Positions 1 to 64,000 of a stretch of DNA of 64,000 nucleotides are shown here, in pieces. Below the pieces are notes generated by a model. It saw only the letters and a program-made list of their open reading frames with translations, was not told the origin of the DNA and searched no databases. Source of the DNA: Heptranchias perlo (lineage: Eukaryota); contig NC_090325.1 of NCBI RefSeq assembly GCF_035084215.1, positions 121,892,001 through 121,956,000 on the forward strand. Reading direction: 5' to 3'. Each line of letters begins with the position of its first letter. The first letter of the stretch is position 1. The position numbers and the translations under genes were made by a program.

Positions 1-1130
1 CAGAGAGTTTACTGATGCGGACTCTCCACAGCTGCCCCAGCCACCAGGATCTGCTCGTGCTCACTTGTGAGTGGTGAATCACCAGGTGACAACCCAACTA
101 ACTGTCTAACAAGACCCACTGAGGTGTGAGTATCTGCAATGGTGCATGGCTGGATGTGATGTGACAGTGCGCCCTCAGAGGCATGGATCTCCTCTGAGAA
201 ATCCTCCTTGTCCAGGTCGTCTGTTATTTCAGCAATCCTTGAAGGCCCTGGAAGAGAACTTACAACAATATTAAGAATCATCGCAGAAATAATGTTGCGA
301 TAAGCAGCCCGAGGTGCACAACAGATCAAGCGTAGTTAACATCAATTCATGTTGTGCTTGAGGGATGTTCAAGTTCTGTCACCAGATGTTTAAGGGGTGC
401 CAGTCTCGGCATCTCCAACAGCCAGGCATTGGAGCGTTCAGCTGAGCTCCAAGGTCTCTTCCTCCGCCTCTGTCAGGGCCATTATTTGTGGTAGCCCCCT
501 CCCTCCAACTCCTCTCCCTTGCATTTTGCACTCTCTTCTCCTACAAGTGGAGAAAGAATAGATGTGTGAGTGAGTGAGGGTGACGGGGTCACCCGATGGA
601 TGCATTGCACTGGGTCAGGATGACAATGAAGCAGATGCGTTAGAAGGTGACTATCAGACAGATTGATCACATTGCATCAGGATTGGGTTAAGTGGGAGAG
701 GTGGGTGCACAAATGGGGAGGTGAGGAAGTGCACAGAAAGTGATGGTAACTTGACACTGAGCCTTAAGTGGGTGTGAGGAGTGATGTGATGGAGTTGGCT
801 TGGCAGGACAGAGTTGGTGGGGGGTGGGGGGGGGGTGGTTGATGTGCACCACAGGATGTTGGTGAATCAGTAATTGTACTCACTTATCCTGATCTGATTA
901 GGTCATTAAGGCACTTCCTGCATTGCATCCACGACCGTGAGATGGTGGCCTTGCTGCTCAGCTCCTCTGCCACCTCAAGCCAGGCCTTCTTGGTGGCAGA
1001 GGCAGGTCGTGTCCTCCTGTCGGCCGGGTAGAATGTATCCCTCCTGCTCCTCACACCGGTTAGTAGCATCTCAAGAGAAAAATCACTGAACTGGGGTGCT
1101 GGCCTCGTCCTTTGTTGCTCCATTTGGCTC
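1..1130 (-). mobile_element. Degenerate PIF/Harbinger-type Myb/SANT DNA-binding gene remnant (multi-exon)
   Basis: ORF 884-1324 contains RPAPQFSDFSLEMLL..VRSRRD.FYP..KKAWLEVAEEL..RSWMQCRKCLNDL (Myb/SANT-like domain of Harbinger ORF1), followed by a GTGAGT donor and a frameshifted second exon (EKRVQNARER..GGG..ALTEAEEETLEL) at about 400-540. Confidence 0.7.
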
Positions 1131-3152
1131 AATTCCTCCTTTCTCCCACAAAATCCATGGTTGCAATGGCCCTTTAAATACTCCAGGTCCCAGCACATCA
1201 TATGGGTGTGCAGTGCACCCACTGCAGACTTGGAGATGCAAAGCTTGGAAGTCACATTAAGGACCTTCAATTGAGTCGCCATCGCTCGAGAAAATGCACA
1301 AAAATTTTTCCGGGCTTCCCGCATGTGTATTGACCCCTCTGCTGAGATCCTGCGGTATGTTAAAATTTACCCTGATGTCTCTGATCCCTGCATTTCCTGG
1401 GAAGCCTTCACAGATTAGGAATAAAGGCCTGGATTTTCCTGATGTTCATGGGCTAGCAGCGAGGTGGAACCTCTGCCCGCTGCTTTAACCCCAATGCTAA
1501 CCTCGACCCATTCTCCTGGATCGGGACTCATCAGGTATGTAGGGCAGGTTTTCTGGTGAGACCCTCACCGCCAAGAGGGAGCCAGCTATTGTGACACCAG
1601 TGCTGCAGCACCTGAAGAGTTGGAGAGAATTTAAAGTGGATGGAAGAGCCTCAAAGAGGAAAAGTAGATTTTTTTTAGGCCTTAGCCAATTCCAAGGCTT
1701 AAAAAGGTTATTGGTTAGGGTCTCCATGGAGGGACATCAGTCCACTACTAGGCCCCCTCCCTCCATCCGTCTAGTGATTTGAGGGCTACCGCCACTACAC
1801 CAGGGACCATCACTACCCATTTCCTGGTGAACTCTACCAGCACCTGACCTCCTCTATGATTGCTGCTGAATCAAGATGGTACTGCAAAAACTGCTTGCAG
1901 GGAGCATTGCTCTCAGTGCCACTCCACAGCATCATAGATTGGCAGTGAGGTCGGTGCAAGAAGCTGCAGTCAAGTTTCAGGCCACAGCTGACCATTACCA
2001 TCCCTGCACATGTGGAAGCTCTATGCTACATGGTAGCCACTGGTATTTTTGCAGCAGATGGCACAGCTTGGCATCTTCCCCTCTGTTGATCCAGACCCTG
2101 AGAAGGCAAGTTTACCACAGTCATTCCCAGATACATTTGCATGGTCGGCAGAAATGTTTGGTGGCATCTTTGTGGCATGCCTTCTTTCGTGCTGTACCAT
2201 GTGAGGCATGGCATGCTGTGATTGGAATGCCTCTGCAAAACCTCCCAGCATAAGGATGAGTTAGACATTTTGCATCTCATTGTGATGCCACCATGGGTCT
2301 GCTGGCACAGGTTTCATTGGAAAGAGGACACCCCCCCCCCATCAACACAATGTCTTCCGAAGTGAGGTATGCCACATGTCCCTGCAGAAGTGGGGGTGTG
2401 AGTGGCAGTGGGTGGGCACACAACACTTCTTAAAGCATTCTGACCCACCTGGCATTCCTCCACAGGAGCCCTTGTTTCTCCAAATATGAGGACTCCTGGT
2501 GGGGGCGTGCTGGACATCAATAGCAAAGAAAATCGGTGGGGTGTAAAACGGGCTGCTGATTCGCTATCGCCTCATTTGTGCTGCCACCGAAGACCAATTT
2601 CGCCCCTTTAGTGCCCTCTTTAAATGTTTAAATATTTAAATGTCATCTGGAGTAACTATCAGATTTGATGGCTAGGAAACCCTCTATTCATTATATTTAT
2701 CTCATGGGCAAAGTCATAGCGGGTACTTTGCTCAGCCCCAGGGATGACAATAACACAGGAAGGCAAGTCAAGCCATCAGAATGTGTTAGGAACAAACTAT
2801 TAGTAAAAATGATACTGTATCCCTGTCAGACCACCCAAGATGCCGCGATCCCTGCTGGCTGTATCCAAGGCCCCCTATCCCCCCCCCCCCACCCAACCCT
2901 GCTGGTGGCATTAGCATCTCACAAAACGTACCCCAATGACTCATGCTTAGCAATGGTGCCAAAAGCCCTCTAAGACCCCATTCAAGTCACCAATTTTCAT
3001 GTATGAGCATAGACAGTGAGTGCGGGAAGGTTATTCAGCCATGGGGCACAGGATATTACAATCCCGTAGTCTCCTCATGTGATGTCCAAACATGGTGCCA
3101 CCATTGGAATCTTAAAACAAATTGTCAGTGATGAGCAGATTGGAGCAAAGCT

Positions 3153-3376
3153 AAACATTGACCCAAAGAGTTACTTGGTGTATAAAACAATCTGATTTCT
3201 TGGAATTCACACGGGTTCACCAACACAGGCTGCTGTTTGAATGAAGTCTGACTCTGGAACTTCCTTAACCACTGAACAAACCCCAGGGGGAGGAGTCACC
3301 ACAGCTACACACTCAACATTTTCCAAATCTGGAAACTGAAACTTGAACCAGCTCCAGATATCCCTGAAGCTCTTAC
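3153..3376. promoter_or_regulatory. Candidate IFN-responsive enhancer, copy 1 (GAS + kB-like + ISRE)
   Basis: TTCTTGGAA 3197-3205 (TTCN3GAA), TGGAACTTCC 3255-3264, GGAAACTGAAACT 3331-3343 (reverse complement AGTTTCAGTTTCC, ISRE consensus). Identical to 33763-33986. Confidence 0.6.
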
Positions 3377-3429
3377 TTCATCACTAACTTGCTAATGGAC
3401 AGTGACTGTGATAGACATTTGTTGAGGCA

Positions 3430-4483
3430 TGTAAGAATATGGTTTGAAACAAGTATAGACAATACCAGCTCGCATAGCACCAAGCATCTTAGCAAGAGAA
3501 CGGATGTAAAAGGAGGTCGAAGTTCAGCGTCTCTGTGAGAAAGATAACTTACAGAAACCCAGGAGGTGATTGAAAGAATGCTGAGGCGCTAGAATAGTGA
3601 AAAACTAGTAAAATTCAAGAGACAGTTTGTACCGAATAGTATAAACGTACTAAGACCTGATAACAGTGATAGACTATGTAAGCAATAAGACATCGCAGAT
3701 GCCAAGCAAGGTCGAGGTGGAACAAACTGTTTATGCAGCAGAGATAAGAGATAAGGTAGCCACGCTGACATAGTATGGCCATCCTTGGTGGTTTTTGACA
3801 GAGTTGGCACAGTGCGATGGTTTACAACCAGGAGATAAGGACAGAGATGCTTACGTGCAGAACAATGCAGCAGAATAATATAAAGATAGGGCTTGCTCTC
3901 CCCAAAAAGTTAGAGCTCTTGAGATGGAACGGCCAGGAGCTCATTGACCCAGGCAATCCATGGAGGTCAGGTCTGATCACCCTGAATCCGAAGGAATCAG
4001 GTTGCATTGATTGCTTGTCATTTAATATAATCTGAAGACAGTTGTATTACATCTATAACACTGTTGTGCGTCAATCTATTAAAGCTTGCTATTTTATAAC
4101 CACTTGGGCTTGCACATACAGCAATTATTATTGAAGGATTAATAACCCTTTTGTAGTGACAAAAAATGCAAAATCCACTAATATAAGGCATCCCTGGGTG
4201 GGCCCGAGTTTTAAAGGTTTGGAGTAGCTGGTGTTAAGAGATTGTAATAGGAGTAATTCCAACGAGACGGGGAGGAAGAATAAGTGGTTGTGACCGAGTG
4301 AGCTAAAGATAGCCACTCCTCAAACCCGTAAAAGAAGACGGGGAGGAGGAATCTATAATACTGTTGTGAGTTAATCTATTAGGGCTTGTTATTTCATAAC
4401 CACTCAGACTCGTATCATGCAGCAGTTATTGTTGAAGGATTAATAACCCTTTGTATCGACAGTAACGGGAAAATCCACTAACA
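3430..4483 (+). mobile_element. Solo LTR (ERV/Gypsy-like), about 1.05 kb
   Basis: Starts TGTAAG, ends CTAACA; flanked by AGGCA / GGGCA (5-bp TSD with one mismatch); TATA-like TATAAA near 3880 and ATTAAA near 4078; absent from paralogous sites at 21478, 38500 and 57357. Confidence 0.7.
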
Positions 4484-4747
4484 GGGCAAAAAGAAAGTGA
4501 TATCAGCACAAGTTTTCATACATTGCTAACAGATCTCTTGTGGAGTTGGTCTGGTTAGCATGACGGGGGGAGGGGTAGATGGGGGGAAGGAAGGGGTAAA
4601 ACCTGGGGTCTGAAAACATTGGTGAGGGGGTTCACCTAGAGTTTGGTATTAATGGGATTGTGGAATGTGGGGTTTAGTTTAGCAGGTGATTCCTGTTGTT
4701 GGCAGTAGTTTCAGTGGGGACGGCAGTACAGCACTGTAGGGCAGGGC

Positions 4748-7700
4748 TTTTTTTTTTTATTCGTTCACGGGATGTGGGCGTTGCTGGCAAGGCCGGCATT
4801 TATTGCCCATCCCTAATTGCCCTTGAGAAGGTGGTGGTGAGCCGCCTTCTTGAACCGCTGCAGTCCGTGTGGTGACGGTTCTCCAACAGTGCTGTTAGGA
4901 AGGGAGTTCCAGGATTTTGACCCAGCGACAATGAAGGAACGGCGATATATTTCCAAGTCGGGATGGTGTGTGACTTGGAGGGGAACGTGCAGGTGGTGTT
5001 GTTCCCTTGCGCCTGCTGCCCTTGTCCTTCTAGGTGGTAGAGGTCGCGGGTTTGGGAGGTGCTGTCGAAGAAGCCTTGGCGAGTTGCTGCAGTGCATCCT
5101 GTGGATGGTGCACACTGCAGCCACAGTGCGCCGGTGGTGAAGGGAGTGAATGTTTAGGGTGGTGGATGGGGTGCCAATCAAGCGGGCTGCTTTATCTTGG
5201 ATGGTGTTGAGCTTCTTGAGTGTTGTTGGAGCTGCACTCATCCAGGCAAGTGGAGAGTATTCCATCACACTCCTGACTTGTGCCTTGTAGATGGTGGAAA
5301 GGCTTTGGGGAGTCAGGAGGTGAGTCACTCGCCGCAGAATACCCAGCCTCTGACCTGCTCTCGTAGCCACAGTATTTATATGGCTGGTCCAGTTAAGTTT
5401 CTGGTCAATGGTGACCCCCAGGATGTTGATGGTGGGGGATTCGGCAATGGTAATGCCGTTGAATGTCAAGGGGAGGTGGTTAGACTCTCTCTTGTTGGAG
5501 ATGGTCATTGCCTGGCACTTATCTGGCGCGAATGTTACTTGCCACTTATCAGCCCAAGCCTGGATGTTGTCCAGGTCTTGCTGCATGCGGGCTCGGACTG
5601 CTTCATTATCTGAGGGGTTGCGAATGGAACTGAACACTGTGCAGTCATCAGCGAACATCCCCATTTCTGACCTTATGATGGAGGGAAGGTCATTGATGAA
5701 GCAGCTGAAGATGGTTGGGCCTAGGACACTGCCCTGAGGAACTCCTGCAGCAATGCCCTGGGGCTGAGATGCTTGGCCTCCAACAACCACTACCATCTTC
5801 CTTTGTGCTAGGTATGACTCCAGCCACTGGAGAGTTTTCCCCCTGATTCCCATTGACTTCAATTTTGCTAGGGCTCCTTGGTGCCACACTCGTTCAAATG
5901 CTGCCTTGATGTCAAGGGCAGTCACTCTCACCTCACCTCTGGAATTCAGCTCTTTTGTCCATGTTTGGACCAAGGCTGTAATGAGGTCTGGAGCCGAGTG
6001 GTCCTGGCGGAACCCAAACTGAGCATCGGTGAGCAGGTTATTGGTGAGTAAGTGCCGCTTGATAGCACTGTCGACGACACCTTCCATCACTTTGCTGATG
6101 ATTGAGAGTAGACTGATGGGGCGGTAATTGGCCGGATTGGATTTGTCCTGTTTTTTGTGGACAGGACATACCTGGGCAATTTTCCACATTGTCGGGTGGA
6201 TGCCAGTGTTGTAGCTGTACTGGAACAGCTTGGCTAGAGGCGCAGCTAGTTCTGGAGCACAAGTCTTCAGCACTACAGCTGGGATGTTGTCGGGGCCCAT
6301 AGCCTTTGCTGTATCCAGTGCACTCAGCCGTTTCTTGATATCACGTGGAGTGAATCGAATTGGCCGAAGACTGGCTTCCGTGATGGTGGGGATATCGGGA
6401 GGAGGCTGTGATGGATTATCCACTCGACACTTCTGGCTGAAGATGGTTGCAAACGCTTCAGCCTTGTCTTTTGCACTCACGTGCTGGACTCCGCCATCAT
6501 TGAGAATGGGGATGTTTGCAGAGCCTCCTCCTCCCGTTAGTTGTTTAATTGTCCACCACCATTCACGACTGGATGTGGCAGGACTGCAGAGCTTTGATCT
6601 GATCCGTTGGTTGTGGAATCGCTTAGCTCTGTCTATAGCATGTTGCTTCCGCTGTTTAGCATGCATGTAGTCCTGAGTAGTAGCTTCACCAGGTTGGCAC
6701 CTCATTTTTAGGTACGCCTGGTGCTGCTCCTGGCATGCTCTTCTACACTCCTCATTGAACCAGGGTTGATTCCCTGGCTTGTTGGTAATGGTAGAGTGAG
6801 GAATATGCCGGGCCATGAGGTTACAGATTGTGCTGGAATACAATTCTGCTGCTGCTGATGGCCCACAGCGCCTCATGGATGCCCAGTTTTGAGCTGCTAG
6901 ATCTGTTCTGAATCTATCCCATTTAGCACGGTGGTAGTGCCACACAACACGTTGGATGGTGTCCTCAGTGCGAAGACGGGACTTCATCTCCACGAGGACT
7001 GTGCGGTGGTCACTCCTACCAATACTGTCATGGACAGATGCATTTGCGACAGGTAGATTGGTGAGGACGAGGTCAAGTAAGTTTTTCCCTCGTGTTGGTT
7101 CGCTCACCACCTGCCGCAGGCCCAGTCTAGCAGCTATGTCCTTCAGGACTCGGCCAGCTCGGTCAGTAGTGGTGCTACCGAGCCACTCTTGGTGATGGAC
7201 ATTGAAGTCCCCCACCCAGAGTACATTTTGTGCCCTCAGTGCTTCCTCCAAGTGGTGCTCAACATGGAGGAGGACTGATTCATCAGCTGAGGGAGGACGG
7301 TAGGTGGTAATCAGCAGGAGGTTTCCTTGCCCATGTTTGACCTGATGCCATGAGATTTCATGGGGTCCAGAGTCAATGTTGAGGACTCCCAGGGCCACTC
7401 CCTCCTGACTGTATATCACTGTACTGCCACCTCTGGTGGGTCTGTCCTGCCGGTGGGACAGGACATACCCAGGGATGGTGATGGAAGAGTCTGGGACGTT
7501 GGCTGAAAGATATGATTCTGTGAGTATGGCTATGTCAGGCTGTTGCTTGACTATTCTGTGGGACAGCTCTCCCAATTTTGGCACAAGTCCCCAGATGTTA
7601 GTAAGGAGGACCTTGCAGGGTCGACTGGGCTTGGTGTTTTGCCGTTGTCCTGTCCGGTGCCTAGTGGTCCGATGCCGGGTGGTCCGTCCGGTTTTATTCT

Positions 7701-7899
7701 TATTATGACTTTTCGTAGCGAGATTTTACAACTGATTGGCTTGCTAGGCCATTTCAGAGGGCAATTAAGAATCAACCACATTGCTGTGGGTCTGGAGTCA
7801 CATATAGGCCAGACCGGGTAAGGGCGGCAGGCTTCCTTCCCTAAAGGACATTAGTGAACCAGATGGGTTTTTACGACAATCCGGTAGTTTCATGGCCAT
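4748..7899 (-). mobile_element. Near-full-length compact non-LTR retrotransposon (CR1/L2-group-like), about 3.15 kb
   Basis: Poly(A) tail at 4748-4758 (T run on +), AATAAA in the short 3' UTR, candidate TSD CAGGGC at 4742-4747 and 7900-7905, long APE-RT ORF. Confidence 0.9.
4813..7584 (-). CDS. LINE ORF2: APE endonuclease + reverse transcriptase, 923 aa
   Basis: Endonuclease motifs ILTESYL, YRPP, GDFN, LDLVL, SDH; RT motifs GPDNIP, NYRPISLL, QFGFR, LDIKAAF, GVPQGSVLGP, FADD. No internal stops; the annotated start is not an ATG. Confidence 0.92.
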   Translation of the reverse strand: MPKLGELSHRIVKQQPDIAILTESYLSANVPDSSITIPGYVLSHRQDRPTRGGSTVIYSQEGVALGVLNIDSGPHEISWHQVKHGQGNLLLITTYRPPSADESVLLHVEHHLEEALRAQNVLWVGDFNVHHQEWLGSTTTDRAGRVLKDIAARLGLRQVVSEPTRGKNLLDLVLTNLPVANASVHDSIGRSDHRTVLVEMKSRLRTEDTIQRVVWHYHRAKWDRFRTDLAAQNWASMRRCGPSAAAELYSSTICNLMARHIPHSTITNKPGNQPWFNEECRRACQEQHQAYLKMRCQPGEATTQDYMHAKQRKQHAIDRAKRFHNQRIRSKLCSPATSSREWWWTIKQLTGGGGSANIPILNDGGVQHVSAKDKAEAFATIFSQKCRVDNPSQPPPDIPTITEASLRPIRFTPRDIKKRLSALDTAKAMGPDNIPAVVLKTCAPELAAPLAKLFQYSYNTGIHPTMWKIAQVCPVHKKQDKSNPANYRPISLLSIISKVMEGVVDSAIKRHLLTNNLLTDAQFGFRQDHSAPDLITALVQTWTKELNSRGEVRVTALDIKAAFERVWHQGALAKLKSMGIRGKTLQWLESYLAQRKMVVVVGGQASQPQGIAAGVPQGSVLGPTIFSCFINDLPSIIRSEMGMFADDCTVFSSIRNPSDNEAVRARMQQDLDNIQAWADKWQVTFAPDKCQAMTISNKRESNHLPLTFNGITIAESPTINILGVTIDQKLNWTSHINTVATRAGQRLGILRRVTHLLTPQSLSTIYKAQVRSVMEYSPLAWMSAAPTTLKKLNTIQDKAARLIGTPSTTLNIHSLHHRRTVAAVCTIHRMHCSNSPRLLRQHLPNPRPLPPRRTRAAGAREQHHLHVPLQVTHHPDLEIYRRSFIVAGSKSWNSLPNSTVGEPSPHGLQRFKKAAHHHLLKGN

Positions 7900-9937
7900 C
7901 AGGGCCTTGTCCCAGGGTCTGCAAGCATGGGGATGAGATGTCAGGGTCTATCAACACTGCAGGAAAAGGATCCTAGGAGATGACAGCCTAGGGAGAGTAC
8001 AAGAGTCTGGAGCACTGAGGGAGATCCGGAACTAAGAATAATTCCAGGTTCCAGCAGCACTAAGGGTTGGGTAGCACTGAGCGATGTGCATCTAACTGCA
8101 TGGAGAGAAGGGAAAGGGAAAAGGATCTGCAAGCAGTGGGGAGTGGCTACCTGGGATCTGATAGAAGTTGGCAGATTCTTTACAGCCTTGTGGTCATGTC
8201 CAAAAGTTTGAGAGTGTGGTAGTTTGTGCACCTGGGTCGGTCGGCATTGGGGGTGGAGGGTCCTAGGGTGTGAGGAGTGTGATGGGTTCTGCGGCACTGG
8301 GGTGGACCTGGGGTATGTAAAAAAGGTCAACACGTATGGGTTCTGTAGGCAGTTTCATTTTCTGGGAGAACTGGGGGGCACTGACATCGTGGGGCTTGGA
8401 AGTACTAGCGGGCTCGAGGGGCTGGATGGCCCACTCCTGCTCCTATTTCTTATGTTCAGAGGGATCCTCGAATCTAGCAACACTGAGAAGGAGATCCTGA
8501 AACCTAGTGCGAATGGAGGCAGCAGGTCTGCTTAGGTGAGAGGGGGTGCACAAGTTCAGGCCAGGTGAGACACTCAGTGGGAGATGAGACAGGAGGGGAG
8601 GAGAAGCAGGAGTCAGGGTCATATCCCTGAGGAATTTTCTGACCAGTAGGTTTTGTGGGGTGATGGTTCGTTGAATCAAGGCTATAATGTCACTCAGAAA
8701 TTTCCCAAAGTATTTCACATTTCGGAGCAAATGTGTACAAGGGGAAGACTTCTCCATATTTCTGTTTCCAGATAGTTTTGGGTATACACAGCTTGTCTGA
8801 TGTTCTTCTTTTGCAAACGAAACTTTCAACATAACAAAAACTCCCCTTTCATTTTAATGGTCAGTCGCAGCCCTTTAAGAGCTACTGCATCACCAGATTT
8901 CCCACTTCCCCTGCAAATCATATTGCAAATCATATTGCTCCCTGAGCCTGTTTAAAATGAACAGAGTTGGACTCACAAAATTCAGCGAGGACAATCCTCC
9001 CAACCAGCATAGGCTGGGGTCGAATTTAACTGCCCTCACCTGATGTTAACCAGGTAACCAAAGTGCTCGCCTGATTCAGGTGATAGGCCCCTATTAATAT
9101 GTAAATCGGGGTCCTATGACATAAATAGGACCCAGATCTCCATTGTTCCCTGGGCGATGGAAGAGAAGAGGCCCTCTAAAGGTGATTGTTGAATTATGTT
9201 TGTATGCCCCGGAGGAGCAGGAGTGCAACTCTGGGACCCACAAAAATAATCTGGGCTGTTGCCGCCGTGGGGACCACACCCTGACGACCCCACCCTCCGC
9301 GATCATAACCCCCTCCCCCCCCTCCCCCATCGTAACTTCCCTTGCTGGTGGCAACTCAGGCTTGATTTTCATGGCTGCCCAAAAGGCAAAATTTTCCCCG
9401 TGCTCTCATGCCAGCTGTGCGCAGCCCCTATGTTCCTGATGCAACGCCAACACCATGGGAACACTAAATCTTTCATTCATTTTATATATAATGTTGAATA
9501 CTTTGACTGAAAACGCGTTGCAGATAAAAAAAATCATGGCAACTAACATCCACAAACATATCTGCACCATTGCAATTATTCAAAATCGGAACATACGTTT
9601 TCTAAGTGAGCAAAGATGTATCTCAGCTGTGCAACTGGGAATATCAAGTTCGAGGATGGCACATTTCCTGTAATTGACAAGTTTCAGCTGAGCGATGTGT
9701 TTCCTTTTTATTATAACCCAAGGATCAGTTCCAAGTCTGTAAGTTGACCTTGTCCCGTGGGTCAGATACAATATGTGGATACAAATGAATTATTCTGCCG
9801 TCAATCTAAAACCGTTCATCTGGGGCTAATAAATAATTAATCATACCTTGTGATACCTGGATCCCTGCAAAGTCTCAACTGCATTTTAACTCTATGTCAA
9901 TCATGGCTGTTTGAATAATAAATAATCAAGAAAATTA

Positions 9938-10303
9938 CATAGAATTACATAGAATGTACAGCACAGAAACAGGCCATTCGGCCCAACAGGACCATGTTGT
10001 TGTTTATGTTCCACAGGCGCCTACTCCCTCATTACTTCATCTGACCCTATCAGCATACCTTTCCATTCCTTTCTCCCTTGTGTTTATCTAGCTTCCCCTT
10101 AAATGCATCTATACTAATTGCCTCAACTATTTCTTGTGGTAGCGAATTCCACATTTTAACCACTCTCTGGGTAAAGAAGTTGCTCCTGAATTCCCCATTG
10201 GATTTATTAGTGACTCTTATATTTACGGCCCCTAGTTCTGGTCTCCCCCGCAAGTGGAAGCATCTTCTCTACGTCTACCCTATCCAACCCTTTCATAATC
10301 TTA
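9938..10303 (-). mobile_element. CR1 LINE 3' fragment
   Basis: Minus-strand FFTQRVVKMWNSLP..IDAFKGKLD (CR1 ORF2 C-terminus) plus ATTCTATGT-type tail repeat. Confidence 0.8.
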
Positions 10304-10826
10304 AGTCTTACTACAATTGTACAGGGCTTTGGTGAGACTTCACCTGGAGTATTGTGTACAGTCTTGGTCTCCTTATCTAAGGAAGGATATACTTGCCTTA
10401 GAGGCGGTGCAACGAAGGTTCACTAGATTAATTCCTGGGATGAGAGGGTTGTCCTTTGTGGAAAGATTGAGTAGAATGGGCCTAATCTCTCTGGAGCTTA
10501 GAAGAATGAGAGATGATCTCATTGAAACATACAAGATTCTGAGGGGGCTTGACAGGGTAGATGCTGAGAGGTTGTTTCTCATGGCTGGAGAGTTTAGAAC
10601 TAGGGGGTATAGTCTCAGGATAAGGGGTCGGCCATTTAAGACTGAGATGAGGAGGAATTTCTTCATGCAGAGGGTTCTGAATCTTTGGAATTCTCTATCC
10701 TAGAGGGCTGTTGATGCTAAGTCGTTGAGTATGTTCAAGATGTGGAGATGCCGGTGATGGACTGGGGTGGACAAATGTAAGGAATCTTACAACACCACGT
10801 TATAGTTCAACAGTTTTATTTGAAAA

Positions 10827-10863
10827 TCACAAGCTTTCGGAGGCTTCCTCCTTTGTCAGGTGA
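10827..10863 (-). ncRNA. Hammerhead ribozyme copy with core mutation (CUGACAA)
   Basis: Reverse complement of the 11820-11856 motif with G>A in the CUGANGA box. Confidence 0.55.
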
Positions 10864-11819
10864 GTATGGGATTCCATGAAAGGTACTGCATATATAGTCA
10901 GAGAACAATGCCTGGTGATTACAGATAATCTTTCCAACTGCCCGCTATCAAGGCAATCAAAGGAGTTGAATAGTGTTCAGACATAGAGACATTACATACA
11001 AGACTACTGAATATACAAACGGTCAGAACCCAAAGACAGAGAGAGAGAGAGAGAGAGAGAAACATCCAAAAGGAAGAGAAAGAGAGAGAATAACCAGTTG
11101 TATTAAAAACAGATAACTTTTTTATCGCTGGTGGGGTTATGTGTAGCGTGACATGAACCCAAGATCCCGGTTGAGGCCATCCTCATGGGTGTGGAACTTG
11201 GCTGTCAATTTCTGCTCGACAATTTTGCGTTGGCGTGTGTCTCGAAGGCCGCCTTGGAGAACACTTACCCGAAGATCGGTGGCTGAATGTCCTTGACTGC
11301 TGAAGTGTTCCCCGACTGGGAGGGAACCCTCCTGTCTGGCGCAACAATCGCCAGCAGGAGGGTTCCCTCCCAGTCGGGGAACACTTCAGCAGTCAAGGAC
11401 ATTCAGCCACCGATCTTCGGGTAAGCATTCTACAAGGCGGCCTTCGAGACACACGACAACGCAAAATCATCGAGCAGAAATTGATAGCCAAGTTCCGCAC
11501 CCATGAGGACGGCCTCAACCGGGATCTTGGGTTCATGTCACGCTACACGTAACCCCACCAGCGAAAAAAAAGTTACCTGTTTTTAATACAACTGGTCATT
11601 CTCTCTCTTTCTCTTCCTTTCGGATGTTTCTCTCTCTCTCTCTCTGTCTTTGGGTTCTGACCGTTTGTATATTCAGTAGTCTTGTATGTAATGTCTCTAT
11701 GTCTGAACACTATTCAACTCCTTTGATTGCCTTAATAACGGGCAGTTGGAAAGATTATCTGTAATCACCAGGCATTGTTCTCTGACTATATATGCAGTAC
11801 CTTTCATGGAATCCCACAC

Positions 11820-11856
11820 TCACCTGACGAAGGAGGAAGCCTCCGAAAGCTTGTGA
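11820..11856 (+). ncRNA. Minimal type I hammerhead ribozyme (Penelope-associated)
   Basis: TCAC-CTGACGA-A-GGAGG-AAG-CCTCC-GAAA-GC-TT-GTGA: stem I TCAC/GTGA, core CUGANGA, stem II GGAGG/CCTCC, GAAA, palindromic AAGCTT stem III. Confidence 0.75.
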
Positions 11857-12088
11857 TTTTCAAATAAAACTGTTGGACTATAACCTGGTGTTGTAAGATT
11901 CCTTACATGAGTATGTTCAAGGCTGAGATAGATAGATTTTTAGACTCTAGGGGAATCAAGGGATATGGGGATCAGGCAGGAAAGTGGAGTTGAGGTCGAA
12001 GATCAGCCATGATCTTATTGAATGGCAGAGCAGGCTCGAGGGGCTGTATGGCCTACTTCTGCTCCTATTTCTTATGTTCTTATGTTCT

Positions 12089-12222
12089 TACAATCTTGTG
12101 GGTCACCCCTCAGTCTTCTCTTTTCTAGAGAAAAAAGCCCCAGCCTGTTCAATCTTTCCTGGTAGGTATAACCTCTCAGTTCTGGTATCATCCGAGTGAA
12201 TCTTTTTTGCACCTTTCCAGTG
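12089..12222 (-). mobile_element. Short CR1 ORF2 fragment
   Basis: KVQKRFTRMIPELRGYTYQERLNRLGLFSLEKRRLRGD on the minus strand. Confidence 0.75.
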
Positions 12223-12739
12223 TCGAATAGCAAAATAAAACATCTCTGTTGGTACAATAACACTGAAGATATTTCTCCTCCTGAGCTGAAGCTGCTGCAT
12301 CATCAGGCTCAAAATTCATTGCAAGTGGCAACTGTCACCAACTTTAGAACTACATTCACAGCTCTTTCCAAAGCTGGAGCATTAATGCCCAAAGAGTCAC
12401 AATATAAAGTACAGCCAGTGAGAGGGAGAAATATTTTCTGTAAACCACAGACATTAGCTCCATTGTCTGGTCTGTGTTTCCTCTTACTATAGTGAGAAAG
12501 ATCAGTGTTAAAAATACATTGAGGAGTTCCCCAGTGGGTCAGGTATAAGACTTGGAACTGGATTATTCTGCAGCTCATCTGATGCTGCTTGCTTCGGGAA
12601 AAACAATAAAAAGCATCAAATTATGTGACACGACCTTATCAATGTTTAATTGTCTGTCATTAACGGTTGTGTAAAAATAAAAGGAAGATATTATCAACAA
12701 CACTCAATAAGAATTTGTTTAGATAAGTTTTCCTTGGCC

Positions 12740-13763
12740 CTTTCCGATTTCTCATTTACATGCTACCCTTTGGTGACATCATCCGAAAACACAACTTCAG
12801 GTTCCAAATGTACGCAGACGACATCCAACTCTACCTCACCATCACCTCTCTCGACCTTTCAGCTGTCTCAGATTTGTCACGCTGCTTGTCCGACATCCAG
12901 CACTGGATGAGCAGAAATTTCCTCCAACTAAATATTGGGAAGACTGAAACCATTGTCTTCGGTCCCTGCATCAAGCTCCATTCCCTAGCCACCGACTCCA
13001 TCCCTCTCCCTGGCCATTGTCTGAGGCTAAACCAAACCGTTTGCAACCTTGGCATCCTATTTGACCCTGCAGTGAGCTTCTGACCACATATCCCCTTCAT
13101 CATCAAGACCACCTACTTCCACCTCTGTAACATTGCCCGTCTCCGCTCCCTGCCTCAGCTTGTCGGCTACTGAAACCCTCATCCATGCCTTTGTTACCTC
13201 TAGACTCGACTATGCCAATACTCTCCTTGCCGGCTTCCCATCTTCACCCTCCATAAACTTGAGCTCATCGAAAACTCTGCTGCCTGTATCCTAACTCGCA
13301 CCAAGTCCCATTCTCCCATCATCCCTGTGCTCGCTGACCTACATTGGCTCCCGGTCCAGTGACACCTCAATTTTAAAATTCTCATTGTTGTTTTCAAATC
13401 CGTCCATGGCCTCAGCCCTCCCTAACTCTGTAAACTCCTCCGGCCCGACAACCCTTCGAGATCTCTGCACTCCTCTAATTCTGGCTTCTTGCGCGTCCCT
13501 GATTTTCATCGCTCCACCATTGGCGACTGTGTCTTCAGCTTCCTAGGCCCTAAGCTCTGGAATTCCCTCCATAAACCTCTCTGCCTCTCTACCTCTCTCT
13601 CCTTTAAGATGCTCCGTAAAACCTACCTCTTTGTCACCTGTCCTAATATCTCCTTATGTGGCTTGGTGTCAAATTTTGTTTGAAAACCTTCCTGTGAAGT
13701 GCCTTGGGTCGTTTTAGTACGTTAAAGGTGCTATATCAATGCAAGTTGCTGTTGTTGTTGTTT
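12740..13763 (+). mobile_element. 5'-truncated L2 LINE (RT C-terminal half and 3' tail)
   Basis: MLPFGDIIRKH..YADDIQLYL..WMSRNFLQLNIGKTE..NLGILFD; frameshifted downstream; ends GTGCTATATCAATGCAAGTTGCTGTTGTTGTTG. Absent upstream of copies 2 and 3. Confidence 0.85.
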
Positions 13764-13909
13764 GGTATAAAAGAATCAAAAAGATTGGGGTTAAAATTCA
13801 ATTTCAGTGGGGGCGCAAAATGGACAGTCGTGGATCAGCTGCCCGTTATATAACCTAATGTTGCTGCTGTAAACTATGCACAAGTTTTGAATAAACTGTA
13901 TTTGAAACT

Positions 13910-14035
13910 GCAAAAATGAAAGAACATCTAACTCAGGAACAGGGAAATTCCCTTCCACAGGAGCTTCCTATATTTGACAACTTTCTCTGCTCGAGATTAC
14001 TAAAATTGAGAGTAGAGGATCTCAATAAATAGGAG
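13910..14035 (+). promoter_or_regulatory. Proximal promoter of chemokine copy 1: NF-kB site, IRF-E-like site, TATA-like box
   Basis: GGGAAATTCCC at 13942-13952 (canonical kB), AAATGAAA just upstream, AATAAATA at 14024-14031, about 125 bp before the ATG; same layout in copies 2 and 3. Confidence 0.7.
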
Positions 14036-14074
14036 TTCATTGGACCTCTCTTCAACAGAACTTCATTCAACACC

Positions 14075-14093
14075 GAGAGAGAGAGAGAGAGAG
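14075..14093 (+). repeat. (GA)n microsatellite in the 5' UTR region of copy 1
   Basis: About 9 GA units versus about 5 in copies 2 and 3. Confidence 0.8.
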
Positions 14094-14152
14094 TCACTGA
14101 GGTGGACAGAAGATCCTTCAGCAGAAATCCATTCAGCAACTCAAAGTCAAAG

Positions 14153-16085
14153 ATGAACAGAGCAGCTACTGTGACGATTCTCATCCTGATTCTGTGTGCC
14201 ATTACTGCACAGGGTATGTTGACCTTTGTAATCTTGTGTTTTATTTCTCATTATACTGTATTGTGGAAAGGAGTCTTTCTGTTGAGTTACTGATCCAGCT
14301 ACACATGTCCCGGTGTGATGTTTGGTTATGCATCGAATAATGCTGAATTCTCAAACAGAGCTGCATTCAATAATCTTAATCCCCTTTAACCCAGAACTTT
14401 ATGTTTATAAAAGATTTTCTTGCACATTTTTATAAAAAATATGATAGTCATCTCCAGGTTAATGTAATCAGCATGATTAGTTTGGACAGATACTTAATAT
14501 TTCCTTGTGGACCATGTGTGGAAAAAATTTAAATACCTCAACTCTGATACAAAGTGCCAGGATTCTCTTCACCTCAATCGATAATTAAATCTAAGTTAAA
14601 TGGATCTTTTCACAGGTATTCCAGTTCCAGGAACCCTAGGTCATTGCCAGTGCACTCAGAACAGCTCCAATTTTATCAATCCACGGCTCATCCGGAGTTT
14701 GAAATATATTCCCGAAGGATCCCACTGTGAGACACCAGAGATAATGTGAGTAAATGTGTCAGAACATCAGCATTAACATTTCTCCTTCGGTGACGTCCAT
14801 TTAATAAACTGTGCTCTTTATTCAAAATATGTTGGATCAATCACAGTTTGTTTATGAGGCACATTCGAAGGATTTTCTTTTAATACTTTTGCTAATTTCT
14901 CACCTTTCAGTGGGAGACATCCAATTTCTGTGGATTAGATTTTAAAGGTTTACCTTCTCTTCACAGTGTTACCAAAAGAAATGGGAAAAAATTATGTGTG
15001 AGTCCTGATGCCGAGTGGGTGAAGATTATCATTAAAGGCAAGAAAGGTTGGTGTTTGGCAGAATTAAGACTTTGCATATGAATAAAAGCAGATACAGTGA
15101 ATTGTTTTTTATAAACCATGTTTGTCCCTCTCCTCCTTGGTCGAAGGCGTTGACTCCTCTCTGCTGTATATTTCCACAGGCTTTTGATGCCTTCTGGTAC
15201 TTTATCCAATTGCTCATCATTTATGTGTGAGCCTTGACAGTGAATGTTAGCAAGCTATTCAACCACAGTTGGCATCAGGGCTGAGCCTTACGCTCGCCTC
15301 ACCCAACATCCAAATATGGCACTTCCAGGAGGGGGGGTCACTGGATAGCAATCAGGTGAAGGAATGCTGGGTGATTTTATGCTCTCTCTCCCAACAATAC
15401 TGAGACCAATTGTCGTACCTTTAGTACCCAGCTGAGATCAGCCAATTAAGCACAGAACAGGGTCCTTAAGAATAAAATATTTAATATATATCCTAACCAC
15501 TTCCACTTCCTTTTTCTGCTGCCTGCCTTCCTCTATGGCAAGCTCATATTCTGTTCTGCAGTTTGAACACTGTAAACTACTTCAAAGAATCATTTTTTAA
15601 CCTTTTATTATCCATTCTATTTTACACTTTAACGTAATGTGTTCCTGCAGACTCCCATCAGAACTGAGATTTAAAAGGATACTTTTTTCAAGTTATATAG
15701 AAAAGATGTTTGTGAAAATCTCGACCAGCTATTCTCACAGTTTTGTGTCATCCACCGTTGTCAGAACTCAGGATTTTGTTCAGCATTTACTGCCTTTGCA
15801 TTATTCCGCAAATGTGCTTGATTCACCAGGATGGAAGGAAGAGAAATAATTTTTCTCTCTGGCCCCATGCATCCTGCATGTTAAACCATATTACAAAATC
15901 AATGACTTGGGAATAAAATCATCAGTGTTAGCAATGCTGCTCATCTTGTGTAAAAGTCAGATTGATAATGCTCCATAATTATATTGCTGAAGATATTGTG
16001 CACTATATTAAAGTAAATATCTGCAGTTAGTGGGTAAAAATATTATTTATTTTATTTTATTTCAGATGCCAGACGACACAACTGA
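14153..16085 (+). CDS. CXC chemokine copy 1 (non-ELR, CXCL9/10/11-like), 4 coding exons, 96 aa
   Basis: Exons 14153-14213, 14616-14745, 14967-15046, 16066-16085; all GT-AG, phases 1/2/1 as in CXC chemokine genes. Translation MNRAATVTILILILCAITAQG-IPVPGTLGHCQCTQNSSNFINPRLIRSLKYIPEGSHCETPEIIVTKRNGKKLCVSPDAEWVKIIIKGKKDARRHN: signal peptide, C-Q-C, GSHC..EII, LCV.P.A.WV motifs, four Cys. Confidence 0.95.
15225..15462 (-). mobile_element. Old SINE-like fragment in intron 3 (also near 28680-28920 and 47540-47775; related sequence near 2980-3060)
   Basis: Dispersed similarity within the window (GTGAGCCTTGACAGTGAATG.., CCCAGCTGAGATCAGCCAATTAAGCACAG); family assignment uncertain. Confidence 0.35.
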
Positions 16086-16276
16086 GAAATGAAACCGCAA
16101 TGGGATGGACTCGACTCCACACCTGGTTAACCTAAAGTACAATGAACATTGAAATGAAGGAAGCTTTGTCCAGGGTATTAACTCTCTGATGTCACCTTCT
16201 GATAGCTTGTTCTGGTATTTTCCCTTCGTTCTTCTCTGAAAATTATTTCATATTTCAACTCTGTCATACTGTAAGC

Positions 16277-16733
16277 CTGGATTTTAAATTGGAGCGGGGA
16301 AGAGAGTGAGGGGAAGTTGCCGATCATGGGGGTATGATCAAGGCAGGTAAGCTTGTTGGGCCTGGAGGAAACATTCCTGCTCCTCCTGGCCCACAAGCAG
16401 TGCAATAAAGGCACTTACCTCATGATCCGGCCCTTCTTGCCTCCTTTTCAATGGCGAGATTCACAAGTGCTGGATGCGTTAAACTTAAAGTTCAGTCAAA
16501 TTCAATTTAGAAAGACCTACTAACGTCTCGCAACGACGTTAATTTATTTCCAAAAATACCCGCTCACCTGAACTAATTAAGGTCCTGCCTGTGGCGAGTA
16601 GTTTACCTGCACGCATCCAAAAGGCCCTCCGTTAAGCCCTAAAGAGGGTGCATGGAGCCGGGTTGTGGTCGCGCTCCAAAAATCAAATAATTTAACTACC
16701 CCAACCCGCCTGTTCTTGGGGTTAAAACCCCCC
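16277..16733 (-). mobile_element. Non-autonomous DNA-transposon-like element in the 3' UTR of copy 1
   Basis: Ends GCCTGGATTTTAA / GGTTAAAACCCCCC form loose terminal inverted repeats; its internal core is the reverse complement of TGAGGTAAGTGCCTTTATTGCACTGCTTGTGGGCC found at 22708, 25760, 39729 and 44616. Confidence 0.5.
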
Positions 16734-18133
16734 CTATTGTTTACCCACAGCTTAAGGAAACAGTCAGACATTTTTTCTGAAACTTTGTGCCAAGAATGTG
16801 TAAGATTTTTAAGTGTGGACTCTGATACTGTTACAAGTTACACTGCGACTGAATTCAATTTGTTTACATTTCTCCATAATTATTGGAAAATAATTTCCAA
16901 TCAACAAAAGGTGCAGATACAGGGGGAAATATGAATAGATTTGTTTCACTGGGGAGTCTCACGAGCCCCTGGAAAGCTGTGCTGGAGGCGTTAAATTTAA
17001 AGTTAAGTCAAATTCAATTTAAGAAGACCTACTAACGTCTCACAAGGCCGTTAATTGATGCAATATAAACCCACCCACCTGAACTAATTCAGGTCCCACT
17101 GCGGCGAGTAGGCCTCTCGCACGCATCTAAACACGCCTCCGTTAAACCTGGAAGTGGAAACTAATTTCCAATCAACAAGCAACGACAGGGGGAAATATGA
17201 ATAGATTTGTGAACTTGTCGAGGAATGTAAACGAGACAAAAAATGTCAGTTGTTGAATGTTAATGTTTGAAATAAGAGTGGGACCTGCTGCTAGTTTTGG
17301 AATAACTCAAATTATTCAGTTCCATGCATATATTTTTCAAAATGAACTTGTAATAATTTCTTCATCACAGACATGTTTTACCTGGAAAGAGAGGCTGAAA
17401 ATCTAAAAAGGTCCAAATTAGAAGAATTATCCTTTGTTATTTCAGTTAAAATGATCTGGAATCAGATTGGAGTGAAATATCTAATAAATTAAATAAAGAC
17501 ATTCCTCCTATTACTTGTAGATATATTGTAATGCTTCATTGTTTCAAAATCATTGACAAACCAATTTTGGTGCAATTTCTCTTTTCCTACTGAAACCCTG
17601 TTGATATTCTTTGTGATATGTTGATGGCAAGATATACAGAAGATAAATGTTTATAATTGTTCACCAAACATATTCCCAGTTCCAGTTTGAATGAAAACTT
17701 TTATATTAAAATACACAACCATTGCCTGTCATTAACACTGATGCCATTTTACTGCAGTGTTTATTGGTCACTGACATTTTAACTGTATCCTGGGAATTTG
17801 TCCATAAAACATCAGGCCTTAGAATCTATCCAAAACTGAAGTTTGTGGAAGCAATTTCTCTGTAGAAATGATACTGTGTGTAAAATACTTAAATTTTCAA
17901 AAGTAGTGCTCCTTATTGTGTGATATTAACTGGAAGAAATGACATTTGTAAATAGAACTAATCTCTGTACAGTGATCGGTAGAAATCTTTGGCACTGGAT
18001 CCAGTTGGCTGGAAGTTGTGTTGAGTATAACACTGATTTATCAGTCAGTAACGTTGCTACAAGTGACTTTTGTTGTGAATTAATCTTTTGAGTGTTTTTG
18101 TACCTTTATCTTCAAATGTATTTAAGTGATTAA

Positions 18134-18139
18134 AATAAA
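18134..18139 (+). terminator. Putative distal poly(A) signal of chemokine copy 1
   Basis: AATAAA at the end of a long AU-rich tract and followed by GT/T-rich sequence; homologous hexamers at 30988, 34571, 49846 and 53429. Other AATAAA hexamers lie upstream, so the true site is uncertain. Confidence 0.4.
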
Positions 18140-20099
18140 CATGATTTCATATGAAGAATGTATTGTCACTGTTCCTCAATCACCAGCAAAACAATCGTGT
18201 GTCTCTCCAGTAAATAAATTTAGTGGACTGACTAATAAAGAGAAATCTGTTCAGGGTACACTTTAGACAATGATTGGCATCAACGAGGTGGGCAGGTTAT
18301 TAAAATGGCAGGTGGAGGGAGTTCACACAGGGGCCTAGTTTACAATCAAAACTCATGCCCGATGATGTTATTGGCGCCACAATGCAATTTCAATTCAGGG
18401 AATCGGTGGGGGTGGTGGGTGGGCGGCCGGGGAGGCGCCTCACGGGGCCAAACCCGACAGCCCGACAGTCAGGTCATGGCGGTAGTCAGCAGAGTGCCTC
18501 GACAAAGTCATGGTAACTCTTTTTATTTAATTTTTCTGTGGATTTGTCTGGGCCTCAAGGAGCAGGAGTGCTCCCCTGGGCCCGGCAAGTAGTTGTTGGG
18601 CCTCCCCTGCACCGGCCTTCCTTCTCCCTCCCAGCAACAGCACCTCCTCTCAATCACCTTCAGCCAACCCAGCACTAACTTTATGCCAGGGACTGTTCCC
18701 TTAGATCCCCGGAGGCTTCAAGCTCCCACTCGAATATCCGCTCCTGTCCACCGACCCTGACCTCAATCCCGCTGGTTTCGGGCAGGAGCCAATGCCGCAC
18801 TATTCATCTTGGTAAAGGCGTTTGCACGGGTGCTTAACGAACGCCGGCAGTATGCTCCTGGCATTTACCTCCTCCACTTTTCCTCAACTATTTCCTCCCA
18901 CTGCCCCTTCAACATACGGCTGGTGGGCCTCCTGGTCCCCTGTGGATACAGGATGAACCTCCTTCTCTCCATCTCTTGCAACAAGGCCTGCAGTGCATCA
19001 TCAGAGAACCTTGGTGCACACTCCCTCCCAGATGCAGCCATTCTTCAAAGTATCGCAGCACGGATTCAGTTTTGAAACGACTCCCACCACTTCTTGCAGC
19101 CACAGCTCAGGAACTAAAATGGTACGACCTTCGTGCTCAAATCTCCGTGGGTGTTTCCCTCCCGCCCGCACCCCGCCCAGGATGCCCTGAGTTAAAATCA
19201 CCCCCTGTAAGTGTTGGTTTCTCCAGAGTGAGCGCTTGTCAGATGTCGTATTTTTATTGAAGTGAAGTATCGGATAACTGTAACGTAACTAAGTCCTATA
19301 AAACCCTTAATACATGCGTGTGGAGACAATGTCAGTTTAGAGATCTTCGATGATCACTGGCAGGATGTTGGTTGCCCCCCATTTAATGTGGCAATAACGA
19401 ATGAACTGATGGGGTTTAAGATCCAATCTTCCTGGGCCACCGTTGCTAAGGACGCCAAATCAATTCCTGGGACCTTCATTGAGCTGAAACTTTGTCATTG
19501 TTTTTTATATTTTCTAATTAGATTAGGATTGGTCCCGGTCATGTCACCGGGCAGATCGTTTCCTCTCTGCTGCCTGAATAATGCAGTCATGCGGTGTTAA
19601 CTGGGATTGCTATTGAATTCTAACCAGGGGAAATATTATGGTGAATCGCCAAGTGAGAGGCAAGCATTTTGCAGACATTGGAGGCACTAATCGCCCTTAG
19701 GTGTATGATCCGCCTGAATCCTAAGTGCGAATAACACTCAATTTTCTGGCCTAGCCTCATTTGGATAATTATTCACAATTGCAGTGGAAAACCAGGTGGG
19801 TCGAGGGATGAAACAACTGGGAGGAGAAGAAAATTGTGTGCAAGTCAAATTGAAAGGGATGGAGTCAATTAAAGAGGAGTGTCACAAGGAAGGGGACTAA
19901 GGCCCCGAATTTCCTGAAATTTGCACCAAACAGCAGCAGAAGTGCAGCATAATGCAAATTTTCAGTGCGGATTCGAGGAAATTCGTCCCTTTGTGACTTA
20001 CGCCAGTTTTATGCTGCATCTCAGTTACCTTCATCTTTTGATTTGAATCAGCAAAACCTCTACCGATTCGCTCTGCCGTTCATTAAAGTAGCGCAGAAT

Positions 20100-20340
20100 G
20101 CCATCTTGGTAAAGACGTTTGCGCGTGTGCGTAACGAACACCGGCAGTATGAACCTGGCGTTTACCTCCTCCACTTTTCCTTCAATATTTCCTCCCACTG
20201 CCCCTTCCACATATGCCTGGAGGGCCTCCTGGCCCCCTGTGGATACAGGATGAACCACCTTCTCTCCATCTCTTGCACCAAGGCCTGCAGTGCATCATCA
20301 GAGAACCTTGGTGCACACTCCCTCCCAGATGCAGCCTTCC
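20100..20340 (-). mobile_element. Harbinger-type Myb/SANT N-terminal remnant (copies near 18830-19042, 32660-32850, 37130-37315, 51520-51708, 55985-56172)
   Basis: Minus strand reads AASGRECAPRFSDDALQALVQEMERRWFILYPQGARRPSRHMWKGQWEEI, similar to the start of the 884-1324 domain. Confidence 0.6.
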
Positions 20341-21210
20341 TTCAAAGTATCGTAGCACAGATTCAGTTTTGAAACGACTCCCACCACTTCGTGCAGCCAC
20401 AATGTACCTTTCCTTTAAGAGGTGCGGGCTGCCTTCAAGAAGCACGAGCAACTCGCGATATCGGGACTCCCTGCTGATGCGTGCAGCCAATCAACAGTGC
20501 AATTAGCGCTGGCTGCATGCAGCAGTCATTTAAAACAGCAGGCAGCGTTAATGTAACCTTTTCAGGGGATTATCCAATTTAACCCTCGCCATGCCTAATG
20601 TGCATAAATCATCGTCTGATGGCTTCACATTTTAATTTCTATACATAAAGTGGGGCTTCAATAAAAATATGGAGTAATTTCTGCACTGTCCTCAGGCCCC
20701 ATTAGTTTAAGTTGATTTCCATTTGGTTTACGCTGATTTTTATGTTCCTGAGATTATCACAAATTTTTGGCGTACATTTCCATATAGAAGTTGTTAAAAC
20801 AAATCAAAGCATCTTACAGCACAGAACGATGCCATTCGGCCCATCATGCCTGTGCTGGATCTTTGAAAGAGCTATCCAATTAGTCCCACTCCCCTGCTCT
20901 TTCCCCATAGCTTGCAAATTTTTCCTTTTCAAGTATTTCTCATAAAAGGGACAAGACTACATTGTGTTAAATCAAAACTGGAAAAATACAATGATGGCCT
21001 CTCTTGTGAATATTCTTTTCATTTACTGCCATTTGCCAATTTATTGCTGAACAAGGCAAATATACGAACAGGTCAGGGTGCAGCATGTGATAAAATGTAT
21101 TGATTTATTACACCCATTTCTCTCTAAACAGTAATCGAATGAATAAAATCTGATGCCACTAATGGAGTCTTAAAACAAATTACCAGTGATAAGCAGATGG
21201 GAGCAAAGCC

Positions 21211-21431
21211 AAACATTGACCCAAAGAGTTACTTGGTGTATAAAACAATCTGATTTCTTGGAATTCACACGGGTTCACCAACACAGGCTGCTGTTTGAAT
21301 GAAGTCTGACTCTGGAACTTCCTTAACCACTGAACAAACCCCAGGGGGAGGAGTCACCACAGCTACACACTCAACTTCCAAATCTGGAAACTGAAACTTG
21401 AACCTGCTCCAGATATCCCTGAAGCTCTTAC
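21211..21431. promoter_or_regulatory. Candidate IFN-responsive enhancer, copy 2
   Basis: GAS 21255-21263, ISRE 21386-21398; 3-bp deletion between them relative to copy 1. Confidence 0.55.
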
Positions 21432-22377
21432 GACATCACCAATGTATTAATGGACAGTGACTGTGATCGACATTTGTTGAGGGAAAAAGTGATATCAGCA
21501 CAAGTTTTCTTACATTATAGAATCACAGAATCTTACGTGCAGAAGGAGGCCATTCGGCCCATTGAAAGAGCTATCCAATTAGTCAAACTTTCCCGCTTAT
21601 TCCCAAAGCCCTGTAAATTTTCCTTTCCATGTATATATCCAATTCCCATCACTAGCAGATTACTTGTGTGGTTGCTCTGGTTAGCGAGGGAGGGGGGATA
21701 GGCCTCGAGGTCTGAAAAGATTGGTGAGGGGTTAACAAGAGTTTGGTATCATTGGGATTGTGGAATATGGGGTCCGGTTTAGCACGTGATTCCTGGATCT
21801 CAATGTTAACCCCCGCACGATGGGTGGGAGAGTGTCAGAGCGGGGGGATTAAAAAATAAAAACGTGGATTGCATCCGGAAACCATCACGTCCGTGCCCAG
21901 TGCCATTTTTACAGCGGCGGTTAGAGTGACATGCGAGTCTCCCACCCTCGAGGGATGGGACATTTCATTAACATATTTAAATCATGCTCCCCCGGTCCCT
22001 CAAAGAAGCCTTCGGCCTCCCCACTGCTTAACGCGGCCTCTCTCTACCCTCTACTACGACCACCCCCACAAAAGCTCCGTACTCTCGCTCCCTCCCTCCC
22101 GATGACTGCTCTCTTCCACCCCCCCCACAAGCCCCGTTCTGTAGCTCCCTCCATCCCGATTGCCACGGAGAGCCCCGAAGTTTCCTCTTCTGCCTCCTCC
22201 TGCCGCTGGTTTTCCCGTCCAGCCAGCCTGTCAATTTGGCAGAAAATGGAAGGAAAACATTTGAATGAGATGCTGCCGTTAAATTCGGCAGGACGTCCGT
22301 GTCCCCGGCCTTGCCAGGTTTTCCCCACTACCGCAGCCCCCTGCAGACTCCCTGCCGACCTGTAGATTTCAGGCCCC

Positions 22378-23188
22378 TGGGAGGCAATTTCAACTCCCAA
22401 AAACAGGTGGGTTGGGGGTGGGTGGGCAGTAAAAATAGTTTGTTTTTGGAGTGGGACCGCATCCAGGCTCAAATGCGCTCACTTCCGGGTTTAATCAATG
22501 GGCGTTTCGATAACAGAAACCTGGAAATCCCGTCCCCATTTAAAGCCGACGGGCCAACGTTGAAATGGGCAATGCGCCTCATTGCAATAGTTGAGGCACT
22601 TAATTTTTTGTGTATTAGAAATGTCAAAGGAATTTTACTTTACCGTTCGGGTTTCCCATCGCTTCTGATTCACGTCAGGTGAAAGCAGGCGGGAGGGACT
22701 GGATCCATGAGGTGAGTCACTTTATTGCACTGCTTGTGGGCCCGGAGGTGCTGCATCCAGGCTCAACAGGCCCACTTGGCGTAATCGGACCCACGCGATC
22801 AGCCGACCCCTGCACCTCACCATGGTGGGCCCCCCGATGCTAAACCCCAACACCCTGCTGCTGGACCCCCTCCGATCTCCGATCTTCTCCAAGGCCTACC
22901 CGATGTTGTCCACGTGCCCCCACCTCTCCCCACCCACCAATTTCTTCCACGGCCCATGATCGCTCTCTCCTTCTCTCCCCCTTCTCCGATTAGCGACTCC
23001 TTTCCCTCCTGACAGACAACCATCCTGTCAATCTGGCTGACTGATGTGTGGGAAACCCGGAAGCACAAATACCTACCTTCAATTGAGTTGCAATCAGATA
23101 TCGTGATGCACTCACTTGACTTCTGGGTGCCCCATGTAAATATCTACGCACACACTGGGTTCCCAGTCCGAGCTTAAATCATGCCCCA
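22378..23188 (+). mobile_element. Non-autonomous DNA-transposon-like element (copies near 39399-40207 and 58256-59065; relatives at 44286-45057, 63142-63913 and 5'-truncated 25669-26208)
   Basis: GC-rich, non-coding, loose terminal inverted repeats (GGCAATTTYAACT ... AGCTTAAATCATGCCCC), shared internal core with other copies. Confidence 0.5.
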
Positions 23189-24804
23189 CACGTAATAACA
23201 CTGAGATGGAGATCCTGATGTCTGATGAAAAGAGACAGCCTGTCAGCTCGGGAAAGATAGGAGACAGCACTTCAGGCAGGTATGGGTGTAGGACAGGAAG
23301 ATCACTGGAGGGGGAAGTGCTGTAATCATTGAAATGAATTTAAAGGAGCTTGGTACGATTATTGCACGTAATATCATATTATTTTTAATTAATATGAAAT
23401 GATATTTAAGTTAAACCTAAAGATGCTGGAACTGATGGTTGGAGTTGCTGACAGCAGGGTCACTCTGAGTTGGGAGATTCAAGTCAGGAATTAGGAGAAC
23501 TGGGGGGGGTGGTGTCATGTGAGAAGAAAGAGACAATCAGATAAATAAAGGAATCGGGTTAAAGGTAGTGGAGCCAAGATTTGTGGGGTGGGAGAGGGAT
23601 GAACTGGAATAGATCACCCGCAAGAGGCCAGGAATCTGGGGCAGAGCCTGGATCCAACAGATTTAAGAAGTGGCCCATGGATTGATTGGGGTGGGCTGTG
23701 GGTAAGTCTTACGTTGCGTGACCCGTGCCCGCAGTCAGCATTGAGGACATGTCAGGTGGTGTTCCCAGTCTGTGCTGTGAATTCCACTCAGCATTGCTTC
23801 GTTCAGCTCAGTAGAAGCCACGTCTGATGAGATTAGACATTGGCTCCATTCTGGGCCTGGTGAATTCTCCAGACAACTCAAGAATTAAAGGTAATCGATC
23901 CCAGAGGGGATGGATATCCTCACACTGCTGGACTTTATCTTCCTGTGGAAAAGTTATTTTTAATTTTAATCTTGCACCTTTGGCCCTGTGAGGACCTCTG
24001 CCTCCCCCATCCCCATTGGAATGGCAGGGTGCAGCTCCAATTTTATGGCTCATCCTTGGGGTGGGTACCTCTGCAGCACTGAAATAGGTCAGGCAGCCTG
24101 CTTCATTTACTAAAAGGGATCCAGCCCTGTGATTTAGGACCGGGCCAACATCCTCACCCGTTGTCAAATAGGATCCTGCTCTGCTGCACTTCCAGTGGTG
24201 GAGCCAGGACCCTGGATTTTCAGGTCAGTAAGTTTCATCGTGATCGAAAAGCATTTCTGATAGGTGTGACCACCCACACTCGCTCCCAGTGAGGATCCTG
24301 TCATTGATCAATTGGAATACTCAATCTTTCATCCATTTTTATATATAATGTTGAATACTCTGACCGAAAACGCATTGCAGATGAAAATTCATCACATCAA
24401 ACATCCACAAATATATCTGCACCATTACAGCTTTTCACAATCAGAACATGCACTTTTTAAATGAGCAAAGATGCATCTCAGCTGTGCACCTCATGTTATC
24501 AAGTTCGAGGATGGCTCATTTCCTGTAGTTCACAAGTTTCAGCTGAGCGATGTGTTTCCTTTTTATTTTTACCCAAGGATCAGTTCCAAGTCTGTAAATT
24601 GACCTCGTCCCGTGGGTCAAATACAAAATGTGGAACTGGAATATTCTGCAGTCAATCTGAAACTGTTCACCTGGGGAAAAACAGCTAATGTACGAATAAT
24701 CATACCTTGTGATATGTGGATCTCTGCAAAGTCTCAATCGCATTTTAACTTTGTGTCAACCATGGCTGTTTAATTAAAAAACAATTAAGAAAATATCCAC
24801 TAAC

Positions 24805-25040
24805 TAAAGAATATTCAGGGATGAGAAAAGGTCACTTTGCCCATTGAGCTCATCACTGGTGTTTATTAACTCACTCAACCTAAAATCCCACAGCATCTGG
24901 AACTTGTCTAAAGTCTCTGATTTCATTACCCTGCCTGGCACATTATTTGAAATGTTTATCACCTTTTGAGTGAAAGATTTTTTTCTAAAATGTTTCAATG
25001 TACTTTTTACTATTTTAAACATATGTTCTCCTATTCAGCC
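24805..25040 (-). mobile_element. Highly degenerate CR1 3' fragment (also near 41825-42060 and 60682-60917)
   Basis: FRKKSFTQKVINISNNVPGRVMKSETLDKF resembles the CR1 FFTQRVVNxWNxLP..V C-terminus. Confidence 0.55.
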
Positions 25041-26297
25041 GTCCTGACTGACCTTCCAGCAATATTGTGGGCTTACCTTATTTACGCTATTTGATAGCAT
25101 ATAAGTAGTAGCGAGATCTCCCATTAACCAAAGTGTTGGCTTTATGAGCTGTGATTGTATATTAAAAATAGAATGATAGAATATGCAAATGACTGCTGTC
25201 AAATTTTGAAAAATGTCAGCAGATATTATAATAAATGATCAAGATTCTCTTCTGTTGTTAAATATATGAACCTCCTTTTGTATCTTCAGAACTACATACA
25301 TTGGAAAGAATTACAAGGAATGGGTATGGAGCAAACTCCAATACCCATTGACGTAGTGTTCACTAATATACCACTCGTCCCTGTATAATATAATACAGCC
25401 CTGACTGTAATAACAACTGAAGTAACACTCATTCATTTACAACAGCTCCTGATGGAGCATGTAGGGACAATGAGACTCTAACATAGGAAATATACACAGT
25501 AAAATGTTCTCTCTATAGCTTGCATGTCTCAATAGAAACGCCCTCATGTGTACAACATTAGTTATCACATTCTCATATTTCATGACACCTGATCCCTATT
25601 CTCTCTAATGTTGAAATAAAGGAATATAAAACACCTTGCACGCTTTTAACTATGACCTACATACAATTAGAAACATCAAGTAAATGTAACAGTTCCTGTT
25701 CATGTTTCCCATCACTTCTGATTCATGTCAGGTGAAAGCAGGTGAGAAGGAACAATCCATGAGATGAGTGCCTTTATTGCACTGTCAGCAGGCCAGGAGG
25801 AGCAGGAGTTCTTCATCCAGACCCCAAGCTCACCAGGCATAATCGGACCCACCCCATCGGCCGACCACTCCCCACTGATGCTGGACTGCCCCTGATGCTG
25901 GACCCCATCACACCCCGAATGCTAAACCCCCACATAATGCTGGATCCCCCACCCCGATTGTCTCGAAGGCCAACCCGATTTCTTCCATGGCCCACGATTT
26001 ATCTCTCCCTCCCTCCCCCCTCTCCAACTCACAGCTCCATTCCCTTCCGACAGGCAGCCAACCTGTCAATCTGGCTGCCTGGTGCACACATACTTACCTT
26101 CAATTGAGTTGCGATTACAGTTTGCGATGCACTCACTTGACCTCCGGTTTCCCTGCATGAATATCTAAGGACATGCTGGGTTCCTGGACCCGAGCTAAAA
26201 TCATGCCCTTGCTCTCCTGGTGCTGAATCTCACGCGAGGATTTCCAGATCAGAAAATCTGATGCAAAGATGATCGTGTGTCTTATGTGGCACTCCCA

Positions 26298-26447
26298 ATC
26301 TTCAAGGTATTAAAATGATCCATATATCAATGATCACTAGTCAAGAACAGTTGTCAATAGAATAGAAATTATGATAATTTCTAGTCTATTGGTTACTGAC
26401 CTTGACTAGTGATCATTGATATAGAGATAAATTAATCACTTGAAGAT
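26298..26447. repeat. 150-bp imperfect palindrome / MITE-like hairpin
   Basis: TATATCAATGATCACTAGTCAAG (26323-26345) is the exact reverse complement of 26401-26423; outer ATCTTCAAG/CTTGAAGAT and inner CAATAGAATAGAAATTAT/ATAATTTCTAGTCTATTG also pair. Confidence 0.85.
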
Positions 26448-26550
26448 CGTTTGAAGAAGAAGGCTCACCACCACCTTCTCAGGACGACTAGGGGTGGGCA
26501 ATAAATGCCAGCCTTCTCGCGATGCCCATATCCTGAGAATGAATCATTTA
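26448..26550 (+). mobile_element. 3' tail of the LINE family at 4748-7899 (also 45296-45398)
   Basis: GAAGAAGGCTCACCACCACCTTCTCAGG..GGGCAATAAATGCC matches the reverse complement of 4760-4855. Confidence 0.7.
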
Positions 26551-27427
26551 AAATAAAGACTAGAAATCACCGTCGATCACATCATGCTGTGGACACTTAA
26601 TGAGCATTTATCAAATTCTTCTGTCTGGCACCAAACTTGCAAGAAAACATCTCTGTACGTGCAATAACACTGAAGATATTTCTATTCCTGAGTTCGAGCT
26701 GCTGCATCATCAGGCTGAAAATTCATTGCAAGTGGCAAGTGTAATTTACTTTAGAACTACATTTACATCATTGCAGCTCTTTCGAAACTTGGGACATTAA
26801 AGTCTAAAGAGTCACGGCATGATGTTCAGCCAGTGAAAGAGAGAGTTATTTCCTCTAAATCACAAGCTTTAGCTCCATTGTCTGGTCTGGTTTTCTCTAA
26901 TTATAGTGAGAAAGATCAGTGTTAAAAATGCATTGAGGAGTTCCCCAGTGGGTCAGGTGTAAGACCTGGAACTGGATTATTCTGCAGCTTATCTGAGGCT
27001 ACTTGCTTGGGAACAACATTAAACAAATTATGTGGCACGATCTTATCAGTGTTTAATTGTCTGTCATTTACGGTTGTGTAAAAACAAAAGGAAGATTTTA
27101 TCAACAACACTCCATAAGGACTTGACCACATGATCTTTGACATAAAAAAATCGAAAAATTCAATTTCAGAGGGGGCACAAAATGGGCAGTAGCAGATCAG
27201 CCATCAATGGAAATTAAATGGAAAGAAACATTCAGCAGGATATGTAACGGGTGACTGACCTGCAACCACCCTTTTCATGCCCTTGCCTCAGTTGAATATT
27301 ATCCCCATTTTTCTAAAAATTGCAGTTAATTCTTTAAAATGAACACATAATTCACCACCTATAGCAACAGATTATCTGCCTTTTGCCATTGTAAACTATG
27401 TAAAAGTTATGAATATATTTAACACTG

Positions 27428-27550
27428 CAGAAGTGAAAGAACCTCTGACTCAGGAGCTGGGAAATTCCCTTCCACAGGAGCTTCCTATGTTTGACAATTT
27501 TTACTGCTCGAGATTATGCAAATTGAGAGTAGAGGATCTCAATAAATGGG
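27428..27550 (+). promoter_or_regulatory. Proximal promoter of copy 2: IRF-E, AP-1, NF-kB, octamer/CEBP-like, TATA-like
   Basis: AAGTGAAAG 27431-27439, TGACTCA 27446-27452, GGGAAATTCCC 27459-27469, ATGCAAAT 27516-27523, AATAAAT 27541-27547. Confidence 0.7.
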
Positions 27551-27657
27551 AGCTCATTGGACCTCTCTTCAACAGAACTTCATTCAGCAGAGAGAGAGTC
27601 ACTGAGGTGGACAGAAGATCCTTCAGCAGAAATCCATTCAGCAACTCAAAGTCAAAG

Positions 27658-29537
27658 ATGAGCAGAGCAGCTACTGTGACGATTCTCATCCTGTTTCTGT
27701 GTGCCATTACTACACAGGGTATGTTGTCCTTTGTAATCTTGTGTTTTATTTCTCATTTCACTGTAATTACATAGAATTATGTAAAATAGTACAATTCTAA
27801 AGGGGGTGCAGGAACAGAGAGACCTGGGGGGTATTCAGTAATTTTAAACCCTTTAACCCAGCACCTTATGATGATAAAAGATTTCCTTATAAAAAATATG
27901 ATAGTCATCTCCAGGTTAATGTAATCAGCATGATTAATTTGGACAGATACCTAATATTTCCTTGTGGATCATATGTTGAAAAGATTAAAATATCTCAACT
28001 CTGATACAAAGTGCCAGGATTCTCTCCACCTCAATCGATAATTAAATCTAAGTTAAATGGATCTTTTCACAGGTATTCCAATTCCAGGCACTCAAGGTCG
28101 TTGCCTGTGCACTCAGAACAGCTCCAATTTTATCAATCCACGGCTCATCCGGAGTTTGAAATATATTCCCAAAGGATCCCACTGTGAGACACCAGAGATA
28201 ATGTGAGTAAATGTGTCAGAACATCACCATTAACATTTCTCCTTCGGTGACGTCCATTTAATAAACTGTGCTCTTTATTCAAAATATGTTGGATCAATCA
28301 CAGTTTGTTTATGAGGCACATTCGAAGGATTTTCTTTTAATACTTTTGCTAATTTCTCACCTTTCAGTGGGAGACATCCAATTTCTGTGGATTAGATTTT
28401 AAAGGTTTACCTTCTCTTCACAGTGTTACCAAAAGAAATGGGAATAAATTATGTGTGAGTCCTGATGCCGAGTGGGTGAAGATTATCATTAAAGCCAAGA
28501 AAGGTTGGTGTTTGGCAGAATTAAGACTTTGCGTATGAATAAAAGCAGATACAGTGAATTGTTTTTTTAAACCATGTTTGCCCCTCTCCTCCTCGGTTGA
28601 AGGCGTTGACTCCTCTCTGCTATACATTCCCACAGGCTTTTGATGCCCCTGGTACTTTATTCAAGTGCTCATCATTTATGTGTGAGCCTTGACAGTGAAT
28701 GTTAGCAAGCTATTCAACCACAGTTGGCATCAGGGCTGAGCCTTACGCTAGCCTCACCCAACATCCAAATATGGCACTTCCAGGAGGGGGGGTCACTGGA
28801 TAGCAATCAGGTGAAGGAATGCTGGGTGATTTTATGCTCTCTCTCCCAATAATGCTGAGACCAATTGTCGTACCTTTAGGACCCAGCTGAGATCAGCCAA
28901 TTAAGCACAGAACAGGGTCCTTAAGAATAAAATATGTAATATATATCTTCACTTTCATTTCCTTTTCCTGCTGCCTTCCTTCCTTTATGTTACGCTCCAC
29001 AATTTTTTGTTCTGCTGTTTGAAAACTGTAAACTACTTTTTGCGTCATGTTTTAACTTTTTATTATCCGTTCTATTTTACTCTTTAATGTAATGTGTTCC
29101 TGCAGACTCCCATCAGAACGAGGATTTTAAATCCATTTATTTTTTCAAGTTATACAGAAAAGTTGTTTGTGAAAATCTCGACCATCTATTCTCACAGTTT
29201 TGTGTCATCCACCGTTGTCAGAACTCAGGATTTTGTTCAGCATTTACTGCCTTTGCATTATTCCGCAAATTTGCTTGATTCAACAGGATGGAAGGAAGAG
29301 AAATAATTTTTCTCTCTGGCCCCATGCATCCTGCATGTTAAACCATATTGCAAAATCAATGACTTGGGAATAAAATCATCAGTGTTAGCAATGCTGCTCA
29401 TCTTGTGTAAAAGTCAGATTAATAATGCTCCATAATTATATTGCTGAAGATATTGTGCACTATATTAAAGTAAATATCTGTAGTTCGTGGTTAAAAGTAA
29501 CTTTTAATTTATTTCAGGTGCCAGACGACACAACTGA
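27658..29537 (+). CDS. CXC chemokine copy 2 (non-ELR), 4 coding exons, 96 aa
   Basis: Exons 27658-27718, 28073-28202, 28424-28503, 29518-29537. MSRAATVTILILFLCAITTQG-IPIPGTQGRCLCTQNSSNFINPRLIRSLKYIPKGSHCETPEIIVTKRNGNKLCVSPDAEWVKIIIKAKKGARRHN; intact splice sites, no frameshift. Confidence 0.95.
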
Positions 29538-30024
29538 GAAATGAAGCCGCAATGGGATGGACTCGACTCCACACCTGGTTAACCTAAAGTACAATGAACG
29601 TTGAAATGAAGGAAGCTTTGTCCAGGGTGTTAATGCTCTGATGTCACCTTCTGATAGCTTGTTCAAGTATTTTCCCTTCAGTGTTTTCTGAAAATGATGT
29701 CACTGTTCAACCCTGTCACATTGTAAGCCTGGATATTAACTTGGAGCCGGGAAGAGAGTGGGGGGATGCTTATCGGACGGGAAACCTGGAAATGAAGTTG
29801 GCGGGTCGGAATCTGCGATCCCAACTTAGTTGAAGGATAAAAATGTTACTTCTGTATATTGTGCCCAGTTGCCATCCAGATTGACAGGTTGACTGGATGT
29901 CAGCCAGGGAGAGATCAGAGTCTTCGGTGTTTGCATGGTGGCGGCGGAGGGGGGCGGTCGGGGAGAGATCGGGATCCTTGGGGGCATGATGGGGAATGGG
30001 GGATGGGAGGAAGGTGAGCAGTCA

Positions 30025-30273
30025 GCCATTGCTGGGGAGGTAAGAAGTAGGCCATCGCTGGGGAGGTAAGAAGTAGGCCATCGCTGGGGAGGTAAGAAGT
30101 AGGCCATCGCTGGGGAGGTAAGAAGTAGGCCATCGCTGGGGAGGTAAGAAGTAGGCCATCGCTGGGGAGGTAAGAAGTAGGCCATCGCTGGGGAGGTAAG
30201 AAGTAGGCCATCGTTGTGGAGGTAAGAAGTAGGCCATCGTTGTGGAGGTAAGAAGTAGGCCATCGCTGGGGAG
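30025..30273 (+). repeat. 26-bp minisatellite (GCCATCGCTGGGGAGGTAAGAAGTAG) x about 9.6
   Basis: Units start at 30025, 30051, ... 30259; two variant units read GCCATCGTTGTGGAG. Confidence 0.95.
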
Positions 30274-33200
30274 TGGAGCAATCGGTAATTGTGGTGGTCT
30301 CGACAATCAGGAGGGGATCTATGTCATTGGGGGGGGTCCAGAACATCAGGGCGGGTCAGCCGATCGTGGGGGTTACGAACGTGTCGGTGAGCTTGTTGGG
30401 CCTGGTGGAAACGTTCCTGCTCCTGGTCCACAAGCAGTGCAATAAAGGCACTTACCTCATCATCCGGCCCTTCTCGCCTCCTTTTCACTGGCGAGATCCA
30501 CGAGCCCCGGGAAAGCATGCTGGAGGCGTAAAATTTAAAGTTAAGTCAAATTCAATTTATAAAGACCTACTAACGTCTCACAGGGACGTTAATTGATTCT
30601 AGAAATACCCACCCACCTGAACTAATTAAGGTCCTGACTGCAGTGAGTAGGCTACTCGCACACATCTAAATGCGCCTCCGTTTGTGGAAGCAATTTCTCT
30701 GTAGAAATGATTTAGCGTGTAAAATATCGACATTTTCGAAGGTAGTGCTCCTTATTGTATGATATTAACTGGAAGAAACAACATTTTTAAATCGAACTAA
30801 TCTCTGTGCAGTGAGCAGTAGAAATCTTTGGCACTGAGGGATTTTTCACTGGGTCCAGTTGGCTGGAAGTTGTGTTGAGTATAACACTGATTTATCAGTC
30901 AGTAACGTTGCTACAAGTGACTTTTGTTGTGAATTAATCTTTTGAGTATTTTTGTACCTTTATCTTCAAATGTATTCAAGTGATTAAAATAAACATGATT
31001 TCATATGAAGAATGTATTGTCACTGTTCTTCAATCACCAGCAAAACAGTCGTGTGTCTCTCCAGTAAATAAATTTAGTGGACTGACTAATAAAGAGAAAT
31101 CTGTTCAGGATACACTTTAGACAATGATTGGCATCAACGAGGTGGGCAGGTTATTAAAATGGCAGGTGGAGGGAGTTCACACAGGGGCCTACTTTACAAT
31201 CAAAACTCACGCCCAATTATGTCATTGGTGCCGCAATGCAATTTCAACTCAGGGATTCGGTGGGGACGGTGGGGGGCGCTTCACGGGTCCAAACCAGACA
31301 GGCAGGTCATGGCGGTAGTCAGCAGAGTGGCCGGATGAGGCCATGGTAACTATTTTTATTTAACTTTTCTGAGGATTTGTCTGGGTCTCAAGGAGCAGGA
31401 GTGCTCCCTCGGGCCCAGCAAGGAGTCATTGGGCCTCCCCTGCCCAGGCTTTCTTTCTCCCTCCCAGCAACAGCACCTGCTCTCAAATACCTTCAGCCAT
31501 CCCAGCACTAACTTTATGCTGTTCTCTTAGATTCCCGGTGGCTTCAAGCTCCCATTCAAATATCTGCTCCCATCCACCGGCCTTGACGTCAATCCCACTG
31601 GTTTTGGGCAGGAGACAATGCTGCACTATTCAAATGGAGCCCAGGAACTAAAATGGTTTGAGCTTCACGCTCATATCTCCATGGGTGTTTCCCTCCTGCC
31701 CACACCCCGCCCAGGATGCCCTGATTTAAAATCACCCCCCATAAGTGTTGGTTTCTCCAGAGTGAGCACTTGTCAGACGTTATACTTTTATTGAAGTGAA
31801 GTATTGGATAACTGTAACGTAACCAAGTTCTATAAAACTCTTATTACATGTGTGTGGAGACAATGTCAGTTTAGAGATCTTTGTTCATCACTGGCAGGAT
31901 GTTGGTTCCCCCCCATTTAATGTGGCAACAACCAATGAATTGATGGGGTTTAAGATCCAATCTTCCTGGGCCACCGTTGCTAAGGACGCCAAATCAATTC
32001 CTGGGACCTTCATTGAGCTGAAGCTTTGTCATTGTTTTTTAGACTTTCTAATTAGATTAGGATTGGTCCCGGTCATGTCACCGGGCAGATCGTTTCCTCT
32101 CTGCTGCCTGAATAATGCAGTCATGTGGTGTTAACTGGGATTGCTATTGAATTCTAACCAGGGGAAATATTATGGTGAATCGCCAAGTGGGAGGCAAGCA
32201 TTCTGCAGACATTGGAGGCACTAATCTCCCTTAGGTGTATGATCCGCCTGAATCCTAAGTGCTAATAACACTCAATTTTCTGGCCTAGACTCATTTGGAT
32301 AATTATTCACAATTTCAGTGGAAACCCAGGTGGGTCGAGGGATGAAACAACTGGGAGGAGAAGAAAAGTGCATGCAAGTCAAATTGAAAGGGATGGAGGC
32401 AATTAAAGAGGAGTGTCACAAGATAGGAGACTAAGGCCCCGAATTTCCTGAAATTTGCACCAAAACAGCAGCAGAAGTGCAGCATAATGCAAATTTTCAG
32501 GGCGAAGAATTGAGGAAATTTGTGCCTAAGTGACTTATGCCAGTTTTATGCTACGTATCAGTTACCTTCATCTTTTGAATTGAATCAGCGAAACCTCTAC
32601 CGATTCCCTCTGCCGTTCATTAAAGCAGCGCAGGACGCCATCTTGGTAAAGGGCGTATTGAACGCTGGCAGTATGCTCCTGGCATTTACCTCCTCCACTT
32701 TTCCTCCACTTTTCCCTCCAACATATGGCTGGAGGGCCTCCTGGCCCCCTGTGGATACAGGATGAACCTCCTTCTCTCCATCTCTTGCAACAAGGCCTGC
32801 AGTGCATCATCAGAGAACCTTGGTGCACACTCCCTCCCAGATGCAGCCATTTTTCAAAGTATTGCAGCACAGATTCAGTTTTGAAACGACTCCCACCACT
32901 TCTTGCAGCCACAATGTACCTCCCCTTTAAGAGGTGCAGGCTGCCTTCAAGAAGCGCGAGCAACTCGCGATATCGGGACTCCCTGCTGATGCGTGCAGCC
33001 GATCAACAGTGCAATTAGCGCTGGCTGCACGCAGCAGTCATTTAAAACAGCAGGCAGCGTTAATGTAACCTTTTCAGGGGATTATCCAATTTAACCCTCG
33101 CCATGCCTAATGTACATAAATCGTCGTCTGATGGCTTCACATTTTAATTTCGATACATAAAGTGGGGCTTCAATAAAAACATGGAGTAACTTCTGCACTG

Positions 33201-33762
33201 TCCTCAGGCCCCATTAGTTTAAGTTGATTTCCATTTGGTTTACGCTGGTTTTTACGTTCCTGAGATTATCACAAATTTTTGGCGTACATTTCTATATAGA
33301 AGTTGTTAAAACAAATCAAAGCATCTTACAGCACAGAACGATGCCATTCGGCCCATCATGCCTGTGCTGGATCTTTGAAAGAGCTATCCAATTAGTCCCA
33401 CTCCCCTGCTCTTTCCCCATAGCTTGCAAATGTTTCCTTTTCAAGTATTTATGAAGTATGGTTATCATAAAAGGGACAAGACTACATTGTGTTAAATCAA
33501 AACTGGAAAAATAGAACGATGCCCTCTCTTGTGAATATTCTTTTCATTTATTCATTTTTTGTCATTTGCCTATTTATTGCTGAGCCAGGCAAACGTACGA
33601 TACAAATATACAAACAGGTCAGGGAGCAGCAGAACATGTGATAAAATGTATTGCTTTTATTACATCCATTTCTCTTTCAACAGTAATCGAATGAATAAAA
33701 TCCGATGCTACTAATGGAGTCTTAAAACAAATTACCAGTGATAAGTAGATGGGAGCAAAGCC

Positions 33763-33986
33763 AAACATTGACCCAAAGAGTTACTTGGTGTATAAAACAA
33801 TCTGATTTCTTGGAATTCACACGGGTTCACCAACACAGGCTGCTGTTTGAATGAAGTCTGACTCTGGAACTTCCTTAACCACTGAACAAACCCCAGGGGG
33901 AGGAGTCACCACAGCTACACACTCAACATTTTCCAAATCTGGAAACTGAAACTTGAACCAGCTCCAGATATCCCTGAAGCTCTTAC
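33763..33986. promoter_or_regulatory. Candidate IFN-responsive enhancer, copy 3
   Basis: GAS 33807-33815, ISRE 33941-33953. Confidence 0.55.
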
Positions 33987-35121
33987 GACATCACCAATGT
34001 ATTAATGGACAGTGACTGTGATCAATAAAGGCACTGACCTCATCATCCAGCCCTTCTCGCCTCCTTTTCACTGGCGAGATCCACGAGCCCCGGGAAAGCA
34101 TGCTGGAGGCGTAAAATTTAAAGTTAAGTCAAATTCAATTTATAAAGACCTACTAACGTCTCACAGGGACGTTAATTGATTCTAGAAATACCCACCCACC
34201 TGAACTAATTAAGGTCCTGACTGCAGTGAGTAGGCTACTCGCACACATCTAAAGGCGCCTCCGTTTGTGGAAGCAATTTCTCTGTAGAAATGATTTAGCG
34301 TGTAAAATATCGACATTTTCGAAGGTAGTGCTCCTTATTGTATGATATGAACTGGAAGAAACAACATTTTTAAATCGAACTAATCTCTGTGCAGTGAGCA
34401 GTAGAAATCTTTGGCACTGAGGGATTTTTCACTGGGTCCAGTTGGCTGGAAGTTGTGTTGAGTATAACACTGATTTATCAGTCAGTAACGTTGCTACAAG
34501 TGACTTTTGTTGTGAATTAATCTTTTGAGTATTTTTGTACCTTTATCTTCAAATGTATTCAAGTGATTAAAATAAACGTGATTTCATATGAAGAATGTAT
34601 TGTCACTGTTCTTCAATCACCAGCAAAACAGTCGTGTGTCTCTCCAGTAAATAAATTTAGTGGACTGACTAATAAAGAGAAATCTGTTCAGGATACACTT
34701 TAGACAATGATTGGCATCAGCGAGGTGGGCAGGTTATTAAAATGGCAGGTGGAGGGAGTTCACACAGGGGCCTAGTTTACAATCAAAACTCACGCCCAAT
34801 TATGTCATTGGTGCCGCAATGCAATTTCAACTCAGGGATTCGGTGGGGACGGTGGGGGGCGCTTCACGGGTCCAAACCAGACAGGCAGGTCATGGCGGTA
34901 GTCAGCAGAGTGGCCGGATGAGGCCATGGTAACTATTTTTATTTAACTTTTCTGAGGATTTGTCTGGGTCTCAAGGAGCAGGAGTGCTCCCTCGGGCCCA
35001 GCAAGGAGTCATTGGGCCTCCCCTGCCCAGGCTTTCTTTCTCCCTCCCAGCAACAGCACCTGCTCTCAAATACCTTCAGCCATCCCAGCACTAACTTTAT
35101 GCTGGGGGCTGTTCCCTTAGA

Positions 35122-35996
35122 AAGGATATGTTGGCCTCGGAGGGAGTGCAGTGTAGATTTACTAGAATGATGCCTGGACTCCAGGGGTTAAATTATGAGG
35201 AGAGATTACACAAACTCGGGTTGTATTCCCTGGAGTTTAGAAGATTAAGGGGTGATTTGATCGAAGTTTTCAAGATATTGAGAGGAACTGATAGGGTAGA
35301 TAGAGAGAAATTATTTCTGCTGGTTGAGGAGTCTAGGACATGGGGATATAGTCTAAAAATTAGAGGCAGGAGTGAAGTTAGGAAACATTTCTATACGCAA
35401 AGGGTGGTAGAAGTTTGGAACTCTCTTCCGCAAACGACAGTTGATGCTAGCTCAATTGTTAATTTTAAATCTGAAATTGATAGATTTTTGTTAACCAACG
35501 ATATGAAAGAGATATAGGGCTAAGGTGGGTATATGGAGTTAGGTCACAAATCATTGAATGGCGGAACAGGCTCGAGGGGCTAAATGGCCTACTTCTGTTC
35601 CTGCGTTAAGGGGAGATTTAATAGAGGTGTTCAAAATCATGAAGTGTTTTGATAGAGTAAATAGGGAGAAACTGTTTCCAGTGATAGAATGATCAGTAAT
35701 CAGAGAACACAGATTTAAGATAATTGTCAAAAGAACCATAGGCGACATGAGGAAAAAATGTTTACACAGCGACTTGTTATGACCTGGAATGCACTGCCTG
35801 AAACGGTGGCGGAAGCAGATTCAACAGTAACTTTCAAAAGGAAATTGGAAAAATACTTGAAGTGGAAAAATTTGCAGGGCTATGGGGAAAGAGCAGGGGA
35901 ATGGGACTAATTGGATAGCTCTTTCAAAGACCCGGCACAGGCACGATGGGCTGAATGGCCTCCTTCTGTGCTGTATTATTCTATGATTCTTATTCT
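35122..35996 (+). mobile_element. Composite of two CR1 3' fragments
   Basis: ORF 35128-35517 is CR1 ORF2 C-terminus (VQCRFTRMMPGL..RRLRGDLIEVFKIL..WNSLP); a second fragment restarts at LRGDLIEVFKIM near 35605 and ends in a TATTCTATGATTCT tail; empty site at 18704 and 31530. Confidence 0.85.
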
Positions 35997-38228
35997 ATCC
36001 CCGGTGACTTCAAGCTCCCATTCAAATATCTGCTCCCATCCACCGGCCCTGATGTCAATCCCGCTGGTTTTGGGCAGGAGCCAATGCTGCACTATTCAAA
36101 TGAAGCCCAGGAACTAAAATGACTTGAGCATTGCGCTCATATCTCCGTGGGAGTTTCCCTCCTGCCCACACCCTGCCCAGGATGCCCTGAGTTAAAATCA
36201 CCCCCCGTAAGTGTTGGTTTCTCCAGAGTGAGCACTTGTCAGACGTCGTACTTTTATTGAAGTGAAGTATTGGATAACTGTAACGTAACCAAGTTCTATA
36301 AAACTCTTAATACATGTGTGTGGAGACAATGTCAGTTTAGAGATCTTTGTTCATCACCGACAGGATGTTGGTTGCCCCCCATTTAATGTGGCAATAACCA
36401 ATGAACTGATGAGGTTTAAGATCCAATCTTCCTGGGCCACCGTTGCTAAGGACGCCAAATCAATTCCTGGGACCTTCATTGAGCTGAAACTTTGTCATTG
36501 TTTTTTATATTTTCTAATTAGATTAGGATTGGTCCCGGTCATGTCACCGGGCAGATCTTTTCCTCTCTGCTGCCTGAATAATGCAGTCATGCGGTGTTAA
36601 CTGGGGTTGCTATTGAATTCTAACCAGGGGAAATATTATGGTGAATCGCCAAGTGGGAGGCAAGCATTTTGCAGACATTGGAGGCACTAATCGCCCTTAG
36701 GTGTATGATCCGCCTGAATCCTAAGTGCTAATAACACTCAATTTTGTGGCCTAGCCTCATTTGCATATTTATTCACAATTGCTATGGAAACCCAGGTGGG
36801 TCGAGGGATGAAACAACTGGGAGGAGAAGAAATGTGCATGCAAGTCAAATTGAAAGGGATGGAGGCAATTAAAGAGGAGTGTCACAAGATAGGAGACTAA
36901 GGCCCCGAATTTCCTGAAATTTGCACCAAAACAGCAGCAGAAGTGCAGCATAATGCAAATTTTCAGGGCGAAGAATTAAGGAAATTTGTGCCTAAGTGAC
37001 TTATGCCAGTTTTATGCTACGTCTCCGTTACCTTCATCTTTTGAATTGAATCAGCGAAACCTCTACCGATTCCCTCTGCCGTTCATTAAAGCAGCGCAGG
37101 ACGCCATCTTGGTAAAGGGCGTATTGAACACTGGCAGTATGCTCCTGGCATTTACCTCCTCCACTTTTCCTCCACTTTTCCCTCCAACATATGGCTGGAG
37201 GGCCTCCTGGCCCCCTGTGGATACAGGATGAACCTCCTTCTCTCCATCTCTTGCAACAAGGCCTGCAGTGCATCATCAGAGAACCTTGGTGCACACTCCC
37301 TCCCAGATGCAGCCTTCCTTCAAAGTATCGGAGCACAGATTCAATTTTGAAACGACTCCCACCACTTCTTGCAGCCACAATGTACCTCCCCTTTAAGAGG
37401 TGCAGGCTGCCTTCAAGAAGCGCGAGCAACTCGCGATATCGGGACTCCCTGCTGATGCGTGCAGCCAATCAACAGTGCAATTAGCGCTGGCTGCACGCAG
37501 CAGTCATTTAAAACAGCAGGCAGCGTTAATGTAACCTTTTCAGGGGATTATCCAATTTAACCCTCGCCATGCCTAATGTACATAAATCGTCGTCTGATGG
37601 CTTCACATTTTAATTTCGATACATAAAGTGGGGCTTCAATAAAAACATGGAGTAACTTCTGCACTGTCCTCAGGCCCCATTAGTTTAAGTTGATTTCCAT
37701 TTGGTTTACGCTGGTTTTTACGTTCCTGAGATTATCACAAATTTTTGGCGTACATTTCTATATAGAAGTTGTTAAAACAAATCAAAGCATCTTACAGCAC
37801 AGAACGATGCCATTCGGCCCATCATGCCTGTGCTGGATCTTTGAAAGAGCTATCCAATTAGTCCCACTCCCCTGCTCTTTCCCCATAGCTTGCAAATGTT
37901 TCCTTTTCAAGTATTTATGAAGTATGGTTATCATAAAAGGGACAAGACTACATTGTGTTAAATCAAAACTGGAAAAATAGAACGATGCCCTCTCTTGTGC
38001 ATATTCTTTTCATTTATTCATTTTTTGTCATTTGCCTATTTATTGCTGAGCCAGGCAAACGTACGATACAAATATACAAACAGGTCAGGGAGCAGCAGAA
38101 CATGTGATAAAATGTATTGCTTTTATTACATCCATTTCTCTTTCAACAGTAATCGAATGAATAAAATCCGATGCTACTAATGGAGTCTTAAAACAAATTA
38201 CCAGTGATAAGTAGATGGGAGCAAAGCC

Positions 38229-38452
38229 AAACATTGACCCAAAGAGTTACTTGGTGTATAAAACAATCTGATTTCTTGGAATTCACACGGGTTCACCAAC
38301 ACAGGCTGCTGTTTGAATGAAGTCTAACTCTGGAACTTCCTTAACCACTGAACAAACCCCAGGGGGTGGAGTCACCACAGCTACACACTCAACATTTTCC
38401 AAATCTGGAAACTGAAACTTGAACCAGCTCCAGATATCCCTGAAGCTCTTAC
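38229..38452. promoter_or_regulatory. Candidate IFN-responsive enhancer, copy 4
   Basis: GAS 38273-38281, ISRE 38407-38419. Confidence 0.55.
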
Positions 38453-41400
38453 GACATCACCAATGTACTAATGGACAGTGACTGTGATCGACATTTGTTG
38501 AGGGAAAAAGTGATATCAGCACAAGTTTTCTTACATTATAGAATCACAGAATCTTACGTGCAGAAGGAGGCCATTCAGCCCATTGAAAGAGCTATCCAAT
38601 TAGTCAAACTTTCCCGCTTATTCCCATAGCCCTGTAAATTTTCCTTTCCATGTATATATCCAATTCCCATCACTCGCAGATTACTTGTGTGGTTGCTCTG
38701 GTTAGCGAGGGAGGGGGGATAGGCCTCGAGGTCTGAAAAGATTGGTGAGGGGTTAACAAGTGTTTGGTATCATTGAGATTGTGGAATATGGGGTCTGGTT
38801 TAGCACATGATTCCTGGATCTCAATGTTAACCCCCACATGATGGGTGGGAGAGAGTCGGAGTGGGGGGGTTAAAAAATTAAAACGGGGACTGCGTCCGGA
38901 AACCATCGCGTCCGTGCCCAGTGCCATTTTTACAGCGGGGGTTAGAGTGACATGAGAGTCTCCCACCCTCGAGGGATGGGACATTTTATTAACATATTTA
39001 AATCAGGCTCCCCCGGTCCCTCAAAGAAGCCTTCGGCCTCCCCACTGCTTAACGCGGCCTCTCTCTACCCTCTACTACGACCACCCCCACAAAAGCTCCG
39101 TACTCTCACTCCCTCCCTCCCGATGACTGCTCTCTTCCACCCCCCCCACAAGCCCCGTTCTGTAGCTCCCTCTATCCCGATTGCCACGGAGAGCCCCGAA
39201 GTTTCCTCTTCTGCCTCCTCCTGCCACTGGTTTTCCCGTCCAGCCAGCCTGTCAATTTGGCAGAAAATGGAAGGAAAACATTTGAATGAGGTGCTGCCGT
39301 TAAATTCGGCAGGACGTCCGCGTCCCCGGCCTTGCCAGGTTTTCCCCACTACCGCAGCCCCCTGCAGACTCCCTGCCGCCCTGTAGATTTCAGGCCCCTG
39401 GGAGGCAATTTTAACTCCCAAAAACAGGTGGGTTGGGGGTGGGTGGGCAGTAAAAATAGTTTGTTTTTGGAGTGGGACTGCATCCAGACTCAAATGCGCT
39501 CACTTCCGGGTTTAATCAATGGGTGTTTCGATAACAGAAACCTGGAAATCCGGTCCCCATTTAAAGCCGACGGGCCAATGTTGAAATGGGCAATGCGCCT
39601 CATTGCAATAGTTGAGGCACTTAATTTTTTGTGTATTAGAAATGTCAAAGGAATTTTACCTTACCGTTCGGTTTTCCCATCGCTTCTGATTCACGTCAGG
39701 TGAAAGCAGGCGGGAGGGACTGGATCCATGAGGTGAGTCCCTTTATTGCACTGCTTGTGGGCCCGGAGGTGCTTCATCCAGGCTCAACAGGCCCACTTGG
39801 CGTAATCGGACCCACCCGATCAGCCGACCCCTGCACCTCCCCATGGTGGACCCCCCGATGCTAAACCCCAACCCCCTGCTGCTGGACCCCCTCCGATCTC
39901 CGATCTTCTCCAAGGCCTACCCGATGTTGTCCACGTGCCCCCACCTCTCCCCACCCACCAATTTCTTCCACGGCGCATGATCGCTCTCTCCTTCTCTCCC
40001 CCTTCTCCGATTTGCGACTCCTTTCCCTCCTGACAGACAACCATCCTGTCAATCTGGCTGACTGATGTGTGGGAAACCCGGAAGCACAAATACCTACCTT
40101 CAATTGAGTTGTGATCGGATATCGTGATGCACTCACTTGACTTCTGGGTGCCCCATGTAAATATCTACGCACACACTGGGTTCCCAGTCCGAGCTTAAAT
40201 CATGCCCCACACGTAGTAACACTGAGATGGAGATCCTGATGTCTGATGAAAAGAGACAGCCTGACAGCTCGGGCAAGATAGGAGACAGCACTTCAGGCAG
40301 GTATGGGTGTAGGACAGGAAGATCACTGGAGGGGGAAGTGCTGTAATCATTGAAATGAATTTAAAGGAGCTTGGTACGATTATTGCACGTAATATCATGT
40401 TATTTTTAATTAATATGAAATGATATTTAAGTTAAACCTAAAGATGCTGGAACTGGTGGTTGGAGTTGTTGACAGCAGGGTCACTCTGAGTTGGGAGATT
40501 CAAGTCAGGAATTAGGAGAACTGGGGGGGGTGGTGTCATGTGAGAAGAAAGAGACAATCAGATAAATAAAGGAATTGGGTTAAAGGTAGTGGAGCCAAGA
40601 TTTGTGGGGTGGGAGAGTGATGAACTGGAATAGATCACCCGCAAGAGGCCAGGAATCTGGGGCAGAGCCTGGATCCAACAGATTTAAGAAGTGGCCCATG
40701 GATTGATTGGGGTGGGCTGTGGGTAAGTCTTACGTTGCGTGACCCGTGCCCGCAGTCAGCATTGAGGACATGTCAGGTGGTGTTCCCAGTCTGTGCTGTG
40801 AATTCCACTCAGCATTGCTTCGTTCAGCTCAGTAGAAGCCACGTCTGTTGAGATTAGACATTGGCTCCATTCTGGGCCTGGTGAATTCTCCAGACAACTC
40901 AAGAATTAAAGGTAATCGATCCCAGAGGGGATGGATATCCTCACACTGGTGGACTTTATCTTCCTGTGGAAAAGTTATTTTTAATTTTAATCTTGCACCT
41001 TTGGCTCTGTGAGGACCTCTGCCTCCCCCATCCCCATTGGAATGGCAGGGTGCAGCTCCAATTTTATGGCTCATCCTTGGGGTGGGTACCTCTGCAGCAC
41101 TGAAATAGGTCAGGCAGCCTGCTTCATTCACTAAAAGGGATCCAGCCCTGTGATTTAGGACCGGGCCAACATCCTCACCCGTTGTCAAATAGGATCCTGC
41201 TCTGCTGCACTTCCAGTGGTGGAGCCAGGACCCTGGATTTTCAGGTCAGTAAGTTTCATCATGATCGAAAAGCATTTCTGATAGGTGTGACCACCCACAC
41301 TCGCTCCCAGTGAGGATCCTGTCATTGATCAATTGGAATACTCAATCTTTCATCCATTTTTATATATAATGTTGAATACTCTGACCGAAAACGCATTGCA

Positions 41401-42904
41401 GATGAAAATTCATCACATCAAACATCCACAAATATATCTGCACCATTACAGCTTTTCACAATCAGAACATGCACTTTTTAAATGAGCAAAGATGTATCTC
41501 AGCTGTGCACCTCATGTTATCAAGTTCGAGGATGGCTCATTTCCTGTAGTTCACAAGTTTCAGCTGAGCGATGTGTTTCCTTTTTATTATAACCCAAGGA
41601 TCAGTTCCAAGTCTGTAAGTTGACCTCGTCCCGTGGGTCAAATACAAAATGTGGAACTGGAATATTCTGCAGTCAATCTGAAACTGTTCACCTGGGGAAA
41701 AACAGCTAATGTACGATTAATCATACCTTGTGATATGTGGATCTCTGCAAAGTCTCAACCGCATTTTAACTTTGTGTCAATCATGGCTGTTTAATCAAAA
41801 AACAATTGAGAAAATATCCACTAACTAAAGAATATTCAGGGATGAGAAAAGGTCACTTTGCCCATTGAGCTCATCACTGGTATTTATTAACTCACTCAAC
41901 CTAAAATCCCACAGCATCTGGAACTTGTCTAAAGTCTCTGATTTCATTACCCTGCCTGGCACATTATTTGAAATGTTTATCACCTTTTGAGTGAAAGATT
42001 TTTTTCAAAAATGTTTCAATGTACTTTTTACTATTTTAAACATATGTTCTCCTATTCAGCCGTCCTGACTGACCTTCCAGCAATATTGTGGGCTTACCTT
42101 ATTTATGCTATTTGAAAGCATATAAGCAGTAGCGAGATCTCCCATTCACCAAAGTTTTGGCTTTATGAGCTGTGATTGTATATTAAAAATAGAATGATAG
42201 AATATGCAAATGACTGCTGTCAAATTTTGAAAAATGTCAGCAGATATTATAATAAATGATCAAGATTCTCTTCTGTTGTTAAATATATGAACCTCCTTTT
42301 GTATCTTCAGAACTACATACATTGGAAAGAATTACAAGGAATGGGTATGGAACAAATTTCAATACCCATTGACGTAGTGTTCACTAATATACCACTAGTC
42401 CCTGTATAATATAATACAGCCCTTACTGCAATAACAACTGAAGTAATACTCTTTCATTTACAACAGCTCCTGATGGAGCATGTAGGGACAATGAGACTCT
42501 AACATCGGAAATATACACAGTAAAATGTTCTCTCCATCGCTTGCATGTCTCGATCGAAACTCCCTCATGTGAACAACCTTAGTTGTCACATTCCCATACT
42601 TCATGACACCTGATGCCTATTCTCTCTAATGTTGAAATAAAGGAATATAAAACACCTTGCACGCTTTTAACTATGACCCACATACAATTTGATAAATCGA
42701 GTCCAGGGTACATTACTGAATGGCATTCAGATCTGTGTTGAATTGTAGAATTACTCAGCACAAACATCTCTAGTAATGACAGAGTTTGCATAAAAAGCAG
42801 GTGTTCGTATGGAGACTTCAAGTAGATTATGAGTCACGAGGCCTACTTGCCTGTTCCAGTGGTTCGGGTGGATGATAATGTTTCCATGATACTAATCACA
42901 GATG

Positions 42905-43005
42905 AGGAGCGAGTTCTCCTCCTGTTCTGGCCAACATTTCTCTTCAGCCAACACCACCAAAAATAGGGTAAATTGTCACGATAAGGTGCTATTTAAATGC
43001 AATTG
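42905..43005 (+). mobile_element. Deu-domain SINE-like fragment (also near 61761-61861)
   Basis: GAGTTCTCCTCCTGTTCTGGCCAACATTTCTCTTCAGCCAACACCACC resembles, from memory, the DeuSINE core; followed by an L2-type GTGCTATTTAAATGCAA tail. Confidence 0.4.
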
Positions 43006-45145
43006 TTTTTTCTTAAGATTCTACTAAGATAAAGAGCTATCAGAAGTTTAAACTTATTTATTAATGCACAAATTCAAAATTTCTTTGACAACTCTACCAG
43101 GGAATGAGCCATCCAAGTAACATTACTGGTGCATTCTCCAACTGGAATCAACTGCATTTAGCTTTGAAATGTACCCCTTGGTTCCGGCCTGACTGCACCA
43201 TATTGTATGTTTGGCATCGTCCTGCACTGAGAAATATTTCACAGAATTCAATTAATCAGCCATGTCTCATAAATCTACTGTAATTCTTTGTGGAAGTAAC
43301 CAAATCAGTGGTTGAGTCCTTTTTGAATGGTCTCGAAAGGGTTAATTCTCTGATTGGGTGCTCCCGGTGAGGAATGGTACTTGCAGGGTGCAATGGTGGG
43401 AAATCATGGCCAAGGAATGGGATCGCATTGCATCCATTTTGCGGGGTCCATCATGGCGGGAAGCTTGTGCGTGCTCATTTCACGATGGAAGTGCACTGCC
43501 CACCATATTGGTAATGGCTCCTCCATCAGCGTCCAGGGTGCTCGCCAGAAATAGACGTCAGTCTCTTTGCATGTACAAATCGGGGTGGGGGGTGAGTTAG
43601 TGCATGTGTAAGGCACCTTGCCAAAATTGGATTGTGCATGATCACAACATCTGCCATGCCTGCTGCGGTCAGTTTCTTCTGTCACTTGGCTGCGAAACCA
43701 GTGATCCAATGGAGGCTGCTACCAGAAAGGTAAGTTTTCATTTGTTTACTTACCTTATTGTGGAGCCGGCTGCTGCCAGGCACAGCTCACAGCACCTCCA
43801 CCCCCCCTGCCCACCATCCCCCCTCCCTGGACTGTTCTTACGACCACAGATGGTGTCTGAGCCGGCCGATCTTTGTGCCTCCTGGAAACGGCGAGCTGAC
43901 TCCAGGGCCGCGACTGGTGCCTTCAGCTGGCCGGGAATAAACAAATGAAACCGGTGGACCAATTTCCCATGGGAGCTGCCACTTTCTTCTTTTGGCACGT
44001 GTAGCGTGCGGTGCACCAAATCTTGCTCAGAATTGGGCGCAATCCGATTTCTAGGTCCCTGAGCCAATAGTGTATTCTTCCATTTGATCAAATCCACAAT
44101 GCCTCTCTTCGGGAGACCGAGTTCAAAGCTTCTTCCCTTAAACCTCATCATTTTGAATGAAATTATAATCACCTCCAATCTCCCATTAAGTGACTGCAAT
44201 GTGGTGACTTCTGTACATTTTGATGTGGGGAAGTCGCGATCTAACCACATTCTGCACTGTATCTATTGGGTACATTTTCAGACACTGGGGGGTAATTTTA
44301 ACCCACAAGAATGGGTGGGTTGGGGGCTGGTGCGCAGTAAAAATAGTTGATTTTTGTAGCGGGACCACATCCCGGCTCCAACAGTCCCTCTTTCGGGTTT
44401 AACGCAGGTGCATTTCGATAACAGAAACCCAAAAATCCCGTCCCCACTTAAAGTTGGCGGGATGATATTTAAAGGGGCAATGTACCTCATTGTGATAGTT
44501 GAGGCACTTAATTCTTTGTGTATTAGAAACATCAAGTAAATGTAACCATTCCTGTTCATGTTTCCCATCACTTATGACCCACGTCAGGTGAAAGCAGGTG
44601 AGTAGGAGCAGATCCATGAGATGAGTGCCTTTATTGCACTGTCAGCAGGCCAGGAGGAGCAGGAGTTCTTCATCCAGACCCCAAGCTCACCAGGCATGAT
44701 CGAACCCCCGCCATCGGCCGACCACTCCCCCCGATGCTGGACTGCCCCTGATGCTGGACCCCTTCACACCCCGGATGCTAAACCCCCACATAATGCTGGA
44801 TCCCCCACCCCGATGGTCTCGAAGGCCAACCCGATTTCTTCCATGGCCCACGATTTATCTCTCCCCCCTCTCCAACTCACAGCTCCATTCCCTTCCGACA
44901 GGCAGCCAACCTGTCAATCTGGCTGCCTGGTGCACACATACTTACCTTCAATTGAGTTGCGATTACAGTTTGCGATGCACTCACTTGACCTCTGGTTTCC
45001 CTGCACGAATATCTAAGGACACACTGGGTTCCTGGACCCGAGCTAAAATCATGCCCTTGCTCTCCTGGTGCTGAATCTCACGCGAGGATTTCCAGATCAG
45101 AAAATCTGATGCAAAGATGATTGTGCATCTTATGTGGCACTCCCA

Positions 45146-45295
45146 ATCTTCAAGGTATTAAAATGATCCATATATCAATGATCACTAGTCAAGAACAGTT
45201 GCCAATAGAATAGAAATTATGATAATTTCTAGTCTATTGGTTACTGACCTTGACGAGTGATCATTGATATAGAGATAAATTAATCACTTGAAGAT
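45146..45295. repeat. 150-bp imperfect palindrome (duplicate)
   Basis: Copy of 26298-26447 with two substitutions. Confidence 0.85.
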
Positions 45296-46275
45296 CGTTT
45301 GAAGAAGAAGGCTCACCACCACCTTCTCAGGACGACTAGGGGTGGGCAATAAATGCCAGCCTTCTAGCGATGCCCATATCCTGAGAATGAATCATTTAAA
45401 ATAAAGACTAGAAATCACCATCAATCACATCATGCTGTGGACACTTAATGAGCATTTATCAAATTCTTCTGTCTGGTACCAAACTTGCAAGAAAACATCT
45501 CTGTACGTGCAATAACACTGAAGATATTTCTATTCCTGAGTTCGAGCTGCTGCATCATCAGGCTGAAAATTCATTGCAAGTGGCAAGTGTAATTTACTTT
45601 AGAACTACATTTACATCATTGCAGCTCTTTCGAAACTTGGGACATTAAAGTCTAAAGAGTCACGGCATGATGTTCAGCCAGTGAAAGAGAGAGTTATTTC
45701 TTCTAAATCACAAGCTTTAGCTCCATTGTCTGGTCGGGTTTTCTCTAATTATAGTGAGAAAGATCAGTGTTAAAAATGCATCGAGGAGTTCCCCAGTGGG
45801 TCAGGTGTAAGACCTGGAACTGGATTATTCTGCAGCTTATCTGAGGCTACTTGCTTGGGGAACAACATTAAACAAATTATGTGGCACGATCTTGTCAGTG
45901 TTTAATTGTCTGTCATTTACGGTTGTGTAAAAACAAAAGGAAGATTTTATCAACAACACTCCATAAGGAATTGACCACATGATCTTTGACATAAAAAATC
46001 GAAAAATTCAATTTCAGAGGGGGCACAAAATGGGCAGTAGCAGATCAGCCATCAATGGAAATTAAATGGAAAGAAACATTCAGCAGGATATGTAACGGGT
46101 GACTGACCTGCAACCACCCTTTTCGTGCCCTTGCCTCAGTTGAATATTATCCCCATTTTTCTAAAAATTGCAGTTAATTCTTTAAAATGAACACATAATT
46201 CACCACCTATAGCAACAGATTATCTGCCTTTTGCCATTGTAAACTATGTAAAAGTTATGAATATATTTAACACTG

Positions 46276-46398
46276 CAGAAGTGAAAGAACCTCTGACTCA
46301 GGAGCTGGGAAATTCCCTTCCACAGGAGCTTCCTATGTTTGACAATTTTTACTGCTCGAGATTATGCAAATTGAGAGTAGAGGATCTCAATAAATGGG
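46276..46398 (+). promoter_or_regulatory. Proximal promoter of copy 3 (same motifs as copy 2)
   Basis: Duplicate of 27428-27550 at offset 18848: AAGTGAAAG, TGACTCA, GGGAAATTCCC, ATGCAAAT, AATAAAT. Confidence 0.7.
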
Positions 46399-46504
46399 AG
46401 CTCATTGGACGTCTCTTCAACAGAACTTCATTCAGCAGAGAGAGAGTCACTGAGGTGGACAGAAGATCCTTCAGCAGAAATCCATTCAGCAACTCAAAGT
46501 CAAG

Positions 46505-48395
46505 ATGAACAGAGCAGCTACTGTGACGATTCTCATCCTGATTCTGTGTGCCATTACTGCACAGGGTATGTTGTCCTTTGTAATCTTGTGTTTTATTTCT
46601 CATTTCACTGTAATTACATAGAATTATGTAAAATAGTACAATTCTAAAGGGGGTGCAGGAACAGAGAGACCTGGGGGGTATTCAGTAATTATAAACCCTT
46701 TAACCCAGCACTTTATGTTGACAAAAGATTTTCTTGCACATTTTTATAAAAAATGTATGACAGTCATCTCCAGGTTAATGTAATCAGCATGATTAGTTTG
46801 GACAGATAAATAATATTTCCTTGTGGACCATATGTTGAAAAGATTAAAATATCTCAACTCTGATACAAAGTGCCAGGATTCTCTCCACCTCAATCGATAA
46901 TTAAATCTAAGTTAAATGGATCTTTTCACAGGTATTCCAATTCCAGGAACCCTAGGTCGTTGCCTGTGCACTCAGAACAGCTCCAATTTTATCAATCCAC
47001 GGCTCATCCGGAGTTTGAAATATATTCCCAAAGGATCCCACTGTGAGACACCAGAGATAATGTGAGTAAATGTGTCAGAACATCACCATTAACATTTCTC
47101 CTTCTGTGACGTCCATTTAATAAACTGTGCTCTTTATTCAAAATATGTTGGATCAATCACAGTTTGTTTATGAGGCACATTCGAAGGATTTTCTTTTAAT
47201 ACTTTTGCTAATTTCTCACCTTTCAGTGGGAGACATCCAATTTCTGTGGATTAGATTTTAAAGGTTTACCTTCTCTTCACAGTGTCACCAAAAGAAATGG
47301 GAATAAATTATGTGTGAGTCCTGATGCCGAGTGGGTGAAGATTATCATTAAAGCCAAGAAAGGTTGGTGTTTGGCAGAATTAAGACTTTGCGTCTGAATA
47401 AAAGCAGATACAGTGAATTGTTTTTTTAAACCATGTTTGCCCCTCTCCTCCTCGGTTGAAGGCGTTGACTCCTCTCTGCTCTGCATTCCCACAGGCTTTT
47501 GATGCCCCTGGTACTTTATCCAAGTGCTCATCATTTATGTGTGAGCCTTGACAGTGAATGTTAGCAAGCTATTCAACCACAGTTGGCATCAGGGCTGAGC
47601 CTTACGCTAATCTCACCCAACATCCAAATATGGTACATCCGGGGAGGGGGGTCACTGGATAGCAATCAGGTGAAGGAATGCTGGGTGATTTTATGCTCTC
47701 TCTCCCAACAATGCTGAGACCAATTGTCGTACCTTTAGGACCCAGCTGAGATCAACCAATTAAGCACAGAACAGTGTCCTTAAGAATAAAATATTTAATA
47801 TATATCTTCACTTTCATTTCCTTTTCCTGCTGCCTTCCTTCCTTTATGTTACGCTCCACAATTTTCTGTTCTGCTGTTTGAAAACTGTAAACTACTTTTT
47901 GCGTCATGTTTTAACTTTTTATTATCCGTTCTATTTTACTCTTTAATGTAATGTGTTCCTGCAGACTCCCATCAGAACGAGGATTTAAATCCATTTATTT
48001 TTTCAAGTTATACAGAAAAGTTGTTTGTGAAAATCTCGACCATCTATTCTCACAGTTTTGTGTCATCCACCTTTGTCAGAACTCAGGATTTTGTTCAGCA
48101 TTTACTGCCTTTGCATTATTCCGCAAATTTGCTTGATTCACCAGGATGGAAGGAAGAGAAATAATTTTTCTCTCTGGTCCCATGCATCCTGCATGTTGAA
48201 CCATATTGCAAAATCAATGACTTGGGAATAAAATCATCAGTGTTAGCAATGCTGCTCATCTTGTGTAAAAGGCTGATTAATAATGCTCCATAATTATATT
48301 GCTGAAGATATTGTGCACTATATTAAAGTAAATATCTGTAGTTCGTGGTTAAAAGTAACTTTTATTTTATTTCAGGTGCCAGACGACACAACTGA
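46505..48395 (+). CDS. CXC chemokine copy 3 (non-ELR), 4 coding exons, 96 aa
   Basis: Exons 46505-46565, 46932-47061, 47283-47362, 48376-48395. MNRAATVTILILILCAITAQG-IPIPGTLGRCLCTQNSSNFINPRLIRSLKYIPKGSHCETPEIIVTKRNGNKLCVSPDAEWVKIIIKAKKGARRHN. Confidence 0.95.
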
Positions 48396-48882
48396 GAAAT
48401 GAAGCCGCAATGGGATGGACTCGACTCCACACCTGGTTAACCTAAAGTACAATGAACGTTGAAATGAAGGAAGCTTTGTCCAGGGTGTTAATGCTCTGAT
48501 ATCACCTTCCGATAGCTTGTTCAAGTATTTTCCCTTCAGTGTTTTCTGAAAATGATGTCGCTGTTCAACCCTGTCACATTGTAAGCCTGGATATTAACTT
48601 GGAGCCGGGAAGAGAGTGGGGGGATGCTTATCGGACGGGAAACCTGGAAATGAAGTTGGCGGGTCGGAATCTGCGATCCCAACTTAGTTGAAGGATAAAA
48701 ATGTTACTTCTGTATATTGTGCCCAGTTGCCATCCAGATTGACAGGTTGACTGGATGTCAGCCAGGGAGAGATCAGAGTCTTCGGTGTTTGCATGGTGGC
48801 GGCGGAGGGGGGCGGTCGGGGAGAGATCGGGATCCTTGGGGGCATGATGGGGAATGGGGGATGGGAGGAAGGTGAGCAGTCA

Positions 48883-49131
48883 GCCATTGCTGGGGAGGTA
48901 AGAAGTAGGCCATCGCTGGGGAGGTAAGAAGTAGGCCATCGCTGGGGAGGTAAGAAGTAGGCCATCGCTGGGGAGGTAAGAAGTAGGCCATCGCTGGGGA
49001 GGTAAGAAGTAGGCCATCGCTGGGGAGGTAAGAAGTAGGCCATCGCTGGGGAGGTAAGAAGTAGGCCATCGTTGTGGAGGTAAGAAGTAGGCCATCGTTG
49101 TGGAGGTAAGAAGTAGGCCATCGCTGGGGAG
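48883..49131 (+). repeat. 26-bp minisatellite x about 9.6 (duplicate)
   Basis: Same unit number and variant order as 30025-30273. Confidence 0.95.
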
Positions 49132-52100
49132 TGGAGCAATCGGTAATTGTGGTGGTCTCGACAATCAGGAGGGGATCTATGTCATTGGGGGGGGTCCAGA
49201 ACATCAGGGCGGGTCAGCCGATCGTGGGGGTTACGAACGTGTCGGTGAGCTTGTTGGGCCTGGTGGAAACGTTCCTGCTCCTGGTCCACAAGCAGTGCAA
49301 TAAAGGCACTTACCTCATCATCCGGCCCTTCTCGCCTCCTTTTCACTGGCGAGATCCACGAGCCCCGGGAAAGCATGCTGGAGGCGTAAAATTTAAAGTT
49401 AAGTCAAATTCAATTTATAAAGACCTACTAACGTCTCACAGGGACGTTAATTGATTCTAGAAATACCCACCCACCTGAACTAATTAAGGTCCTGACTGCA
49501 GTGAGTAGGCTACTCGCACACATCTAAATGCGCCTCCGTTTGTGGAAGCAATTTCTCTGTAGAAATGATTTAGCGTGTAAAATATCGACATTTTCGAAGG
49601 TAGTGCTCCTTATTGTATGATATTAACTGGAAGAAACAACATTTTTAAATCGAACTAATCTCTGTGCAGTGAGCAGTAGAAATCTTTGGCACTGAGGGAT
49701 TTTTCACTGGGTCCAGTTGGCTGGAAGTTGTGTTGAGTATAACACTGATTTATCAGTCAGTAACGTTGCTACAAGTGACTTTTGTTGTGAATTAATCTTT
49801 TGAGTATTTTTGTACCTTTATCTTCAAATGTATTCAAGTGATTAAAATAAACATGATTTCATATGAAGAATGTATTGTCACTGTTCTTCAATCACCAGCA
49901 AAACAGTCGTGTGTCTCTCCAGTAAATAAATTTAGTGGACTGACTAATAAAGAGAAATCTGTTCAGGATACACTTTAGACAATGATTGGCATCAACGAGG
50001 TGGGCAGGTTATTAAAATGGCAGGTGGAGGGAGTTCACACAGGGGCCTACTTTACAATCAAAACTCACGCCCAATTATGTCATTGGTGCCGCAATGCAAT
50101 TTCAACTCAGGGATTCGGTGGGGACGGTGGGGGGCGCTTCACGGGTCCAAACCAGACAGGCAGGTCATGGCGGTAGTCAGCAGAGTGGCCGGATGAGGCC
50201 ATGGTAACTATTTTTATTTAACTTTTCTGAGGATTTGTCTGGGTCTCAAGGAGCAGGAGTGCTCCCTCGGGCCCAGCAAGGAGTCATTGGGCCTCCCCTG
50301 CCCAGGCTTTCTTTCTCCCTCCCAGCAACAGCACCTGCTCTCAAATACCTTCAGCCATCCCAGCACTAACTTTATGCTGTTCTCTTAGATTCCCGGTGGC
50401 TTCAAGCTCCCATTCAAATATCTGCTCCCATCCACCGGCCTTGACGTCAATCCCACTGGTTTTGGGCAGGAGACAATGCTGCACTATTCAAATGGAGCCC
50501 AGGAACTAAAATGGTTTGAGCTTCACGCTCATATCTCCATGGGTGTTTCCCTCCTGCCCACACCCCGCCCAGGATGCCCTGATTTAAAATCACCCCCCGT
50601 AAGTGTTGGTTTCTCCAGAGTGAGCACTTGTCAGACGTTATACTTTTATTGAAGTGAAGTATTGGATAACTGTAACGTAACCAAGTTCTATAAAACTCTT
50701 ATTACATGTGTGTGGAGACAATGTCAGTTTAGAGATCTTTGTTCATCACTGGCAGGATGTTGGTTCCCCCCCATTTAATGTGGCAACAACCAATGAATTG
50801 ATGGGGTTTAAGATCCAATCTTCCTGGGCCACCGTTGCTAAGGACGCCAAATCAATTCCTGGGACCTTCATTGAGCTGAAGCTTTGTCATTGTTTTTTAG
50901 ACTTTCTAATTAGATTAGGATTGGTCCCGGTCATGTCACCGGGCAGATCGTTTCCTCTCTGCTGCCTGAATAATGCAGTCATGCGGTGTTAACTGGGATT
51001 GCTATTGAATTCTAACCAGGGGAAATATTATGGTGAATCGCCAAGTGGGAGGCAAGCATTCTGCAGACATTGGAGGCACTAATCTCCCTTAGGTGTATGA
51101 TCCGCCTGAATCCTAAGTGCTAATAACACTCAATTTTCTGGCCTAGACTCATTTGGATAATTATTCACAATTTCAGTGGAAACCCAGGTGGGTCGAGGGA
51201 TGAAACAACTGGGAGGAGAAGAAAAGTGCATGCAAGTCAAATTGAAAGGGATGGAGGCAATTAAAGAGGAGTGTCACAAGATAGGAGACTAAGGCCCCGA
51301 ATTTCCTGAAATTTGCACCAAAACAGCAGCAGAAGTGCAGCATAATGCAAATTTTCAGGGCGAAGAATTGAGGAAATTTGTGCCTTAGTGACTTATGCCA
51401 GTTTTATGCTACGTATCAGTTACCTTCATCTTTTGAATTGAATCAGCGAAACCTCTACCGATTCCCTCTGCCGTTCATTAAAGCAGCGCAGGACGCCATC
51501 TTGGTAAAGGGCGTATTGAACGCTGGCAGTATGCTCCTGGCATTTACCTCCTCCACTTTTCCTCCACTTTTCCCTCCAACATATGGCTGGAGGGCCTCCT
51601 GGCCCCCTGTGGATACAGGATGAACCTCCTTCTCTCCATCTCTTGCAACAAGGCCTGCAGTGCATCATCAGAGAACCTTGGTGCACACTCCCTCCCAGAT
51701 GCAGCCATTTTTCAAAGTATTGCAGCACAGATTCAGTTTTGAAACGACTCCCACCACTTCTTGCAGCCACAATGTACCTCCCCTTTAAGAGGTGCAGGCT
51801 GCCTTCAAGAAGCGCGAGCAACTCGCGATATCGGGACTCCCTGCTGATGCGTGCAGCCGATCAACAGTGCAATTAGCGCTGGCTGCACGCAGCAGTCATT
51901 TAAAACAGCAGGCAGCGTTAATGTAACCTTTTCAGGGGATTATCCAATTTAACCCTCGCCATGCCTAATGTACATAAATCGTCGTCTGATGGCTTCACAT
52001 TTTAATTTCGATACATAAAGTGGGGCTTCAATAAAAACATGGAGTAACTTCTGCACTGTCCTCAGGCCCCATTAGTTTAAGTTGATTTCCATTTGGTTTA

Positions 52101-52620
52101 CGCTGGTTTTTACGTTCCTGAGATTATCACAAATTTTTGGCGTACATTTCTATATAGAAGTTGTTAAAACAAATCAAAGCATCTTACAGCACAGAACGAT
52201 GCCATTCGGCCCATCATGCCTGTGCTGGATCTTTGAAAGAGCTATCCAATTAGTCCCACTCCCCTGCTCTTTCCCCATAGCTTGCAAATGTTTCCTTTTC
52301 AAGTATTTATGAAGTATGGTTATCATAAAAGGGACAAGACTACATTGTGTTAAATCAAAACTGGAAAAATAGAACGATGCCCTCTCTTGTGAATATTCTT
52401 TTCATTTATTCATTTTTTGTCATTTGCCTATTTATTGCTGAGCCAGGCAAACGTACGATACAAATATACAAACAGGTCAGGGAGCAGCAGAACATGTGAT
52501 AAAATGTATTGCTTTTATTACATCCATTTCTCTTTCAACAGTAATCGAATGAATAAAATCCGATGCTACTAATGGAGTCTTAAAACAAATTACCAGTGAT
52601 AAGTAGATGGGAGCAAAGCC

Positions 52621-52844
52621 AAACATTGACCCAAAGAGTTACTTGGTGTATAAAACAATCTGATTTCTTGGAATTCACACGGGTTCACCAACACAGGCTG
52701 CTGTTTGAATGAAGTCTGACTCTGGAACTTCCTTAACCACTGAACAAACCCCAGGGGGAGGAGTCACCACAGCTACACACTCAACATTTTCCAAATCTGG
52801 AAACTGAAACTTGAACCAGCTCCAGATATCCCTGAAGCTCTTAC
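52621..52844. promoter_or_regulatory. Candidate IFN-responsive enhancer, copy 5
   Basis: GAS 52665-52673, ISRE 52799-52811. Confidence 0.55.
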
Positions 52845-53979
52845 GACATCACCAATGTATTAATGGACAGTGACTGTGATCAATAAAGGCACTGACCTCA
52901 TCATCCAGCCCTTCTCGCCTCCTTTTCACTGGCGAGATTCACGAGCCCCGGGAAAGCATGCTGGAGGCGTAAAATTTAAAGTTAAGTCAAATTCAATTTA
53001 TAAAGACCTACTAACGTCTCACAGGGACGTTAATTGATTCTAGAAATACCCACCCACCTGAACTAATTAAGGTCCTGACTGCAGTGAGTAGGCTACTCGC
53101 ACACATCTAAAGGCGCCTCCGTTTGTGGAAGCAATTTCTCTGTAGAAATGATTTAGCGTGTAAAATATCGACATTTTCGAAGGTAGTGCTCCTTATTGTA
53201 TGATATGAACTGGAAGAAACAACATTTTTAAATCGAACTAATCTCTGTGCAGTGAGCAGTAGAAATCTTTGGCACTGAGGGATTTTTCACTGGGTCCAGT
53301 TGGCTGGAAGTTGTGTTGAGTATAACACTGATTTATCAGTCAGTAACGTTGCTACAAGTGACTTTTGTTGTGAATTAATCTTTTGAGTATTTTTGTACCT
53401 TTATCTTCAAATGTATTCAAGTGATTAAAATAAACGTGATTTCATATGAAGAATGTATTGTCACTGTTCTTCAATCACCAGCAAAACAGTCGTGTGTCTC
53501 TCCAGTAAATAAATTTAGTGGACTGACTAATAAAGAGAAATCTGTTCAGGATACACTTTAGACAATGATTGGCATCAGCGAGGTGGGCAGGTTATTAAAA
53601 TGGCAGGTGGAGGGAGTTCACACAGGGGCCTAGTTTACAATCAAAACTCACGCCCAATTATGTCATTGGTGCCGCAATGCAATTTCAACTCAGGGATTCG
53701 GTGGGGACGGTGGGGGGCGCTTCACGGGTCCAAACCAGACAGGCAGGTCATGGCGGTAGTCAGCAGAGTGGCCGGATGAGGCCATGGTAACTATTTTTAT
53801 TTAACTTTTCTGAGGATTTGTCTGGGTCTCAAGGAGCAGGAGTGCTCCCTCGGGCCCAGCAAGGAGTCATTGGGCCTCCCCTGCCCAGGCTTTCTTTCTC
53901 CCTCCCAGCAACAGCACCTGCTCTCAAATACCTTCAGCCATCCCAGCACTAACTTTATGCTGGGGGCTGTTCCCTTAGA

Positions 53980-54854
53980 AAGGATATGTTGGCCTCGGAG
54001 GGAGTGCAGTGTAGATTTACTAGAATGATGCCTGGACTCCAGGGGTTAAATTATGAGGAGAGATTACACAAACTCGGGTTGTATTCCCTGGAGTTTAGAA
54101 GATTAAGGGGTGATTTGATCGAAGTTTTCAAGATATTGAGAGGAACTGATAGGGTAGATAGAGAGAAATTATTTCTGCTGGTTGAGGAGTCTAGGACATG
54201 GGGATATAGTCTAAAAATTAGAGGCAGGAGTGAAGTTAGGAAACATTTCTATACGCAAAGGGTGGTAGAAGTTTGGAACTCTCTTCCGCAAACGACAGTT
54301 GATGCTAGCTCAATTGTTAATTTTAAATCTGAAATTGATAGATTTTTGTTAACCAACGATATGAAAGAGATATAGGGCTAAGGTGGGTATATGGAGTTAG
54401 GTCACAAATCATTGAATGGCGGAACAGGCTCGAGGGGCTAAATGGCCTACTTCTGTTCCTGCGTTAAGGGGAGATTTAATAGAGGTGTTCAAAATCATGA
54501 AGTGTTTTGATAGAGTAAATAGGGAGAAACTGTTTCCAGTGATAGAATGATCAGTAATCAGAGAACACAGATTTAAGATAATTGTCAAAAGAACCATAGG
54601 CGACATGAGGAAAAAATGTTTACACAGCGACTTGTTATGACCTGGAATGCACTGCCTGAAACGGTGGCGGAAGCAGATTCAACAGTAACTTTCAAAAGGA
54701 AATTGGAAAAATACTTGAAGTGGAAAAATTTGCAGGGCTATGGGGAAAGAGCAGGGGAATGGGACTAATTGGATAGCTCTTTCAAAGACCCGGCACAGGC
54801 ACGATGGGCTGAATGGCCTCCTTCTGTGCTGTATTATTCTATGATTCTTATTCT
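53980..54854 (+). mobile_element. Composite of two CR1 3' fragments (duplicate)
   Basis: Copy of 35122-35996. Confidence 0.85.
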
Positions 54855-57085
54855 ATCCCGGTGACTTCAAGCTCCCATTCAAATATCTGCTCCCATCCAC
54901 CGGCCCTGATGTCAATCCCGCTGGTTTTGGGCAGGAGCCAATGCTGCACTATTCAAATGAAGCCCAGGAACTAAAATGACTTGAGCATTGCGCTCATATC
55001 TCCGTGGGAGTTTCCCTCCTGCCCACACCCTGCCCAGGATGCCCTGAGTTAAAATCACCCCCCGTAAGTGTTGGTTTCTCCAGAGTGAGCACTTGTCAGA
55101 CGTCGTACTTTTATTGAAGTGAAGTATCGGATAACTGTAACGTAACCAAGTTCTATAAAACTCTTAATACATGTGTGTGGAGACAATGTCAGTTTAGAGA
55201 TCTTTGTTCATCACCGACAGGATGTTGGTTGCCCCCCATTTAATGTGGCAATAACCAATGAACTGATGAGGTTTAAGATCCAATCTTCCTGGGCCACCGT
55301 TGCTAAGGACGCCAAATCAATTCCTGGGACCTTCATTGAGCTGAAACTTTGTCAAAGTTTTTTAGATTTTCTAATTAGATTAGGATTGGTCCCGGTCATG
55401 TCACCGGGCAGATCTTTTCCTCTCTGCTGCCTGAATAATGCAGTCATGCGGTGTTAACTGGGGTTGCTATTGAATTCTAACCAGGGGAAATATTATGGTG
55501 AATCGCCAAGTGGGAGGCAAGCATTTTGCAGACATTGGAGGCACTAATCGCCCTTAGGTGTATGATCCGCCTGAATCCTAAGTGCTAATAACACTCAATT
55601 TTCTGGCCTAGCCTCATTTGGATAATTATTCACAATTTCAGTGGAAAACCAGGTGGGTCGAGGGATGAAACAACTGGGAGGAGAAGAAAAGTGCGTGCAA
55701 GTCAAATTGAAAGGGATGGAGGCAAATAAAGAGGAGTGTCACAAGATAGGAGACTAAGGCCCCGAATTTCCTGAAATTTGCACCAAAACAGCAGCAGAAG
55801 TGCAGCATAATGCAAATTTTCAGGGCGAAGAATTAAGGAAATTTGTGCCTAAGTGACTTATGCCAGTTTTATGCTACGTCTCCGTTACCTTCATCTTTTG
55901 AATTGAATCAGCGAAACCTCTACCGATTCCCTCTGCCGTTCATTAAAGCAGCGCAGGACGCCATCTTGGTAAAGGGCGTATTGAACACTGGCAGTATGCT
56001 CCTGGCATTTACCTCCTCCACTTTTCCTCCACTTTTCCCTCCAACATATGGCTGGAGGGCCTCCTGGCCCCCTGTGGATACAGGATGAACCTCCTTCTCT
56101 CCATCTCTTGCAACAAGGCCTGCAGTGCATCATCAGAGAACCTTGGTGCACACTCCCTCCCAGATGCAGCCTTCCTTCAAAGTATCGTAGCACAGATTCA
56201 ATTTTGAAACGACTCCCACCACTTCTTGCAGCCACAATGTACCTCCCCTTTAAGAGGTGCAGGCTGCCTTCAAGAAGCGCGAGCAACTCGCGATATCGGG
56301 ACTCCCTGCTGATGCGTGCAGCCAATCAACAGTGCAATTAGCGCTGGCTGCATGCAGCAGTCATTTAAAACAGCAGGCAGCGTTAATGTAACCTTTTCAG
56401 GGGATTATCCAATTTAACCCTCGCCATGCCTAATGTACATAAATCGTCGTCTGATGGCTTCACATTTTAATTTCGATACATAAAGTGGGGCTTCAATAAA
56501 AACATGGAGTAACTTCTGCACTGTCCTCAGGCCCCATTAGTTTAAGTTGATTTCCATTTGGTTTACGCTGGTTTTTACGTTCCTGAGATTATCACAAATT
56601 TTTCGTGTACTTTTCTATATAGAAGTTGTTAAAACAAATCAAAGCATCTTACAGCACAGAACGATGCCATTCGAACCATCATGCCTGTGCTGGATCTTTG
56701 AAAGAGCTATCCAATTAGTCCCACTCCCCTGCTCTTTCCCCATAGCTTGCAAATGTTTCCATTTCAAGTATTTATGAAGTATGATTATCATAAAAGGGAC
56801 AAGACTACATTGTGTTAAATCAAAACTGGAAAAATAGAACGATGCCCTCTCTTGTGAATATTCTTTTCATTTATTCATTTATTGTCATTTGCCTATTTAT
56901 TGCTGAACCAGGCAAACGTACGATACAAATATACAAACAGGTCAGGGAGCAGCAGAACATGTGATAAAATGTATTGCTTTTATTACATCCATTTCTCTTT
57001 CAACAGTAATCGAATGAATAAAATCCGATGCTACTAATGGAGTCTTAAAACAAATTACCAGTGATAAGTAGATGGGAGCAAAGCC

Positions 57086-57309
57086 AAACATTGACCCAAA
57101 GAGTTACTTGGTGTATAAAACAATCTGATTTCTTGGAATTCACACGGGTACACCAACACAGGCTGCTGTTTGAATGAAGTCTAACTCTGGAACTTCCTTA
57201 ACCACTGAACAAACCCCAGGGGGTGGAGTCACCACAGCTACACACTCAACATTTTCCAAATCTGGAAACTGAATCTTGAACCTGCTCCAGATATCCCTGA
57301 AGCTCTTAC
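57086..57309. promoter_or_regulatory. Candidate IFN-responsive enhancer, copy 6 (ISRE mutated)
   Basis: GAS 57130-57138 intact; ISRE reads GGAAACTGAATCT at 57264-57276 (A>T at 57274). Confidence 0.5.
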
Positions 57310-60300
57310 GACATCACCAATGTACTAATGGACAGTGACTGTGATCGACATTTGTTGAGGGAAAAAGTGATATCAGCACAAGTTTTCTTACATTATAGAA
57401 TCACAGAATCTTACGTGCAGAAGGAGGCCATTCAGCCCATTGAAAGAGCTATCCAATTAGTCAAACTTTCCCGCTTATTCCCATAGCCCTGTAAATTTTC
57501 CTTTCCATGTATATATCCAATTCCCATCACTAGCAGATTACTTGTGTGGTTGCTCTGGTTAGCGAGGGAGGGGGGATAGGCCTCGAGGTCTGAAAAGATT
57601 GGTGAGGGGTTAACAAGTGTTTGGTATCATTGGGATTGTGGAATATGGGGTCTGGTTTAGCACATGATTCCTGGATCTCAATGTTAACCCCCACATGATG
57701 GGTGGGAGAGAGTCGGAGTGGGGGGGTTAAAAAATTAAAACGGGGACTGCGTCCGGAAACCATCGCGTCCGTGCCCAGTGCCATTTTTACAGCGGGGGTT
57801 AGAGTGACATGAGAGTCTCCCACCCTCGAGGGATGGGACATTTTATTAACATATTTAAATCAGGCTCCCCCGGTCCCTCAAAGAAGCCTTCGGCCTCCCC
57901 ACTGCTTAACGCGGCCTCTCTCTACCCTCTACTACGACCACCCCCACAAAAGCTCCGTACTCTCGCTCCCTCCCTCCCGATGACTGCTCTCTTCCACCCC
58001 CCCCACAAGCCCCGTTCTGTAGCTCCCTCCATCCCGATTGCCACGGAGAGCCCCGAAGTTTCCTCTTCTGCCTCCTCCTGCCACTGGTTTTCCCGTCCAG
58101 CCAGCCTGTCAATTTGGCAGAAAATGGAAGGAAAACATTTGAATGAGATGCTGCCGTTAAATTCGGCAGGACGTCCGCGTCCCCGGCCTTGCCAGGTTTT
58201 CCCCACTACCGCAGCCCCCTGCAGACTCCCTGCCGCCCTGTAGATTTCAGGCCCCTGGGAGGCAATTTTAACTCCCAAAAACAGGTGGGTTGGGGGTGGG
58301 TGGGCAGTAAAAATAGTTTGTTTTTGGAGTGGGACCGCATCCAGGCTCAAATGCGCTCACTTCCGGGTTTAATCAATGGGTGTTTCGATAACAGAAACCT
58401 GGAAATCCGGTCCCCATTTAAAGCCGACGGGCCAATGTTGAAATGGGCAATGCGCCTCATTGCAATAGTTGAGGCACTTAATTTTTTGTGTATTAGAAAT
58501 GTCAAAGGAATTTTACTTTACCGTTCGGGTTTCCCATCGCTTCTGATTCACGTCAGGTGAAAGCAGGCGGGAGGGACTGGATCCATGAGGTGAGTCCCTT
58601 TATTGCACTGCTTGTGGGCCCGGAGGTGCTTCATCCAGGCTCAACAGGCCCACTTGGCGTAATCGGACCCACCCGATCAGCCGACCCCTGCACCTCCCCA
58701 TGGTGGACCCCCCGATGCTAAACCCCAACCCCCTGCTGCTGGACCCCCTCCGATCTCCGATCTTCTCCAAGGCCTACCCGATGTTGTCCACGTGCCCCCA
58801 CCTCTCCCCACCCACCAATTTCTTCCACGGCGCATGATCGCTCTCTCCTTCTCTCCCCCTTCTCCGATTTGCGACTCCTTTCCCTCCTGACAGACAACCA
58901 TCCTGTCAATCTGGCTGACTGATGTGTGGGAAACCCGGAAGCACAAATACCTACCTTCAATTGAGTTGTGATCGGATATCGTGATGCACTCACTTGACTT
59001 CTGGGTGCCCCATGTAAATATCTACGCACACACTGGGTTCCCAGTCCGAGCTTAAATCATGCCCCACACGTAGTAACACTGAGATGGAGATCCTGATGTC
59101 TGATGAAAAGAGACAGCCTGACAGCTCGGGCAAGATAGGAGACAGCACTTCAGGCAGGTATGGGTATAGGACAGGAAGATCACTGGAGGGGGAAGTGCTG
59201 TAATCATTGAAATGAATTTAAAGGAGCTTGGTACGATTATTGCACGTAATATCATATTATTTTTAATTAATATGAAACGATATTTAAGTTAAACCTAAAG
59301 ATGCTGGAACTGGTGGTTGGAGTTGTTGACAGCAGGGTCACTCCGAGTTGTTAGATTCAAGTCAGGAATTAGGAGAACTGGGGGGGGTGGTGTCATGTGA
59401 GAAGAAAGAGACAATCAGATAAATAAAGGAATTGGGTTAAAGGTAGTGGAGCCAAGATTTGTGGGGTGGGAGAGTGATGAACTGGAATAGATCACCCGCA
59501 AGAGGCCAGGAATCTGGGGCAGAGCCTGGATCCAACAGATTTAAGAAGTGGCCCATGGATTGATTGGGGTGGGCTGTGGGTAAGTCTTATGTTCCGTGAC
59601 CCGTGCCCGCAGTCAGCATTGAGGACATGTCAGGTGGTGTTCCCAGTCTGTGCTGTGAATTCCACTCAGCATTGCTTCGTTCAGCTCAGTAGAAGCCACG
59701 TCTGATGAGATTAGACATTGGCTCCATTCTGGGCCTGGTGAATTCTCCAGACAACTCAAGAATTAAAGGTAATCGATCCCAGAGGGGATGGATATCCTCA
59801 CACTGCTGGACTTTATCTTCCTGTGGAAAAGTTATTTTTAATTTTAATCTTGCACCTTTGGCCCTGTGAGGACCTCTGCCTCCCCCATCCCCATTGGAAT
59901 GGCAGGGTGCAGCTCCAATTTTATGGCTCATCCTTGGGGTGGGTACCTCTGCAGCACTGAAATAGGTCAGGCAGCCTGCTTCATTTACTAAAAGGGATCC
60001 AGCCCTGTGATTTAGGACCGGGCCAACATCCTCACCCGTTGTCAAATAGGATCCTGCTCTGCTGCACTTCCAGTGGTGGAGCCAGGACCCTGGATTTTCA
60101 GGTCAGTAAGTTTCATCGTGATCGAAAAGCATTTCTGATAGGTGTGACCACCCACACTCGCTCCCAGTGAGGCTCCTGTCATTGATCAATTGGAATACTC
60201 AATCTTTCATCCATTTTTATATATAATGTTGAATACTCTGACTGAAAACGCATTGCAGATGAAAATTCATCACATCAAACATCCACAAATATATCTGCAC

Positions 60301-63300
60301 CATTACAGCTTTTCACAATCAGAACATGCACTTTTTAAATGAGCAAAGATGTATCTCAGCTGTGCACCTCATGTTATCAAGTTCGAGGATGGCTCATTTC
60401 CTGTAGTTCACAAGTTTCAGCTGAGCGATGTGTTTCCTTTTTATTTTTACCCAAGGATCAGTTCCAAGTCTGTAAATTGACCTCGTCCCGTGGGTCAAAT
60501 ACAAAATGTGGAACTGGAATATTCTGCAGTCAATCTGAAACTGTTACCTGGGGAAAAACAGCTAATGTACGATTAATCATACCTTGTGATATGTGGATCT
60601 CTGCAAAGTCTCAACCGCATTTTAACTTTGTGTCAATCATGGCTGTTTAATCAAAAAACAATTGAGAAAATATCCACTAACTAAAGAATATTCAGGGATG
60701 AGAAAAGGTCACTTTGCCCATTGAGCTCATCACTGGTATTTATTAACTCACTCAACCTAAAATCCCACAGCATCTGGAACTTGTCTAAAGTCTCTGATTT
60801 CATTACCCTGCCTGGCACATTATTTGAAATGTTTATCACCTTTTGAGTGAAAGATTTTTTTCTAAAATGTTTCAATGTACTTTTTACTATTTTAAACATA
60901 TGTTCTCCTATTCAGCCGTCCTGACTGACCTTCCAGCAATATTGTGGGCTTACCTTATTTATGCTATTTGAAAGCATATAAGCAGTAGCGAGATCTCCCA
61001 TTCACCAAAGTTTTGGCTTTATGAGCTGTGATTGTATATTAAAAATAGAATGATAGAATATGCAAATGACTGCTGTCAAATTTTGAAAAATGTCAGCAGA
61101 TATTATAATAAATGATCAAGATTCTCTTCTGTTGTTAAATATATGAACCTCCTTTTGTATCTTCAGAACTACATACATTGGAAAGAATTACAAGGAATGG
61201 GTATGGAACAAATTTCAATACCCATTGACGTAGTGTTCACTAATATACCACTAGTCCCTGTATAATATAATACAGCCCTTACTGCAATAACAACTGAAGT
61301 AATACTCTTTCATTTACAACAGCTCCTGATGGAGCATGTAGGGACAATGAGACTCTAACATAGGAAATATACACAGTAAAATGTTCTCTCCATCGCTTGC
61401 ATGTCTCGATCGAAACTCCCTCATGTGAACAACCTTAGTTGTCACATTCCCATACTTCATGACACCTGATGCCTATTCTCTCTAATGTTGAAATAAAGGA
61501 ATATAAAACACCTTGCACGCTTTTAACTATGACCCACATACAATTTGATAAATCGAGTCCAGGGTACATTACTGCATGGCATTCAGATCTGTGTTAAATT
61601 GTAGAATTACTCAGCACAAACATCTCTAGTAATGACAGAGTTTGCATAAAAAGCAGGTGTTCGTATGGAGACTTCAAGTAGATTATGAGTCACGAGGCCT
61701 ACTTGCCTGTTCCAGTGGTTCGGGTGGATGATAATGTTTCCATGATACTAATCACAGATGAGGAGCGAGTTCTCCTCCTGTTCTGGCCAACATTTCTCTT
61801 CAGCCAACACCACCAAAAATAGGGTAAATTGTCACGATAAGGTGCTATTTAAATGCAATTGTTTTTTCTTAAGATTCTACTAAGATAAAGAGCTATCAGA
61901 AGTTTAAACTTATTTATTAATGCACAAATTCAAAATTTCTTTGACAACTCTACCAGGGAATGAGCCATCCAAGTAACATTACTGGTGCATTCTCCAACTG
62001 GAATCAACTGCATTTAGCTTTGAAATGTACCCCTTGGTTCCGGCCTGACTGCACCATATTGTATGTTTGGCATCGTCCTGCACTGAGAAATATTTCACAG
62101 AATTCAATTAATCAGCCATGTCTCATAAATCTACTGTAATTCTTTGTGGAAGTAACCAAATCAGTGGTTGAGTCCTTTTTGAATGGTCTCGAAAGGGTTA
62201 ATTCTCTGATTGGGTGCTCCCGGTGAGGAATGGTACTTGCAGGGTGCAATGGTGGGAAATCATGGCCAAGGAATGGGATCGCATTGCATCCATTTTGCGG
62301 GGTCCATCATGGCGGGAAGCTTGTGCGTGCTCATTTCACGATGGAAGTGCACTGCCCACCATATTGGTAATGGCTCCTCCATCAGCGTCCAGGGTGCTCG
62401 CCAGAAATAGACGTCAGTCTCTTTGCATGTACAAATCGGGGTGGGGGGTGAGTTAGTGCATGTGTAAGGCACCTTGCCAAAATTGGATTGTGCATGATCA
62501 CAACATCTGCCATGCCTGCTGCGGTCAGTTTCTTCTGTCACTTGGCTGCGAAACCAGTGATCCAATGGAGGCTGCTACCAGAAAGGTAAGTTTTCATTTG
62601 TTTACTTACCTTATTGTGGAGCCGGCTGCTGCCAGGCACAGCTCAAAGCACCTCCACCCCCCCTGCCCACAACCCCCCCCCCCTGGACTGTTCTTACGAC
62701 CACAGATGGTGTCCGAGCCGGCCGATCTTTGTGCCTCCTGGAAACGGCGAGCTGACTCCAGGGCCGCGACTGGTGCCTTCAGCTGGCCGGGAATAAACAA
62801 ATGAAACCGGTGGACCAATTTCCCATGGGAGCTGCCACTTTCTTCTTTTGGCACGTGTCGCGTGCGGTGCACCAAATCTTGCTCAGAATTGGGCGCAATC
62901 CGATTTCTAGGTCCCTGAGCCAATAGTGTATTCTTCCATTTGATCAAATCCACAATGCCTCTCTTCGGGAGACCGAGTTCAAAGCTTCTTCCCTTAAACC
63001 TCATCATTTTGAATGAAATTATAATCACCTCCAATCTCCCATTAAGTGACTGCAATGTGGTGACTTCTGTACATTTTGATGTGGGGAAGTCACGATCTAA
63101 CCACATTCTGCACTGTATTTATTGGGTACATTTTCAGACACTGGGGGGTAATTTTAACCCCCAAGAATGGGTGGGTTGGGGGCTGGTGCGCAGTAAAAAT
63201 AGTTGATTTTTGTAGTGGGACCACATCCCGGCTCCAACAGTCCCTCTTTCGGGTTTAACGCAGGTGCATTTCGATAACAGAAACCCAAAAATCCCGTCCC

Positions 63301-63380
63301 CACTTAAAGTTGGCGGGATGATATTTAAAGGGGCAATGTACCTCATTGCGATAGTTGAGGCACTTAATTCTTTGTGTATT

Positions 63381-64000
63381 AGAAACATCAAGTAAATGTA
63401 ACCATTCCTGTTCATGTTTCCCATCACTTATGATTCACGTCAGGTGAAAGCAGGTGAGAAGGAGCAGATCCATGAGATGAATGCCTTTATTGCACTGTCA
63501 GCAGGCCAGGAGGAGCAGGAGTTCTTCATCCAGACCCCAAGCTCACCAGGCATGATCAGAACCCCCACCATCGGCCGACCACTCCCCCCGATGCTGGACT
63601 GCCCCTGATGCTGGACCCCTTCACACCCCGGATGCTAAACCCCCACATAATGCTGGATCCCCCACCCCGATGGTCTCGAAGGCCAACCCGATTTCTTCCA
63701 TGGCCCACGATTTATCTCTCCCCCCTCTCCAACTCACAGCTCCATTCCCTTCCGACAGGCAGCCAACCTGTCAATCTGGCTGCCTGGTGCACACATACTT
63801 ACCTTCAATTGAGTTGCGATTACAGTTTGCGATGCACTCACTTGACCTCCGGTTTCCCCGCACGAATATCTAAGGACACACTGGGTTCCTGGACCCGAGC
63901 TAAAATCATGCCCTTGCTCTCCTGGTGCTGAATCTCACGCGAGGATTTCCAGATCAGAAAATCTGATGCAAAGATGATCGTGTGTCTTATGTGGCACTCC
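63381..64000 (+). repeat. Start of a further tandem unit, truncated by the window end
   Basis: Matches 44525-45143 (offset about 18857). Confidence 0.9.

Follow-up and report, generated by a model that had tools for sequence, protein, structure and literature searches.

The closest described counterpart of the element analysed here is the distal GAS-ISRE-NF-kB site of mouse Cxcl10, for which binding and activity were shown according to the available part of PMC6558219. That site joins three motif classes at a distance upstream of an ELR-negative CXC gene, a proximal ISRE-kB site exists in addition, and the motif distances given there for STAT1-p65 composite sites range over 41-234 (GAS-kB) and 38-264 (ISRE-kB). 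A second system is the mosaic concerted evolution of the BMP8A/B, DDX19A/B, and TUBG1/2 pairs. In the available part of PMC2720389, sharp-edged homogenised islands of these pairs lie amid diverged stretches, paralogues resemble each other more than orthologues do, introns are carried with exons, and the upstream regulatory regions are diverged. The third is UMLILO, an lncRNA upstream of human CXCL8/1/2/3, which acts via WDR5-MLL1 (PMC10189238, available part). Among the papers searched on chemokines of sharks, on how these are regulated, and on enhancers under conversion, none described the present element or said which shark chemokines respond to interferon.

We analysed a stretch of 64,000 nucleotides from the shark Heptranchias perlo (the window), which carries 'interleukin-8-like' CXC chemokine genes and six copies of a 224-base block. 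Like the Cxcl10 site, the block holds three motif classes, here within about 150 bases, distally upstream of ELR-negative CXC genes; the gaps between its motifs, 50 and 66 bases, fall inside the mouse ranges, and with 6.2-12.5 kb to the ATG the copies are distal, as the mouse site is. Unlike the Cxcl10 site with its demonstrated activity, the shark block is a predicted enhancer, the shark promoters are devoid of a canonical ISRE, the shark kB site is weaker, the target genes score closer to IL-8, and the block has been multiplied and homogenised. By analogy the block would work like the distal Cxcl10 site, and it is a candidate element of that type. The sharp-edged islands, the greater likeness of paralogues than of orthologues, and the joint homogenisation of introns and exons recur in the shark array. 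Unlike in the mammalian pairs, homogenisation has reached a distal non-coding island in addition to the exons, and the array is tandem with changing copy number, so that unequal crossing-over acts too. The trait shared with UMLILO is non-coding transcription upstream in a CXC cluster, seen on the shark side as unstranded contigs of a second species only. The reading that we prefer, and to which we give about an even chance, is that the block is a non-coding element lying upstream, by 6-12 kb, of CXC chemokine genes arranged in tandem, likely multiplied with them and likely homogenised by conversion, and predicted to be a distal interferon-responsive enhancer.

Six block copies in a tandem chemokine array

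The window was found to be a tandem array with the unit order block, segment E2, segment E3, promoter, and gene. Features listed below without a strand were left unstranded. Three whole genes lie on the plus strand: gene 1 (14153-16085, product P0029), gene 2 (27658-29537, product P0001, with spliced joints in three RNA runs), and gene 3 (46505-48395, product P0028), their ATGs at 14153, 27658, and 46505. Each is split into four exons with GT-AG boundaries, has a reading frame of 96 codons, and matches Pfam IL8; the 96-aa product of gene 1 has no ELR, and all three are ELR-less like their elasmobranch family. The products are letter-for-letter equal to three Heptranchias perlo 'interleukin-8-like' proteins, and six gene records are clustered on one contig. 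No recognisable neighbouring gene was found in the window.

BLAST of 3153-3376 against the window returned six full-length matches, self included, at the positions that the original prediction had named. Copy 1 (3153-3376, 10.8 kb upstream of gene 1) is the 224-base core, a likely conversion tract and candidate enhancer. Copy 3 (33763-33986, 12.5 kb upstream of gene 3) and copy 5 (52621-52844, the twin of copy 3 within an 18.9-kb duplication) are both 100% identical to it, with 0 of 224 differences in the core, so that the predicted identity of copies 1 and 3 held exactly. Copy 2 (21211-21431, 6.2 kb upstream of gene 2) is 98.2% identical, with a 3-base loss and one substitution; copy 4 (38229-38452, 8.1 kb upstream of gene 3) is 99.1% identical, with two substitutions; and copy 6 (57086-57309) is 97.8% identical, with five substitutions that leave the ISRE broken. 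Copy 6 is a mosaic of copy-4-type and copy-2-type alleles. No tandem repeat was found within the block.

The edges of the core were abrupt. An older homology envelope surrounds copy 1 (3096-3427), and its flanks differ from those of copy 3 at 17 of 93 positions, 10/57 upstream and 7/36 downstream; the 42 bases next to the core upstream, which had been claimed to differ, do so at 6 positions. Mismatches stand at 3152 and 3377, and divergence beyond them is 17-19%. The contrast of the core with its own flanks in copy 1 gave P about 3e-9, and that with E2 plus E3 gave P 1e-12. The downstream flank, as predicted, is diverged and interrupted by an LTR: it is split by an LTR-like insert of 1054 bases (3430-4483, TG...CA), which has an internal 300-base repeat and whose 5-base target duplication agrees at 4 of 5 positions, and homology resumes at 4494 and 4607. 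On the minus strand, 884-1366 holds a Myb/SANT-like frame (Pfam Myb_DNA-bind_5), presumably a Harbinger-type transposon remnant, which probably took the place of the left flank of copy 1. Between block 1 and gene 1, also on the minus strand, an uninterrupted 970-codon LINE ORF2 (4813-7725) encodes an endonuclease domain and a reverse transcriptase domain; it is a young insertion.

All six copies sit in aligned paralogous units. An 18.9-kb tandem duplication (25666-64000, with 25666-45143 matching 44522-64000) is 99.0% identical, a patchwork of perfect and diverged stretches; 19104-25681 repeats as 36104-42702 at 95.6%, and 31531-34023 repeats as 35997-38489 at 97.7% (a 2.5-kb duplication). Copies 3/5 and 4/6 belong to the one 18.9-kb duplication and copies 3/4 to the 2.5-kb duplication. 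The six copies thus reflect duplication of their neighbourhood and are therefore not six independent pieces of evidence. The flanks of copies 2-6 are also alike (0-4%), and copy 1 against the rest is the sole informative contrast, because unit 1 is old by the divergence of E2 and E3. Between units 1 and 2, segment E2 (9455-9935, also at 24311, 41332, and 60189), our background control, shows 14.6 changes per 100, and segment E3 (12234-12717, also at 26641 and 45489), which has a kB-type site at 12523, shows 13.2 per 100.

Some features of the array stand apart from the block. E2 and E3 have a 75-base piece in common (12531-12605 vs 24609-24683, 76%), with a TATA-like word in the copy at 12543, and judged by sequence they appear to be old paralogues of a single upstream element or of a defunct promoter. 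Within the 18.9-kb duplication, some 6 kb (29703-35998 vs 48560-54856) are almost perfectly identical, in runs of 2038, 1917, and 1552 bases, against 1-3% difference in the gene region; a join made in assembly, unequal crossing-over, or conversion over a long stretch could account for this. A 26-base minisatellite of 9.6 copies lies downstream of genes 2 and 3 (30025-30273 and 48883-49131).

Probable gene conversion and possible selection on the block

The perfect identity of copy 1 with the younger copies is best read as the likely product of gene conversion over a tract of about 224 bases. Of the exact runs that units 1 and 2 share, the second longest has 217 bases (14771-14987) and covers intron 2 into the start of exon 3, and intron 2 differs at 1 of 221 positions while intron 3 differs at 61 of 1008. 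As intron 2 shows, a perfect tract need have no function of its own. Further homogenised islands between these units are exon 1, parts of intron 3, and a poly(A) region (18000-18337, plus strand) with four poly(A)-signal hexamers, likely the 3' end of gene 1; the block is the sole non-genic perfect island. At sites 3291 and 3350 each of the four possible allele combinations occurs in some copy, a four-gamete pair that recurrent mutation could also produce. GC is 0.44 in the block against 0.34-0.40 in its flanks, and 0.35 in intron 2 against 0.33 and 0.38 in introns 1 and 3.

The original prediction had left open whether selection or conversion kept the copies identical. Conversion was favoured by the sharp edges, the intron 2 tract, the four-gamete pair, and the comparison with a second species given below, and selection alone fared poorly, because the young copies carry six core changes (five substitution sites and one deletion), one of which hits the ISRE itself, and because an equally long perfect tract covers intron 2. 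Constraint fitted to 0/224 predicts 0.9-1.7 events among the young copies on assumed tree lengths of 4-8%, and six were seen (P 0.0003-0.008). Pairwise, copies 3 and 6 differ at 5/224 in the core and 9/600 in the flanks, and copies 3 and 4 at 2/224 and 1/600; between copies 2 and 3 the core is lower, with one change plus a gap, than the flanks, with 24/560.

A second species, organism B, allowed the block to be compared across species. One run holds 8 of 21 block words and three more hold 6 of 21, all from one study. Over 10 listed non-block pieces pooled, organism B differs from the window at 285 of 3155 letters (9.0%). By simulation, 8/21 words correspond to about 3% divergence; the probability of such a share at 9% is 0.007, and that of 6/21 is 0.027, while at 6-7% divergence, the low end of the background, the word-share P is 0.04-0.19. 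The block-bearing contigs of organism B are 10.2-10.3% different over block plus flank. Taken from word shares rather than from an alignment, and in a species found by virtue of holding the block, these figures suggest that organism B is less diverged in the block (about 3-4%) than nearby (9%), a two- to three-fold constraint. Copies 1 and 3 are identical, yet organism B carries at best 8/21 block words. Elsewhere organism B, at 9.0%, is nearer to the window than unit 1 is to unit 2 (13-15%), and the paralogues are therefore more alike than the presumed orthologue, a contrast that assumes the unit split to be older than the species split and in which organism B was compared over the copy-2 region.

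Ultraconservation through purifying selection alone, without any conversion, would explain 0/224 changes against a background of 13-18% and the position of all three motifs inside the identical core. We consider it very unlikely. It predicts about one to two young-copy changes where six were seen, a discrepancy that relaxation after duplication could soften; at the 3-4% divergence implied by organism B, whose copy is not identical, 9-15 differences would be expected between copies 1 and 3; and the four-gamete pair lies in the block. An assembly or polishing artefact seems very improbable; in that case reads from copies 3/5 would have replaced the core of copy 1, and some of the copies would be false duplications. 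The 18.9-kb duplication at 99.0% with perfect runs of up to 2038 bases would fit such an artefact, but the annotation has six such genes on one contig, three of them equal to genes 1-3 letter for letter, and a like patchwork appears at the exons, at intron 2, and between copies 2-6.

Conversion is thus the reading that we carry forward, and the striking identity of the block is mostly array mechanics. In the proposed history, the block would have been multiplied together with the chemokine genes by segmental duplication, and a conversion tract of about 224 bases would have made it identical between unit 1, which is old, and the younger units. For units that differ by 13-18%, conversion normally depends on a seed that was kept alike. 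Moderate purifying selection may have kept the block alike enough for continued conversion, while the flanks drifted out of reach. Within the genes, exon 2, intron 2, and exon 3 of genes 1 and 2 (14665-15065) are almost identical, with 4 changes in 400, and the residues ahead of CXC differ among the genes (TLGH, TQGR, TLGR); conversion appears from these sequences to spare the receptor-activating N-terminal end.

Motif content and the case for enhancer function

The GAS TTCTTGGAA (3197-3205), which matches TTCN3GAA, and the kB-like palindrome TGGAACTTCC (3255-3264) are present in 6/6 copies, as had been claimed for all the motifs. For the ISRE GGAAACTGAAACT (3331-3343, plus strand; canonical ISRE GAAANNGAAA) the claim stood in 5/6 copies and failed in copy 6, where the second GAAA is changed. 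The kB-like site fits GGRANTTCC on both strands, does not fit GGGRNWYYCC, and is without the GGG of the promoter kB site. A TATA-like TATAAAA (3181-3187, plus strand), of putative function, occurs in all six copies.

The 13-base ISRE has five matches in the 64 kb, all of them in the block, where 0.05 are expected per shuffled window; counted as one event, the five give P about 0.05 for the window. It arose in 31 of 50,000 shuffles of the block. The block ISRE fits the detailed ISGF3 consensus, taken from the available part of PMC6954429, at 15 of 16 positions, the base before GG being T. The GAS alone is at chance level, with 8 in the window against 7.85 expected and 5555 of 50,000 shuffles (11%) containing one. 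A loose ISRE, a GAS, and a kB site came together in 4 of 50,000 shuffles, with patterns picked after the block had been seen, and none of 137 other 224-base tiles in the window had even two of the three motifs. The predicted GAS/ISRE/kB cluster was borne out to the extent that an ISGF3-type ISRE lies in a cluster whose spacing resembles that of mammalian GAS-ISRE-kB sites; taken alone, the GAS and kB matches are weak. Together, the motif content and its setting indicate that the block probably functions as a regulatory element.

A high-copy dispersed repeat had been named as the outcome that would speak against the prediction. Judged from the placed contigs of a DNA run, the block is not such a repeat: its bin has a depth of 35, within the range of low-copy bins (22-41), where repeats reach thousands to hundreds of thousands, there is one contig at 21405, and all copies lie in paralogous flanks. 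Depth is not an exact measure of copy number, and this run could be the source DNA. For the 18.9-kb duplication, contig depths gave mutually inconsistent copy numbers and were set aside.

The proximal promoters carry other motifs. That of gene 1 (13912-14030, plus strand) has an IRF-E-like element at 13912, a kB site GGGAAATTCC at 13942, and a TATA-like box at about 14024. AP-1 (TGACTCA) is present in the promoters of genes 2 and 3, and gene 1 has lost the AP-1 match. None of the three genes has a canonical ISRE or GAS in the 600 bases before its ATG. The order of IRF-E-like AGAAGTGAAAG, AP-1, and kB GGGAAATTCC at 27429-27469 (46277-46317; 13912-13952) is reminiscent of the interferon-beta PRDI/PRDII arrangement.

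In the proposed mechanism, the ISRE would be bound by ISGF3 or by an IRF dimer and the GAS by a STAT dimer, which would open the site, and NF-kB may join at the weak site between them. The module would then loop to the AP-1/kB proximal promoters, 6-12 kb away and without a canonical ISRE or GAS, and interferon input would thereby be added to a pathogen-inducible gene. Sharks possess all three interferon types (PMC6640115, available part), and genes that carry a GAS as well as an ISRE respond to all interferon types according to the part of PMC11489399 that was available. The 9-mer of the block GAS is bound by STAT5 in human T cells (PMC3907443, available part). The GAS does not single out IFN-gamma, because it is ordinary on its own and its 9-mer is STAT5-bound.

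The main competing explanation is a neutral passenger: the block would be intergenic sequence carried along when the genes were duplicated and struck a single time by conversion, and its motifs, chance matches or relics, would be inert. The perfect tract of equal length in intron 2 fits it, as do the lost ISRE of copy 6, the flank-like rate at which the core of the young copies mutates, the chance-level GAS, and the observation that in mammals the majority of ISRE matches stay unbound; IRF3 occupied under 1% of the canonical ISREs in mouse cells in the available part of PMC6954429. However, a 13-base ISRE expected 0.05 times per window falls in the one non-genic perfect island, the motif cluster was found in only 4/50,000 shuffles, and the word share of organism B exceeds that given by 9% divergence. 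Conversion across 13-18% divergence also normally wants a kept-alike seed. We regard the passenger as unlikely.

The enhancer reading lends itself to experiment, since the 224-base candidate is directly clonable and copy 6 provides a natural ISRE-mutant control. If the block is active, interferon would regulate a large elasmobranch family now called 'IL-8-like', as it does CXCL9-11, and concerted evolution of a distal regulatory element with its genes would be shown, which was unseen in the mammalian pairs in the available part of PMC2720389. If it is inactive, the block would be an ordinary conversion tract in a tandem array.

Family placement and possible transcription at the locus

The genes had been given a CXCL9-11-like role. 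In a profile of 24 members, IL-8 scored best (62-66 bits), followed by CXCL13 and CXCL7 (61) and full-length CXCL10 (60), with mature CXCL10 at 48-49, CXCL9 at 48, and CXCL11 at 30-44. A single-sequence search, unlike the profile, ranked CXCL7 first; the two orders differ, and similarity therefore does not settle orthology. The profile search gave 78 matches, all from sharks and rays, of which two were named CXCL9-like, a name that is automated, as 'interleukin-8-like' is. Most of the 78 have QGR ahead of CXC, and ELR was found there in 0 of 81 fetched family proteins. The absence of ELR is not discriminating, because cartilaginous-fish CXCL8 also lacks ELR (PMC6145007, available part). For the elephant shark, the available part of PMC3568907 lists four CXCL8-group and no CXCL9-11-group genes, from a fragmented genome, and the main texts of PMC3964593 and PMC6795676 contain nothing on the present genes. 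A tree built from 53 of these 81 proteins, with sequences omitted that were long, partial, or in some cases redundant, groups those of the window in a separate clade (100/94); it contains no CXCL8 or CXCL9-11 reference, so that it does not place the family. The label 'CXCL9-11-like' is thus unsupported by protein similarity, though the genes may have such a role.

We then considered transcription. Contigs of 4 of 11 listed runs were placed on 20450-29950. X5, X6, and X9 have the spliced joints 28202-28424 and 28501-29516, and they contain chemokine mRNA, because spliced joints are present. X5 and X6, both of organism B, each have one unspliced contig (1121 or 1171 bases) across block copy 2, which begins at 21057 or 21112 and reaches 22061, extending in X6 as far as 22616. 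These contigs have a depth of 21-26, compared to 2.5-3.4 for the listed intron contigs; the organism B contigs are unstranded, give neither transcript ends nor level, and may include DNA. No RNA run containing block words was listed for the window's own species. Three runs of organism A guessed to be RNA contained next to none of the block words, and the one placed among them had no cover over the block, which is no evidence of silence. The organism B contigs hint at transcription across the block, compatible with enhancer RNA, lncRNA, or read-through; the enhancer reading itself does not call for such contigs.

The same contigs bear on the idea that the block is a promoter or exon of an array lncRNA, either UMLILO-like or an antisense RNA ending just to the left, and that this RNA or its promoter is what was constrained. 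Such an RNA would agree with the unspliced block-spanning contig in both organism B runs placed, at several times the intron depth and in runs that also carry spliced chemokine joints, with the TATA-like box at 3181, and with AATAAA on the minus strand at 21040 and 21104, close to where the contigs end; UMLILO works in cis on human CXCL promoters (PMC10189238, available part). Yet the contigs, which come from one study, start 130-180 bases ahead of the TATA-like box and give no strand, start, or level, and the block has no stable fold (z 0.10 and -0.83) and no Rfam match. We consider this decidedly unlikely as the explanation of the block, and the lncRNA and enhancer readings are not mutually exclusive.

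A more far-reaching version of the enhancer reading is that the block is a transcribed, interferon-driven master enhancer, kept in step by conversion like the exons. It would identify the QGR chemokines that elasmobranchs carry under the name 'IL-8-like' as the interferon-inducible equivalent, in sharks, of CXCL9-11, and distal GAS-ISRE-kB control of Cxcl10 would date to the jawed-vertebrate ancestor. This version we hold to be distinctly doubtful.

Other identities of the block were rejected. A structured RNA was dismissed on the two fold scores, 0 Rfam matches, and no tRNA, and a viral or microbial origin on 0 exact matches in viral contigs and metagenome contigs. A 56-codon minus-strand frame (3210-3377) is uninterrupted in every copy of the block, but at 4 of 5 substitution sites the encoded residue changes, Pfam gave no match, and phmmer over 1.84 billion proteins gave 3 matches, all of them to repetitive microbial sequences and over 17-37 residues; a coding exon was therefore rejected. 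One library 'protein', P0084, resembles a translated CRISPR-type repeat array and is a spurious match.

Two further observations concern RNA near gene 2. The promoter kB site leads straight into a pyrimidine-CAG|G splice acceptor (27459-27478, also 13942-13961 and 46307-46326), and a 1188-base X5 contig aligns only over 27476-27722, with 929 letters upstream unaligned, as if an unknown upstream exon spliced in. Low-copy non-coding sequence 2-3 kb upstream of gene 2 (24853-25548, and 24090-24736) lies under a 701-base X5 contig at depth 228, the X5 chemokine mRNA contig having a depth of 751, and 24853-25548 is thinly covered in X6. Contigs there end close to poly(A) hexamers of the minus strand (24862 and 24769), and the region 24853-25548 is possibly an upstream or antisense lncRNA.
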